This document shows, in pieces, positions 1 through 64,000 of a DNA stretch of 64,000 nt. Within the stretch, counting starts at the first letter, position 1. Every line of letters begins with the position of its first letter. The DNA is from Mytilus trossulus. Its lineage: Eukaryota. The stretch is taken from contig NC_086373.1 in the NCBI RefSeq assembly GCF_036588685.1, positions 21,576,001-21,640,000 on the forward strand. Reading direction: 5' to 3'. The translations under genes were made by a program, and so were the position numbers. Below the pieces are notes generated by a model. That model had not been told where the DNA came from. It saw only the letters and a program-made list of their open reading frames with translations, and did not search any database.

Positions 1-839
1 ATTGGTGGCTTTCCGATAACTTTTAGAAAATTGCGTTTTATTAAAAACACTGTTAATACATAATTTCCGAAATTCAAATTACTCGAAATGTCCAATCATG
101 CGCAACAGAAAGTTTTTTTTTGTATCGCACATACATACTACTAAATGTGTAATGCATTGCTTGATGCATGATGGAGCAATACAAACATATTGACGTTCAA
201 GTTTCAGTATAATGATAACGAGTTATTTTTTCTGATCATAAGAAAAAGTCATCCACTACGTTTAATATCAAATATCTGAACTAAAACTATTTGAATATTT
301 TGCAATACAAAGTCATGTGCATTATTTAATTCAAGTATTTGAATTGGGTAGATATAAAAGAGTGAAATTCTTTCTATTGAAGTAACAGTTGATATTGTTA
401 AGAGCCAGGTGATAGCGTCTGTATCAATTATACCATCATTATTCTCTTTAATGATTAGTAAAACCAATTAACAGGTACGAGTTAACTTTCATCACCTCCT
501 TATCATAAAGGAAAATTAAACAAAAGATCGGATTTGTATATAATGATTTGGCAGTTACTAGTAAGAAATATGTGATAGACACTTTTGAGATATGCCATAA
601 AATTTCTACACGGCTACAGATGGTTCCATCGATCTTGTGATTTTAAACCAGCCTGAGTTAAAGACAATAAGATTTTCAATTAGTTCCATTACGATCCAGA
701 AGAATACAATAATAGAACACTTGCAAGCTTATTACGTCATTTGGCTTACGTCTTATGCCACAATGAACCAAAATTAAAATTCTACTTCTGGTATCTGAAG
801 ATAAATAATATATAGAATGTGATACTTGACTATCGAAAA

Positions 840-1330
840 TTAAATATGTGAATGAACCAACCAGTTAAAGGCTTATTGTGAAACTTAATAAGACATACTA
901 TTTGGAACTCTTTGTTTAATCGCTTCATTGTGAGCTGCAACCCGGGTATGTTGTAGCAATTGGGAGATACATACTCAGTGTGAAGGCGCTGCTGGAATGT
1001 TGCTCCTTAGAAATGGAAAGTTCCCAATTAGGAAGCTGAAATCATCTCTTTTGTCGTAAAGTTTTGTTTTCAACCGACCCTCATTGATTTTCTAGATGTA
1101 AGATATGCTAACTTATTTTCTTTCTTCGTAAGAAGTTCCTGCATGAAGTTAGTCTTATAAGAATAAAGGAACAAGTCGGCAAGCAGAAGAGCACAATTGG
1201 TTCCTATGGGAATGCTGATAGTTGTTGAAAAGCACGTCCTCCAAACGCAACAAACTTGTTGTTAATCAAGAAATCATGTATCATGCTAATGTCAGTTTCA
1301 GCGAATCTTTGGTTTAGATCAGATGTTTTT
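840..1330 (-). mobile_element. Decayed Penelope-like element (PLE) reverse transcriptase fragment
   Basis: Manual minus-strand translation gives FLINNKFVAFGGRAFQQ..IPIGTNCALLLADLFLYSY and RLKTKLYDKRDDFSFLIGNFPFLRSNIPAAPS. These match the PLE RT motifs GIPMGTNCAPLLADLFLY and LYDKRDDFxFxIVNFPFLxSNIP. Stops and frameshifts are present; boundaries are approximate. Confidence 0.8.
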
Positions 1331-2278
1331 AAATTATGAATGTGAAAGTACGTCACCGATTTCTGTGTGCACGACCTCTAATGACTTTCTTAATGTTAAC
1401 TTGAATTTGCATGAGTGCTATAGATTCATTGCTCTCGACTTTTTTTTTAACATATATTTGTTTTCAAATTGCGAACGTCAAAGATGTTCAAACATTGTAA
1501 AGAGGCCAAAATGAAATTCTAAGGCTATCGTCGATATACTATTGATTGAACTAATTGCATTTCAGAGCCCAAATGTAAAAGTGAATATAAAAGACGAAGC
1601 ATATTATAAATATTTAGAAACATTAATCTTGCGAATGAACTTTACTCAATTGAATTTTACACTATATTTCATTGGAAAAGTATGGATATAAGTTGGGTTT
1701 TTTTGGCAATTTTTAAATGTAACTGATGGGGATATTTAACAGTCTTAGAAGATATTATAAACTCATCCGACTGCACTCGGTATTTCAAACAATAATTATT
1801 GAAATTATATCCTTCAACACTTGGTCATTTTAACACTTTTATTATGAAACATAACAACAAATTGTCTAGGCATTTTTAACTTTTTTCCCATAAAATAAGT
1901 GAAGTAAATTCCGCTTTTGCTGGATAAAGATATTTTGAATATAGAAACTAAAACATAAAATGATTCAAATAATAATGTATCAGATAATTAATAAAAATAA
2001 ATTAAACAAACTATACCTTGGGATGTAGCATATCCACCGCTCTAGATAATTTTTCTTTGTGATGATTGTTTAGGAGGGTGATTGGTTTTATATATAATTG
2101 GAGCCCTACTAAAATGATTTAACTTATCGGAGGTGAATTACAAAAACACATTGCCTATCATTTCTGTCAGTAGGGTTTGGATAGATAATACTTTTATCGT
2201 GTGAATCTATCATTTCTAATCTACATTTTTTTAATTGAAAACTTGGTTTGAAATTTTTGATAAGAGTAATTTTGAAAT

Positions 2279-2395
2279 GCTACTGTACATACTGGCCGAT
2301 AATATAGCTACTGTACATACTGGCCGATAATATAGCTACTGTACATACTGGCCGATAATATAGCTACTGTACATACTGGCCGATAATATAGCTAC
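2279..2395. repeat. Perfect 28-bp minisatellite, 4.2 copies
   Basis: GCTACTGTACATACTGGCCGATAATATA starts at 2279, 2307, 2335 and 2363, with a partial copy at 2391. Confidence 0.95.
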
Positions 2396-3395
2396 AGACA
2401 CTTGATAATAGAAGACAAAATCATATCATGTATTAAAAAATTCGTTATGCTTGTCATTATAAGTTAATCTTTCTTAAAACATTATCAAATTCAACTTTAG
2501 GTATAACAATGCTATGCATCCAATCTTTGAAGTTGTACCTTTGTATGTCAAACTGACTTTGCCTACATTTTTTTAGAAAGAAAAGGCAGATAAACAGAAA
2601 AAAATAAACAGCTTCTTAAACGTGTTAAACTTGTCGTTGGTTAAGAGTTTTTTTCTGGTCCTTGTTTGAGGCCTCGTTGTAAGTTTGGGATTAAGAACAT
2701 CAACTAGAGCTTTTTGTTTGACTTTTGCTGTGCATTTACTGATTTTGTGTCATGAATGAAACCCAATATTCTTTGTTGTTTTATTAGTCGCGAACAGAAC
2801 TTGAAAATAACACAATTGAAAGTGTCGTTGTCTTTTTATTATTATTGCTAATTACTTTTCAATAAGGTATATGGTAAATGGTTCAATTGCATTGTATTTA
2901 GAATTCCCTTTCCCTAGGTAGGAACCTGAAGTACGTTGGTTGTCAAATCATAAGGATCAAATGCTAATTGTAGTTCACTGTGTTATTTGTTTTACGAAAT
3001 GTTATTTTTTTTGCATTTTGTAATGAAATACATTTTCAGCCTCGTCAATTTAATCTTTTGTAATGAAATAGATTTGTGGCGTTGTTTATATCTGTATGTT
3101 ATTTTGTTATCAAAGCAAAATTCGTTATTATTTGTTAAGTTATTTATTATGAGATAGCTTTAAGCATTGTTGAATTGAAATTTATATTTGCTATTTCAAC
3201 ATTTGAACTTGAATGTGAAGATCCAAATATAAATAAAAATCAATATCACCATTGCTTTCGACTTACGATTTTTATTGTTATTATTTGCCTAAAGATTGTG
3301 GAGCAGGTATTTAAAGAATGACTGTGCTTGACTGAATTGTGTTCCTATATTTACAAAAGTTAAACAGAATTCGTGTTATACTTGACAAACAAAAA

Positions 3396-3527
3396 ACTAT
3401 GCGGTATGGGCTTTGTTCATTGTTGAATGCCTTACAGTGACCTATAGTTGTTAATGTCTGTGTCATTTTGGTCTTTTGTGGATAGTTGTCTCATTGGCAA
3501 TCATACCACATCTTCTTTTTTATATAT
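3396..3527 (+). repeat. 5'-truncated copy of an interspersed SINE-like repeat family
   Basis: Near-identical to 45194-45321 and to the reverse complement of ~59228-59349. Ends in GGCAATCATACCACATCTTCTTTTT. Confidence 0.8.
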
Positions 3528-3799
3528 CAAGTTCAGAATTAAGAACATCTACAACAAAAAACACAACAGTCAACTAAACTGTACGAATATAATCAAAGAA
3601 TCAGCAACACGAACCAAAGTCACAATAGGTACCGCAATTTAAACAGTCAGATACGACGTATCATCTTCAGCTGGACTGAAAAAGATTTTTGGTACTTTTA
3701 AATTTATTTTGTCATTTGTTATAAAATATTTTCTTAGTAAACGCTCATCATGGCTTCAAAAACAATGCGACGGGACTGGGTTATAAGTCAACGTTTGCC

Positions 3800-4200
3800 A
3801 TGACATTTTTAGAAAAACTACGAAAAAGAGCACTATTTTGTGCATGAAGATCATTCAAGCTTATACCAACAGTTGTTTGAAAAGACTAAGATGCCTTCAC
3901 TGCTAATTAAAAGACAAAGATCAATGTCAATTGAAACTTTTAATATTGTTATTAAACTGACAACTGTCTTTTTACATGATTTATCAAATGTAAAATATTG
4001 TAAATATTCTTTCAGATAAAGTAACATAGTTGACTGGCTATTCACTACAAACTATACAGTTTGATTACAAAAGACTTAATTTTGTTGCTGCTACTTTGTG
4101 GAACAGCCTTCCTGACAATTCAGGACTGAAATGTTTTTTTTTCTCTCAATTTGAGAGCCAAATGCAGACCTGATATTGATCGAAAGGCTGTTGTTTTGCA
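3800..4200 (+). mobile_element. Decayed CR1/L2-group LINE 3' fragment
   Basis: Interrupted translation KLRKRAL...DHSSLYQQLFEKTKMPSLLIKRQRSMSIETF...AATLWNSLPD resembles the C-terminal ORF2 region of CR1-group LINEs. Boundaries are approximate. Confidence 0.6.
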
Positions 4201-5456
4201 TGTAGATAAGTTGTTTCAAATTTTAGAAATGTTTGTGTTATGTAAAAAATTGTATGTATTTTAATTGATGCTTAATTTTTAGTTGTGCATGAATTTTACT
4301 TGCGCTTCAATTTTGGTATGTTTATATGTGTAGCTTAGTAATGCTTTGCATTAACTTCAATATGCCTGTGTCGTTTCTTTGTATTTGAAAAAAATAAAAC
4401 TAGCGTTGTAACTCACAGAAGCCAAATTGGTATGATATTTCAAATAAGATACATTATAAAAAAATAATAAGTTATATCAAACATCAAGCTAGAATAACCT
4501 TCAGCATATATAGTTGGAAGAGGAGAGAAGATTAAATGGTCAATGAAAACTACAAGATAAAGATAGACAGGCTCGTCTTTCATATCAGTTGAAACAAACA
4601 GCGGTTCACGAAACACTAAATAGAAAATATTAAATGTAACTCGGCTTCTCTGGAAGGGCATATAATTTCGTTTTTATTAGTAGCTTCCGTTATGCTTCTC
4701 ATCTTAAGATAAAATCTATTGATACGTTCATTCGGTTATTTCATAGATGAGGAAAAGATGTCCGAGTTATGGCTACGCACAATAAATGTGATATATCCGT
4801 GGTCTTCAATTATACAAATATTCCCAAACGGTTGCAGGTGCGGTCTTAAAGACAGGGACCATATTATTCGACATTTCGAAATTTTACTTGAACTTTATTT
4901 ACAAATAAACAAATAAACATCGCACAGTTCCAGTGCACTCAAATAACCCTATTCTGGAGCAGGTTCTGTGTTTACAAACAGATTGTTAATAAAACTTTAT
5001 TCACAGCACGTCATAACCTATAGCAAGAAAAACCCTTGCCATCCTCTTGAATGTCTTTGATTATTATCTAACAGAATCATCTGATAAAAAGAAAATCATT
5101 GGCCCCTCTTTTATGTCAGAATTTTGAAGTGTACAAAATTAATTACTAGTATCTCATTACCACTTGAGACTGTCATTTGATGGTTCTATATTAAAAATGA
5201 ATTATGCAATACAATAATTTTCAGATAAGCACTTGATAACTTATACAGAATTATTGAATACAAATGCTTATATCGTATATCCTATTCATTATTGATAAAG
5301 TTATAGTATATAAATGTCAAGTAAAATGTCTGGTATTAGTACTCGTGTACATTGTTTGATCATAAGCCTCTACCCTAAATGGCATTTTTTTAATTGACTT
5401 AAACCTCGAACGGCAACACTCTTATCATATGTACCAGACATTGATCTTTAAAAGAT

Positions 5457-5477
5457 CACACACACACACACACACAC
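5457..5477. repeat. (CA)n microsatellite
   Basis: About 10 CA units followed by an A-run. Confidence 0.9.
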
Positions 5478-7654
5478 AAAAAAAACATATTGCTTGATCC
5501 TGTTAGATAATATGTTTGTTGTAAACTGTTTCGATATATTGGAAACTATCGTATTTACAAACAGCGATGCGATATGGAATTAAATATAAGTACGTCAGGA
5601 ATCGTTTTTATCAGACTTGAAATACGTCTTTTGAAATAACACAGTGTTTGTGTATCATTTAAAAGATAAATTGTAGATAATGAATGCAGTTTAATTGTTT
5701 TAACGATGGACTTACGTACTTTATACCCAACTCATTGATTTTGGCGAATTTTTTATATCAACAGAATGAAGAACAACAAGTTCTGCTATTCTATTTTAAC
5801 GTTATAAGATATATTAATGCTGTCGTATGATAACTCACCATCCCGATGACATACATATCAGAATAAATTAAAGTACACGTCCGGTTTTACTTAAAATAAA
5901 TCTAATAATCTAATAAATAATAAGGATGTAAAAGTAAAGGTCAAGTATGGAAAAAAAATACGTAATTATAAATATGAATGATTTGCAATTATATATGTTT
6001 ATATTGTAATATATTTCTATTCGTAATTGACTAACAATTAGTTAAATATATCATAATTTATAAATGTATGTATAACAGACAAACTAACAAGAATTAACAA
6101 AATCTATTATATACTGTTAACGGTTAACGAGGCCGGGATAAGGTACCGGTATTTGATGTATCCACTAACGACTGTGAAAATCTATCAATAAAACATGATT
6201 TACTTTAAATGAAAAAAAATTAATTTAAATCTAAAGAAAACTTTCGCAGTATAGAAGTCTATTTGGTTTTTAAAATGCATTTAAAGTTTTGTTTTTGTTA
6301 GCCTCTAAAATGTTTGATTGTATCACAGAGGCACGCATTGTGTCGTCTGCAGGAATTGTATCTTTTAAGGTTTTAAAGGTTTTTTGTTTGTTTTTTGTTT
6401 TTTTAGTGTGGGGGGTAACATAACGTCTCGTGATTGAAACTAAATAGAAATCGTAATGCTAGGAGAAATGCATTGACCGTTTATTTAGAAAACCATTTTC
6501 ATGTTCAACAAGCACATGGTCGACCAAAACTACGTACTGCAAAACTTATGCCTCGTTCGCACGTACGTTTAATTCGAATTGAATTTGATTCGAATGCGAA
6601 TGCGAATCGAATTCCCTAGTAGAGTTCACACACTCTTCTTTTTTATTCGAATTGATTCGTATTAGCTACTTCCCATTAGAAATGCGTTTTTTAATACGAA
6701 TTAAAAGTTAACGTCGTTCGGACAGTTTGAAAGCGAATTTGACGCGCATTGCAATTCTAATTAGAATTAACGTTCGAATGTAAAACGTTTTGAATGCGAA
6801 TTAATCTAATTTGAACTATTTTAAAATGCGAATCGAATAAACCATAATTTAAGAAAGCAATATGTATGATTAATTTCGGTTACATATGGCGTGGGGAATG
6901 ATTATGAATTTAATGTTACGAAAAAAGAAATGACTGCACAAATTTCAGATATCGTTTGTCCTGAATAATACTTTAAAATTTAGATGTACACAAATGAACA
7001 AATGTATAGTTAAACATCGATGATAGCAGAAAAAAGCAGCCGTTATTGTGTGCATAAATGTATGAACAAATACTTTTAAGTACAATGGTAGTAACTTCAT
7101 TACGAAAATTGTTCTAGTGCCGGAAGGATGTATAATAAAAGAAGACAAAATCATAATAATAATTATCTTATGATAACTGAATGAGACCGTAATAAATGCA
7201 CAAATTAATACGATGTGAAATGCGATCAATTCAATATATCATTTTAGTAAATAACTTCACTTATCGCTGATAGAAAATCAGAAGAGCTTCTCTGATAAAT
7301 GACCAGTGTAAAACATATAAATTGAACATAGAAAACTATTGACATATTTATCTTTTATTGATTTGAACAATTTCTTAGCAATGTTTGGCATCTTCCGTGT
7401 AAACAACTACATTTGTATGATATCTGTAATTCCGGGAATTATTTAAGACTTTCCATTGCTTATCATAAAAAGAAGATGCATGGTATGATTGCCAATGGCA
7501 CAACTCTCCACGTTTTAGACCATAGAATCGTTGACTGAATAAATGTAAGTTTGCAACCTACCTATCTTTAGAAAAATTGCCGAAGTTAACAATAGATTAA
7601 CGTACACCTCTTTCTAGTACGGTTTATCGCTTTTATAAGATAAACCAATTTAAT

Positions 7655-8045
7655 AGACCACTTTCGAGTTCATCCGTCACCGGCAAAAACTCGTCAATTA
7701 TGCACGCCTTTATGACGTCATTTACCAGATAGAGGGGGTCGCCTGTATCCCTGCACTATTTACGTTCATCAAGCGTCTTAGTGATCGTCTTTGTGCAGGA
7801 TAAACTAGAAATAATGGTTGCTCTGTAGGAACTTACTGACAATTTCCTTAATGACAGCAGTGTTGATTATCATTTTTGAGAATTCAATTTGCCGAATAAT
7901 TCGTACAATATAGAATTATAGTTTTCCAACCACTCGCTCAACATTGGAAGGGAAGTGATGACGCCCCATAATGACAAATGACGGTGATAAAGGCGCGTAT
8001 AATTGACGAGTTTTTTCCGGTGACGGATGAACTCGAAAGTGGTCT
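7655..8045. mobile_element. Non-autonomous DNA transposon (MITE) with ~70-bp TIRs and an AT target duplication (ISL2EU/PHIS-like)
   Basis: AGACCACTTTCGAGTTCATCCGTCACCGG...CCGGTGACGGATGAACTCGAAAGTGGTCT, flanked by AT on both sides. The paralogous empty site at ~12524-12532 reads TTTAATTAA. Confidence 0.88.
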
Positions 8046-9307
8046 ATTAAAAAGAAATGATTATTGCCTCATTCGGATCCGGTTCTTGTTTCCCGCCAAT
8101 CAACGTCACATGACTCGTCAGCATTACATTGCACTAGCCAATCTTGTAGATATGTAAAAGTTTCAAAAAATGCAATCGTAAAAAATCTTTGACATCCGCT
8201 TATCATATTCTTATATTTTGAAATGAAACTATCGTAGAGACAAGACAATTCTCCAAGAATGGATTTTCATTTGCAAGGGTCAGCAAACGACGATATTAAA
8301 AGGTAAACCGAACTGTCACCACACGATCCGCGATGCCATCAACACGAGGAACACATCCAGCTTCTTTCGACATGTTTATGTTTGTGAGATTATTAGAACA
8401 ATTTAATAATGTATCTTCGCCATAAAAGTTATACAATGCTCGAATGACAGGGACAGCATCCAATTTGTCAGTGGCTCATTGACCGGTGATGATCGATGAT
8501 CAATTTAATGGCAGAACAAAATCTTCACACCAGGAGCCCCCGTTTAGAATTCCACACAGCACAAGATGCACTTGTAAGGAAACACGATTTAAAAGAAGGA
8601 GAACCACTGATCCAAAGAATTCACTACCTCAGTGGTTCCAGCGGTTTGCAGATTTCGTCAAGCTTTAACCTCGGTATGTTGAATTTATATATATAAGAAA
8701 AAAGTTGATGTTTTGTGGTGTATAATTATTCTAATTGATATTTATCTCATTAGGATTAAGATAATCTGATGGTGATAAGATAAGATTACTGAAAGGATTA
8801 TTTATTATTATAATTTGATGTCATATATTTAATTCGTGGCCTTTTTTACATGTCTGCTTTAATGTACATAAATTATATAACCATGCAGTCGTTTTGAAGA
8901 CGCACCTAGCGCTATTATACACAAGATACACACGAGGGCAATAAGTGCAAATTCCTCATCTTTATTTACTTTATAGATTCTACCACTATTATACACAATT
9001 TTACACTATGTGTTAGATGGCTCAGCTGACGTGTAATAGATGAAATACACTATATGAGAGTTAGAAGACAAATTTTGTGGCGGATGGCGCGATAGCTTTA
9101 GATTAAATCCATCAGAGTCGATGGCTTAGATTAAAATATTTATAAATGGAAATCCTTTGAACATGTACAGTCTTAAATATTTCCTAAACTGTTTGATACA
9201 CTTAAATCGGCATTACTATATAAAAAAAAAAAATGTACATAAATTATGCCTACTGTTTTCTCGTTTGACTTGTTTTACATTTCTCTTTTTGGTTTTTAAT
9301 TACACTT

Positions 9308-9700
9308 TAATGCAGTATCATGGGCTCTGCTCATTGTTGAATGCAGTACAATGACTTCGTTTAATGCAGTATGGGCACTGCTCATTGTTGTAGGCAGAAA
9401 AGTGACTAAATGTTATTAATGCGACTTGGGCTCTGCTCATTGTTGACGGCAGTACACTGACTTATTGATACTAATGCAGTATGGGCCCTGCTCATAAATG
9501 AAGGCAGAAAAGTGACTAATTATAGTTTATGTGGCATGGGCTCTGCTCATAAATGAAGGCAGAAAGTGACTACTAATAATTTTAGTTAATGTGGCATGGG
9601 CTCTGCTCATTGTTGAAGGCAGTAAAATGACTTTTTGTTATTATTTAATTTGCCGTTTGTTCTACTGTGAAGAGTTGTCTAATTGAATCATACCAATTCT
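9308..9700 (+). repeat. Degenerate tandem array (~55-bp unit, ~6 copies) derived from an internal segment of the SINE-like family
   Basis: The unit AATGCAGTATGGGCTCTGCTCATTGTTGAAGGCAGTA..TGACT is repeated, then followed by the family 3' end (GAGTTGTCT..ATCATACC). Confidence 0.75.
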
Positions 9701-10021
9701 ATTTACACGAGTGAGCTTCTCAGTTACATGTATATATTTATACTTTTCAATTTGCGTTTATTTTTTTTGTAAGCTTGCTTGTTTTAATTTTTGCATGTTT
9801 GCCTAGCTATTTACATTATGCATGTGTTCCTGTTGTAAAATATGCTTATATTAAATTTGATATTTGTTTTTGATATGAAATATCACGTCAGTTGAACTTG
9901 TGAGAGATTTGCAGAGCTCATGTTTACGTTGTTGAATCCTACATACCAAGCCCGACCCTAAATTTTCTGACTTGCGTAAACATAGTTCATATAGTGATAC
10001 AAGCAAATATAGTTATACAAG

Positions 10022-10310
10022 TTTGCACCTGTCCTAAGTCAGGAATCTGATGTACAGTAGTTGTCGTTTGTTTATGTAATATATACGTGTTTCTCGTTCC
10101 TCGTTTTGTTTATATAGATTAGACCATTGGTTTTCCCGTTTGAATGGTTTTACACTAGTAATTTTGGGGCCCTTTATAGCTTGTTGTTCGGTGTGAGCCA
10201 AGGCTCCGTGTTGAAGGCCGTACTTTAACCTATAATGGTTTAATTTTTAAATTGTTATTTGGGTGGAGAGTTGTCTCATTGGCACTCACACCACATCTTC
10301 CTATATCTAT
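10022..10310 (+). mobile_element. 5'-truncated SINE-like insertion with a 25-bp flanking direct repeat
   Basis: Related to 45040-45321. Flanked by ATACAAGCAAATATAGTTATACAAG at 9997-10021 and 10311-10335. Confidence 0.8.
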
Positions 10311-10956
10311 ATACAAGCAAATATAGTTATACAAGCAATAGTCTGTAAAGGTTTCAAATAGCTTACTTATGCTCATGGACAGGACAATTAGTTTACCAAC
10401 AAGTCAACTTAGAGCAAATAGGAGAATTATGTGCACTATTCACACAATTATCAAATTACTTTATAACTCACGAAGCAGCAGACAGAGCATGGTACACAAC
10501 ATCCTCTATACTTTGAAGTGCGATAATGTTATTGTATATATATACACATGATACATGTACATGTATGGTTTAGATTATTTTTGATTGTCTTATCTAACTC
10601 AGATATGTGAACATTGATGTTTTAATACGTTTGTATTTTACTATCATATTTATTTTACATGTCGGCACGAACTATGGGCTCCCCCACATCTATTTTTAGA
10701 AACAAAACAAATATGCGGTATATAAGTTACTGTTAAGGACTTTTACAAACGAACACGCATATTATCCAGATGGGGAAACTCGATGAATTTTTAAATTTAT
10801 TTCAAATACTCTTGATCTATTTCCTTCTATTAAAAGGAACATTTAGCATTCTTTTCTATTTACAAAGCTGATGGACACAATCTTTTTAATTCTAGTCGGA
10901 ATAAATCAACTATGCATTACTTAAAGTAATACCATGGAATTTTACTCTAGCACCTC

Positions 10957-11193
10957 GTTCTTTTAGGTCACAAAAAATATTCGACGCAAAACTATTCAAG
11001 ATAGAACTTTCCAAAACATGTATTCGAATTTTTAAGTACTACTAGGAATTCATGGGGTAGCCAGTTTAGTACAGGAAACGCCTAGTTCTTTTAGGTCACA
11101 AAATATATTCGACGTAAAACTATTCAAGTTTGAACTTTCCAAAAAGCGGCACATACTGCTTAGCCGTATCCGAATTCTAAGTACTACTAGGAA
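10957..11193. repeat. Local tandem duplication (~130-bp period)
   Basis: GTTCTTTTAGGTCACAAAA..ATTCGACG..AAACTATTCAAG..GAACTTTCCAAAA..AAGTACTACTAGGAAT occurs twice. Confidence 0.8.
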
Positions 11194-12027
11194 TGCAATC
11201 ACATGCAATCGTCATGTTAGTACTGGATATGTGGTACTTTCAATGTATTGATTGATATGAATTTTTTTTGTGTGTACGTTCTACTCCCTTGGTTTCTAAA
11301 ATATTGGTCACGTTACTTGTTTAAAATTAATAAATAGATTAGCCTATACAAATGTACACGACTTTGAAGGAGTGCCTAGGATAGCACTTATTATATATAC
11401 AGGTAATGTATTTTCGTAAACTTTGTAGAGGATAATAAAATTGAAAATGGAAAACTAATTTTAGTGCATATTACAGATTAACAAAGCAATTGAGTAGATT
11501 CATGGCATACCACCATCTTGCATCGTACTTTTGCAGTGACCAATCAGTCTAGTTATTACCCAAATCTCCGAATGTGTACACAGATGTTCAGTTTTATTGA
11601 TTATACTGTTTATTTTTATGAAGAAACTTCCTGATTTATCGCATTATATCTCTTAGAAATATTTAACAAGTTCATATATATATATGCTTTAGAATACATT
11701 TTGTTCAACTAAGCCGGTTAAGGCGAGATAACTCTTTTAGTAAACCCATGGATAATTCATGATCGGTTTATCAGTGGATGTATTACTGCTAAAATAATGC
11801 GTTTTATGATGATAAATATATATTATATATAACATGGATAATACAACGAAAGAAGTGAAATCTTCAAAACAGCACCTTTATAACAAAGCTATTACAAAAG
11901 GAAAAATATGTAAGATTCAAACATATTAACAAAGAATAATGCCTTCTTAGCTAGTTCACCTAAATGGACCTTTAGGTTGTAGGAAAGGGGGGGGGGATTC
12001 TGGTGAGTGTGTATAGACACACTCAAG

Positions 12028-13543
12028 TGGCAAGATTAAGGGGTTATGATCGTTTCCCGTAATTGTACGTCGGATCATATTAGGTTTTTACTTTCCAGGA
12101 AGTTCTGTTGAGACCATCTCATGTCTACCCTGAGTGGCCGGTTCTGAATTGGTACCAGTTCGAGCTTGACTGTTAATGATACATAGTATGGCCTATGTAT
12201 TCAGTGTTTTATAATATAAAAAATGTTAATCTTTACTCCCCTGAAACCAGGGGGTGATGCGAATAAGACCCGACGTATTTGGGGATCATAACCCTCGTTC
12301 TCTTTAGAATTTAACCTGGAGGAACTTGAGCATCCATTGCTACCAATGGTGCACAGATTTGTCAGTTAAAACTAGCATGTCGGCATTCTGTAATCATGTC
12401 AGACCTCGTCATTCTAAGTGAACTGTGGCCGTTATTTCCACAATAGTTATTTGTTTGTTATGTTTTTGCCTAAAAATGGATTCTGTGATTAATACGGTTT
12501 ATCGCTTTTATAAGATAAACCAATTTAATTAAAGAGAAATGATTATTGCCTCATTCGGATCCGGTTCTTGTTTCCCGCCAATCAACGTCACATGACTCGT
12601 CAGCATTACATTGCACTAGCCAATCTTGTAGATATGTAAAAGTTTCAAAAACCCACCCACCTCCCCTTGCAATCTGCCATCTAATAACAATTCTTGTGTC
12701 TGCTGCTGTTTTATTTATCTTTTCAGAATGACCAGAACATGCCGGATCCATAACTTATTGGACAAAAAAGAGGAGACAATCAATCCGATGGATTTGCTAG
12801 CTGATTCATACGTTCGAGAACTATAATTATTATGTCAATGCTAATTTTCATGAATGGCTACCACCTTTATCTAAATATTTAGACACATTCAGTGTGAAAA
12901 TGGAATTACCAATACCTGGTATTAGATCTTCGCCTAGATGCATTTAACTTTTGACTTTATTTCAAATGGATAAAAATCATGCAGCATTTATTTTAATAAC
13001 TCGATTCTAATTGTTCATTGTTTTGTAATAAAATCATTCGTCACAGTCAAAAAGGGTGTCGGGATCTGGCAAGATTAAGGGGTTATGATCGTTTCCCGTA
13101 ATTGTACGTCGGATCATATTAGGTTTTTACTTTCCTGCGGTACCGCAGGAAGTTCTGTTGAGACCATCTCATGTCTACCCTGAGTGGCCGGTTCTGAATT
13201 GGTACCAGTTCGAGCTTGACTGTTAATGATACATAGTATGGCCTATGTATTCAGTGTTTTATAATATAAAAAATGTTAATCTTAACTCCCCTGAAACCAG
13301 GGGGTGATGCGAATAAGACCCGACGTATTTGGGGATCATAACCCTCGTTCTCTTTAGAATTTAACCTGGAGGAACTTGAGCATCCATTGCTACCAATGGT
13401 GCACAGATTTGTCAGTTAAAACTAGCATGTCGGCATTCTGTAATCATGTCAGACCTCGTCATTCTAAGTGAACTGTGGCCGTTATTTCCACAATAGTTAT
13501 TTGTTTGTTATGTTTTTGCCTAAAAATGGATTCTGTGATTAAT
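12028..13543. repeat. Near-identical direct repeats (12028-12493 and 13067-13543) bracketing a copied segment
   Basis: The copies are 466 and 477 bp. They differ by an 11-bp indel inside a palindrome and about one substitution. Confidence 0.92.
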
Positions 13544-15502
13544 GTCAATTGTATTTTAGTCTTTCTAAACAATCAAAACTTGAAGCATAAACATTCGTTT
13601 GAGAACGACCACAACTACTTAAAACCAGTCAACGGACCAATAACTAGCGGGATCGTCTAATTTGAAAGTCGGATTATTAGTACTTGCATGCACGCTCCGC
13701 CTCCTCTTTATATACTAAAATAAGAGTAATAACGTCAACGTTGATCTGTTAAAAAATTCTGCAAATCCATAACTACTAAAAGGTTATTGTACTTAAATGA
13801 ATATAACATGACGATTTTCCCTGTTACCTCAGAAAGCATATGCTGTTGAGAGCTTTACGCAATTAATTTTCCGAGAGAGATTTCAGATATCTAAAAGGTT
13901 CAATTTGTCAGTCGTATCGTATAAAAATAACATGTTGAAGCAACGGAGATAGTTCTATGATTTTATGTGCCATTAATTTTTTTTAGCAAATAATGCATTT
14001 TTGATATCTTAATTGTGTCAACTTAACTAAAAGGATTCTGCCGTTTTAACGGTCATGTTTCAAAGTAGGTTGTTAGAGGACAAATGTTCTTAACGGATAT
14101 CAATATGCATAAAAGGAGAGTCGTGGTACATGTATATATGTCAATAAAACCGCGACCAAACAACAACATTGAATCGAAAGCAATCACCCAAAACAGTCGG
14201 GTGTTTCATGTGAAAGCGCACGAAGTCTCGTTCGTATTAATTTTGTGATTCCGATGGTTATATATATATATTGTTCAAATATACTTTTTCACACTTTTGG
14301 TCTTTTGGAAAATGTTGTTTGTGCTGTTTTTAGACCCTTCTACAACGAAATTTGTTTGACATGCACACGTATAAAAATTGCGGTTTTTATCCAACGCAGT
14401 CATAGGTTTGAACGTAGTTTTCAATTTAGACTCGTATATATAATATATGTATATATATCTAATCCAAACAAATTTGCAGGAACTCGTATGTTAAGGATAC
14501 TACAGCATGACCCTCTCTGTCAATAGATTGAATGCGCAAGTGTAACAGTTTAAAAAAATCACTAGTATATCTAGCTTTTTATATTGATGATATTTTTAAT
14601 CGTTTTCGAACTGTCCCGAAGACTCTATAAACTAAACACGTGAAGTATTTTCCAGATAGAAGCAATGTCTACGACAATTAGAGAGTGAATTTAACAGCAA
14701 CTAACGAAGATTTGCAGATTTTGACAGCAACACCGTTCACCATGAATGAAATAAAATATAAGATAAAAGAATTACTACCACTTTGTCCTGTCCTGTTTTA
14801 AAACCCATGAGCAGAAAACCAGAAGAAAAACATCGTAATTTAAAGGATTTTCAACAATATTGGTTCGACAGTGAGAACATATAGTCACAAGATAACAACA
14901 CTAAATAACATCACATCAAAGAATGCTCATAGTTTCAGAAAAGTTTTTCTCTAATAGAACGAAATTGATGTTCGAAATTATGGTCTCACAGTTTGAATGC
15001 AGATCGTTCTTCTTTTATATAACCTCTCGTTTAAAATGTTTCTGCCATTTTGGAAGTGGATGAATATCCGTCAAACAGAAGAACAAAGACATTTCATGTT
15101 TAATTTTTATCATTATAGATTTTCGTGTGTATTATTATTCGTTGGTAAAGAGTGCATTGTACTTTTATATAACCTTAGTTTTTAAAAGACTGTTTTGCTT
15201 GGTTTTAATACAACGTTTAAGTAGTTTAAGAAATTAGTTATCATGCATGAAATCGATGCATGCTGATTACCTTTAGTATCAAACATGTTGATTACGCTAC
15301 AAAGATGCAAACTAATTAAAAATAAAATGTTAGCTTCTAAGTTAATAGGAAAATCAAGGATACATTCGATCGTTTTAAAACAAAAACACTTGGATGTAAA
15401 TTATTAATTTTTCTGGCTTTAAATTAACCTCAAGTTTTTCTAATGAAAATTTTACCATTTATGTTATTTTTTACTTGTCAATTTATTTTACTTTGTCTGT
15501 AA

Positions 15503-15599
15503 CAGCGAGTATTAAAATGATTCCTCGACTCTTTTAGTCGATATACGGGTCAGCGAGTATTAAAAAGACTACGCGACTCTATTAGTCGACATACGGGTC
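15503..15599. repeat. Two-copy ~48-bp tandem repeat
   Basis: CAGCGAGTATTAAAA..GACTCT.TTAGTCGA.ATACGGGT occurs twice. Confidence 0.8.
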
Positions 15600-18500
15600 C
15601 TAAGAGACCAGTTTTGCAGCTAGATTGGAAGACCAGACCAAACGTTCATTACATATTTTTTTGTGACAATTGGCAATCATACCACACCTTCTTTTTTATA
15701 AATTTTGTGTTTCCAATACCTCGAAGTTTTCATTCGAACCTCAATCGCACATTTCATGATATACGCCTCGATGTATATCATTTCTTCTACAGTGGCGTAA
15801 TACACCAACAGTAAATCTATGAAAATGTACATACTGTGGAAGACAGTAACTGGTAGTTTCTAATCAAGTAGACAGGCTTGACACTAAGAAAGACCAACAG
15901 CACGAAATTTGAAAGTAGGAGCTAGCTTCCCGTATTTAATAATATTCATTGTTTATGATTTCATCTTCTTTTATCTTCTTTATTCATTGTTATATAGCAT
16001 CAATTTTTTTTATGAACTGAGAACAATGTGTAAAAAGTAAAATCACCACAATACTCAACTCTGGGGAAAATTCAAAACGGAAAGTCCCTAAAAGTATGAA
16101 AAATGAGCTTGCTCTTACTTGTAAACTTAGTAATACAAAGGTAGACAATATAGAATCAGCAGAGATAAAATCAAGGGCAACCACCGCAAACTAAAAGACT
16201 ATATATATAAATAAAATTAAACCACATTTTTTTTCTTTTCTTAAGCTGCTATATTAGAATTGAAATAATTTCCTATTATTATAAGTGAAACTGATTTTCG
16301 GATAGACGTGAATATTTTCAACAGTTATATAATTGAACATCTTATTTCTTCTGAACTGGTACTTGATACAGAGACTTTCGTAATTCCATTTTCCCTACTG
16401 GCATTTTTGGCATACTAGATAATATAATTGTTAGATAACTCTTGATTCAGAAATTGAATGAGGAGGAAATGAGAATACAACTATACTGCAGGGAATGTAC
16501 GAGGATTAATTAACAAAAGGTTATGTCTATCTTTCAATCAGTTATGCTCTAGTATTGTATGCAATTTCTTAGTATTTTGGTATTTAAAGGTGCTAACGTA
16601 TTTATAATTTTGTAACTCAATAGTTTTGATTTATAGAACAGCTTCAAACATAAGGCAGCATCAGTATTTTAATAAAATCTATTACCACTCGTCGTCTGGG
16701 TCGTTAAAACTACCAGTGTACGTATCTCCCTAGCGCTTTAACACAGATTTGTGATTACGTACATTTATATTGATTTTAAGTGATACATTTTGTAATTTGT
16801 AAAAATGAATTGTTTTTACTTCGGATCTCTTGTGTTCCCTACTGGTTTTTGGCTGGATCCTAGTTGCTCGACCTATAGTTTAATGTGAGGTATTAGGGAT
16901 TATCATTTTTCTTTTATGACCATGATGTTGTATGTTTTTGATTGAACTTTTGGTTTTTAGTTGTCCGCTTGGTATTATCTCCATGTTTTACTTTAGTTCT
17001 AACTATACATATGGCAAGTTAATGTTACACTACGACTTTAGATAGTTTTAGTCACCTCTTTTGCTTGATAGTTTCCAATACATTTATATAAGTTACGTTA
17101 GCTTAACACTTTATATAATCACCAATAAAATATTCTCAATTCTTAATTCTTAAAAACACTTCAAAATGCATGTTATTTACGCTTCGCTATTACTTTAATG
17201 CATGTTTCTAACTCGAACTATAACCAAAATGCTTGTTTCTAACGCTTAACTATGACCTAAAATTATTGTGTTTACGCTTCATTATGAACAATATTATTGT
17301 TTCTTAGGCTTCGATCATTCTGAACAAAGATGATTATTTTTTTACGCTTCGTTGTGACCCAAAATGCATGTTTTTACGTTAAACTATGGCCAAAAATCCT
17401 TAAGCTCTCTTCTCATCAAATATACTAAGAAATAGCTACAAATATATAAAGGACCAACTCACCTGCATTGTGTTCCAATATCTTACACCTTAATTATATA
17501 CGTCACGGGTTCTGTACTGGACATCTGGACAATTCACATTATACAGTGGACTACAAACATAAAGAAACAAAAGAAAAATCAATTACAATATGTGCTAAAG
17601 GAACATGTGAAATAGATTTAAATTAAAAAGAGGACAATGTCTAGAATTGACCATTGTTATACAAGTGATTATATAGACACTATTGATAAAATACATGTAA
17701 GTTTAAATATGTAAGAAAATTTGTTTTAGTGGCTGGTAAAGGGTTAATAAACACCCTGCAATGCTATCCCTCTAATTATAAAGAACATAACAGTAGTTGG
17801 CACTCACACCACATCTTCCTATATCTATATGTTATAGTAAATAATGAGATCGATGGTGTACTGGTCACCATAGGATGTTAGACAATTAGAAAAACCCACA
17901 CCGTGTAGTAACTCTCCCAAATATATAACTATGGTAAAATTTCAACTCTCATTCCCAATGTTCCGTCCTTCATGCTCATCCATCTACATTAAAAACCTAC
18001 CTTGTTTTTCTCTAGTCCTGAATATGTATAACCCTTATGTTTGTAGGTGCACCTAAGTCCGTTTACTCTATATTCGACACTGTTAATGAACTGAATGAAG
18101 TAAATGTTTTCAATAGATTCCGATTTATTTACAAATAAGTTTACGTTTCAGAATCCCGGGGCGGCTATCTTTAATTGAAACTTAATTAAATGAACAGACA
18201 ACTATGTGTTCTTGTAAGATATTTACAATTATTGTCCAATCTTGTATACTGACTTTAACAGATAAGTGTCCTAAAGCCAAACTTCGTAAAATAGAGATCA
18301 TTGCTTCTTTTGAGTCGGCAAGTATTAAAAGCCTTTCATTCGCACCTTTTGTTGTCATCGATTAGGTTGTAAACCGATAAATCAGTAATTAAATCCGATA
18401 TCTAAATTATAAAGAAACATTTGAAGCAAATAAACTTATATTTTACAGCAATTTAAATACAAATAAATTCGTTCGTTTCGTTAAGAGTCATTAGTCAAAA

Positions 18501-18910
18501 TATACAACTCGTTAATAATAAATAAGAGTGTGTAGTAAGATTGTCAATACGACAAGTTTCCAACGGAGATCAAAGGACAAGAAAATACACAACTACTGGT
18601 CACAATGGGACCTTAGACAATGAGCAAAACTCGCACCATATAGTATCCTTTAAAAGACTAAAACTGAGTCTGCTACTTTATTAAAATAGTGCCAGGAATA
18701 AAAAAAAATCGATGTTAAATACCAATTGTGTGTGGGGTTATATACAACTGTTAATAATTTAATTTTGGATGAAACTCGTCTTCTGATTGGCTGACGTAAT
18801 TTTGTTATCAGCCCATATACATAATTTAGTCATGTGACCGTGACGCCATCAACGTTTTATTATGGTTTTCTACGGTTTGAAATGGAATTTAGAAAATAAA
18901 TTATAAGATA

Positions 18911-19123
18911 TGTAGTAAATGTCCGGAAAGTGATTGCCACAACCAGACTTGTTACCGGAACTTCAGTTAGTATTTACTGCGCAACCTCGCAGAATATATC
19001 CGGAGCTCAGACGACCCACTTGTGGTGAACTCCAGTCCTGGGATTCCTGCCCTATCAGTATATTCTACCAAGACAACATCTTATATTAGGAAAGGTATAT
19101 CGAATTATTGCACCTTTACAACA
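18911..19123 (+). repeat. 5' LTR (213 bp)
   Basis: TGTAGTAAA...TTTACAACA with imperfect terminal inverted repeats; 211/213 identical to the 3' LTR. Confidence 0.97.
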
Positions 19124-19124
19124 T

Positions 19125-19137
19125 TGGTGTCAGAAGT
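19125..19137 (+). promoter_or_regulatory. Primer-binding site complementary to tRNA-Leu
   Basis: TGGTGTCAGAAGT starts 1 nt after the LTR. It is the reverse complement of the 3' end of tRNA-Leu(CAA)-type tRNAs (..ACTTCTGACACCA). Confidence 0.88.
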
Positions 19138-19613
19138 CGGTTCGAATTTACTTTAAATCGACTCGAGACATTCATTGTTTCCTGACATTTTGGCGGCAAA
19201 ACTGAAAAATCACAACAAAGAAAACAAATAGTTATTGTACCTACAGAAAAGAACATTACATATTTCATGAGTATAATAATCATGGAAATTTAATGTCAGA
19301 ATTTCTGACAACCGTTTGCCCTTACATCCATTTGTTTTCATAGAAATACCTACTTTGATAATATTTGAAAATTTTCAAAATTCCTGGTGTCAGTTTTACT
19401 GACACTCCGCAATATGGCTAATCATTGAACAATTATCTTATCGTTATAAATCAGTGTCAGTGTTACTGACAATCCGCTATTTTGTTATTCAGTAAATGAT
19501 AAACTGCATATTTATATAATTGTGTCAGTGTTACTGACAGATTGCGACAAACCGCTACACGGTTATTTAGTAAATAATAAATCGCATAATTATAAACATT
19601 GCGTAAAAATAAA

Positions 19614-21163
19614 ATGGCGAAACCGATAAATATAAACAAAGCTAACTTTACGCAGTTAAAAGCGATTAAAAGGATAGGTGAAACTAGAGCCTTAGCAATA
19701 ATTGCAAAGAGAGAAGAAGAGGGATTACTTAATTTAGATAAACTTAAAGAGATTTCAGAAGCACCCCAATCATTGTGGACTGCACTGTTGAATGAGAAAA
19801 TAATTTGTTTTGAAGACCCAGAGGAGTCTGATGAAGGTCAAGAGGTCCTAAAAACACTATTGAGTCATTACGTCATAAGATTTTGTCGGTAGAAAAGTCG
19901 AGAGATGATATGGCAGAGACTTTTCAAACAAAAATTGAGAAAATTTCTGAACAGAGTAAAGCACAGATAGAAGAACAGAGGCTTATTTTTGAACAACAAA
20001 GAGACATTTATACAAAACAGAAAGAGGAACAAATTGAACAAATGAAAGAAATGATTAAATCACAGAATGATGAGATTAAAGATATACATGAATATTCAAA
20101 GAAAATTCAAACTCAACTACAGCAGAAAGAAACTGTGCTTAAGGTAGAAAAAGTAATAGCCGAAAAAGAGGAAAAAAGTAGTCCTGGTCAATTATTGAAA
20201 GGAAAATATAATGCTTATGATCATAAACATTCAGATTATGGTGGTCCCACAGCACCAAAGATGTCAACATATGATGGTAGAAATGACTGGCGTCCTTATT
20301 ATCTACAATTTAGCACTATAGCTGATAGATGCAAATGGCAGAGTGAGCAAAGGTTGTATAAATTGATTGAATGTTTGCGAGATAAAGCTTTGAAATTTTA
20401 CAGCTCAAGACCAAAGTTAGTACAAACTAATTATGAAAGCTTATGCAAGAAAATGGAAGAGCGTTTTGGTAGAAAGGAACCGCCACACATTGTAAGAAGA
20501 CTTTTACAAGATCTTAAACAAGAGCAAGAGGAATCGTTAGAGGAATTTGCAGAAAGAGCACAGGAGCTGGCTACCGATGGCTACCCGGATACACCAGATA
20601 ATTTCGTACAAACTTTGGCAACAGATGCTTTTCTTAAAGGTTGTGTAGACAAGCGTGCAGCTTTGATTGCTATGGACAAAAATCCAGATGCTCTGGATCA
20701 AGCGGTACAATATGTACGAAGTGCAGTGGCGAATCAAAAAGTCATAATGGGTACACGAAGAGCAGAAATTAAAAGGGTTTCTTTTATGGAGCAAAATGAT
20801 GAGAATGAGGATACATAGGAAACATCAGTCCGTGCAATTATGAAGTCTGACGAAGGAACAAATAAGATGAATGTGTTCGAGAAAAGATTACAGAAGACAG
20901 AAGATGATTTATTAGAAACTAAGATCATGGTAAAAAAAGTATTGAGCATAGTAAGTCAGAATATGAGGTCAAGGTCACCACAAAGAACAGATCGAGCTTT
21001 TTCGCCACAAAGAAGGTACAATAGTCCTGCAAGAGGTAATTGCTACAATTGCGGGGAAGAAGGTCATTTTAGTAGGGATTGCAAGAAGCCCAGAAATAGT
21101 TCTCCCTATCGTAATAGATCTCCATCACCAAAAGCTTTAAACGACTCGGGGCCAAGGATGTAG
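19614..21163 (+). pseudogene. gag: Gag: N-terminal ComEA-like HhH domain, coiled coil, capsid-like domain and CCHC zinc knuckle (one frameshift, one internal stop)
   Basis: Motifs: ININKANFTQLKAIKRIGETRALAIIAKRE (HhH); YDGRNDWRPYYLQF..LKQEQEESLEEFAERAQEL (capsid-like); CYNCGEEGHFSRDC (knuckle). Frameshift near 19843; in-frame TAG at 20816-20818. Confidence 0.9.
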
Positions 21164-21199
21164 GCCAATCCTTGACCTTTTCAGATGATACAGGCCAAC
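21136..21199 (+). promoter_or_regulatory. -1 programmed ribosomal frameshift signal (T TTA AAC plus stem-loop/pseudoknot)
   Basis: The heptamer TTTAAAC (21136-21142) is in the correct gag phase. After a 7-nt spacer comes the stem GGCCAAGGAT/ATCCTTGACC (21150-21177). The -1 frame is open into pol. Confidence 0.85.
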
Positions 21200-22080
21200 C
21201 GCCAACAGAAATGTCTGGTCAAGAACAGAAGTTTTCGATTCAAGAAATTTTTTCATTTTATAAAAGCAAAAAATCAAAAACTTTGTTCATTGAGATGAAA
21301 ATTTTAGGAAGAACATTTAAGGCTGTAATAGATAGTGCAGCACAAATATCTGTTTTGAGTACTTCAATTTTACCACTTTTACAGTCAACAATTAAACTAA
21401 AGGAACATTTAGTTTTGCGAGGAGCTGGAAAAAATTCTAAAATTGATGCTAGATATACAGAGGAGATACCTATCGAAATAGGGAAGTTAAAATCAAAATG
21501 GAGGTTTGTAACTGCTAACATAAATGATAATATCATTCTGGGTATTGATTTCTTGGAGAAATTTGGAGCAGTTATTGATATGGCTAACTACACAGTCCAC
21601 ATAAACAATGAGGCTATACCAGCGGTCTGTTTTGTTGGGAACGAGGGAGAAGAAATAAACTTATACAGGATTAGTATAAAAAAGAAAACAGTTGTGCCAC
21701 CTCATAGTTTAAAAATAGTTGATATGGAAATTGATCATCCCCAAGCAGATGATATCATCATTCAGCCGAAATCCAATTTAAAAGGTCTTCTGTCCCCAAA
21801 TGCTTTAATTGCTAAGGATGAATCCGTGAAGGCTGTATTTCGAAATGACACAGACACTTTTATCACATTGAAAGGGGGTCATAAATTTGGTATTGGTATG
21901 GAGATATACAATGTTGTAACTGATCAGGGTGATTTGGATGAAGACCCCGAAGTACATAGTGACAGAGTTTCTGTCAATGTCGATAATGCAAATTCGTGTA
22001 AAACGTCAGAAAACATAAGTGACAGATTTTCTGTCAGTTCGCCAACTGGTAATTTCGAGACATTGGAAAAGGTACGTGTA

Positions 22081-22290
22081 GGTGACAGGGTTTCTGCTGG
22101 TCCATCCCAAGGTGACAGATTTTCTGTCAGTCCGCCTCAAGGTGACAGATTTTCTGTCAGTCCGTCCCAAGGTGACAGATTTTCTGTCAATCCTTCCCAA
22201 GGTGACAGATTTTCTGTCAGTCCGCCTCAAGGTGACAGATTTTCTGTCAAACCGCTCAAAGGTGACAGATTTTCTGTCAAACCGTCCACA
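22081..22290 (+). repeat. In-frame 30-bp tandem repeat (7 units, GDRFSVSPxQ) in the PR-RT linker
   Basis: GGTGACAGATTTTCTGTCAGTCCGCCTCAA-type units at a 30-bp period; two further degenerate cores at 21960 and 22020. Confidence 0.95.
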
Positions 22291-25200
22291 GAAATTCGTT
22301 CTATACTAAAAGATGGAAATTCTGTAAATAAACTAAACAAATTAAAAGAACTCAATTCTAAGATTCCAGAACACCTAAAAGATTTGTATACTCGAACAGT
22401 AAAAGATTTTGACATAGATCGTAGCATAAAGATTGCTGAAGTACTCATTGAATTTCAAAATATTTTTTCTAAAGGCGACATGGATCTGGGATTGTTTAAT
22501 GGGGATATTAAACATCGAATTCACACAGGGGAGGCAGCTGCAATTAAACAACAAATGCGTAGAACTCCACTGAAATTTGAGAATGAAGAAGAAAAACATC
22601 TTAGTCAAATGTTAGATAAGGGGGTTATTAAACCTTCTATTTCAGATTGGTGTTCCTGTCCTGTTTTAGTAAGAAAGAAGGACGGCAGTCTGAGGTACTG
22701 TATTGATTTTCGTCCCCTTAATAAAGTGACAACTAAGGACGTGTTTCCTTTGCCAAAGATTGAGTTTTGTATGGATACTTTGAGAGGAAGTGCCTACATG
22801 AGTACGTTGGACATGGCTGCAGGTTATTGGCAAATAGAGATCGATGAGAAAGATCGACATAAAACGGCTTTCGTCACGAAATATGGACTTTTCGAGCATG
22901 TCCGACTGCCTTTTGGATTATGTAACTCACCAGCTACTTTCAGCCGAGTCATTCAGTTGGTTTTGAAAGGTCTGACATGGAGAGAATGCCTTGCATATTT
23001 GGATGATGTCATCGTTTTAGGTCACAGTTTTGATGACCATTTGATTAAGCTTCTGCACATCTTAAAAAGATTTCAGTACTACAATTTAAAACTTAAACCG
23101 TCCAAATGTTTCTTATTTCAAAAAGAAGTCAAGTTTTTGGGGAAAATTGTAAACAAAGATGGTATTTCAGTAAATCCGGAGAATATGCAGACTGTAAAAA
23201 GTTGGCCAAGACCAAAAAAAAAAAGGAGCTGGAATCTTTTCTCGGGTTCACAAACTACCACAGGGAACACATAAAGAATTATGCTGAAATTGCTGTGTCT
23301 TTGCATAAATTAACAGGAGGAAAATCAGAGTTTTTATGGACTGAAGAACAGGAAAATGCTTTCGAACAACTAAAAATAGCACTAGTAAATTCTTCTGTTT
23401 TAGCCTATCCTGATCCGGAAGCTACCTTCATACTTGATACTGATGCCTCGGACAAAACCATTGGTGCTGAACTTAGCCAACTACAAGATGGAAAAGAAAG
23501 AACGATAAGCTTTTCGAGTAAGGTTTTAACACCAGCTCAGAAAAAGTATTGCACAACTCGAAAGGAGTTATTGGCTATTGTCACTTTTACAAGGCAGTAT
23601 AGACATTATTTACTAGGTAACCAGTTTGTTGTCCGTACAGATCATAATAGTCTCACTTGGCTGTTAAATTTCAAGAATATTGAAGGTCAACTAGCTCGGT
23701 GGATTGAGGATTATCACAATATAACATGTTAGTTCAACATAGACCAGGTAAAAAACATGTAAACGCAGATGCTCTTTCACGAATCCCAGATACACTTAAT
23801 GAATGCAATTCATACTTGCCAAGTATTCCACTTAATAATCTTCCATGTGGAGGTTGTAAATACTGTACAAGAGCCCGGAGTCAGTGGTCCACATTTGAAG
23901 AAGAAGTAGACTTTGTTAAACCACTAACCGTACGTGCTGTAAGCATTAAAGATGTCACATCCACAAAAGGGAAGATATTACAGCCTTATACTGAAAATGA
24001 ATTAAGAGACGCACAAAAAAATGACATAGATCTGAGTACTGTTATTGCCTGGTTATCTACTGATTTCTCTCCTTCAAAACAAGACTTACAGATGAGTAGT
24101 CCATTGGTAAGGCATTTGTGGCAGTCAAAATCTGAACTTGAGTTTAGAAATGGTATACTCTACTATTTTTGGGATGATGCAGTTGCACCAAGGCTCTTGT
24201 TTATAACACCAAGGAAATTAAGACAGGCAATGCTTCATCTTTGTCATGATTTACGATCAGCTGGACATTTAGGACAAGATAAAACCTTGGCAAAATTAAG
24301 ACACACAGTTTACTGGTATGGAATGACAATGGACTGTAAACTTTATGTTTCAACATGCCATATATGCAATAGATACAAAAAACCTTTGAAGAGAGCCAAA
24401 GCAGAATTGGGTAGGTACCATTCAGGCGTTCCCTTTGAACGTATTCATTTGGATATACTTGGACCATTGCCAGTCACTCAACAGAATAATAAGTATGTTC
24501 TGGTCATCATAGATCAATTTACTAAGTGGTTGGAATGTTGTCCCTTGCCAAACCAAAATGCTGAAGTGGTAGCAAAAGCTTTGATGGATAGCACTATATC
24601 TAGATTCGGTTGTCCCATGGAGCTACATACAGACCAAGGCAAAAATGTAGATGGGAGGGTTATTAGACAACTATGTGATCTTCTTGAAGTTTCCAAGACA
24701 AGAACATCTGCATACCATCCTGCCTCCAACGGTCAGGTTGAGAGATATAATAGAATAATTACTCAATTAATCCGTTGTTTCTTAAAGAAGAATCAAAACA
24801 GATGGGATATCCACCTACAACAACTAGCAGGTGCTATCAGAGCAACAGAGAATCGACAGACTGGTTTTACACCGAATTTCATGGTTTTCGGACGAGAGGT
24901 AAATCAGCCTATTGATCTGGTTTTAGGACAAATAAAGGAACGTTTTCCAGATCAAGATATTTGTAAGTATGTTCAAAGTTTAAGAAATTCTTTAGAGGAC
25001 GCTCATGATATCGCCAGAGATAATCTAAAATCTGCGCAGAAACGTCAAAAGCAAGATTATGATTTAAATCTCAACTTTAGAAAATATTGTGTAGGAGATA
25101 TTGTACTAAAATTAGATACAGCCAGGAAAGTAGGGATATCCCCAAAATTAAAAGCTCCATGGAAAGGTCCATATGTGGTCATTGAAGTTAAGTCTCCAGC

Positions 25201-25787
25201 ATTGCTAAAGATTAAAGACAGAAAAAGAGAGGAAGTCGTGCATCATGATAGACTCAAGCTGTGCATTGACAGAGAAATACCGTTATGGTTACAGAGACTT
25301 AGAAATGATATTCTTGGACGAGCTGAGAATAAATTGGAGCGAGACACTGATATGGAGCTGGAGGATTTATATCTGGATATTTTATTTAGTGGTGAGAATC
25401 AGAATACTCAAAATGGTTTGAATCCTCTGTCAGAATCTCTGACTGACGATCTTGATAACAATGATCCCTTCTTGGTGTCATATTCTCTGACAAACAATTA
25501 TAATAATGAACAGATAATTCTTAAAGATCTTCATTCACTTATTGATATCCCGTCCGATTTAGACGCAACACTCGCTTATGACTTGAGTCAAAATTCGCTG
25601 CTTCCGAATAGTGATGATATAAATCGCGATACAGACAAATTAGATAATGGGTCCAAACAGGGACAAGTAGGTAGGCGCAAAAGACAAATGCCATCCTACT
25701 TACATGATTATGTACAGTAGATATTTTGAAATAGTGTAAATAGGATTATTATGTATATATTTACATGTTCGTTAATTTATTTTAAGT

Positions 25788-27254
25788 ATGGAGGATGAGC
25801 TTGATTATGGTCCATTTGATGGTGAAATCCCTGAAAGATTGGAGGAAGATGCCAGGATAAAAGGCAGTAGTAGGAATCTGAGTAAGGCAAGACTCTGTCC
25901 GGTATGTCCAGGTCGTTTCACTAATGTAAGAAGGCATGTATTTCACCAACATTTGCCCTGGTACACTAATCCACTAACTGCATGTTGGACTTGCCATAAA
26001 TAATTTGGTCAGAAAAGATGTTAGAAAATCATTGCCTTGAACTCCACAACTGCAATATTGCTGATAATATTTTCAAAGAAGAGTACCAGTCAGTATGGAC
26101 AGAATTGATGAATGGTCTCCTATTGGAACTTTGCCAGCGCTATGACAAAAAGACCCTTGATCATCTGGTGGAGTATGTACGAACAGAAGCTGTCTTTAAA
26201 CAATGTCAATCAGCTGTATTCCATTGGACAGATATACCCTTATTGAATTTCTACAATAAAAAAAAACAGATTTGATGTGGAAGTCATTCATGCTGTATTT
26301 CCTCCATCTGCAATATATTCTTTGGTACATTGGAAAATTTTGGCTTTATTATTAAAAGGAACTGAGGATGCCGAAAATCTTATAACATTTGAAAAGGAAA
26401 TATCCCTCTATCAATGCAGTATCCAAAAGGCTATTATGGTTACTGATTCTCATTTCCATTTGGATAAGATGAAACAACAAGCCAGATTTTCTGGCTTACC
26501 GATCTACAAATGGAAAGATGGAGAATCAGTATACCAAATAAGACATCTGATTGCTAATTATGCCTTCCCAAGACGCTGGACAACAATAGAAGAGATTGGA
26601 GAAATCAGGAGAGATCGACGTATAAGAAGTACTGCTGGTATACATCCACGGATAGTGAAGGGGGAGGAGATGAGTGTACTGAGTTCATGGATTACCGATT
26701 TAGAGATGTTAATCTGTGTGAACAGAATGATTGCAGTTGGAGAATGTGGGTTAGACTCCTCTGATAAACCAAATAGCAAAGAACTCAAGAAACAGGTCCA
26801 CGTATTTGAGGAGCAGCTTAAACTAGCTAAGAGGCAACATCTTCCTGTGGTGATTCATTGCAGGGGAGACAAGAAAATAATGAATATGTGCAGGGATTCA
26901 TTAACCAATTTCCTAGAGGAAGATCATCCAATACATTGGCATTGTTTTAATGGTGACACTGAAGAATACAGACAATGTAAAGCCATGTTTCCTAACGGTA
27001 AATTTGGTATCTCTCCGTTCCTACTCATGGATAACAAGTATCCAGGATATAGAGCAACCGTTTGTGAGATGAAGTTGGAGGATCTAGTTTTGGAGACCGA
27101 TTCACCCTATCTTAAACCTCAAGGACACCATGAGGCATCTCCTGGACTACTTAAGGAAATCATCTGGAAGCTCGCATCCATGTTTCACGTACACTCCGAG
27201 GAAATAGCTAGGGTGACAACTCGGAATGCCAGTCAACTGTATAATATAAATTAA
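25788..27254 (+). pseudogene. Accessory ORF3: two C2H2 zinc fingers plus a TatD (TATDN2-like) nuclease domain; ~488 aa when repaired
   Basis: Fingers: CPVCPGRFTNVRRHVFHQH and CWTCHK*FGQKxMLENHCLELH. TatD motifs: DSHFHLD, GIHP, AVGECGLD, FEEQLKLA..LPVVIHCR, HWHCFNG, LETDSPYL, TTRNASQLY. Lesions: TAA at 26001 and frameshifts near 26015 and 26258-26266. The TatD domain itself (26277-27254) is uninterrupted. Confidence 0.93.
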
Positions 27255-27391
27255 ATGCAGGAGGAAGGAATTTGTATATATGCTTTTAACCTGATTATTG
27301 ATTGATTGACAGTTATGAATTTGTTTTTTGGTTCGGTGAAGGATTTTAGCATATCGTTATTAGTGTCAGCATTGATGGCTGACGTTTTAAT

Positions 27392-27405
27392 AAAACGGGG
27401 AGGAA
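27392..27405 (+). promoter_or_regulatory. Polypurine tract
   Basis: AAAACGGGGAGGAA directly abuts the 3' LTR. Confidence 0.88.
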
Positions 27406-27618
27406 TGTAGTAAATGTCTGGAAAGTGATTGCCACAACCAGATTTGTTACCGGAACTTCAGTTAGTATTTACTGCGCAACCTCGCAGAATATATCCGGAG
27501 CTCAGACGACCCACTTGTGGTGAACTCCAGTCCTGGGATTCCTGCCCTATCAGTATATTCTACCAAGACAACATCTTATATTAGGAAAGGTATATCGAAT
27601 TATTGCACCTTTACAACA
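27406..27618 (+). repeat. 3' LTR (213 bp)
   Basis: Copy of 18911-19123 with two C/T differences; followed by the TSD GATA. Confidence 0.97.
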
Positions 27619-29338
27619 GATATGACTGGAATATTTTTTCTGTCTATTAAAATTAAAATTTAAAAAAATGTGGTGTGTTAAATAACCCGCGGCTACGCGC
27701 GTTATTCAGTGTGCACCCAATTTTTTATGTTATTTCTTCATAGACAGAAAAAATATTACAGTCATTCCTTAAAAAAATATTTATTTTCTGATTATTTTGG
27801 GATTTTCAACCACATTTATCAAATGCTATTTTTTTTTTATATGTGTGTAAATCATATAAATGTTATTTACGAACAAAATATAAAACTTTCCATGTTCCTT
27901 CCTAATAACACAGTTTTATATGCTACGTGTGTTATTGAGTGTGTAACACATTTTTATGTTATTTCTTCATTTAAACAGAAACATATTACAGTCATTCCTT
28001 GAATATACATGTATTTTAAAGTTTAGTTAAGTATTTAATTTTCTATCGAAACCAATTTTCGACAGTTTGCAATATGAGTTTTGACCGTCAAACTCAGTTT
28101 AAGTTCTTTTTCTAGGACATACATACGTAGTCATGAATAATAAGGTTAGGAGAAATTCGTTTGTGAATGTTCGTCTGACTGAAATGACGAAAACAATAAT
28201 GATACTTTGCAGAGGAAATCAATGTTCTTTCATCTGAAGATTGTTTTCAACGTAACCAAATTTATCCCATTGACACGCAATACAAAATTTAATAATAAAT
28301 AGCATGCAGGATTCCCATTATCCAGATTATCTTCAAATAAGTCGCTTATACCAATGAGAAAATAAATTCAATTTTTTTCAAATTGAATAAGAACTTGACT
28401 GTTAAATTATGTAACGGTTTGTATGTACTGAAGTTAATTGATCGTTTTTATGTAAATTTCATTCACTTCTCAAATCTGTAACCTACAAATTCAATAATGA
28501 TTTTTTTTGCCATGAGGGAATTGTCTCCTGAAAAAGTGAAATTATCTTCAATATACTGTCGAATTTATCCTCAGTGAAATAAATGACTCGAGGTCATTTC
28601 ATTTCACCATCGAGACTCTTAAATCTGTCAAAATCGCAAGTCGCTACAGCCCTATCAAGTTGTTGACTCTGAACAAAAACTCATTATAAAGAAATAATCA
28701 AAACACCAATTCCCCGGTTGTAAACTCATCAAATTTATCATTCAGGATAAGGAAATGAAGCAGAGCATCATATTTGTTCAAATATGTGATATTTGTTCAA
28801 ATATAACATATTGCTACATACATAACATTGAATTGCTGCGAAACTGCAAGGTTAACTATAGAGTATGTTGTTTATGAAGTCAATATGTATGCATTGATCT
28901 CAAAATTGGTCTACATAAGACAAACTTCTCACGAAACACTGCATGGAAATGATCTTATAGACACCTCCATCTACAGGCTTTGACAAGAAACCATAACATT
29001 TTTATATAGAATTATAATTAATAAACACATTTTTGACTTATACTTCTTTAGGTGACAACGAATTATTTTGTTCTTTACATCCTTTAATTTACTTCAAATA
29101 CCTGCACACAAAGAAACTTACTTTATTGATATTATAGAGGATTGCTTAAGCAAGACATTTGCGTCATAGACAGTATTATAAATAAATATATATATGAGTG
29201 CCATTTCGGGAGAGAAACTTTAACTTAATGTTTAAGCGCAGTACCTTTATAGATTATATTAACATTAGTGTGTTATTTGATTTATACATACCCTAGTATT
29301 AATTATGAAAAAAATGAAAACATCACGTTTATTAATTT

Positions 29339-29380
29339 GCGTCCGAAGCGCTTTCCTGGATTTACCTTCATCAGGAACGC
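29339..29380 (-). ncRNA. Minimal type I hammerhead ribozyme motif (PLE terminal-repeat type)
   Basis: Minus strand: GCGTTC CTGATGA AGGTAAATCCAG GAAA GCGC TTC GGACGC. Stem I is GCGTTC/GGACGC and the NUH triplet is UUC. Stem II is weak. Confidence 0.65.
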
Positions 29381-32300
29381 CCAAAGCCAAACATTTAAAT
29401 CAGAAGATGTATGACATAGAAGTTGCAGTAATAAAAACAACATAATAATGATATCAAAATTAATAGCCCTAGGGAAAAGGTTAACTCAAAGATATATTTT
29501 GCTTTTGGGTTTTCGTCTGTTGTTGGAATACTGTGTCTTTGACCGTACACATCTCTTATTCATATCGTTACATGGTTACACTTGCACAGTGTATTTACAC
29601 CCTAAAACAAATGCAAAAACACCCAAACTAAGAACAACAGGAAGCTCATTGTTTACAACTGACAAATATTATGTTTTCACTCAAGTAAACACGTTTCTTA
29701 CTTGCTTAAAAACTAAGAGAAGAAAATCAACACATAACAAATAAATATAGCATGACCAACACAGTTTGACAGCTGATTTTCTTTATAAACTCTATGACAC
29801 GGAGTAGTTTATCTGAACAGCTGATGCCAATTAATTGTTTATCCTCTATGTTTTCTTTACCACCTTTGATATTATACACAAATTCCTATTGTTGCAAAGA
29901 TTTTTGTGTTGAAACGTTAGGAATGTTTATTTTATTTAGCTACTTAAAACAAGTACATTGAACTACGCTATAACACAATTTTGACTGCTGTACCCCCTTT
30001 TTTGACATTTTTTACTATTATGTCTGATTATTTTGTTCTCAAATCGTTGTCAATTTAATGGAATTTGATGCGACTGTTATACCATCTTAAAGAAAATGCC
30101 CGTACAAAGTCAGTTTGTTTTACATTCGTTTGACGAAGACAAAACTGCTTCCATTATGATAAGACTATACGTTTCAGTTGTCGTTATTTCCTAATTTAAA
30201 TACATGTCTAGCAAGGAATATACAGATTCGTTAGATCATTGAAAAAAATAACCACAAGCACACAACAATACTGTGGATAATGCAACAGTTCTCGTTTATA
30301 CCTTGGTGATAAATGAAAATGTTCAAACTATACAATATTCAAGACTTAACTTTGTCATACTTGATATCAGTCACAAATATGGAATCGACATATGTTTTTT
30401 TGTCTGACCTTCTACAGACCTATTCAAACGTAACAATGTAAAACTTGTCATCATTTAACCTCAATGTTTCATAGAAAGCTAAAAAAGGCGAAATAAAAAA
30501 ATGTAAGATGTAACTCGTATGATCGATACGAAGCACAAACATTTGCGAGTTATCTAAGAAGTCACAACTAATGATATGTATTTAAGACTTAAGTATACTC
30601 TTGACAAATGTCAGAATATCCAAGCTGTACTATGTAATACTAAAACAAACTGCAAATGTGTACCATTATGGTGCTCTGAAATATATTTTGTTAAGAATAT
30701 GTATATATATTCTAAAATACTAGAATAATACTAGTTTTAATCAAGGGTGCTATTCATTTGGGATGTTTAAGTACGCAGCCACGTCCAATTATAATATTAG
30801 TCACCTTGCACAAATATGACTTGATCGACTATTACCGGTCACCTTCATCACGTACACCTTAATCGAATAGTATTGGTCATTTTCATCGAATACACATTGT
30901 AACTTAACCTGTTTTAAAATTAAAATCATTTTTTTTAGTCATAATCAAACTGCTGAAATTTAAGAAATATACCTGTTCATATCTGATATTACTATTTTTG
31001 TTGGTATCATATCTATGCAGTCCCTGTTGTAAATACCTGATATATGTCATTTTTATAACAAGCATTGCGGTGTTTGGTTTTAATTGTATATGTTTCAAGA
31101 TTGTCATAGTCAATCAGAATAGATAATCATACCGATGAAAGCTATCTGTTATCCGAAATATTTATAGATAACTGCATTTGAAGTTTTCCTTTCTTTAAAA
31201 TATTGGTTTTGTTTTGCACACTTTTTAGACGTATAGATGTATCTCATTTAATGCATTATTCTATGTATTGTTGCTTGATGATTGCTGCAAACAAGCAATC
31301 CATCAAACATGGGTTCTGAATAGGTATAGATAAAGTTTTCCATACATAATCTATTACGGATGCAATCATGATTTTGTTTGCATTTATAGAATAACTGTTG
31401 AACTGATCATTATTACGGATATGCTCCATTGTCATACTCATAGTCACATACTCTTTTCTTCATGTTGAAAAAAATCATTTCAATGCTTCATAAGTTTACA
31501 TACATATAATAAACATACTAAATTAGTTTTAAGTTTAGATCATGTAAAAGAGACCCATTATAGTCAATCAAGTTGTATTGGTTGAAAGCGACCGATACTA
31601 TTCGATCAAGGTGTACTCGATGAAAACGACCAATAATATTCGTTCAAGGTGTACGTGATGAAGGCGACTGGTAATAATAGTCAATCAAGTTATACTTGAT
31701 CAAGGCGACATATTTTACTCGTGCAAAGTGTGTGTTCAGTGGAGTTATAAACTAAAAATCTGGCCTCGACGGACATAAACAATAGCATAATGATACTTAA
31801 TCAGGAAGAGATTACCAACAGATAAATAATACATTTTTCTTAATGTCATTTTGATTATAAAAATCATTTTTCTCAAGTTTCCTTACTTTGAAGAGCCTTG
31901 GTGAAGGTTTTGTCACTTTACATGGCGTTTTTATAGTCATACCAATCCATCTATTAGCTAAAACTTAACCTAATATTTTAAGGATGTATGGAAGCTGACA
32001 TAAGCATCAGTTTTGCTTCTGCATCAGTTTTTGTAAAATAAATTAAGATTTAAAGAAATTTTGTTCTCGTAGCCGATTATGGAAGGAATCTTGCAAAAGT
32101 ATATTCTAAACCTTGATTAAAATTTCCATTACAGACTATAATTATTCATACCTTCTTTTAACATGGTTATTATTCTTAAGTTTCACGATTACTGACCATA
32201 TAACTGATATGCCTAAACAAAATATTCCACAACGCATTCATAAAATGTCCAATGAAAGAAAACAGACATATTCCAGTTAATAACTTATTGTGTTAATATA

Positions 32301-35300
32301 GATGACGATGACAACGTAAAATGAATAGTTTGTCCCCAGTGCAGACACATATACATTTGTTAATTGTGTTGTGTTTCATGTTGAGTTATAGACATTGATA
32401 CTAGTATAAAATGATTGTAAAGCTAATCACTGAAAAGCACCATTCGGCTATGAATATTTCAAAAACAATCAACAGTGTTAATTGTTTACGTTACATCTAT
32501 ACATGTTTGCAGTTTCATTCATATTGCAGACCTATTGTAATCTATGGACAGTAAACCCTGGGGAAAATGGTAGGTATATGCACCCTGATTAAATAGCTAA
32601 GTTGTGATACTACATTGAGAACCCAATCTTTTGTCCAATCGTGTCGCAAAGAATACTTATCATATATACATTTTACCGGATACAAATTCACCGATCAGGC
32701 ATTTATTGTGCATTGAAATACTGACCAATAAAATTGCGGGTGACTTGCGCAACACAAACATAATCAACATCACTTATCTTTTACTATGATAATACTAACT
32801 AATGGAGAAAAACCATAACATGCACGCTTGGTTATTATAAAAAAAAAGATATGATATGATTGTCAATAAGACAACTCTTCGAACGTGACACTATGGTCGT
32901 CGTACGTTTTTCAACAATTAGTAAAACACATAGCACATAGTCAGCAATTAACGCATATAAGTTAAGTTACACATATTAACTTAGTTTATCTGAGTTATTG
33001 CATTATATATGATATGAGGTTTCTAGTAACTACCATTGATATCCCCCGAGGTGACAACCTGTGTTATACATTGTGCAGTTATTTGCCTTCCATGCTGGGT
33101 AAGCAAACCTCCGAATAGTTCTTTCTTTAAATGACTTATCAATATAATATATCATTATAATCCTGGTACCTTTGATAACTATAATCATATATTTTATTGG
33201 CAACAAATACATAAAAACAAATGTCAACTTGTCTTAAACTGATAAAGTGTAAAACTTCAAACGGAGATATGTGTTTCCAAAAATGAGTGGAAAAGGGGAG
33301 GGTTGGGGTTAAGATAGAGACAAAACTTTAATAAACATCTTATTCTACGAATCCCTCTCAGAGATTTTGCAAAGATTTATTGACTGACAGAAGGCTTGGC
33401 ATATCCGAATATAAGGATTCAGATTGAACTTCCAAATTGAGATAACTGAGTATAACAAATATAAAAGTCAATTGGATTAGAATAGACATGTACATAAATA
33501 ACACGGAGATTGTTACCCCGAGAAAAATACATACTCAACCGATGCGAAAATATCTGTTCTATCACCTTCGTATATATATAGATATGTGTTATTTGATTCA
33601 TTATTATTTTGAATTTTCTGTAATTATTGTCTTTTTAATTATGGATTTTAGCGATTTTATCATTGGTTTATAGAAGAATATGGTAAATGCGAATCTTGAA
33701 TCTATGATGAGCTGGTTTACCCACTGGCTCTTGATTAGGAGTAGAATATCAGCATCATAAAACACCATATTACTGGTTTATAGAATAGGATCTGTGTTCT
33801 GCATTAGCAGTAAAACATTATTTTTATAAAGTGACAGTAGATTTTGCAGTCATGTACAACAGAATTCGATCTTCGATTGCTATACCTATGCGTACTCGGA
33901 TGTGCATATTAACCAAAGATCAGACATCATAAAATGATGTATTATAAATATTTTATTGCCTAATTAAGAGAAGACAAGAGTCATGCACCATAGCTGATAA
34001 TAATGAATATCAAGTACTCAATTAACACTTATAAAACAAATAACGTAAATGATAAAAATTATAGCATAAATAGAAAAAAAAAATATTTTCCTATATCTGA
34101 TTCAACAATGACCATACGCGTATTGCAACATAAAAAATGTGATAGCAAAATACCGAACACCAACTAATGATGCCAAATTCCTTTAGAGATGTTCAATTAG
34201 CAGGGGATACCGATGGTAGATCATAGACGCCTCAGATCAGCGACAATGCAATAATTCGAATAAGTATCTTAACTTACAAGTGTTTATTGTCTAAGGGGAA
34301 ACACACATTACACAATCACCAAACAACTCCTCGTATCTGAACTGTAAATGTAAAATCAGAGTCTGAGTTACAGAATGAAAATATGATTTAATTATTTCAT
34401 TATTAGAATTATTGAGCTATAAATATATACAAGAAAGAAGAGAACCTCACAGTCAATTGGCCAAAGATTTGTAAATTGTGCATAACTTTAACAGATTAAA
34501 ACAAATAAGATGTTATGGTTATGTGCATGTTTGGTAGACAAGAGGAGTAAATGGGTCTTATCTTTCAATTTGTTGTATGAGCACTTCGAACAGATAAGAG
34601 TTTTAGATGTAGAAAACTTGGTTCTAGTAACTTTCTGTTCTATCATAAGTTTGTGTGCCATAATAAGAATTCTGGAAATACTTTTTCTAGGTAACAAAGT
34701 ATTGTTAACTGTAAACAACTCAATCGGTTTTGATAGGATAATGTTTGAAATGCAAATCTCTTTTTCATACACTCAAACAATAATATGTTCATTCGTCATT
34801 TCCTCAAAGACTTCCAATACTACTTGTAATTCTCTTCCAATTCGTACTTTATTTGGCATTTTAATAGTTTTGATTCGCACGTCACTTTTGAGATTTTGTA
34901 GACGAAACGCGGGTCATACTTATAATTTGTTTTAGCTCGGTATCTATAATGTGATTATTCATGTTTGGAAATTTGGTTATTTAACAAGTTCATCACGTCG
35001 ACTGTCTGATGCTTAACATTTCTTACCCAGATATAAGCATTATTCAGAAGTGGAATGGATGTTCCTATATTTTCTAATCTATTCTTCAATTTGAATATGC
35101 TTTTAACAACATCAAAATGTACACAAAACTTTCAAATCTCTGATAAATCTGCTATATAACGTGATTTTAAATGTGCCAACACAGTGTTATATACATTTGT
35201 TCTGAAATAAGATTTCCTATATGTAATCCAAAGAAAGAAATCCATCCCGAAAATTGTCTGCAAATGGATAAAAAAAAGTCCCCAAGACCGAACAATCATG

Positions 35301-35797
35301 ACGAGTTTCCGTTTGCTTGTTGCTTGTATCATTAAGCACATGCAAATCTTTACACAACTTATCATAGCATATAATTGTTTTTGTAGATGATGTAGAGACA
35401 AAAAGATAAAGTTATTTTTGTGCAAACCCAAATTTTTATAAGTATGAAAAATATTTGATAAACATATAAAGCAATTTATACAACATATTATTATAATTCT
35501 GTACGATTACGATGCACTTTAAGACCAGATGACAACAATAGTTACGGCATTTGTTATTGGATTTTCAAAACAACCTTTGTAAGAGTGCATAAGATAAGCA
35601 ATAAACGTTTATTCAAAACATTTAATGTTTTAATGGGGTTTTAATTCACAAGAAGAGGAGAGAAATTAATGCACGTGTTTACTAAGGATTTATTTGTTTG
35701 CACTAAAGATAATGATTACGGTGTACAAAAAAATAGGTGAACGCATGATATTTAAGCATGAAAGAAAGTAGATGTGTGGTATATTAAAAGCATAATC

Positions 35798-36946
35798 TTA
35801 ACACAAGAAAAACATAAACACACGCTTTAAAAATGTTTTGGATTCATTTCGAAATTTGGTATCCATAAAAGCATAAATGAAAGGGTTTACAATATTGTTG
35901 ATTATAAACATATCCGATACGAACAGCACACCTGATCTCTTCGCTTTTGACATTTCCTCCCAAAAATCCTTGTTTAGTCCTTCAATAATAAGCAAAATTA
36001 CCTTTGATATATAACAAAGTAAAAATATCAAGGTTATGAAGAGAAACATAATTGTAATATTATGGGTAATTCGACGATTATTTTTCGTACGTCTTACGGA
36101 TCCATTTTGCTTGGGATTATTCACCGTCGAGGTTTCCATGTTCTTCTTTGCATCCAAACTATTTGGATCACTGATGCCGATTGAAAGCTCTTCGATTAAT
36201 TGCATGTCTCCACTAAAAGAAGCAGCGCTTTTTTTAATCGAAATTGTATTTCCTTCTAGGTCTGGATCGTTTTGCGCATATTTACGCCTCGGTTCCTGAA
36301 CTTTAAGCTGATGGAATATTGTGTACCCGATTTTAGAGTATAAAATGATAAGGGCTAATGTTACAACAGTAGCAAACGTTCCCAATACAATTGAGTAGAC
36401 AACCCGGAATGTTGTTTCGCCATCTTTTACTCCTCCACAATGCATTCCTTCTATCCCATGCTCAGAGCTGTAAAAGGAATTCGTTTCAAACACAAAGGGT
36501 ATAGGTAGTGCAATAATAAATGAACACAAATTTGCGAGACACAATGAAAGTCTTTTTACCGAACGTTGTATAGGAGATTTCTGCCGATGACACACTTTTA
36601 AATATCGCTGAATTGCTATAATGAGCAAAACAAATATTGGAACAAAAGTAGTAAATCCAGCAAAAAACTGTGTTAGCTTGCAAACTATACTGTTTGAAAA
36701 AACTACTTGATTTAGACACTCATAAATTGCAAAAGATCCAAGATATACACTTGCTATCATGTCAAAAACAGCTAAAATTGGTATGAAATATCTTTCATCT
36801 GATAGGTCCTTTATTTGAAGTGCATAAACAAACAAAACAATACCGTTTCCAAATATTCCAGTCAGGATATAGATAGAAAGAATAATAATGTTTGGTATCA
36901 AACTTTTCACTATTTCATCATTCAAATCCAAAACTGTGATGTTCAT
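35798..36946 (-). CDS. Intronless class A (rhodopsin-like) GPCR, orphan peptide-receptor-like, 382 aa
   Basis: Seven hydrophobic segments. GN in TM1, LAVFD in TM2, Cys at the top of TM3, QRY (DRY variant), ECL2 Cys, NPFIY in TM7, and helix 8 (KFR). Confidence 0.93.
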   Translation of the reverse strand: MNITVLDLNDEIVKSLIPNIIILSIYILTGIFGNGIVLFVYALQIKDLSDERYFIPILAVFDMIASVYLGSFAIYECLNQVVFSNSIVCKLTQFFAGFTTFVPIFVLLIIAIQRYLKVCHRQKSPIQRSVKRLSLCLANLCSFIIALPIPFVFETNSFYSSEHGIEGMHCGGVKDGETTFRVVYSIVLGTFATVVTLALIILYSKIGYTIFHQLKVQEPRRKYAQNDPDLEGNTISIKKSAASFSGDMQLIEELSIGISDPNSLDAKKNMETSTVNNPKQNGSVRRTKNNRRITHNITIMFLFITLIFLLCYISKVILLIIEGLNKDFWEEMSKAKRSGVLFVSDMFIINNIVNPFIYAFMDTKFRNESKTFLKRVFMFFLC

Positions 36947-38049
36947 GTTTATTCAACCCAAAAAACATACCATACACCTTGTAGAAGTTTGAATATAAAG
37001 ATTCAAAACATTTTTATTTATTGTTCCTCATATAATGTTATAAATCTATATAGATGCTGTAAACGTAGAATTTCCTTCCTTGAACAAAATAAGAGAGAAT
37101 GATTATCCATACCACTTAATGACAATTAAGGTTTGAGTTTCCTGATATTGAAATTTTAAATGAGAAAATCTTAATAAGTTAAAGTATTTCTAAGCCGGTC
37201 ACGGTTTTCAAAAAATTCAACCAGAAAAATTGTAAAGGAAATAAAAAAAAATCTGCTTTACCATTTTAATAAAATTGTATTGAAGGAAAGTAAAAAAAAA
37301 CAGGTTCCAGCCATATTTCAAAACTAAGGGAATATTTTCTCTAAATAGAATACGGATCTGAATTCAGATCTAAAGTGGAAAAAGACCTACTTTTATGTAT
37401 TATTTTAATCTTAATGTTTACCTATCCATAGTTTCTTCATATGCTCGCTCATTTTGTTCACTTCTTAAGTTGTCACTGAGGAAGATATCTGCTGTTTTTT
37501 TTTATGTTTTACATGTGACCCCAAAATAAAGCTTAACAAGTCGAAATTGTGGTATTTTGTGATTGCGTGCATAGAAGATAGCAGGGCATAGAAACATTTT
37601 TATATTGATCGATATATATTTAGATTATATGTTCATCAGATGCATACTTTGCATTTTATTTTATAGATCTACCGAAAGTAATTTATAGTCATGTGATATA
37701 GGTATATCGTGTATTTTCATTTACATCGAGAGAAAAAAATCATTTATCAGTTCATAATAATGGTATTTAACTGACAATGAAATCATATTATGCATTGTTT
37801 TGCACAACAAACACATATTCTTCTGGAATCTGAGATATTTGACTCATGCCTTGACAACTGTCTAATGCCGAACACGTCTTTTGAACAGATATAACTTTAA
37901 AGTATCATTAAGCAGTCAAATTGATGTTAATAACTTATAATATATGGCTAAATTTTAATATGCATTTAGCAGTATAAGAATGTATCATAGATGATTTTAT
38001 TTATTTCCTATAAAATTGGTATATTACAAGACTTTTGATGTTGTATTAC

Positions 38050-38165
38050 TACTGCTCCAACAAAGTTATGAGGAGGACAGATTAAAAATGACACTTCGTA
38101 AATTTTATGGACACCATCACGATTTGGTTGATCCATACGATGTATCTTTGTCCAAACTAACATTT
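38050..38165 (+). mobile_element. PLE C-terminal fragment
   Basis: LLQQSYEEDRLKMTLRKFYGHHHDLVDPYDVSLSKL resembles the PLE post-RT motif LLxQGYxxxRLxxSLRKFYGRHxDLV. Confidence 0.65.
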
Positions 38166-39049
38166 TTACCACGTGTTAGATTGTGGTTAGTTATAACGTC
38201 GTCTGATATTACTATTACCGAACGTGACATATTCACGATTGTGACTGTTTTTCTAAGTGTGAATTCGTATTGCTTGAAAACGTGGCACGGTACTTTTACA
38301 TCCTAAACTAATTTGTTGGGTTTTGATGTAGTGTTTGTTGTTTTCAACGGCATCGAATTTTTTCAAATGTTTTAACGTTTGTAGTTGTAAATCGTATTTT
38401 TTCTGTTGTATTATAGTGTTGTATTGGGGATAACTACTCCTCCAGTTCATTTGGAAGATTTAATTATGGATCAACGAAATTTAAACTATATATTTGGTTT
38501 GCAGTTTGATCAGAAGAAACAACCACAAAGCTGGATAAAACAATTAATTATCTAATAATACTTCAAATAAATATTAATTAGTTTTATAATTTTCACTATT
38601 ATTAATAGAAGTTAGACGAGTCAAAAAAATCGAATCTTGAATTTCATACAAATTCTGTTAATTTTCGGAATACGTTTTAGAAATTTATATGTGACGTCAC
38701 TTTGGGCGATGCATTGACTATGGATAACAGGGCTGTGATTTTGTGATTTTTTTCGTTTTTTATTCTCTAGCTAGTCACCACTTCAGTTTAATCAGTTTAA
38801 TCATGTATATCTATTATATAGTCATTTTATAAAAAATACTGTTTTGCAAAACTATGTATTATTCTTGATAATAATGATGTTTTGTCCCAGGCGGATAACC
38901 CTAACCGCACAACTTTTTTTAAATTTTGGTCCTCGGCGATCTTCAACTTGGTAGTTATGGCTTTCAAACTTTTTACATCTGAGCATAATTTTGTGTGGAC
39001 GTAGCGCGCGTCTGGTGTATAAAACTATTTGTTAACCTGTTACCTTTAG

Positions 39050-39415
39050 ATGGCTATTATCCGTTTGTTTCTCTGTCCTATATTTTCTCCCATTTATTTG
39101 TTTATCTATTGTAACCCTGTCGTGTAATGTTGTAATTTTAATGTTATAATTAGCACTGCCATTAAAGCAGGAGGTTTGGCATGCCACAAAACCATTTTTT
39201 CATAAAATGCTCTGTACCAAGTCAGGAAAATGGCCATTGTTACATTATAGTTCGTTTCTCTATGTGTTACGTTTCGGTGGTGTGTGTCTGTTGTGTCGTA
39301 GTTCCCTTATATTTGATAAGTTTCCCTCAGTTTGAGTTTGTAACACGGATTTGTTTTTTTCTCTTCCGATTGATGAATTTTGAACAGCGGTATACCACTG
39401 TTGCCTTTATTTATA
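39050..39415 (+). repeat. Interspersed repeat, related to the inverted copy at ~43243-43790
   Basis: Shared segments GAGGTTTGGCATGCCACAAAACC, TGTACCAAGTCAGGAA..TGGCCATTGTT and the 3' end TTTTGAACAGCGGTATAC.ACTGTTGCCTTTATTT. Confidence 0.8.
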
Positions 39416-40015
39416 TAGTTTGATTTGCAACTGTTCTGAATTTTGTTTACCATGTATCGAATCGAAAGAATGAAGTATATTGTAAAACAGATGGTGGTCC
39501 AAATGGATAAAAAGTCTTCCTGACCTCACAACCATAAATAAAAAAATTAATCATACATATGTCAGCTGGTTTTTACACTTGGAAATGCGGCAAATAAGTT
39601 TTTTCACAACTAATGGTTGTAACATTTACATGATTTTTTAAAATAAAATCCTTTTGACACAAAGAAAAAAGTATCAGAGGCACCACATTTTAAATATTAA
39701 TAGTTAATTAATAGGTATGTAAACAATTTGATGAACATATTAAACATTTACAAAATTGTATCATCATCCATAACGTTTTCAATGCACTATTAGCTATGAT
39801 GACAAAACATTTTTCGGGACATGTTTTGGGTTTTAAACACAATTATTGTAAGAGTCCATGAAATTAGCAATTACTGTTAATTCACAAGTTAACAATTAGT
39901 GCACGTGTTACCTCATGGTTCATGTGCTTGCACTTAAAGTATGATGATTACGTTATGAAAACATAGGTGAAAACGCGACATTTTAGTCTTTAAGGTAGAT
40001 GTGTGGTATAATAAA

Positions 40016-41188
40016 CTAATAATCTTTACATACGCAAAACATAAACAAACGTTTCAAAAATGTTTTGGATTCATTTCGAAATTTGGTATCCATGAAAGCA
40101 TAAATGAAAGGGTTCACAATATTGTTAATTATAAACATATCCGATATGAACAGCACACCTGATCTTTTCCCTGTTGACATTTCCTCCCAAAAATCCTTGT
40201 TAACTCCTTCAATAATCAGCAATATTACCTTTGAAATATAACAAAGCAAAAATATCGAGGTTATGACGAAAAACATAATTGTAATATTATTGGTAATTCG
40301 ACGATTAATTTTCTGTCGTCTCATTGATCCACTCTGCTTAGGAGTATTTCCCATTGAAATTGTCATGTCCTGATTTACGTTTAAATTATTTGGATCACGA
40401 ATAACTGTTGAATTCTCAATATCTTTTTCCGTTTCAATCAATTGCACGTCTCCACTCAGAGAAGCAGCACTTATTTCGATCGAAATTGTCTTTCCTTCCT
40501 GGTCTGAATCGTTTTGCGTATGCTTGCTCTTCGGTGTATTGGCCTTAAGCTGATGGAATATTGTATACCCGATTTTGGAATATAAAATTATAAGCGATGA
40601 TGTTACCACAACGGCAAATGTTCCTAATACAATTGAGTACACAATCGGGACTATTGTTTTGCCATCTTTTATTCCACCACAATGCATTCCGTCTATCCCA
40701 TGCTCAGAGCTGTAAAAGGAATTCGTTTCAAACACAAAGGGTAAAGGTAGCGCAATAATAAATGAACACAAATTTGCGAGACATAACGAAACTCTTTTTA
40801 CCGAAAGTTGCATTGGAGATTTCAGAGGATGACACACTTTTAAATATCGCTGAATAGCTATAATGAGTAAAACAAATATTGGAACGAAAGTAGTAAATCC
40901 AGCAAAAAACTCTGCTGTCTTGCAGACTATACTGTTTGAAAAAACTACTTGGTTTAGACATTCATAAATTGCAAAAGACCCAAGATATACACTTGCTATC
41001 ATGTCAAAAACAGCTAAAATTGGTATGAAATATCTTTCATCTGATAGGTCCTTCATACGGAGTGTATAAACGATCAAAACGATACCGTTTCCAAAAATTC
41101 CTGTCATGATATATAGAGAGAGTAAGACAATATTTGGTATAAGACTTTTCACTATTTCATCATTCCATTCCAATGCCGTAACATTCAT
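40016..41188 (-). CDS. Intronless class A GPCR, tandem paralogue of 35798-36946, 390 aa
   Basis: Same motifs (GN, LAVFD, QRY, NPFIY). Long stretches are identical to the neighbouring gene, and the 3' flanks are also homologous. Confidence 0.93.
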   Translation of the reverse strand: MNVTALEWNDEIVKSLIPNIVLLSLYIMTGIFGNGIVLIVYTLRMKDLSDERYFIPILAVFDMIASVYLGSFAIYECLNQVVFSNSIVCKTAEFFAGFTTFVPIFVLLIIAIQRYLKVCHPLKSPMQLSVKRVSLCLANLCSFIIALPLPFVFETNSFYSSEHGIDGMHCGGIKDGKTIVPIVYSIVLGTFAVVVTSSLIILYSKIGYTIFHQLKANTPKSKHTQNDSDQEGKTISIEISAASLSGDVQLIETEKDIENSTVIRDPNNLNVNQDMTISMGNTPKQSGSMRRQKINRRITNNITIMFFVITSIFLLCYISKVILLIIEGVNKDFWEEMSTGKRSGVLFISDMFIINNIVNPFIYAFMDTKFRNESKTFLKRLFMFCVCKDY

Positions 41189-42144
41189 GTTGATACAAAG
41201 GAATTTATCCAGTCGTCACAGCCCAAATGATCTGCTTGTACTGTTTAATACATAAATTTATAAACGTTTCTTTGTTTTGTTCCCTTTCTATTGTGGTAGT
41301 TTTAAAAAAGTAAGTGTACAAAATATTGTTTCATCTCATATAAAAGACAGTTGAGGAAATATTTGTGTTCAAGGTAGATCAGAGTTAATCTTACGTAACT
41401 ATCACATTCCTTTTTCGTGTTAACTCGGTTACAAGTTGAAATTAATATATTTGAATGTACGCATGGCTGACACTATTATTGTCGTCTGAAAATGAAGTGG
41501 TCACGTTTGGTTTAGAATTACGGAAGGTGATGGCGTTGACTGAAACAATTCTTTACTTGCTTTAACGATATTAATTTCAATACATTTATATTTTAATGAC
41601 ATGCTTTTACTAAGTCACAATCAGATTTTGATATTATGGCATTCTCACTTTTTTCTTTGTCTGTGTGTTAGTTACCTCTTTCTTACTCGTTAGCAAATTC
41701 ATTTCTATTCAAGCGACCTGTTCCGTCCAAAAGTTGAATTGACAAAACATATAAAGTCATTTGACGGGTAGATGACAATATATAATATCACAATAGAGGA
41801 TATGGCGAATGCTAACGAAATAAGAAATGTTTAGCTCATTTCACGATATCTTGGCACCTAATTAGTCTATATGAATGACAAAGCATGTGTTTCATATCAT
41901 GTAAATATAGGAAATGAGAAAAATTGAAATAGTGAAATAGTGAAAAAAACGAAATCGGAGAAAAATGTAAAAGGAGGGACGGTCAGTTTGAGTGTTTGTA
42001 AAACAAAGACATGGATAATTTAGATATTTATACTTATTGACGTTTCTTAACTTTTTTCAATTTGACATACATAATATGCATATTTTGTTGATAATTGGTA
42101 ATCATGTTGATAAATTTCCTGCAGTTTTCAAATATTTATACTAA

Positions 42145-44760
42145 GGCCACACCAATTTGATTTATAGTTCTTTGGATTTTCCCGCTCCTGTTTTTTTCGA
42201 AATCAAGTTTTGAACATAAAAAAACTACCGCTTCCGTATTTTTTTGGTTCGCATGCCGCTCCGAAATTAGTCTTGCCTTGATTTTTTTTCTCTCACTGAC
42301 GCTTTTTTCCCCTGTAATCAAAGCTGGGATCAAACGCACGTGTGATCAATAAATAAAAAGTGAAAGGAAATATCAAAATCAAAATGTCAAGCCATCAGTT
42401 GTGGTTTCGGCTAAATACCGATGACAGGCAATCATTGAACGAACGGCTATCTGTTGTTCGTGGTCATTTACATATCTTTTATGAAGCCAAAAGGGTAAAG
42501 TCTGTCAATATTTCGATATCAAAGACATATAAATTCGTCAACAGTCGTCGGCATCACCACTCATAGTCCGAGATTACTTTGACGTCCAACGGCTGTTTTG
42601 ACAGAAAATCTGGGGCTGGGGTTTGTCTGGCAAAACAGCCGTTTGACGTCAGAGTAGTTCCGGACTACACCTATCAATGTTGGCACTGACATGGATATTT
42701 CTATGTTGGGATAGTTAAACTGTGAAAATTGTGAATTTTGAAATAGATAGAACACCCTCCGATCCAATCATAAATTTAAATGAATTACCCACAGGTCCCC
42801 CTTAAAAAATGTGTTAATGAAAAAAACAATAGAACTTCCTAAAAAAACTAATACAAAATCGTGTGAACAGGGCAAGGAGATATTGATAGGCCAAGAGAAA
42901 CTGTTTTGTGACCTCATTGACTTGGCTAGTACTATAGAGTGTGGGTGGCCTTCAGACATTTTAGAATCAGGGATAATTATGCAGAATAACCTTTAAAAAG
43001 CTTTGAAGATTGTGGTATATAGCACACATCCATATAAAAGACTATGAAATTTCTATGAAATTTGTCAAAATCCTACTATCAAAATAAAATCTATCCGATA
43101 TTAATTTTTTTTCATTCCCAGAGTGCATCTTACAATTCACAGTAGTAGCTAGTTTTGATGAGAACACATATCCTTCTGTTTGTCTTTTAGTTTCCAAGCA
43201 CAGCTCTTGATATAACAATAAGGAGCTGTGGTTAATTGCCAATAAATAAAGGCAACAGTAGTATACCGCTGTTCAAAACTCATAAATCCATGGACAAAAA
43301 ACAAAATCGGGGTATCAAACTAAAAGTGAGGGAAACGCATTAAATATAAGAGGAGAACAACGACATAACACCGAAACGTAACACACACAGAAACGGACCA
43401 AGCATCAGACAAAACACCACGAGAATAACAAATATAACATGAAAACCAAATACATGAATTTGGGATAGACAAGTACCGTGCCACGTCTTATCTCAATATC
43501 TCAAAAATAAGAGAAAACACAAACGACTCAACGTTGAAATGCAACACACACATAAATGAACAATAATATAACAATGGCCATCTTCCTGACTTGGTACAGG
43601 ACACTTTTAAAGGGGAATAAAAGTGGTGGGTTAAACCTGGTTTTGTGGCATGCCAAACCTCGCACTTTAATGGCAAAGTTAAATATAACATTAAGATGAC
43701 AACATAATATTACAGTACAACAATACAAATAAATAGGAGAACATATTAGACAAAGAAAAACATGATTAATAGATAACAAAAAGCATCAAGTTTAAAATTC
43801 AATACGCCAAAAACGCGCCATGTCCACACAGAAATCAACAGTGACGCCCAGATATAAAAGATCGAAAGGGTAAAAAGTACAAAGTTGAACAGCACTGAAG
43901 ATCAAAAGTTGAAAAGGTTTCGCCAAAAACGGCATTGTTTTTATGCCCGGGATAAGAACATTCTTATTATATAGAATAAGACAACTATCCACCAAAATTC
44001 AAAGAAGTACATGTAGATAAAAGTAATTATAGGCAACCAAATTCTTCAACCATGAGAAAATCACATCGTTTGCTTAGGGCCTTTCCAGAATTAATTGTAT
44101 GGGAGAGGAAGGCACCTGTACTATATACAGGTGCCTTCCTCCACAATACAATGTAACAGTATTACAATTTGATGGGTGGTATTTGAGAAAGATTGCTTGA
44201 ACATTTCAATGAAATATCCAATTTAAAATGTATGCATGGTGGGGTCAAATAAATAAAAAGTACCTTCCTTCCCTCCCCCATTACATTAATTTTTGGAACA
44301 GCCCTTGGTAGAATTTAACCTTAAACATTGTAAAAAAAGGTTTTTCATCAAAAATTTACATACTGAAAGTATCAATTTTATAATTTTCGTGTGTTTTGCA
44401 TACTTTTTTTTTTACATTTGTGAAGGTCATTGGTATTGCCATTTCTAATTCACATTTTTTCAAATATTTGCTTCTGAAAGGTGAAAGAATCTACAGTTGC
44501 TTGCTTGGAGTCAGAATATAGTACTCAAATGGAATAACAGGCCTTATGCATCAAAACATCAGTGCTGTTTCTTCTGGTTATATTTGATAAAACTAGCATG
44601 TAACAATTAAACAAAATATATCGCTCGCTCTTTTTTTCAGATCACTCGCCTGTCAAAAACTCATTTTCAAGAATTTTTTAAAAACAAAAAAAATTCGCTC
44701 GCTCTCCTCATATTTTTAAGAGCAAATGTCCGAAGAACTATTTATCAAATTGGTGTGGCG
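42145..44760. mobile_element. Decayed DNA transposon with TAA TSD (PIF/Harbinger-like), containing nested repeats
   Basis: TAA-GGCCACACCAATTTGATTTATAGTTCTT ... AAGAACTATTTATCAAATTGGTGTGGCG-TAA. The two ends could alternatively belong to separate copies. Confidence 0.6.
44076..44305. mobile_element. MITE with imperfect TIRs
   Basis: AGGGCCTTTCCAGAATTAATTGTATGGG ... CCCATTACATTAATTTTTGGAACAGCCCT. Confidence 0.6.
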
Positions 44761-44964
44761 TAAAGATGCTATTGAAGCAGTTGATGGAAAATTTGTCCAA
44801 CTGACTTCGGTAAGAATTAAAAGTCTTTTGTAAAACTTTAGAATAGCGTGTTAATACTTAAAGAATATTTTCTGAGGGAAAGAATAAATAACGTAAACAT
44901 AAAACTGTTGAATAATGTGCATATTTTGTGGTATGTTAGTTTTAAAATCAAAGAAAACAAAACA

Positions 44965-45321
44965 GTTATACCACTGTCCCAGGTTAGGGGAGGGTTGGGA
45001 TCACTCTAACATGTTTAACCCCGCCACATTATTTATGTATGTGCCTGTCCCAAGTCAGGAGCCTGTAATTCAGTGGTTGTCGTTTGTTTATGTGTTACAT
45101 ATTTGTTTTTCGTTCAATTTTTTACACAAATAAGGCCGTTAGTTTTGTCGTTTGAATTGTTTGACATTGTCTTATCGGGGCCTTTTATAGCTGACTATGC
45201 GGTATGAGCTTTGCTCATTGTTGAAGGCCGTACGGTGACCTATAGTTGTTAATGTTTGTGTCATTTTGGTCTTTTGTGGATAGTTGTCTTATTGGCAATC
45301 ATACCACATCTTCTTTTTTAT
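44965..45321 (+). repeat. Longest local copy of the SINE-like family
   Basis: Homologous to 3396-3527, 10022-10310 and many decayed copies in 51-63 kb. Confidence 0.75.
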
Positions 45322-45510
45322 GTTATCAAAGGTACCAGGATTATGTTATTGTACCCAGACGCCCGTTTCGTCTACATAAGACTCATCAGTGAGCTCATAT
45401 GAAAATTGTTATAAAGCCAAACAATTACAAAGTTGAAGAGCATTGATGATCCAAAATTTCAAAAAATTGTGCCAAATACGTGCTCAGGTAATTTATGCCT
45501 GAGATAAGAT
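45322..45510 (-). mobile_element. Partial retrozyme-like unit with a hammerhead core
   Basis: Homologous to 52194-52550. The minus strand reads CTGATGAGTCTTATGTAGACGAAACGGGCGTC. Confidence 0.7.
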
Positions 45511-48500
45511 AATACAAATATTCTTCTCAGTTATCTACACAAAATTATATATCTATGTATGCATTATTATATGACATTTTTGCACCGATACTATTACATG
45601 TATATAAGCTGGGAATATACTAAGAGAATATTATTTTTGTATTTATACATTGTCTGCCTGAATGAAAAGCCACTGATTGACACCAAATAATGCTATTCGT
45701 TCCTTTGAAATATTTGTCAATATGATTGAAAATAATATAGCATGCAAGTGATTGTGAATGCTATCCAACAATATAGTTTAGCAACAACATGAACCATCCA
45801 GAGGAAAACCAAGTTGAATAAAAGAGAGACGAAAGATACCATAGGGACGGTCAAACTCATAAATCGAAAACATATCGACAACGCCTGTATAATACTACTG
45901 CCGAGACGATTGAAAGTTGACTGTCCGTCTGGTATCTTTCGTCCCTCTTTTTGAGAATACACATCAAAGGAGTAAGTCCGGTTATCACCAATTTTGGCAT
46001 CAAATTTCAGGAAGATCTGATGAAAGATTTGGACACTTTTATATCACGTAAGTGTCTTTTGCAGTCGATTCAATTAGTTCATGTGAAAGAGTTTATCTGA
46101 TCTAGTCATTGAAGACCTCAAATTCAATCTTAAATATGAATAAATCTATCAAATATGCCATATAATGCCACTTTACAGATATTTTTTTGTTTGTTAAAAA
46201 TATAAGTAGCCGCATTCGTGATCATTCTAAACCTTTATATATGCTATGTTTTATCATCCAATACAATATACTTGTATATATTAAGATTGAATACAAATGC
46301 GGCAAATTCCATTTAAAATGAGACCCGCCTAAAAATTAGCTCAAATGCTAAGATTGCAAAGATTTCAGTAATTGTGCATGACTTAATTATGTTAGTATCC
46401 GATATATGTGCATTGTATTGCTAACTACAGTCCAAATTTATAAAGCAAGAGTATTCTTTCCAATAAATAGCTGAAAGTTTAAATTTTATCAATTTTGTAA
46501 ACTATATTCAGGAGCCAACAAGGGCCTTTCTGGTCTTACTTGTCTCACTCTTTTAGTAAATGAACTAAGATGTACACAATTATAGATCTACTTTGCCTAA
46601 CGGACATAGTAAATCAAGCTTTCATTACCATCTTTGTAGAGAAGTAGTACAATTACTCATACGACAACTATCCACCAAACTTCAAATGAAATGGGTGGAA
46701 GCAATTATACACAACCGTGCAGCTTTCAACAAAATCAGATCCTCATACCGTATAGTCGGTAGGTTTGCTGAGTAGTGTATTTTGAAATGTTATTTTGTCT
46801 TATAGTCAGTCTGATGGTATTGTTCTTTCTTCGAATAATGGTTCATGATTACCGTTTTGTATCTTTTACCTGTTACAGTTTTGGTTTAATTTTTTTGTCT
46901 CTCGTTAAGTTGTTTCATCATTAAATTAAGAATTTGAAAAAGTCGTTCAGTTGATAAAGTTGAGACATTGAACCGACAAAGTGTCATTAATTTCGTTGAA
47001 TGGCTTACGAGCCGATTTAGCGTAAATCTAGAATTTGAATATTATTTTTGATGTAAATAATAGTATCGGAAACTGCATGCCTCAATGAAGGCATTTAAAT
47101 TCTAGGGAAATGTTTTTGTTATTAAGATTTGTTTTCCTCAATATCAAGCTTTTGTTGGTTTGTAACTTCCTGTTTCATATACTAGTACTCAAATCACTCA
47201 ATGTAAATCATTTCATTTATAAAATCTAAGTACCTACTAAGCAATTCCCAGTCTTAATGATTGCAGGGAATAAAGATCAAGATTTTAATTACTACTGCAT
47301 CATCAAAACAAAAACACATTTGTTTATCTGTATAAACAATCCTGGGTAAATAATAGCAGAGAGTAAAAAAAAGCAAAGGAAGAGAATAACAAACATGTTA
47401 TTTCGATTTGAAAACGGGTTTATCGTCAAGATAATCTTGTAGAATACTAGGAAAGACTAAGAACTCGGATGCCAATAAATCAACTTGAGGAAGTGTTTTG
47501 CATCTACATAAATACAAATAATTATAAAAAGAAAAATATTTCTCATTTTCAGTATTCAGTGCAGATATATTTTTATATAAATAAGAAAAAGAACACACAT
47601 GCCACTTACCGTTGAAACTTGCAATTAGGAGAATATCCTGGAACACAATACGTGATCATTTTTTCTGAACTACCGTTTACAAAACATTAAAGATTCAATA
47701 ACAATATGATTTGCAATTACTTTCCCGGAAACAGGTGCGCGTTTAGCTTTATCTTTAGTAATCAATAATCTTCTGAATCTTATATCTACATAAGTACAAG
47801 GATTTGACATGTGAACATTGATTAATTTTCCTTAAAAATATCAGGAAAGTACCAATTGCCTCAGTGATTTGATTTCAAGGATTTATCAATCAATACATAA
47901 ATGTGTGTTTTCTTCCAAGTATATTTTCTGTTGAATTAACTAATGAGCGTACACTTGACTCTTTACATAGCAGTTAATTTCGAAGAAAAATTAATTTTGT
48001 AAAGAATCAAAGACAACATGTTGATTTCAAGCTGCACGTCATTTTAAATACAATATTCAAGTCATGCAAATAATAAATCAAGAAGTTATCGAGGTGATTC
48101 TTTGCCCACTGAAAGCTTGGTTATGAACGGATAAAAGTTTTCTTTCAATATTCTAAACGCAGCGTCGTTCTAAAAATGCATGGAATATTTGCAAGTGGAC
48201 GTTAACAATGCAAACAAAAATTAATAATCTAAATGTAGGAAATACCCTAACTTTATTTTGCATCAATAGGTTAGATATATTTAAAAAGTTCCCATTATAA
48301 AAATTATATGATCTTAATTGTTTATATAAAAATTTATATCACACCAACGTCATGGTAAGCGAACTTCTAACCAAAAACTTTAACCTGATTCGTGATAGAC
48401 GCACGGACGGACACATAACTAGAAATCATGATGCTCCCACCTTACGTACTGTCGTAGGCTAGACATAAAACAATAATATTGTTGTAATTGTCAGCTTATA

Positions 48501-48763
48501 ATTCGATAATTCTTCAGTTAAATTCCTGATATCCCCGAGCGATGGCGTGTTAAGAAAGTAATCACATTCATTTACCATTTATGAACATATAAAGAAATGT
48601 GTACATAAATGGATGTCACAAGGGACAGATTATGAGACAAAATATAAGATTAAATTTGTAAAATATAAATAAGAAGATGTTTATATAAAATAGAAATGTT
48701 TGGTATGATTGCCAATGAAACGATTATCCACCAGAGTCCAAATGACTAGGATGTTAGCAACTA

Positions 48764-49730
48764 TAGAATAGAATAGAAGATTTATTTTCGCCAAAGTAAA
48801 TGCCCTTGGCGGCCATGGAGCATATAAACAATATCATTACAAATAATAACATATATAATACAGCATATTATAATTCAATTCATTGTGTTGACATGGACTT
48901 CAATACACCAGGTTTATGTATTTTGACTATCAAATAAACAGGAGGATTAAGCAGTGTGTGCCTTTTGGAGACATCTCTATAAACAAGAAGTCACATTTAA
49001 CTTTGAGGTGTAATGCAAAAACATTTGATAAAGGATTTTAGACAAATTTGCAGTAAGAAGATTAAAGATTATTGTCAGCCACCAATGATCACCTATGTAC
49101 GGTACCACACACAGTGGTCAGTGTAGAATTAATAGAGTATCCAAACTCATATTATATATAGTATCTTTTATATATTTATAAAATGTAAATAGTACATTGG
49201 GATCTTCCTTATTCATTATCCAAATGACTTTGTTGTCATTATGTTAATACATGTATTGGAAATTTGAACATGATTTTGATATACTTTGCATCAATTCCTC
49301 TCTTTGTAATAAATGGGCAGCCCATTTAAATAAAAACTTAACTTCATCTTCATCTTCAACGTTACCTAGCATGCACCTGAGACAAATTTGGTTTTATCGA
49401 ACAGTACCCTGGTATCTGCTAGATTCAATTGGCTATTTGGGAACTGATTTTTCTTAATATAGTTATAAATTTCCTTTGCTAAAAGAATAGCATTATTTAC
49501 AAATATTTTTCAAAACCAAAACAACTCTTTAATGTTACAAAAGTTCGTAAATAACCATCTCCGTGTATATCTAGCTGTTTTCCCCCAAATTGCAATAAAG
49601 ATCCCCTTAACAATCTGACCACAGTCTAATTTAGATGTTGAATATTTTGCCGGTTTTATATTAGACATTGTTTCTTTAAAACGTTGATCGATCCATAACA
49701 AGAAGGCTTTTTTTCCTTTCAAATAGGATT
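48764..49730 (-). mobile_element. Decayed non-LTR retrotransposon 3' end
   Basis: Minus-strand remnant PIESSRYQG...ICLRCMLGNVEDEDEVKFLFK resembles the IETGRY..CxxC..EDExHFL.C C-terminal motif. It ends in AATAAA followed by a (TTCTA)n tail. Confidence 0.55.
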
Positions 49731-52228
49731 CTAGAACAATCATATGCATGTTTCAACAAGAAACATGTGGTGCCACTATTGTTAACGCTGCCAATATCTT
49801 TATACATATTGGTCATTGTGCGGCCTTAAAACATGAGAGAACTCATACAGTAAACTCAGCTGTTACATGTGACCCCCAACAAGTACTTGTTAGAAACATG
49901 GACATAAGAAGAGTAATTAGTATTAAAGCTTATTTTTGGTTTAATGGTCTATAGACATATTCGTCAAAGCTAATGGGGTATTTTATTTTAGAAACTTGAA
50001 ATACTTTATTTATAGACTAGAAGTGGTTGTGACAGACGTGAGGTAACATCGAGATGTCTTGATGTATTGTACCGTTGGGTTGTCATCACATGGACAAACA
50101 CCTCACATTTCGTTTCATGCATATGTCAATGTTGAGGACCTACATTCCATGAATAAATGATCACAAATTATTCAAACAATTGTTTTTATCATATTTTGAC
50201 ATCTGGTTAAGATTACAAAATCATTCGTATACAAGGATATTAATATTTCAACCAATAAAAGGTCATTAACAGCCATAAGGATCAATTGTATAAATGCAAG
50301 GTCAGTAATTTGTCTATTATCATCATTACTGTATTTTCCCACAATATTGTTTTGATGGTGTAGGCGAATAATTTCTTTTGACAACGCTCAGTTATAATGA
50401 AGTATAATATTAATTTTAAAAGATAACTTGTCAGTGTTTTTCATATACTCTATATACATGTTTCAATATTTTTTCTTAATCATATTTAGTCATTACCTAC
50501 AATATGGATGTTAGATTGCATGTGTTGCTTGTGTGGATATTGTATGACCATTGTGATTTATATTAATGTTTTTTGCTCTGTATTGGCCCTTTAGTTAAGA
50601 ATAAAGACATTTATTTTGATTTGCCTTGGTTTATATTAAATTTGATCGTTTTTTTTTTTGGAAGTTGCATTGCACGTAGTCGATATCATGGCTGAAGGAG
50701 GTAGTGCCAAAACACGCAATACTGTTAATTCAGAAATCAAAATGCGATACTCGTTATAATTTCGATTTTTAAAAACAATTGCATACACATATATGTATAA
50801 TCTAGTAAAATGCGAATTTTTATTAGTGCGACACTAATCACGTCGCATACATCGCATTAATGAAAAATCTCGCAATAATTTCGAAATTTAAAAGTAAACT
50901 GCGCCTGGCGATGATCAACATTAATTTTCTCTCTGACTTTTTGCCGAAATCATGGGGAATGAGATCACTGTCGATACTATTATTTGTGGACTTTCAGTGT
51001 TATAAAACTATGTCGTATCAACCTGCTCACATGAAATTTCATAACGCCTTATTTCTATATATTTTTTCAAAACATAAAGCATTCGACCTTTTTGTTTTTT
51101 TCTTGTTTCAATATTTGTTTTTATAATGATTAAGATTATCACACAAAATTGACTCCAAAACACATTTTTACACTTTTTACCTATTATGTCTGTTTGTTTT
51201 GGTCACGTTTTATTGTCAATACGATTGAAATGTATGCGACTGTCATACAAGTGTGAGGTTTAACTAGCTATAAAACAAGGAAAACAAGGTTTAATTCAAA
51301 ACTTTCTAAATAAGAAAATGCCTGAACTAAGCAAGGAATGTGACAGTTGTTATCCATTTGTTTGATGTGTTTGATCTTTTGGTTTGGCCATTTGATTATT
51401 GACTATTCTGTGTTTTATTTTCCCCAAAGTTCGGTTTTTATTGGGATTTTACTGTACATATGAACTAGTTTGATCATATTTTGACATCTGGTTAAGTTTA
51501 CATAAACATTTCTAAACAAGGTTATAAATATTTCAACAAACCAAAGGTCATTAAAAGCCATAAGGATCATTTGTATAAATGCAAGGACAGTATTTTGTCA
51601 ATTATCATTAATACTGTATTTCCCACTATTTTCTATTGATAGTGTAGGCGAATAATTTATTTGTCAAAGCTCAGTCTTAATGTGGAATATAATATTAGTT
51701 TGGAAGGATGACCAGTGAGTTTTGTTCCAGCTATCCGGTGGTTTTCACAGATTTTCTTTATCCGGAAGAATTTTATTTATATACTGTATATACATGTTTC
51801 CATCTTTATTCATTAAGAATTAGTTTTTATGTTAGATTGCATGTATTGGTTGTGTGGATATTATATGATTTTTGTGATTTGTTTTCATTCATGTCCTATG
51901 GAAGCCTTTCAATTAGGAATAAACACATTATACGATTCGCTCGTGTATGTAACAATGTTTTAGATTTTAACGATAGAAATTTATGTATTACTGAAAAATT
52001 ATTACACAAGGGTTTTCGATATCACAAATAAGTCAAAACATTTACTAAATTTTATCATCGGTATAAAGACATCATTCGTAAATATAGCTCAACATGCAGA
52101 CTTCTAATACGTTCAGGTATTTCATATCCAATTCTTTATGGAAATATTCTTTATAAAGCACAAAGGTGTCAGTATTCACCTCAGAAACTTACAAAATAGT
52201 TATCAAAAGTACCAGGATTATAATTTTA

Positions 52229-52273
52229 TACGCCAGACGCGCGTTTCGTCTACATAAGACTCATCAGTGACGC
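52229..52273 (-). ncRNA. Type I hammerhead ribozyme
   Basis: GCGTCA CTGATGA GTCTTATGTAGAC GAAA CGCGC GTC TGGCGT: intact core, stem II GTCT/AGAC, GUC cleavage triplet, stem I GCGTCA/TGGCGT. Confidence 0.85.
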
Positions 52274-52585
52274 TCAGATCAAAATAGTTAAAAAGCCAAA
52301 TAAATACAAAGTTGAAGAGCATTGAGGATCCAAAATTCCAAAAAAGTTGTGCCAAACACGGCTAAGGTAATCTACTCCTGGGGTAAGAAAATCCTTAGTT
52401 TTTCGAAAAATTCAAAGTTTTGTAAACAGAAAATTTATAAAAATGACCATATAAATTAATTTTCATGTCAACACCGAAGTGCTGACCACTGGGCTGGTGA
52501 TACCCTCGGGGACGAAACGTCCACCAGCAGTGGCATCGACCCAGTGGTGTAAATAGTTATCAAAAGTACCAGGATTATAATTTTA

Positions 52586-52630
52586 TACGCCAGACGCGCG
52601 TTTCGTCTACATACGACTCATCAGTGACGC
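52586..52630 (-). ncRNA. Type I hammerhead ribozyme (second copy)
   Basis: Same motif 357 bp away, with one change in stem II. Confidence 0.82.
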
Positions 52631-53009
52631 TCAGATCAAAATAAATACAAAGTTGAAGGGCATTGAGGATCCAAAATTCCAAAAAAAGTTGTGCCAAACA
52701 CGGCTAAGGTAATCTACTCCTGGGGTAAGAAAATCCTTAGTTTTTCGAAAAATTCAAAGTTTTGTAAACAGAAAATTTATAAAAATGACCATATAAATTG
52801 ATATTCATGTCAACACCGAAGTGCTGACCACTGGGCTGGTGATTCAAAACCTTTGAATAGACCTATTAAGAAGGGATATAATTACGATACTGTTGTCAAG
52901 TCATTAAAGATTGCATATTTTGGCGTTAATATTGAGTCACTGATAAGGTCTTTGCATTGGAACTAAACACATTTATTCTAAAAAACAGTTGTTGGCATGA
53001 CACGGGTTA

Positions 53010-53225
53010 CCGTATAGCGGGTTATTTTCGCGGGTGTAAAATTTCGCGATTTTCATTGAAAAAGGTATACGAAATATTTTAGCGGATATTATTTGGCGGA
53101 TGAAAACTTTTATTAATACCTTTGCATGAACACCTTTAATTTGGCGGAATTTATTTTTGGCGATTTTCTTCTATCCGCGAAAATAAGCGAAAATTTACAC
53201 CCCGCGAAAATAACCCGCTATACGG
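53010..53225. mobile_element. Tc1/mariner-type MITE with TA TSD
   Basis: TA-CCGTATAGCGGGTTATTTTCGCGGG ... CCCGCGAAAATAACCCGCTATACGG-TA. Confidence 0.9.
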
Positions 53226-56200
53226 TATTTTCTTCTCATATATGTTATGATGGTATGATACTAAACCCCTAACGGGAAGGATTGTGCCTGATGTTCATAT
53301 GATGAAATCATAATCTTTCAGTCAGTTTAATTGAAGTCTGGAGCTGGCATGTCAGTTAACTGCTAGTAGTCTGTTGTTATTTATGTATTATTGTCATTTT
53401 GTCTATTTTCTTTGGTTACATCTTCTGACATCAGACTCGGACTCGGAATTTTAAATGTGCGTATTGTTATGCGTTTACTTTTCTACATTGGTTAGAGGTA
53501 TAGGGGGAGGGTTGAGATCTCACAACATGTTTAACCCCGCCTCATTTTTGCGCCTATCCAAAGTCAGGAGCCTCTGGCCTTTGTTAGTCTTGTATTATTT
53601 TCATTTTAGTTTCCTGTGTACAATTTGGAAATTAGTATGGCGTTCATTATCACTGGACTAGTATATATTTGTTTAGGGGCCAGCTGAAGGACGCCTCCGG
53701 GTGCAGGAATTTCTCGCTACATTGAAGACATGTTGGTGACCTTCTGCTGTTGTTTTTTATTTGGTCGGGTTGTTGTCTCTTTGACACATTCCCCATTTCC
53801 ATTCTCAATTTTACATTTGGTTTGACTGCTTTAATTGATATAAAATTTAATCGCTTTTTCGGCAGTTGCATTGCACTCAGTGGAATTAATGACTGATAAG
53901 AAAAAAAGGCCACATAATAGAAAAAGCACTCCACTTTTTTTAGTTTTCCTTGTTGACATACTTCTTTGTTTTTATAGTGATTAAGATTATAACACAATTT
54001 TGACCGCTGTACCCCTTTTTACATATTTTTACCTTTTATTTATTTGTTTGTCAATACAATGAAATTTTATGCGACTGTCTTTCAAGTGAAAGGTTACGCT
54101 AGCTTTAAAATAAGGTTTAATCCACCATTTTCAACATAAGAAAATGCCTGAAACAAAGAGTGACTTTCCGATTGAAATTTTCCTCGGAGTTCAGTTAAAT
54201 TGTGATTTTGCGTTTAACACATACTGTTTTTATCATATTATGACATCTGGTTAAGTTCATATAATCATTTTTTGTTATATAAGGATCTAAATATTTTAAC
54301 CAATAAAATGTCATTAACAGCCATTATTGATCAATTGAATAAATGCAAGGACAGTATTTTGTCTATTATAATCATTACTGTATTTTCCTACTATTTTCTA
54401 TTGATGGTGAAGGCGAATAATTTCATTGTCAATGATCAATTATTATGTGGAACATAATATTAATTTAAAAAGGAGACTTGTCAATGTTGTACCAACTATT
54501 GGGTTGTTTTCAAAGGTTGTCTTTACCCAGTAGTTTACTTTTGCTACACTTTATATACATGTTTTCATATTAATTCTTACTTTTTTTTTTATCATTAACA
54601 ATCAGTACGTTGGTTAGATTGGATGTGATGTTTGTGTTAATAGTGTAGGAACTTTGTGTTTTGTATTCATTAATATTTTCTATGTTAGCGCTTTAAATAG
54701 CTTTAAAAACATCTGCTTTGTTTGCTTTGATCAATAAATGTTGTCGCTTTTTCGGCAGTTGCATTGCAGTTTGTCCAAATCATGACTATTTTGTAGAAAA
54801 TACAAAAATGCGAGATTAATTATAATTGCAAATTCAAAAAATTCTGCATACATATATATGAATCATCTAGTAAAATGCGTATTTTTATCATTGAGATACT
54901 CACCCAGTCGCATCATTTGCATTAATATAAACCTTGCAGTATTTTCTAATTTACAGTAAATAGAGCCTGGTAATGATTCATACCAATATTCTCTCTGACT
55001 TTTTCTCCAAATCAATTTGAATCAGGAGATCACTGTCGGTTACTATTGTTTGTGGACTTTCGGTGTTATAAAATATTTCTTAAATGTTTCCATATTTGTT
55101 CTAAATCATTAACAATCTGTATGTATGTTATATTGCATGTGTTGTTCGTGTGGAAAGTGGTGTTGTGATTTGTATTCATTAATATGTTCTATGTAAGCAT
55201 ATTTGCTTTGATTGATTTGAGTTAAATCAAATTTCAGTAATTTCCTGTTCAAAAGATAATAGAAGCACTCCACTTATTTTGTTTTCCTATGTTGTCATAT
55301 TTATTTGTTTTAAAGTGTACCTCTATTTTCGACATTTTAACATTTAATATATTTTTGTTTTGTTCACACATCATTGTCAATATAAAGGAATTTTATGCGA
55401 CTGTCATACAAGTGAGAGGTTGAGCTAGCTATACATACATGTTCAATCCAGGATTTTCTACATAAGAAAATACCTGTACCAAGTCAAGAGATTGACAGAT
55501 GTTATTCATTCGTTTGATATATTTGACCTTTTGAGTGTGTCATTTGCAGAGGGAATCTCCGTTCTGAATGTATTCCCGGAGTTCGGTAGTTTTGTTATCA
55601 TTTTGTTTTTTAAAACAAAACTATTTTGCTACCTTCGGGATTTATAGCCTGATGACAAAACTTATATTTTTCGGCATATTTTGATTTTCATTTCCCTTCA
55701 ACTTCGTTATTGTTTTGGCTTTCCTACGGCTTGATTCGGGTGCGACTAATGATTTAGTCTAATAGACGAAATATATGTCATAAGGCTTATTTACAAGCCT
55801 TATATCTGTGGTGTCTTTTTGATAGGGTCGAAACTCCTATTGGAAGACTTTCGTCATGAACGGTATGACCAATCATTTGCTGATAAGAAATATCATAGAT
55901 AATTTCATTTTCTGTAAATAAAATGTTAATAAAATATCAAATCACTAAAAATATTAAGATTTCTACCGAAATCATGAATGGCCTCAGTAACAATTATGAA
56001 AAAAACCAACTCAATAATTAATTGTATGTAAGACTGATATCTTTATAACTTTATAACAACTGCATAGATAACACTGCTGGTAAACGTCATGGATTTACGA
56101 GTTTTGATATCCAACTCTGGCAGACAAAATTTCTGTATCATTTGGTCTCTTGTTGAGGATAAGCGTTTTATGCATCAATATTACATGTTTTGTTTTTGAA

Positions 56201-58047
56201 TTCAGTTTTTTTTTTCTTTATCGACTGAAGTATTATTTCTAAATAGTGTTTATTGAGTTTTGCCGCTTTGATCAAGCAAATAAGCTTTTCTCAGAAGTCG
56301 GTCATATATTATTTCGATTGCTTCAATGTATATTCGGATTTTAGATTTTCGTGTTCCCAAGTCCTTAGTTTTCTATGTTGTGTCTTGTGTACTTTTATTT
56401 GTCAGATTGTCTTTTTCCTTTTTAGCCATGGAGATGTCAGTCTATTTTCCATCTATGAGTTTGAACCCATCTCAAGTATCTTTCGCCCACTCTTTTTTTC
56501 ATCTATTTACATTTCTAAGACCACATCATCATTTTCAAACATTTCCACTGCGATATGTTTATCTTGAATACAAATCAATGGAAATAAGGTTGAGTATAAT
56601 GAGAATTAAGCTCATTTTCTATAGGTAATTGATATGTAACTTGGCCATTGACTCACAAACTTATGATTATTTAGTTTGTGAGTTTAATTGTCCCAGTTTA
56701 CACAGCAATAACGCCTTGAACATATGTTGAAATCTATATCATTGAAACATTTTGATGTTTAAGTTTATAATTTTTAAAGGTAAAATATGACCATTTTATG
56801 TAAAAAGAAAACCAAAAATGCTTTGTATTAGGATGTCATTTTACATTCTTTTACAAGCTTTTATACTTATATTCTTGTCTCTAATTTTTGCTAATATGCT
56901 TTGTATAAATGCATTTTGTGCTTCTTTGTTACATATTTGTTTGGGGATTAAGAGTATAACACAATATTGACTGCTGTATCCCTATTTTTGACATTTTTAC
57001 CTATTAAAATTAGGTTGGTCTGTTTGTTTTGTTCACACATCGTTGGCAATATAATTGAATTTTATGCGAATGTCTTACAAGTGGGAGTTTTATTTAGCTA
57101 TAAAACCAGCTTTTTTCATAGTCAAATGCCTGTACCAAGTCAGGAATTTGATAGTTGTTATCCGTTCGTCCAATGTGTTTCAGATTTTCACATTTGAATA
57201 CCTACATTCGTTTTGAAATTTTCTAGGGTTTCGGTATTTTTGGAATTTTACTTTTGTTTTGGTTGCTCACAAACTTTGGTCAGTATTTCGGAACTTTAAA
57301 CAACTGTCATAAAAGTGGGAATTTTAGCTAGCTACAAAACCAGTTTTAATTCATCAGTTTTTGGGGATATATCTGTACGAAGTCATAAAAGTGGCAGTTA
57401 TTTTTCACTCGATCCATTGGTTGATAACTTTTGCTTTGTCAGTTTGTTATGGACGCTCCGATTTTGATTTTTCCTTGTAGTTTAGTAATTTTGTTATATG
57501 TTTTTGCAGTATATATGATATAAGGGATGTAATTCTAACTTAAAGAGAATTTGTCGAGAGAAAGTTCAGAATCAATTTATCTTAACGGGATTAATGTGAG
57601 GATTTTACGTCGAATTTTAGTTCGATGAAAAGATGAAGTTTATCGAAATCTAGCAAACTACATTGTCTAGAATAGTTTATTGTGTCTACTTTGGACGTGA
57701 AATTACTAGTGAGCCTTTAGCTATTCCGTCTGTATATACCAATTTCGAGACAAATGGTCACTATCTTTTGTTCTGAGAAATGTCGATGTTAATAATTTTA
57801 CAAGACAATCCTATTAATTGTACCTTCAATGTTCAATATTTTATCACAACTGGCATGTACTTTTTGTCACATCAGGCAGAGACGATGAACCATTAATTAT
57901 ATTAAATGAATAACAAGTGTTTGTCAGTATTTACTGACATATATGTGAGAATAATTAGTCTATATCAATATCCAGTAAGCCAAATCAATCTCAAAAAGAG
58001 AGGATATATTGATTCTTTGTAATTATAACAAGTTTTTTTTTACTTAA

Positions 58048-58602
58048 GGTGGTATGGGAGTCTAAAATAAAAATGATAGAATTTGTTCATACTTTGTCAA
58101 AATGTAGTATCTATTGATACATGTTCAAAAGTATTATAAAAATGATAGGTCAGCGCGCATTTTCTCAAGCTACAGGTTGTGACAAAATGACAAATTGTGT
58201 ATGGATTATACAGGAAAAAACAACATTTTGTGAATAGAAACTAAACAAAATGATAGAACTGTAAAATAAATTAGGAAAAGAGTCACCGTACGTTTTTTCC
58301 GGCTAAAAGACAAAATAGGAAAATTTCATGTAGAGTCCTTCAGAAAATGCTCTATTTTAGAGTTACCTCCCCTTAAATTGCCAATTTGAAAATATTATAA
58401 AAAAAAAAACAACCAAAAATAATCTACACTTGTAAAAATATTAATATTTATAAGTTATATTCTTATAAATTGGTTCTTTGAAATGAAAATTCACATTAAA
58501 AATCTGCATTCCTGCATCAAATTTTGCTAACTTGATAGAAAATATGGACCTTAGATTCTCTGTTTTTTACAATCCAAGATGGCGAAAGACACCCATACCA
58601 CC
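58048..58602. mobile_element. Non-autonomous DNA transposon at a TTAA site (Kolobok-like)
   Basis: TTAA-GGTGGTATGGGAGTCT ... AGACACCCATACCACC-ATAA. Confidence 0.7.
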
Positions 58603-60984
58603 ATAATATTATCTAACCGTCTATTCCGACATTAAGTTTTAAAAAAATATAGGACAACAGAGCAATAACTGGTTGTTTTAAATTGAAATATTTAATAGCA
58701 TAGCCTTGTTATTTTAAAATTCCTTATATTTTATATTTTAGAGCATTTGAATTGAAAGGGTTGCTCCTTACAAAAGAACCCACTCAACTTTGACATTTGC
58801 TGTTGAAAGGAAAAACCCTGAGGTGCTGGGCTGCCTTCATGAGAAAATCTGAAACATAAGAATTAAGAAGTTAAGGATGTGTGACAAATCGAATATATAA
58901 TGACAACATGGACAAGAGGCTCAAAAAAGAATAACTGAATCCACTGAATGTCTATCTGACCTGAAAGAGTAAGAATCATAGTTTATCAAAAGGGGAATTT
59001 GATAAAGCGCGGTTATAAATCAAATCAGTGTCGATGCACCGACAACTAACATTATGAATATGGCTTTGAAAGTGCTCAACGGGTGATACATACAACATGT
59101 AATGTAGGAGATTGTTATCATGCAGACTCCTACTTTATTCTTTGTAACTTGACTTGTGTTTTTTAACTGACTTCGGTTTATTACATTTTTTATTGATCTT
59201 AGTTTAGCATATTGAATACAATATAAGACAAAAAAAGATGTGGTATGATTGCGAATGCGAAAACTCACCACCGGTGACCAAATAACATAGAAATTAACAA
59301 TTAAAGGTCATGTTCAGACTTCATAAACGAGCAAAACCCATACCGTATATTCTTTCTATTACCTTTCTCCTAACTAATGACGTAAGCGTAATGAGTATTC
59401 AAACATGCTGATCAGCCATGCATAGGTGTATGCGCTAATCCAGTTAGCAATATATTTCCATGGAACACAACATATGTGAGATATTGAAGGAAGGCAACAA
59501 TTAAATCAAACGCCCAACATGACAGTTTATACGAAGTTGTTTACATTGACTGATTTTATTAATAAAAGCAGACGTTGGATATACTTGTATAACGTAGCAA
59601 CTAAACAACGTAAGAAAACAAAAGATAGAGAAACAGAGGACTCCGACAATAGACAAATGTCTATATAAAAGTTAAGAAATTGAAAAAGAAAATAAATTTA
59701 TCAGACCAAGATACTTTAATTCCCAAACGACTAAAACCTAATCATTTAAGTATAACTTAATACAAATGTTGTGACTCGGTTCCTTACAACGGACAGACTC
59801 GCGAACATATAACAGTGTTACGGTAGTTTTATACGATCTCAACTCTTTTTTTCTCTCTCGATCATATTTATTCATTCTAGAAGAGGCTGCTTTACGATTT
59901 ATTAATTACCGTTCTGAACGTCGTATAGTCCTTTTTGACAGATTTGTTTTTATCTGGCAGCTTTCCAATCAAGTGATGTAATGACAAGAAAATATTTAAA
60001 ACTCTTATGCAAATATGATACACACACTCAAAAAAATATATAAATAGAAAGTATAGAGAGAATAATGTTGTGTGTACATTTCTACAAATGGAATATTTTG
60101 AATTTGAGAGGTCAAATGGTCATAATTTCTCAATTCCACTTACATAAATATTGCTTTTCGAGCAACTTGTCATTTTAATAATTCATCTAATAAATAACCC
60201 TGAAAATAGTATTTATGAATTAGTGATTGACTTGTGAATATTTTCTAAATGACAGTACGTATCAATGTAAACATTCAGTAAATTACATAACGAAAGTGTA
60301 TAGAGCGAAATATTCCTTTCATTGAACTCAATTATTAATTATCCATACTTTGAAACTTGATTATTGAATTATCGCTCTTTGTATAAAGTTTAAAGTTTTC
60401 ATCAAAGTTTGACAATTTTCTTTGATTTTGATCTTGCTATACAATCCCAATAACGTCTAGTTATGGCAACTTTGATTGATCAATTATATATTCGGGTAAA
60501 TTGATAGCTAAATAAAAGTTCTTTTCCCTAGATATTTAAAATGTGTCTTAATCATTTATAAACAAAACACTGAAAGCATAGAATTAGCTTTAAGATATTT
60601 TTGATATCATTAATGGTACCAATTGTTCTGCACAAGATCCGCATTTCGACAATGTCTTAAATTGATTTCCTTTAATGATGTTCGAATCCAATCCATTTGA
60701 AAATCTAAACCTATTAAAACAAATGAAGAGCTAATAAATAAAAAAAAGGACATAATATATAGTTAAAGCTGGGTAAGGAATCAGAGCTTTCCAAAATATT
60801 CATAATAGTAACTTTAAAACTATATACTCAGAACAAGATACAACTTGAGATAGTGTGTACACATCTTTCTTTGCTAAAGATAACAGGTTCCCTCCGATGT
60901 CTTCTGCTTATTTCTTCGTACGGTTATTGTACCATTAATGTACACCCGACATCTATTGCTCATGTTATTATGTGTCTACTTTCT

Positions 60985-61657
60985 TTGTTTGATTATTGTT
61001 GTACAATATGGACTGAACAATGTAATCTAATTATGAAAAAAATGATTAAATTACAAAAAAAAGGCATTCTTAACAAATCATAGGACACAACAGCAAAAAC
61101 TTTATTTAAACAATTAGGATGGTTACCTTTTCACATATCACGAAGGAGTATTAATGTATAAGTGCGTAAATAGTCTTGCACCTGATTTATCTTTGTCAAT
61201 TATTTAATAATAACCAAAATGTTAAAGCAAGATATTCTTAACGTTCATCAGACAATAATGGTCTTTTGATACCACGTCCGAGAACAAATTTTATAAAGAA
61301 AACATTTTAATATTCCTGTACAGTTCTTTGGGACAGTATTCCTGTTCAAATAAAAAAAAGATAGAAACGATAGAACAGTTCAAAATTATTTTTTACAATT
61401 TCTTATTTCTAAACTAAAAATGTAATTATCAGATGAAATTAACCTATTATATTAAAGATCTTATATTTATCTTGTACATCTGACATTAACGAAATGTGTT
61501 CATGAACCTATTCTGTATGTTTTTTGCATTTTCCTTTTTGCATAAAAATTTAGATGTACATATTATATTATTGTATGTTTTGAATTATTCAGAGGGCATC
61601 AAGGGAGATTAGTATTGTACTAACTGATTTTACCCTCTTTAAATAAAGTATTTATTA
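60985..61657 (+). mobile_element. Decayed CR1/L2-group LINE 3' end
   Basis: FDYCCTIW...LFKQLGWLP...LMYKCVNSLAPD...IPRPRTNFIKKTF..LWDSIP, followed by a 3' UTR ending AATAAAGTATTTATTAT. Confidence 0.7.
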
Positions 61658-63394
61658 TGTTAACAACGAAAGGTCAAAGCAACAACATAATGTGATGACA
61701 AGAAAATATTTTCTGATGTTCATAATAACCAAAAATGGAACATCTTTTTACTCATCCGATACCTCTAAACAACCTACAAAACTTAAGCAGCCCTGAAATA
61801 TATCTCAAAATCAAGTGAATAATACAAATAGATAAGGATAAAAGAACAAGATACCATATTAGCTTTCGAAAATATTATTTTTCGTAAAATATAGATATAT
61901 ACCAAAAATATAGTTGATAAATAAGGACAAAAGTTATTACAAACATTAAAATGCGTACAAAAGATCACATACTTATAGAAAACATGCATACAAACAAAAA
62001 CATGTTTACCAGGAGACAGCAAAAGATAGCATGAATAAGTTTTTATCAAGATAACATTTACAAAAATTTCGCTTTCTCCTTTGATATTTGTATTTATCCT
62101 GTGCTCAAACCTTCGTTATTCGAATAATTCAACATTTTGTTATTAAATTTTAGAAAATTTTCGTATAAACGTGACCTTGACTGAGCTGGTGATTCCAACG
62201 TTGGCGAAACGTCCCCCAGCAGTGACATTAAGACAGTGGTTGCGAAAATCAAAATTTTGTTCTCAAATAATCATAGTTCTAAGGCCTTATCAAATACGAA
62301 GTCGAAGAGCATTGAAACTAAACGTTTACAAAAGTGATATCATATACGGCTTAGTTCTCTTTTGCCTTGGTAAGAAAACGCTTAATGTTTTGAATAACTA
62401 AATATTTTATGGACAATTGTTTCTGGGACAAAATGACCACCGACAGAGGCATCAACCAAGTGCTTGACAAAACGCAATAAAAGATACAAGAATTTGTTAC
62501 GCCAAACGAGAATTTCTTCTTTATAAGACTTATCAGTGGCTCTTGTATAAATAGTTCGAACGCCTTATAAAATAAGAAAATGAAGAGCATTTAAAGCTAT
62601 TTTGTCTAGGATAATTCAGTATATGTGTGCTCCATTTCAATCAAATAATATCATTGTGTCTCACGCAAATGTTTATATTAAAATTTCGAAGTTTGAGATT
62701 AGGTCAGTTAAAAGGGACAACTAAATATCAGTGAATTGTATTTGGTTAACAGTTTTGTAAGTTTTGGCATATTTTATTTTTTAATAGAAACTATATAACC
62801 CTCACTCTTCCAATAATCAAGGATATGCATCGTTTAACGCAGTCACATTTTTATCATACATAAAGGTCCATTATAGAAACAGTACATATTTAACAATCAC
62901 AAATTTTCTACATACGAAAATGCCTGTATCGAGTTAGGAATATGACAGTTGTTATCTATTCGTTTGATATGTTTAAGTTTTAGATTTGGCCATTTGATCA
63001 GGAACTTTCCGTTTTGAATTTTCCTCAGAGTTCAGTATTTTTGAGATTTCACTTTTTATAAAAAAAAAAATACCATCAGTTTTATAAAATAGTTGAATAT
63101 GACACACATATTTCAGAATGAAGAAAATAAATGCTATAAGAATAACAAATAATGAAAGAACAATGTTATCACATTAAGTTTAATAAATTAACAGCTATTT
63201 ATTGAAAAATCAACGTCCTCCTTATTTTAAGTCCTAAATTAGTATCAGAACGTGTCGTTAAATAGAGGGGTGGGGTCAGAGTCTAATTTCTTATAAAATC
63301 TCTCATCAGAGAGTTGACGTGCTGCCTCTTGAAAATTCTAAAGTAACACATTTACTAGGTTTAGGAATCCATAATCCATGTTTTTTGTGTAATT

Positions 63395-64000
63395 TCCGGG
63401 ATTCACAAGTGATCCCGACTCAGATGACCACTAAGAAGATGTCGATATTCCCAGATTCAGGAAAAAAAGTTCATGGATTTCTACACCCAGTAAACGTGCT
63501 ACTTTAAAACATATTATTGACAAAATTAAATCCGACGTAACACATCTGTCCACTGCTACTTCCCAAACATTCAAAAATTTATCTTTTGAAGAAAACGAAG
63601 CTGTGCGGTTACTTAAAAACAGAGACGACATTATAATAAAACCAGCAGACAAAGATAGTGCTGTTGTCGTCATGGACAGATGTGACCATATTAAAGAGGC
63701 AGAACGTCAACTCCCTGATGAGAGATTTTATAAGAAATTAGACTCTGACCCCATCCCTCAATTTAACAAAGAGATCAATACAAAAACATGTATGAACAGG
63801 GGCATATTGATGAAAACACATCTAGTTATCTTTAACCTGAAAAATCAAAGCCGGGGCATTTCTATCTTCTGCCCAAAATACATAAAGTCAATAATCCAGG
63901 TAGACCAATTGTTTCCGCCAATGACCACCCTACAGAGAAAATATCAGAATTTATTGACTTTCATCTCAGACCACATGTAGAAAATTTACCATCATATATA
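63395..64000 (+). mobile_element. Penelope-like element RT N-terminal region (frameshifted, runs off the window)
   Basis: LKNRDDIIIKPADKDSAVVVMD..EAERQL..FYKKLDSDP, then in another frame [46 protein letters not shown]. Confidence 0.85.

Follow-up and report, generated by a model that had tools for sequence, protein, structure and literature searches.

What is a 17-bp palindrome of 7-3-7 build (TGWCAGW-NNN-WCTGWCA) for, when it recurs in several clusters within a single mobile element of a 64,000-nt stretch of the Mytilus trossulus genome (NC_086373.1; here called the window), and which molecule would read it?

The element and its palindromes

The palindromes are hosted by a Ty3/Gypsy LTR retrotransposon that shows the hallmarks of this group (two LTRs of the TG...CA type, a target-site duplication, a primer site and a polypurine tract) as well as its gene order, gag being followed by protease-RT-RNase H-integrase. 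The product of a third gene, ORF3, joins two C2H2-type fingers to a TatD nuclease. The features are collected in Table 1.

Table 1. Features of the palindrome-bearing element, numbered from the first nucleotide of the window
Feature	Position	Strand	Remarks
Target-site duplication, left	18907..18910	+	4 bp, GATA
5' LTR	18911..19123	+	TG...CA; identity to 3' LTR 99%
Splice-donor-like AAG/GTATAT within LTR	19092..19100	+	Predicted intron start 19095
Primer-binding site	19125..19137	+	TGGTGTCAGAAGT; presumably matches leucine tRNA
Candidate hairpin tag, 5' UTR 1	19294..19310	+	Pattern match
Candidate hairpin tag, 5' UTR 2	19388..19404	+	Pattern match
Candidate hairpin tag, 5' UTR 3	19455..19471	+	Pattern match
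Candidate hairpin tag, 5' UTR 4	19523..19539	+	Pattern match
gag	19614..21163	+	N-terminal HhH_3, capsid, one CCHC knuckle; three pieces in window copy
Candidate hairpin tag, capsid end	20682..20698	+	ATCCAGA-TGC-TCTGGAT, perfect 7-3-7; overlooked in the preliminary description
pol	21118..25720	+	Protease, RT, RNase H, integrase; three pieces in window copy
Nine candidate tags, protease-RT linker	21960..22279	+	21960, 22020, degenerate 22083, six in 30-nt tandem repeat from 22113
Candidate hairpin tag, integrase tail 1	25428..25444	+	Pattern match
Candidate hairpin tag, integrase tail 2	25476..25492	+	Perfect palindrome in sister copy L031
T-rich tract and AG immediately 5' of ORF3 ATG	25770..25786	+	Putative splice acceptor
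ORF3	25788..27254	+	Two C2H2-type fingers, helical domain, TatD nuclease; three pieces in window copy
Finger 1 of ORF3	25896..25952	+	Asn codon 25923-25925, the position tracking stem position 5 across families
Candidate hairpin tag, TatD coding region	26480..26496	+	AGCCAGA-TTT-TCTGGCT, perfect 7-3-7; overlooked in the preliminary description
Polypurine tract	27392..27405	+	Read from sequence
3' LTR	27406..27618	+	Then GATA at 27619-27622

All copies listed in the preliminary description, including the degenerate one in the protease-RT linker, were found where it had placed them. With at most one mismatch allowed, the pattern matches 14 times in the window, against a mean of 0.21 (maximum 2) in 100 shuffles, and all 14 matches fall within the element. 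The six linker copies that form one 30-nt tandem repeat are thus not independent of each other. The description had assigned all copies to non-coding or low-constraint linkers, which does not hold: those of the linker and the integrase tail lie inside pol reading frames, and the extra copy at 26480 lies in the TatD domain. The CCG said to follow within 1–3 nt accompanies 8 of the 14 window copies (counted by eye) and was not seen to be kept in other families. Genome-wide, the exact pattern occurs 248 times versus 123 times for a reversed control, a roughly twofold excess that consists in part of the element copies themselves.

Palindromes in related families and in controls

Each of the eight related families A–H carries its own version of the palindrome around a common core, CRG-N5-CYG, with 5–15 sites per representative copy versus 0.18–0.60 in shuffles (8/8 families). 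One representative per family was used for the tallies (eight A–H loci plus the UTR of L063 for family H); conserved-domain interiors were masked for site and covariation counts, and the foldback copies L045, L049 and L051 were excluded as representatives. The 5-nt spacer of the core is fixed in length and free in sequence, apart from three UTR copies in family H with a 4-nt spacer. A ninth family, I, has a different hairpin with a 3-nt loop, of which seven are spread over five regions of the element, and sites are also present in the 3' UTRs of families G, H and I. One-finger families may use other geometries, such as CGTGA-N4-TCACG in family L; for families J and K, the sequence stretches used exclude their 5' UTRs. 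Hairpins and a two-finger ORF3 are found together in just one or two lineages. No such system was found in Gypsy loci without ORF3 (n=11; the control sample comprised 12 of 20 planned loci), which have 0–3 core sites versus 0.3–1.2 in shuffles.

The earlier proposal of a selected cis-acting signal is supported, as the sites are kept at matching places in 8/8 related families despite otherwise unalignable sequence, and they persist at homologous places across families whose RTs are 57–72% identical. Between sister copies the arms diverge at about one third of the flank rate (11/534 versus 457/7420 positions). The palindrome in the TatD region occupies the same aligned place in six of the eight families, each time following the family's own version and over different peptides, and it recurs at the anchored place in three of four metagenome loci. 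By context, 37 sites are non-coding, and 28 and 16 lie in two reading frames over different peptides, a tally from a loose filter that includes a few chance sites. Constraint at the peptide level (D-R-x-S) could be ruled out, as the sites are non-coding or lie in two frames. An Rfam scan gave three matches with E-values of 1.6–3.9, all far under the gathering score. In viral contigs, a pattern scan returned 16 loci, all of which were set aside as unrelated; the six that were inspected are short tandem repeats.

Hairpin, duplex operator and the ORF3 fingers

The preliminary description had wavered between an operator for a dimeric protein and an RNA hairpin. The arms co-vary site by site (p=0.0002): among 80 sites that pass a core-only filter and comprise 54 distinct arm pairs, positions 2, 3, 5 and 7 form Watson-Crick pairs in 144 of 216 cases, compared with 115 (maximum 131) after within-family shuffling of the 3' arms. 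The mismatches comprise 38 G·U/U·G versus 6 A·C/C·A, or 13 versus 1 when counted as family-by-position events, at an expected neutral G·U share of 0.45–0.46. These wobble events share ancestry and, collapsed to position-by-type, number 6 versus 1; UTR composition alone predicts a G·T share of up to ~0.7 in some families. A·A mismatches are common (11). The predicted stem probability in context is nearly equal for the two strands (0.70 versus 0.67) and low in tandem clusters. Covariation and wobble together favour a plus-strand hairpin over a duplex-DNA operator.

TatD (PF01026, E 2e-42) is the sole Pfam match in ORF3, and its metal-binding motifs (DxH-H, GExG, H, H-H, E-D) are invariant across the eight families. 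Human TATDN2, likewise a TatD-fold protein whose metal-binding motifs are intact, is reported to cleave hairpins of RNA and the RNA of R-loops (available part of PMC10711561); it differs in being a host gene, and a family-specific target tag is not mentioned there. In the window family, finger 1 has nine residues between its last Cys and first His rather than the canonical 12 (PMC12264921). The commonest residues at the base-reading positions of 119 homologues are Arg at -1 (88/119), His, Asn, Arg or Lys at -4 (42, 26, 14 and 11, respectively) and Arg or Lys at -7. The finger domain is modelled with a pLDDT of 94, but its fold matches are weak (best Z 4.4, rmsd 3.1, 56 aligned; Foldseek E 0.73 at best); the best ones are DNA-bound tandem fingers. 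For the helical domain, fold searches gave no clear relative. Atlas matches are unnamed clusters and generic C2H2 clusters, and among candidates in viral contigs no finger-domain relatives were found (0/91 and 0/73).

Among 1,968 aligned protein columns, a single one separates the families with the base G at stem position 5 (C, F and H) from those with the base A (A, B, D, E and G): position -4 of finger 1, a base-reading position, is His in the former and Asn in the latter; family I has Lys. The link runs in the direction of the C2H2 code, a code for duplex DNA, in which Asn specifies A, and His, Lys or Arg specify G (PMC12264921). The RT tree places C among A, B and E, and G among F and H, which implies at least two switches. 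The link was noticed post hoc, and chance alone would yield about one such column for each partition (46 non-clade 3-versus-5 columns over 55 partitions), so that weight attaches only to the location and direction of the column. Some cases deviate: in family E, whose residue is Asn, 12 of 22 sites carry G, and L113 and L114, with His, have G at one of three sites each. No Gag column tracks stem position 5. Seven extra loci, used to test the link out of sample, added no informative family: three belong to D and one each to H and I, the rest being a fragment or degenerate (L134, which has CGG...CCG but a damaged finger region).

ORF3 is probably translated from a spliced message, in which the predicted joint would link 19094 in the LTR to 25787. 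A donor-like word lies in the last 70–20 nt of the LTR in six of seven two-finger families examined (chance 0.06–0.12 each, for a window picked after the fact), and an acceptor-like AG lies 0–14 nt 5' of the ORF3 start, after a tract of 59–88% pyrimidine, in 11 of 12 families examined. Three raw RNA runs yielded 14, 5 and 4 reads (four of 24 runs were covered), which is too low a depth, and no splice joint was seen. The predicted intron contains 16 of the 17 window sites; the remaining one lies in exon 2, ORF3's own message.

In our preferred reading, to which we would give an even chance, each family marks itself with its own version of the palindrome, and the finger-TatD protein that the element encodes reads these self-tags. 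Of the readers suggested earlier, this one is best supported, by the position -4 column and by family I, whose hairpins occur without a knuckle; the HhH domain as reader finds no support, as the same family has hairpins without an HhH match. Each tag would form a stem of 5–7 bp with a loop of 3–5 nt in the plus strand, be it genomic RNA or the DNA strand that transcription displaces. Finger 1 of the ORF3 protein would read the 5' strand of the stem, the 3' arm needing only to pair, and through this binding the nuclease domain (TatD) would be delivered to transcripts of the same family. Most likely, this would serve as a feedback loop on unspliced RNA, given the distribution of sites over the predicted intron and ORF3's own message; the outcome could be turnover, protection, export or R-loop clearing. 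Judged from sequence, a hairpin tag that changes in step with an element-encoded finger-nuclease protein suggests a system of self-recognition.

The strongest competitor, possible though rather doubtful in our view, takes the sites as duplex-DNA operators bound by the ORF3 protein as a dimer or split reader; it would flag the inserted copy for feedback on transcription or for anti-silencing, in the manner of VANC proteins on VANDAL transposons. The C2H2-like fingers with Arg and Asn/His/Lys at base-reading positions, their DNA-bound best fold matches, and a spacer of fixed length and free sequence, typical of DNA operators, all agree with it. So does the tandem multiplication of sites, as in the targets of VANC, proteins of the Arabidopsis VANDAL (MuDR) transposons that bind a non-palindromic 9-mer in duplex DNA (available part of PMC5735166). 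The same source describes a transposon-encoded accessory protein and short family-specific motifs, proposed to co-evolve, which are tandem-multiplied in low-constraint regions, as found in the mussel element too. On the other hand, the mussel system belongs to an animal LTR element, its ORF3 combines C2H2 fingers with TatD, the only domain that Pfam finds, and its motif, known here from sequence, is a palindrome with plus-strand wobble; anti-silencing is putative. A duplex operator accounts poorly for arms that co-vary site by site with plus-strand wobble as mismatches, and for the 4-nt spacers in family H. Moreover, the 3' arm retains T in the His families (G·T at 34/35, 22/28 and 16/19 sites), so that G stands on one arm only, unlike what a symmetric duplex reader would lead one to expect.

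Other readers and known systems

Distinctly less probable is that Gag reads the hairpins as scattered signals for packaging or dimerisation, comparable to those of Moloney MLV, where a nucleocapsid-binding UCUG is hidden in palindromic stems (available parts of PMC3247676 and PMC7599994). The mussel element likewise has UCUG in the 3' arm of many hairpins, which are spread over the whole RNA, and a single-knuckle Gag as in MoMLV (PMC3247676, in part); such palindromes can also pair between two RNA copies. Unlike the Moloney signal, however, mussel-type hairpins extend beyond the 5' leader (five regions in family I), and family I has them without CUG, HhH match or, in 4/4 copies, CCHC knuckle. 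All 11 control loci without ORF3 have a knuckle-like motif yet lack the tag system, no Gag column follows position 5, and one site lies in the predicted spliced message.

TGACAG is the core of the TALE-homeodomain (MEIS/TGIF) site. It occurs in the linker copies of the window, and TGTCAGA also occurs in the window primer site, which together with the roughly twofold genome-wide excess could point to a reader of host origin, either a TALE homeodomain or an RNA-binding protein, or to the primer tRNA. We consider this very unlikely. Families of one host have different versions of the palindrome. TGACAG is missing from families D, E, F, H and I, and in the window it points one way in the UTR and the other way in the linker. 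The primer sites of families C, F and I differ from that of the window, and the motif does not follow them; the excess is partly element copies.

Equally improbable, and already largely refuted, is a neutral by-product, a chance palindrome spread by internal duplication (the six linker copies are a tandem repeat) with its symmetry kept by template-switch correction, a known mutational process on near-palindromes that could yield covariation but would erase the G·T mismatches that are kept, and that sits badly with the slow divergence of the arms and the persistence of sites across families and, in TatD, over different peptides.

With regard to the self-tag reading, Rev/RRE-type systems of complex retroviruses (Rev, Rex, Rem, Rec) offer a further comparison. 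ORF3, too, is predicted to come from spliced RNA, and the putative cis structures lie mostly in the predicted intron and so would mark unspliced RNA; in contrast, the mussel element has many small hairpins at scattered places where those systems have a single large element, and its reader would be a zinc finger fused to a nuclease, with export only putative.

Our analysis touches on two open questions, how retrotransposon proteins pick their own family's RNA among relatives, and what role extra genes have in animal Gypsy elements. A two-finger domain and substrates of 17 bases bring both within reach of experiment, the nine natural families serving as matched variants of reader and tag. If ORF3 reads the tags, an animal LTR element would possess a protein and a motif that evolve together, a counterpart, with an added nuclease, to VANC of plant DNA transposons. 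A bolder version, which we put forward tentatively and regard as unlikely, is that each family's RNA bears along its length a private hairpin recognised only by its own finger-guided TatD nuclease, which would process the element's nascent RNA or R-loops (evading RNA-guided silencing) or single out its RNA among those of a dozen co-resident families; reader and tag would diversify together, one residue against one base. This would amount to a natural family of sequence- and structure-specific nucleases with a simple code.

A literature search that left Repbase Reports, subscription journals and supplements outside its scope found neither TatD nor finger-TatD genes described for LTR retrotransposons, nor any account of the tag system. 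The mollusc Ty3/Gypsy LTR retrotransposons of PMC6238403 share the general anatomy, and the words 'nuclease', 'zinc', 'PBS' and 'palindrom' have zero occurrences in the available main text of that paper. The proposed reader domain is widespread (689 representatives at E <= 0.001), and the tag system therefore probably extends well beyond mussels.

The palindrome and the element carrying it

In the window, 14 matches to TGWCAGW-NNN-WCTGWCA with at most one mismatch were found, against a chance expectation of 0.21, and every one of them lies within a Ty3/Gypsy LTR retrotransposon; the palindrome is thus real. The copies listed in the preliminary description are present, and two further perfect ones bring the number of sites to 17, including a degenerate copy. 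However, six of the copies form one tandem repeat, and those in the protease-RT linker and the post-integrase tail belong to pol frames rather than to non-coding sequence. According to Pfam, Gag (HhH_3, capsid and CCHC knuckle) is followed by protease, RT, RNase H, integrase and then a third gene, ORF3, with a TatD domain. All three genes are broken in this copy; the closest named relatives of its ORF3 are from Mytilus mussels (97% identity). The heptamer TTTAAAC and the stem-loop after it look like a -1 frameshift signal, and families C and E have similar stems at the gag-pol junction. Three copies among the related loci (L045, L049 and L051) fold back as long inverted duplications and are possible sources of double-stranded RNA. 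The dispersed repeat families elsewhere in the window are typical of the host genome.

Positions of features in the window and, where a locus is named, in that oriented locus
Feature	Position	Description
Ty3/Gypsy LTR retrotransposon	18911-27618	LTRs 99% identical, GATA target duplication, primer site, polypurine tract
Further perfect palindromes	20682; 26480	
Heptamer and stem-loop	21136-21174	TTTAAAC, then CAAGGAT-GTAGGCCA-ATCCTTG enclosing the gag stop
Inverted repeat	27622-27765	45 nt, beginning directly 3' of the 3' LTR
Duplicated ORFs	35765-36952; 39992-41215	Minus strand, 384 and 399 aa, 84-90% alike, spaced 4.2 kb
Repeats	2251-2418; 9319-9677; 12096-13445; 50184-57343	28-nt and 55-nt tandem arrays, identical 300-nt duplication, several dispersed repeat families
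Tandem-repeat frame	L062:6740-7606	Lys/Arg/Ser-rich, between integrase and ORF3
Tandem stems, family K	L082:7483-7864	Eight GGGGTGTC-N9-GACACCCC stems in low-complexity part of ORF3, two with T·G pairs
Palindromes, family L	L090:852-7492	CGTGA-N4-TCACG at 6 places (four UTR, RH-IN linker, ORF3), two GTGG variants

Family-specific versions and selection

We sorted 80 stretches around related elements of the same genome into families. The RT tree (26 rows) unites families A-H, of which A contains the element of the window (support 99/94). Each bears its own version of the palindrome around the common core CRG-N5-CYG: AGTCAGA...TCTGACT and GTCAGT...ACTGAT in B, TGWCGGA...TCTGACA in C, CGTCAGA...TCTGATG in D, CATCRGA...TCYGATG in E, CCGG-N5-CTGG in F and H, and GACAGC...GCTGTY in G. 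With conserved domains masked, representatives of A-H have 5-15 sites, versus 0.18-0.60 in shuffles. The sites are found in the 5' UTR, the Gag-protease and protease-RT linkers, the integrase tail and immediately within TatD; families G and H have them in the 3' UTR as well. A core-free search recovered these clusters for A, B, E and G and, more weakly, for C, D and F. It gave no cluster for H, and for family I a different palindrome, RRGGCC-CHY-GGCYYY, across five regions. In the 5' UTR of locus L063, the spacer of three copies is 4 nt long (CCGG-ACAA-CTGG); these stand alongside the usual 5-nt ones.

Between sister copies (16 pairwise comparisons, partly non-independent), the arms differ at 11/534 positions versus 457/7,420 in the flanks. 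The site inside TatD occupies one aligned place, kept in six of eight families (absent from D and G), always in the family's own style and over the different peptides ARFSG, VGSSD, TRHSG, TGCSG and TGLTG. At this place it is also present in 3/4 metagenome loci, although two of the loci hardly differ. Taken as a whole, the sites are non-coding, or coding in two frames. The constraint therefore acts on the nucleic acid. Both the low divergence of the arms and the retention across families bear out the earlier claim of a selected cis-acting signal: as judged by sequence comparison, the palindrome is a real, selected and family-specific one.

In 11 loci without ORF3, 0-3 core sites were counted versus 0.3-1.2 by shuffle; L101 had 3 versus 0.8. 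In L100, likewise without ORF3, the core-free search turned up a single cluster, which spans three regions and has a 9-nt loop. Among families whose ORF3 has one finger, J and M showed no excess over shuffle, K has a tandem stem with a 9-nt loop, and L bears CGTGA-N4-TCACG. L099, whose RT is nearly the same as that of L090, is devoid of ORF3 yet retains the CGTGA-N4-TCACG palindromes of family L; the sister loci L100 and L101 gave two weak matches and one, respectively.

Hairpin, operator and candidate reader

To a plus-strand hairpin read by ORF3 we assign an even chance. At four variable positions, 144 of 216 pairs are Watson-Crick, versus 115 with arms shuffled within families (p=0.0002, core-only filter), so each site retains its own symmetry, unneeded by a dimer with independent half-sites; palindrome correction could contribute to this covariation. 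Under the same filter, G·T or T·G accounts for 38 mismatches and A·C or C·A for 6, classes that are equivalent in duplex DNA, whereas a plus-strand hairpin tolerates only the former. The neutral G·T share is 0.45-0.46, raised by UTR composition to ~0.7 in some families, and events number 13 versus 1 by family and position, or 6 versus 1 when collapsed for shared ancestry. A separate tally over whole elements gave 10 G·T versus 3 A·C (p=0.02). The wobble test does not discriminate between RNA and displaced plus-strand DNA, and in-context folding probability did not separate the strands (0.70 versus 0.67). Of the earlier alternatives, dimer operator or RNA hairpin, covariation and wobble favour a hairpin, on the plus strand, without proving it. 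A duplex operator for ORF3 appears less likely in view of covariation, wobble and the strand asymmetry described next.

Stem position 5 is A in families A, B, D and G, and G in C, F and H; in family E both bases occur (10 A, 12 G). Among the 1,968 columns of Gag, Pol and ORF3 filled in all eight families, finger-1 position -4 (His versus Asn) is the sole one separating C, F and H from the rest; in family I, the residue is Lys and stem position 5 is G. Excerpts of PMC12264921 name -1, -4 and -7 as the base-reading positions of C2H2 fingers, Asn specifying adenine and His, Lys or Arg guanine. Since the RT tree places C with A, B and E (87/92) and G with F and H (100/100), residue and base switched at least twice. 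This link was spotted post hoc, and since chance yields ~0.8 columns per partition (46 over 55), all that carries weight is where the column lies and which way it points. The 3' arm of the His families retains T, so that only the 5' strand tracks the finger residue, as would be expected if a hairpin stem had a single reader. Finger 1 falls short of canonical length; the finger domain model (pLDDT 94) weakly resembles tandem C2H2 fingers. Of 119 homologues, 88 have Arg at position -1; position -4 is variable, with His, Asn, Arg and Lys. ORF3 stands as a credible candidate for an element-encoded reader. The idea of the ZnF-TatD protein in this role gains from the position -4 column and from the two-finger ORF3 common to A-I; it is tempered by partial exceptions (family E, loci L113/L114).

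Family I has hairpins, no HhH hit and no CCHC knuckle (4/4 copies), whereas family M has HhH and knuckle but no hairpin system, which argues against HhH as reader and makes a Gag packaging signal improbable. The UCUG parallel with MoMLV fails on family I and on the dispersal of sites along the element. Gag of L077, L078, L081 and L088 (family I), devoid of the knuckle, has an Arg/Ser/Pro-rich C-terminal tail. Neutrality of the sites, given the divergence of arms and flanks, and a host factor or primer as reader both merit very little credence.

Proposed function and comparisons

ORF3 is probably made from spliced RNA, because an acceptor-like AG just 5' of its start (11/12 families) and, close to the end of the LTR, a donor-like word (6/7) recur; too few RNA reads were recovered to reveal a junction. 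With such splicing, 16 of the 17 sites in the window would be a mark of unspliced RNA, and the remaining one would fall within the ORF3 message. TatD shows no variation in its metal-binding motifs, and human TATDN2 cleaves RNA hairpins and R-loop RNA (excerpts of PMC10711561). As the simplest reading, we infer that ORF3 would locate its own family's transcripts via these tags and, once bound, might trim, protect or release them, closing a feedback loop. In layout, the palindrome-ORF3 system, as predicted here, resembles Rev and its response element. In how it works, the closest match is VANC with its motifs (excerpts of PMC5735166), a system to which it does not belong. No paper on finger-TatD genes or such palindromes in LTR elements was found, Repbase Reports, closed journals and supplements being outside the scope; PMC13547354 deals with Arabidopsis products and has no bearing on the system. 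Six long proteins of 1,500-3,000 aa (P0015, P0016, P0017, P0023, P0026 and P0080) each have 3-5 matches to the finger-plus-helical domain and are possibly domesticated arrays.

Follow-up and report, generated by a model that had tools for sequence, protein, structure and literature searches.

Most of what is known about how LTR retrotransposon particles gain access to chromosomes and avoid self-integration concerns host factors and modules carried by integrase. In some retroviruses, parts of Gag bind chromatin, and regions N-terminal to the capsid usually lie outside the shell, as in retroviral MA and Arc-type capsids. ComEA, according to the accessible text of PMC9747964, works through oligomerization, and both DNA binding and uptake depend on the lysine after its first hairpin (K164 of the B. 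subtilis protein, K166 of that from G. stearothermophilus). In molluscs, the MolGy clades (MolGy1-16) are defined by RT alone in the available part of PMC6238403.

In this study, we analyzed a stretch of 64,000 nucleotides from Mytilus trossulus (the window, which here means the whole stretch) and show that Gag of an old bivalve Ty3/Gypsy clade starts with a helix-hairpin-helix (HhH) domain of ComEA type. We propose, with a probability of roughly one half, that many such heads on a Gag oligomer bind dsDNA by avidity and thereby tether the particle or the pre-integration complex to the chromatin of the host.

Structure of the element and state of this copy

The window contains a Ty3/Gypsy LTR retrotransposon of 8,708 bases (18911-27618), with the following features.

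18907-18910, + strand: 5' target-site duplication of 4 bp, repeated at 27619-27622
18911-19123, + strand: 5' LTR of 213 nt, TG...CA, differing from the 3' LTR at 2/213 positions
19125-19136, + strand: primer-binding site, just inside the LTR
19614-19811, + strand: Gag ATG and ComEA-type (HHH_3) helix-hairpin-helix domain, residues 1-66
19830-20173, + strand: long helical stalk, residues 73-187 in the open-frame sister Gag, frameshift-broken here
20246-20770, + strand: capsid domain, Retrotrans_gag, with a PNMA2/Arc/Ty3-like fold
20816-20818, + strand: premature in-frame gag stop of this copy, ahead of the zinc knuckle
21038-21091, + strand: CCHC zinc knuckle (nucleocapsid); the gag frame ends at 21163
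21136-21142, + strand: candidate -1 slippery heptamer in the gag/pol overlap
21118-25720, + strand: pol, with protease, RT, RNase H, and integrase (Gypsy order)
25788-27254, + strand: ORF3, two C2H2-like zinc-finger motifs followed by TatD (26436-27251, HxH class)
27392-27405, + strand: polypurine tract
27406-27618, + strand: 3' LTR

The TG...CA LTRs, the target-site duplication, the primer-binding site (a putative match to the 3' end of tRNA-Leu), the polypurine tract, gag, the order of pol, the capsid fold, and the CCHC knuckle all identify the element as Ty3/Gypsy. An env third ORF, a trait of errantiviruses, is absent; ORF3 encodes the zinc fingers and TatD. The pol frame is -1 relative to gag, and the overlap holds a canonical-looking slippery heptamer, whose Leu-Asn pair is invariant in 8/8 aligned Gags. 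Via this predicted -1 frameshift, Gag-Pol would also begin with the HhH head.

The element is a young but broken copy. The initial annotation had reported one 1-nt frameshift in gag near 19843. The frameshift is present, but it lies a few bases to the right, in a short A-run at 19850-19854, and the in-frame stop at 20816-20818 is a second break. Additionally, pol carries two frameshifts, near 23.2 kb and 23.7 kb, and ORF3 is broken between 26.0 and 26.26 kb. In a sister copy (L001/L031), which is 99.07% identical to the window element over its length, gag is a single open frame of 516 aa that starts at the same ATG and encodes HhH, stalk, capsid, and zinc knuckle, confirming the proposed fusion of HhH to Gag; ORF3 is also open there (483 aa). 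Because the sister frame is open and contigs of 4/4 public runs differ from the window sequence at the frameshift site, the gag frameshift is private to this copy or to its assembly. Contigs of three runs, which we guess to be RNA, span the HhH-Gag junction and ORF3. The open-frame copies rule out an assembly artefact or a separate upstream ORF as the source of the head, and bacterial contamination is ruled out by its position between LTRs on a 113-Mb chromosome.

Between protease and RT, about 6-8 in-frame copies of a 30-nt unit (10 residues with a GDRFSV core) occupy window positions 22050-22289, and similar motifs appear again in the 5' leader, there on the opposite strand. Unrelated repeats of the window (12096-13445, 35765-40732, and 50155-63019) comprise an exact duplication spaced by 1,050 bases, a duplication spaced by 4.2 kb, and short interspersed repeats in many copies.

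Family and predicted fold of the head

The initial annotation had recognized a ComEA-like HhH domain from 19614 onward; it lies on the + strand, and Pfam HHH_3, phmmer, and the fold searches agree with it. Its end, given as 19815, matches that of the domain, which extends to about residue 66 (19811). The head scores 31 bits against Pfam HHH_3 (PF12836; E 2.7e-7, cut-off 27, residues 3-47); the full sister Gag scores 27.6, four distant families score 29-33, and one scores 22.4 bits. The best PDB sequence match of the head by phmmer is B. subtilis ComEA (E 0.005). Against a profile of prokaryote-like HhH repeats, the head reaches 48.2 bits, whereas 2000 shuffles stay at or below 13.1; these repeats were gathered with a Gag-derived profile, so that this control is partly dependent, while the Pfam match is independent. 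Scores far below the NCBIfam cut-offs (comE, 30.2 against 152.35 bits; TIGR00426, 24.4 against 53.1 bits) indicate that the head is not ComEA itself.

An AlphaFold2 model of the head, built from 52 aligned relatives (mean pLDDT 82), contains predicted helices at residues 12-16, 22-36, 41-45, and 52-60, that is, two HhH motifs joined by a loop, with no connector helix. ComEA of G. stearothermophilus (8dss) is the top match in both fold searches, with a Foldseek TM of 0.72 (E 0.05) and, in the second search, a Z of 10.0 and an rmsd of 1.7 Å over 65 residues, where Z values below ~13 can be common among helical models. Collectively, sequence and modeled structure agree in pointing to one family, the HHH_3/ComEA type.

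The next fold matches are Tex (Z 8.5), a Thermus ComEA relative, TEFM, and KIF22, with Spt6 at Z 5.2; PsbU and GspK, which are not known as DNA binders, also appear among the matches. The rank of the transcription-linked Tex and Spt6, together with the function of Gag as the RNA-packaging protein, could point to a head that binds RNA (genomic RNA, primer tRNA, or an RNA:DNA hybrid) and aids packaging or reverse transcription. However, the nearest matches of the head are dsDNA binders, and Gag already possesses a zinc knuckle for RNA, beside which lies an Arg-Ser-rich tail suited to the same task. An RNA role is accordingly improbable in our estimation, and binding of dsDNA remains the preferred reading.

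Layout of the HhH-headed Gag

The Gag protein is built from the HhH head, a long helical or low-complexity stalk, the capsid, and the zinc knuckle. In the model of the sister Gag, a continuous helix (73-187) leads from the head (1-66) to a disordered linker, behind which lie the two-lobed capsid (226-379), another helix, and the knuckle. The pTM of 0.28 makes this model uninformative on the relative placement of the domains. The modeled capsid fold matches PNMA2 (E 4.6e-4), dArc1, and Ty3. The spacer between head and capsid ranges from 52 to 717 residues (median 169).

In the first search of the own genome, the head is in frame with the capsid in a frame of at least 500 aa at 12/30 loci; the others are broken, shortened, or rearranged, and one gave no readout. 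Head and capsid occur together in 75/127 database proteins, a share biased upward by queries that contained the head domain, and in 74 of the 75 the head lies within the first 25 residues. On metagenome contigs, both are present at 5/12 loci, and several of the other loci begin too near the contig end to judge.

Several loci display altered frames. At L016 and L028, independent internal deletions fuse the N-terminus of the HhH-Gag in frame to the C-terminal half of TatD, and these HhH-TatD fusions are probably decay products. L034 and L038 are fold-back copies; their inversion of the element on itself falls inside pol or ORF3. Moreover, gag and pol form a single 2000-aa frame in L032, a copy of a sister family, and the E115/E117/E119/L131 families have natural gag-pol fusion frames of ~2,480 aa or >1,900 aa.

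Putative DNA contacts and function of the head

Arg25 of the window head aligns with K164/K166 of ComEA. This position is Arg or Lys in 48/52 close relatives, and a second Lys adjoins it in 29/52. The heads of the distant subclade have Ile or Thr there in 8/8 cases, and only three of them carry a basic residue one place earlier. Two Gly-x-Gly motifs are found in 0/52 and 0/15 Gag heads, versus 85/150 prokaryote-like domains; one such motif is found in 13/52 and 9/15 Gag heads. In the window, hairpin 1 reads R-I-G and hairpin 2 reads E-A-P; the first Gly of hairpin 1, which is Arg here, is kept in 18/52 relatives. The net charge of the heads is near zero (+3 in the window) and that of prokaryote-like domains has a median of -1; as a test of DNA binding, it does not discriminate. 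Considering the Ile or Thr of the distant subclade, the few glycines kept in hairpin 1, and the missing double Gly-x-Gly, the head resembles either a low-affinity binder that uses one hairpin or a module whose role has partly changed.

For the tethering of Gag to chromatin, the head would bind dsDNA independently of sequence, chiefly via its first hairpin. A single head would be weak, and many heads displayed on the particle or on a Gag oligomer would provide avidity. The head may thus keep the particle or pre-integration complex on chromosomes, where integrase would meet its target DNA. Host chromatin is the most likely target, by analogy with regions N-terminal to other capsids, which usually lie outside the shell.

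Second in likelihood would be a use on the element's own cDNA, which the head would bind and bridge after uncoating. The head might bind or cross-bridge this cDNA in the manner of BAF, resulting in compaction, blocking of autointegration, or shielding from host nucleases and sensors. In the accessible part of PMC3381236, BAF binds dsDNA via an HhH motif and bridges viral DNA by dimerizing; Gag is likewise oligomeric and present at the site of cDNA synthesis, and the contact residues described above would serve cDNA as well as chromatin. In contrast, a head placed N-terminal to the capsid, behind a spacer of 52-717 residues, would by the same analogy lie outside the shell and away from the cDNA. 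BAF is not among the fold or profile matches, which do not exclude it, and its resemblance is one of analogy rather than kinship. We therefore regard cDNA bridging as unlikely.

A further alternative, which we consider doubtful to a similar degree, is that the head no longer binds DNA and is a protein-protein module, which might cap and nucleate the stalk, help assembly, or dock a host factor. The loss of the second Gly-x-Gly, the missing key basic residue in the distant subclade, a Pro-Asn-Thr-x-Trp segment that is new and conserved in the window's subclade, and invariant positions that mostly belong to the core (N8, A10, L15, I29, and R33) are consistent with such a role, for which PsbU, GspK, and XPF-ERCC1 use related folds. 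However, a contact position that is so often basic, frequently with a second Lys next to it, is what a DNA-facing surface would be expected to show, and chromatin tethering by the head remains the preferred reading.

Conservation and distribution of the head

The identity of the head exceeds that of the next 58 codons in 10/10 family pairs. The three best pairs give a dN/dS of 0.12, 0.17, and 0.17 for the head; a fourth pair gives 0.46, and a fifth, whose dS is near 3, gives 0.175. The ratio is undefined in 5/10 pairs, which are saturated and include the only pair with the window's family. Wherever they can be measured, these rates indicate purifying selection on the head. By column conservation, the head (0.61) stands between the stalk (0.31) and the capsid (0.72). 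Furthermore, a non-autonomous family without RT (10-14 kb read) keeps the HhH-Gag open in 3/3 copies examined. In the copies L111, L113, and L128 (G000 C4, C9, and C11) of this multicopy family, the open HhH-Gag precedes a 474-aa frame that contains part of a Tpt1 domain, and no RT occurs in the stretch read.

Searches of the own genome with two divergent heads gave at least 38 and at least 62 matches with little overlap. We built an RT-RNase H tree of 58 elements, all from this genome and picked non-randomly from HhH, TatD, and RT searches. One branch (100/99) contains every HhH-Gag and comprises 42 rows, which we grouped into 15 families. The head is present in 14/15 clade families and 0/16 outgroup rows, among which the best head score is 0.9 bits, versus at least 44 for head carriers. 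The RTs of the head-bearing families are only ~55% alike, and the head is kept across them. The head-less family (L051, L052, and L068) has a 774-aa Gag, with several open-frame copies, and TatD. Since these open-frame Gags lack the head, it is not essential; loss of the head and branching before its gain are not separated for this family (p-AU 0.27). The HhH-domain tree (69 columns) divides the heads into the two subclades already seen with RT (100/97 and 99/94), and a single origin of the heads is not rejected (p-AU 0.65).

The head is conserved and widespread in bivalves, namely mussels, oysters, and the pearl oyster. Near-identical proteins in public data come from Mytilus edulis and M. 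coruscus, and the named carriers include three Mytilus species, Pinctada imbricata, Crassostrea gigas, and Ostrea edulis. Head and capsid also occur in two proteins assigned to the bins of Ca. Thiodiazotropha and Sedimenticola, which would represent host DNA in symbiont bins. With an HhH-only profile, the best 150 matches among 50%-identity representatives are multi-HhH proteins, 0/150 with a Gag capsid, and this search is uninformative on taxonomic range; Atlas searches gave best scores of 0.83 and 0.82, which are leads only. This clade could correspond to one of those named MolGy.

The alternative of a chance resemblance, or of a captured fragment that evolves neutrally, could appeal to the shortness of the domain, the Foldseek E of 0.05, and the scores under the NCBIfam ComEA cut-offs. 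This explanation is ruled out by the Pfam cut-off that the head passes, the far lower scores of the shuffles, the fixed position at the start of Gag in 14 families, the occurrence in several bivalve genera, and the purifying selection, and we assign it a negligible probability.

The label "ComEA-like" does not show a bacterial donor, because EEPD1, KIF22, and TEFM share the domain type and the HhH-domain tree does not resolve the donor with its 69 columns. Per domain, the Gag profile scores ComEA at 45.4 and 43.6 bits versus EEPD1 at 34.0 and 26.6; EEPD1 is the best whole-protein PDB match of this profile, and a host EEPD1-like gene has two domains that score 34.9 and 32.2 bits. Among the host HHH_3 genes (L151-L155), named by resemblance, one is this EEPD1-like exon with its two domains, another is an exon resembling Tex/SRBD1, and three are less clear.

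TatD and other extra modules

ORF3 matches Pfam TatD_DNase (E 2.4e-42), and the metal-site motifs HxH, GExGLD, IHxR, HxHCF, and ExDxPY look intact in 7/7 aligned ORF3s. By these motifs, ORF3 is a predicted TatD nuclease of the HxH class, as this class is defined in the available text of PMC10085689, and the ZnF-TatD module named in the initial annotation is real. ZnF-TatD or TatD is present as ORF3 in 12/15 clade families. The suspected co-occurrence of HhH and TatD holds for 11/15 families with both modules and fails for three with HhH only (L131, E119, and E115/E117/E121, whose ORF3 lacks TatD) and one with TatD only. An obligate HhH-TatD partnership is ruled out, as each module occurs without the other across families; TatD is an older companion of the head and not its obligate partner.

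These data bear on a layout like that of EEPD1, which combines two HhH domains with a nuclease; here, the head would be the DNA-binding half of a split nuclease and the TatD of ORF3 the catalytic half. Both modules map to one RT clade and mostly occur together, EEPD1 is the best whole-protein match, and the TatD motifs are intact, but the families with one module only argue against this layout. Moreover, a single TatD clade is rejected (p-AU 5e-7), which indicates that HhH was kept after the loss of TatD. We consider a split nuclease very improbable.

The third ORF of the outgroup shows Cys/His zinc-finger-like motifs by eye, and no TatD, in 5/5 informative elements; the 3' ends were read for seven (six outgroup and one in-clade) of 19 elements sought, and one outgroup stretch without integrase is uncounted. 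TatD thus seems to have joined a pre-existing zinc-finger ORF3 near the base of the clade. In outgroup Gypsy elements and TatD-less families (L170-L174, L168, and L117:683-2101), a third ORF of 157-505 aa is widespread and unnamed; it is mostly Cys/His zinc-finger-like, with no confident Pfam match where scanned. In addition, Pol starts with a Tpt1/KptA RNA 2'-phosphotransferase domain ahead of the protease in L055:894-3002 (also in L053, L054, L056, L066, and L067); in L055, a distant family of the same clade, this domain matches Pfam PTS_2-RNA (E 3.6e-36).

A broader reading, possible if tentative, is that this is an ancient marine-invertebrate Gypsy clade that replaces host factors by a DNA-handling kit of its own, consisting of the HhH array, ZnF-TatD, and, in some families, Tpt1/KptA. 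The capsid-displayed HhH array would be a built-in chromatin tether or a barrier to autointegration, the ZnF-TatD nuclease would process cDNA ends or damage, and a predicted Tpt1/KptA ADP-ribosyl-transferase would front Pol in some families.

Comparison with known systems

The initial view that HhH is not a standard Gag module is consistent with the literature searched, in which we found no such Gag. TatD and HhH have 0 occurrences in the searchable part of PMC5408684, and TatD or helix-hairpin occurs 0 times in the accessible text of PMC6238403, on mollusc LTR clades, and in five of its supplement files, one further scanned file being unsearchable. The helix-hairpin-helix of PMC10309623, in the part available, is the leucine-zipper helical hairpin of CERV and is unrelated to the Gag head. 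Neither HhH-Gag nor TatD ORF3 is described in the full-text literature within reach, which leaves out Repbase, most subscription journals, and preprint supplements, and the HhH-headed layout of Gag seems to be undescribed so far.

A known fold of 66 residues at the start of Gag, conserved, absent from one family, and with a key residue, makes the tethering model for Gag directly testable. The broader reading of a DNA-handling kit, if true, would provide a Gag-encoded, sequence-independent DNA-binding route to target capture, undescribed for LTR elements in the literature searched. The layout also explains misleading annotations: a mussel Gag is named comEA, others are called interaptin-like or CAP-Gly linker protein, and some HhH-Gags are filed in bacterial symbiont bins as helix-hairpin-helix proteins. 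Such misnamed proteins could pass wrongly for gene transfer or host genes.

Among retroelements, the Gags of Ty3/Gypsy (Metaviridae), PNMA2, and Arc share the capsid fold, the zinc knuckle, and a coiled-coil-like N-terminal part with the protein described here, but no HhH head is described for them in the literature searched. According to the available text of PMC5408684, Juno and Vesta, LTR elements of bdelloid rotifers, similarly carry a captured nuclease as a third ORF; theirs is a DEDDy 3'-5' exonuclease, of another family than TatD. BAF, as presented in the accessible part of PMC3381236, offers a dsDNA-binding HhH motif in a retroelement setting and a possible functional model, whereas it is a host protein of another fold family. 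EEPD1, KIF22, TEFM, and Tex/Spt6 (PDB 9yi2, 2edu, 5ol9, and 3bzc) have the same domain type as the Gag head; in contrast, none of them is a capsid protein, and the per-domain score of EEPD1 is below that of ComEA. Finally, the head resembles ComEA (PF12836; PDB 8dss, 8dfk, and 2duy; accessible text of PMC9747964) in its predicted fold, its two loop-joined HhH motifs, its N-terminal I-N-I-N-x-A segment, and, in the window and most close relatives but not in the distant subclade, the basic residue after hairpin 1. Unlike ComEA, it has no membrane anchor, signal peptide, or oligomerization domain; it begins at the first Met, its second hairpin is degenerate, and it is fused to the capsid of an animal retrotransposon.

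Follow-up and report, generated by a model that had tools for sequence, protein, structure and literature searches.

A TatD nuclease, probably of TATDN2 type, encoded by the third open reading frame of a Gypsy retrotransposon clade in mussels

Additional genes in LTR retrotransposons have been described in several settings, and the accounts below follow those portions of the cited papers that were available to us. The bdelloid rotifer elements Juno and Vesta are Gypsy-like and carry as ORF3 a non-envelope enzyme, a 3′-5′ exonuclease whose catalytic residues are intact and which, according to that paper, is typically produced from spliced messages (PMC5408684). Plant Tat elements and the retroviruses with an additional RNase H are LTR clades that keep a second nuclease of cellular origin; in plant Tat the second nuclease is an RNase H, and the native one has decayed in the retrovirus-like forms (PMC10508981, PMC4408406). 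In errantiviruses the third gene past pol is env (PMC13524379), and the Cer1 element has an accessory protein, CERV, made from a spliced mRNA (PMC10309623).

The element described here lies in a 64,000-nt stretch of Mytilus trossulus contig NC_086373.1 (the window). It resembles Juno and Vesta in being Gypsy-like with a non-envelope enzyme as ORF3, but the fold differs, the rotifer enzyme being an RNase H-like DEDDy exonuclease (PMC5408684) and the mussel enzyme a TIM-barrel TatD; Pfam identifies the window ORF3 as TatD and not as a DEDDy exonuclease. In the available part of that paper the DEDDy domain is family-specific, was acquired at least twice and is reported to be near neutral within a genome, whereas the TatD ORF3 marks a deep clade, tracks the integrase, is under purifying selection and has a zinc-finger domain. 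Compared with plant Tat, the fold is unrelated, the nuclease has its own open reading frame, and the native RNase H motifs are still there. ORF3 occupies the slot of errantivirus env and is likened to CERV by description, not by sequence; unlike both, it is an enzyme by sequence, with neither a signal peptide nor a clear membrane helix.

A Gypsy LTR retrotransposon, inserted recently, is found at positions 18911-27618 of the window. Its two LTRs show 2 differences over 213 nt and have TG..CA ends (start TGTA, finish AACA). The Pfam domain order Gag, protease (PR), RT, RNase H, integrase (IN) is that of Gypsy-type elements, and the LTRs with TG..CA, the primer-binding site, the polypurine tract and the short target duplication are likewise those of Ty3/Gypsy (Metaviridae). 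The features are as follows.

18907..18910, + strand: left target-site duplication GATA; the element lies inside a dispersed host repeat
18911..19123, + strand: 5′ LTR, 213 nt, TGTA..AACA
19125..19137, + strand: primer-binding site TGGTGTCAGAAGT, which we take to match the 3′ end of tRNA-Leu
19270..19272, + strand: probable splice donor of the ORF3 message, with the last exon base at 19270 and GT at 19271
19614..21163, + strand: gag, in pieces, with HHH_3 (E 2.7e-7), Retrotrans_gag (3.1e-6) and a CCHC knuckle (1.2e-8)
21118..25720, + strand: pol, in three pieces, with protease, RT (YLDD at 22996), RNase H with acidic motifs, and integrase
25770..25786, + strand: pyrimidine-rich stretch with an AG splice acceptor, one base ahead of the ORF3 ATG
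25788..27254, + strand: ORF3, about 490 codons, with an acidic start, a basic patch, two C2H2-like fingers, a helical domain and TatD
25896..26400, + strand: ORF3 N-terminal domain, two CxxC..H..H fingers and a helical subdomain, without a Pfam family, common to 732 protein clusters
26442..27245, + strand: TatD domain PF01026, class II (HxH), with H, H, E, H, H, E and D all present
27397..27405, + strand: polypurine tract GGGGAGGAA
27406..27618, + strand: 3′ LTR, 213 nt
27619..27622, + strand: right target-site duplication GATA

Other copies of the dispersed repeat around the element, found in sequencing reads, skip the whole element. The interrupted repeat (18850-18910 and 27619-27770) is common, has inverted arms and is abundant in RNA reads. 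The start of Gag (19614-19760) is a ComEA-like helix-hairpin-helix, the HHH_3 match listed above, also seen in loci L034 and L138. The protease-RT interval has six to eight in-frame 30-nt tandem repeats at 22050-22289, and elsewhere in the window (12096-13445, 35765-40732 and 50184-63019) there are local duplications and several short dispersed repeat families.

The window copy is broken in gag and pol as well as in ORF3. Among the matches scored, its family comprises one copy with an internal deletion, older fragments and a full-length pair at 99% identity, neither member of which is free of breaks. In the sister copy ORF3 is open over 487 codons, and the RT region has a stop. Mytilus genomes contain annotated relatives of the element's proteins, with identities reaching 95-100%. 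At G000:C11:5641318-5649024 and at C3:91491541-91501806, pairs of related copies form inverted duplicates, head-to-head or tail-to-tail.

A preliminary description of this DNA had placed a third, intronless frame on the sense strand between the pol stop and the polypurine tract and 3′ LTR, and had assigned to it a complete C-terminal TatD domain with its metal and catalytic residues. Both the position and the domain are borne out. The ORF3 ATG at 25788 lies 67 nt past the pol stop (25720) on the same strand, and the frame ends at 27254; in the window copy it is split over three frames, with breaks near 26015 and, within a stretch of A, near 26260. The C-terminal 270 residues match the full TatD_DNase profile (PF01026, positions 1-253, E 2.4e-42), and the motifs are located at 26445 (DSHFH), 26739 (GECGLD), 26853 (IHCR), 26937 (WHCF) and 27093 (ETDSP). 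A structure model of the sister-copy ORF3 (pLDDT 85.9) has TatD structures as its best matches, with a TM score of 0.83 by target. Its motifs, with HxH, Glu, His, His, Glu and Asp each in place, make the domain a class II TatD as defined in the available part of PMC10085689.

The first 200 residues of ORF3 comprise two CxxC..H..H motifs and a helical part, modeled with confidence at a pLDDT of 88.5. The preliminary description named this region a zinc finger. Pfam finds no zinc finger in ORF3, and the CxxC..H..H motifs are seen in an alignment of 11 rows, where the finger Cys and His are invariant or nearly so, and weakly by fold, with a likeness to zinc-finger arrays of Z up to 4.0. Foldseek gives no significant match of the N-terminal domain to finger arrays, fold searches yield no clear match, and the Atlas look-alikes of the domain are unnamed or generic finger clusters. 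Where the finger motif was matched, five of eight ORF3 proteins have 6-7 Lys/Arg within the 20 residues preceding it.

Two simple roles for ORF3 are excluded. Signal peptides and clear membrane helices are absent from the nine ORF3 proteins examined, so these proteins are not envelopes or env remnants; the first 30 residues are hydrophilic in all nine, and the top 19-residue hydropathy is 0.9-1.7. Errantiviruses are defined by a fusion glycoprotein with a signal peptide and membrane anchor, and ORF3 is instead a TatD. The element's own RNase H motifs are present, and therefore the TatD is no substitute for a dead RNase H.

The TatD domain was searched across the mussel assembly, which gave 119 matches, or 105 loci after 14 adjoining pieces were dropped. 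An integrase or RT match lies upstream on the same strand within 9 kb at 63 of the 105, with the pol side represented by integrase matches scored for 114 of 1821 candidates and by the best 80 of 150 RT matches; the other 42 loci include host genes, fragments and loci whose pol falls outside the scored matches. In a first count TatD was found downstream of the integrase in 28/29 matches with at least 54% identity to the window element, in 28/43 at 45-53% and in 0/42 below 45%. When locus pairing, a Pfam search and a search with the N-terminal domain were combined, the 72 scored integrase matches at least 45% identical to the window element divided into 59 with TatD, 10 that have the N-terminal domain alone and 3 that lack both; among the 42 below 45%, none has TatD and one has the N-terminal domain. 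Thus the nuclease is not confined to one copy. In the 10-kb stretches of three distant families, pol is followed by a TatD open reading frame of 415 codons (in a broken-frame copy) to 840 codons.

The preliminary description had proposed setting an RT tree against a TatD tree, and the comparison was made with integrase. In an integrase tree of 23 rows, one branch of 17 rows includes all 15 TatD carriers (SH-aLRT 99), and integrase and TatD tree distances of 15 families are correlated (Spearman 0.88, permutation p 0.0002). At the level of sequence this congruence shows long co-inheritance, not functional interplay.

Among protein clusters at 50% identity, 732 are matched by a profile built from the N-terminal domain. 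Among the best 150 of these, 79 have room behind the N-terminal domain, and 65 of the 79 have TatD there. Of the remaining 14, 11 have two to five copies of the N-terminal domain, accompanied by ankyrin repeats in 5 of them and by a B-box in 2. Proteins P0193-P0196, P0200, P0201, P0212, P0223, P0282 and P0316, of 945-2992 residues, have two to five N-terminal-domain copies and no TatD, and some add ankyrin repeats or a B-box. Members with a species name come from four species of Mytilus and, with P0137, from the oyster Saccostrea. In trees, two proteins of Dreissena, known from the proteins alone, fall with the retrotransposon TatDs. Among the 80 metagenome loci listed, most are ordinary TatD genes, at least 10 match the N-terminal domain and at least 6 match pol; at L044, L064, L078, L084 and L092 an integrase is directly upstream of ORF3 on the same strand. 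No relative was found in IMG/VR. The elements form a large, old group in mussels and probably in other bivalves.

Selection on the nuclease was assessed with 30 loci, from which a filter of 80 codons, >55% identity and 8 differences left 54 pairs. The dN/dS of TatD is below 1 in all 48 measurable pairs (0.09-0.72), which share branches and so are not independent; the other 6 are saturated, and the highest values belong to old broken copies. In the 28 comparisons between eight families, synonymous positions are saturated or close to it (pS 0.68-0.86), and the proteins still share 31-57% identity. A set of 43 TatD domains combines 17 from loci with 26 from database proteins, some of which lack a known context. 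In this set the catalytic Glu is present in 43/43, the inner His in 41/43 and the Asp in 42/43, and HxH is kept in 37 of the 38 rows that cover that position. By these measures the retrotransposon TatD is under purifying selection and does not evolve neutrally. The view of the preliminary description, that this is a captured and retained accessory nuclease, is strengthened by the many families, the purifying selection and the distance from the host gene, and comparison of the sequences makes it very probable that ORF3 encodes a retained, functional accessory protein.

The origin of the domain was examined in trees of 82 and 30 rows. These are quick trees, with no vertebrate TATDN2 or TATDN1 among their rows. 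In both, the retrotransposon TatDs, the host spliced TatD gene (four exons on L035) and a tardigrade TATDN2 (P0052) are separated from bacterial TatDs and from one TATDN3-like row, with support of 99 and 100, respectively. The affinity to TATDN2 proposed earlier is supported by these trees, with thin sampling of host genes. A single clade of all retrotransposon TatDs has a support of 17, and a further, smaller tree places the host gene among the retrotransposon sequences with support 82. Bacterial contamination or a bacterial origin is ruled out by the LTRs, the target duplication, the many chromosomal copies and the tree.

With animal TATDN2, ORF3 shares the HxH class II site and an N-terminal extension ahead of the nuclease, as far as the available parts of PMC10711561 and PMC10085689 describe it. 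The differences are that ORF3 is encoded by a retrotransposon and has no coding introns, and that the extension is predicted by structure modeling to be a folded zinc-finger/helical domain, where human TATDN2 has a disordered region (same sources). The window TatD is about 33% identical to the host TATDN2-like exon with which it was compared. It is thus not nearly identical to the host gene, and a recent transduction does not apply.

Further intron-free TatD frames of the TATDN2 type are found at L037:1398-3692 (+) and L038:2888-3847 (+) and in P0141. An RT fragment and an OTU protease (E 2.5e-12) precede one of the frames at the two loci, and one has partial copies elsewhere; in P0141 TatD is fused to a Ulp1 protease. 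Since these three group with the host gene, they hint at further captures of TatD by mobile elements. A TATDN3-like TatD frame at L036:2998-3819 (+) is intron-free across most of the domain.

A pyrimidine tract and AG ahead of the ORF3 start were seen in most families prior to read mapping. With fixed criteria, and the first in-frame ATG taken mechanically, an acceptor is found at this ATG in 9 of 16 families, compared with 161 of 1715 other ATGs (binomial p 3.5e-6); the other seven families fail the test. One contig of run X3, presumed RNA, joins 19270 to 25787 with GT..AG at the predicted acceptor. Its depth is 4.9, and the shorter arm of the joint spans 30 letters. For this assembly, a spliced DNA copy is rejected as the source of the joint, since none is present among 68 matches scored for 40 of 114 candidates. 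In the same run the ORF3 contig has a depth of 27.8 and the gag-pol bins 0-8, contig depth being a poor measure of expression; in run X1, presumed RNA, the depth is 19.3 over ORF3 and 2-11 over gag-pol. None of the runs found to contain the element is recorded as RNA. The raw RNA runs X22 and X23 have almost no reads over the element interior, and their reads fall mainly on the flanking repeat. The ORF3 message is probably spliced upstream of the ATG, so the term "intronless" in the preliminary description is correct for the coding part but not for the message. An ATG at 19267-19269, just ahead of the probable donor, would open a short frame that overlaps the ORF3 start out of frame if the message is spliced.

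TatD is missing from one sub-lineage nested inside the TatD clade. In the L031 family a long open gag-pol, the N-terminal domain and the acceptor are kept and TatD is gone, and at least 10 copies of this sub-lineage have the finger domain without TatD. Because the sub-lineage kept the finger domain and lost the nuclease, the TatD is best classed as accessory. The L031 type (L031:3898-5241, − strand) has gag-pol frames of 2400-2550 codons, with a short end that is ubiquitin-like by eye and has no Pfam match. At L138:1-4563 (+) HhH-Gag-protease and an ORF3 without TatD are joined in a single frame, at least 1520 codons long, and RT and integrase are absent; several long frames of this kind occur in the genome, which suggests a non-autonomous family that might package ORF3. 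A TatD family at L032:352-5808 (+) has a Tpt1/KptA RNA 2′-phosphotransferase (PF01885, E 1.3e-35) in frame ahead of the protease and a PHD finger behind the integrase, and 14 similar places are present in the genome; no report of Tpt1/KptA in Gypsy elements was found in the literature, judged by titles. A repetitive, low-complexity frame of about 2400 codons at L139:3-6644 (+), present at two genome places, has one N-terminal domain and no Pfam family.

The mechanism that we favor is as follows. The ancestor of this Gypsy clade appears to have gained, between the integrase and the polypurine tract, a third gene in which a TATDN2-type TatD follows a double zinc-finger/helical domain, and this gene has been passed on with pol since. 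A spliced sub-genomic RNA would join the 5′ leader to the acceptor near the ATG, as for env in errantiviruses, which is made from a spliced sub-genomic RNA. Because ORF3 is a separate frame without signal or membrane segments, its product would be a soluble protein acting in trans and no part of the Pol polyprotein. The fingers would bind element nucleic acid, and the metal-dependent TatD barrel, by analogy with human TATDN2, would strip RNA 3′-to-5′ from R-loop-like or hairpin structures of the element, either at transcribed copies or on reverse-transcription intermediates. The effect would be to raise yield and to lower damage or silencing signals. Since one sub-lineage lost TatD, the nuclease would be helpful but not essential. 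As a whole, the reading of ORF3 as an accessory nuclease, expressed separately, that removes RNA from R-loop-like intermediates of the element, with the substrate taken from the human enzyme, has in our analysis about an even chance of being correct.

The choice of substrate follows the available part of PMC10711561, in which human TATDN2 degrades R-loop RNA and hairpin RNA from the 3′ end, shows little activity on DNA or plain RNA:DNA duplexes, and needs its N-terminal region for binding. A role as a simple second RNase H does not follow, because the human enzyme barely attacks plain RNA:DNA duplexes. The substrates of TatD proteins vary, and TATDN1/3 and the E. coli TatDs act on DNA (PMC10085689, as far as available). 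A DNA-clearing function is nevertheless weakened by the little DNase activity of human TATDN2 and its preference for R-loop and hairpin RNA (PMC10711561, in the part available), and also by the sub-lineage that kept the ORF3 finger domain without TatD.

Other functions would account for parts of the evidence. ORF3 may protect transposition without taking part in it, by destroying nucleic acids that the host uses for detection or silencing, such as cDNA, RNA:DNA hybrids or small guide RNAs and their precursors. A product that is separate, apparently abundant and dispensable in one sub-lineage is consistent with such a counter-defence, as is the faster evolution of TatD (26-50% identity where the integrase has 46-70%). 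The clade also swaps accessory modules (Tpt1/KptA ahead of the protease, the PHD finger behind the integrase), and TatD has been co-opted in the bacterial QatABCD defence system (PMC13434339, in the part available). Pairwise rates show no sign of positive selection, however, the host target is putative, and the overlap with the RNA-clearing reading is large, in that one cut could serve both; we regard counter-defence as an unlikely account of ORF3. The finger/helical domain itself may instead be the working part, as a Rev- or CERV-like or transcription-activating regulator made from spliced RNA, with TatD as an optional helper or RNA-binding module. The domain is indeed kept where TatD was lost (L031 family) and in the L138 Gag-protease-ORF3 fusion, its two C2H2-like fingers weakly resemble the TFIIIA type of nucleic-acid-binding fingers at the fold level given above, the Lys/Arg-rich stretch precedes the motif in five of eight ORF3s, and CERV of Cer1, a product of spliced mRNA that exports genomic RNA, provides a precedent (PMC10309623, in the part available). 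But the near-invariant metal ligands and the TatD in 65 of 79 proteins with room for it call for catalysis, which leaves a purely regulatory role quite unlikely.

A finger-guided integration helper, in which a DNA 3′-exonuclease/AP endonuclease trims cDNA ends or repairs the gapped site, is suggested by the AP-endonuclease and single-strand DNA exonuclease activities of the class II enzymes TATDN3, YcfH and YjjV (PMC10085689, in the part available), by the best structural matches of the ORF3 TatD, which are AP-endonuclease/exonuclease class II enzymes, and by the helix-hairpin-helix in Gag. We consider this role very unlikely, as the nearest host group is of the TATDN2 type, whose human member has little activity on DNA, the insertions are ordinary (TG..CA ends and a 4-bp duplication), and no TatD-integrase fusion occurs in the families examined. 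Finally, the TatD could be a passively transduced host TATDN2 mRNA without a function for the element; an intron-free coding part fits a retro-copied mRNA, and the window copy is broken. Passive transduction is largely refuted and seems to us extremely improbable, given dozens of diverged families with open frames, the purifying selection and congruence with integrase, the low identity to the host gene and a fused domain that is not seen in the host exons examined.

No TatD in any retroelement was found in the literature, as covered by titles and the starts of abstracts; Repbase, Dfam, GyDB and subscription papers lay outside this scope. The term "TatD" is absent from the available text of PMC5408684, PMC6238403, PMC13524379, PMC10294476, PMC5718144, PMC6431247 and PMC8905726, from the supplements of PMC6238403 save one file, and from those of PMC10294476 outside files 13-33. 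A TatD cargo seems to be previously undescribed, and we would put at about one in four the chance that a note on the TatD ORF3 exists in a catalogue. The RT-defined clade may well be among the numbered mollusc Gypsy clades of PMC6238403 (C-clade, MolGy1-16, CsRN1 and others, in the part available), with its ORF3 unnoticed.

Taken jointly, the results would describe a Gypsy lineage of marine invertebrates, ancient, widespread, as yet without a name and represented by hundreds of protein clusters, that has replaced the env slot with a zinc-finger-guided TATDN2-type RNase from a spliced message and swaps Tpt1, PHD and HhH modules, as a toolkit for handling its own R-loops or disarming host nucleic-acid surveillance. 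It would be the first case of a eukaryotic retroelement with TatD as its cargo, and the many mussel "tatD" annotations would really stem from it. This joint reading is tentative, and we give it somewhat less than an even chance.

Accessory genes of LTR retrotransposons reveal limiting steps or host barriers, and the known examples that encode enzymes are very few. Because a TatD is kept across a deep clade and a single genome also provides natural variants by loss and by fusion, it can be tested which nucleic-acid structure needs to be removed. The hundreds of natural zinc-finger-guided TatD variants are possible structure-specific nucleases, and the N-terminal domain is a new domain without a family name. 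For the annotation of Mytilus and other bivalves there is also a warning, in that many gene models named "tatD" or "TATDN2-like" are transposon open reading frames and not expansions of host genes.
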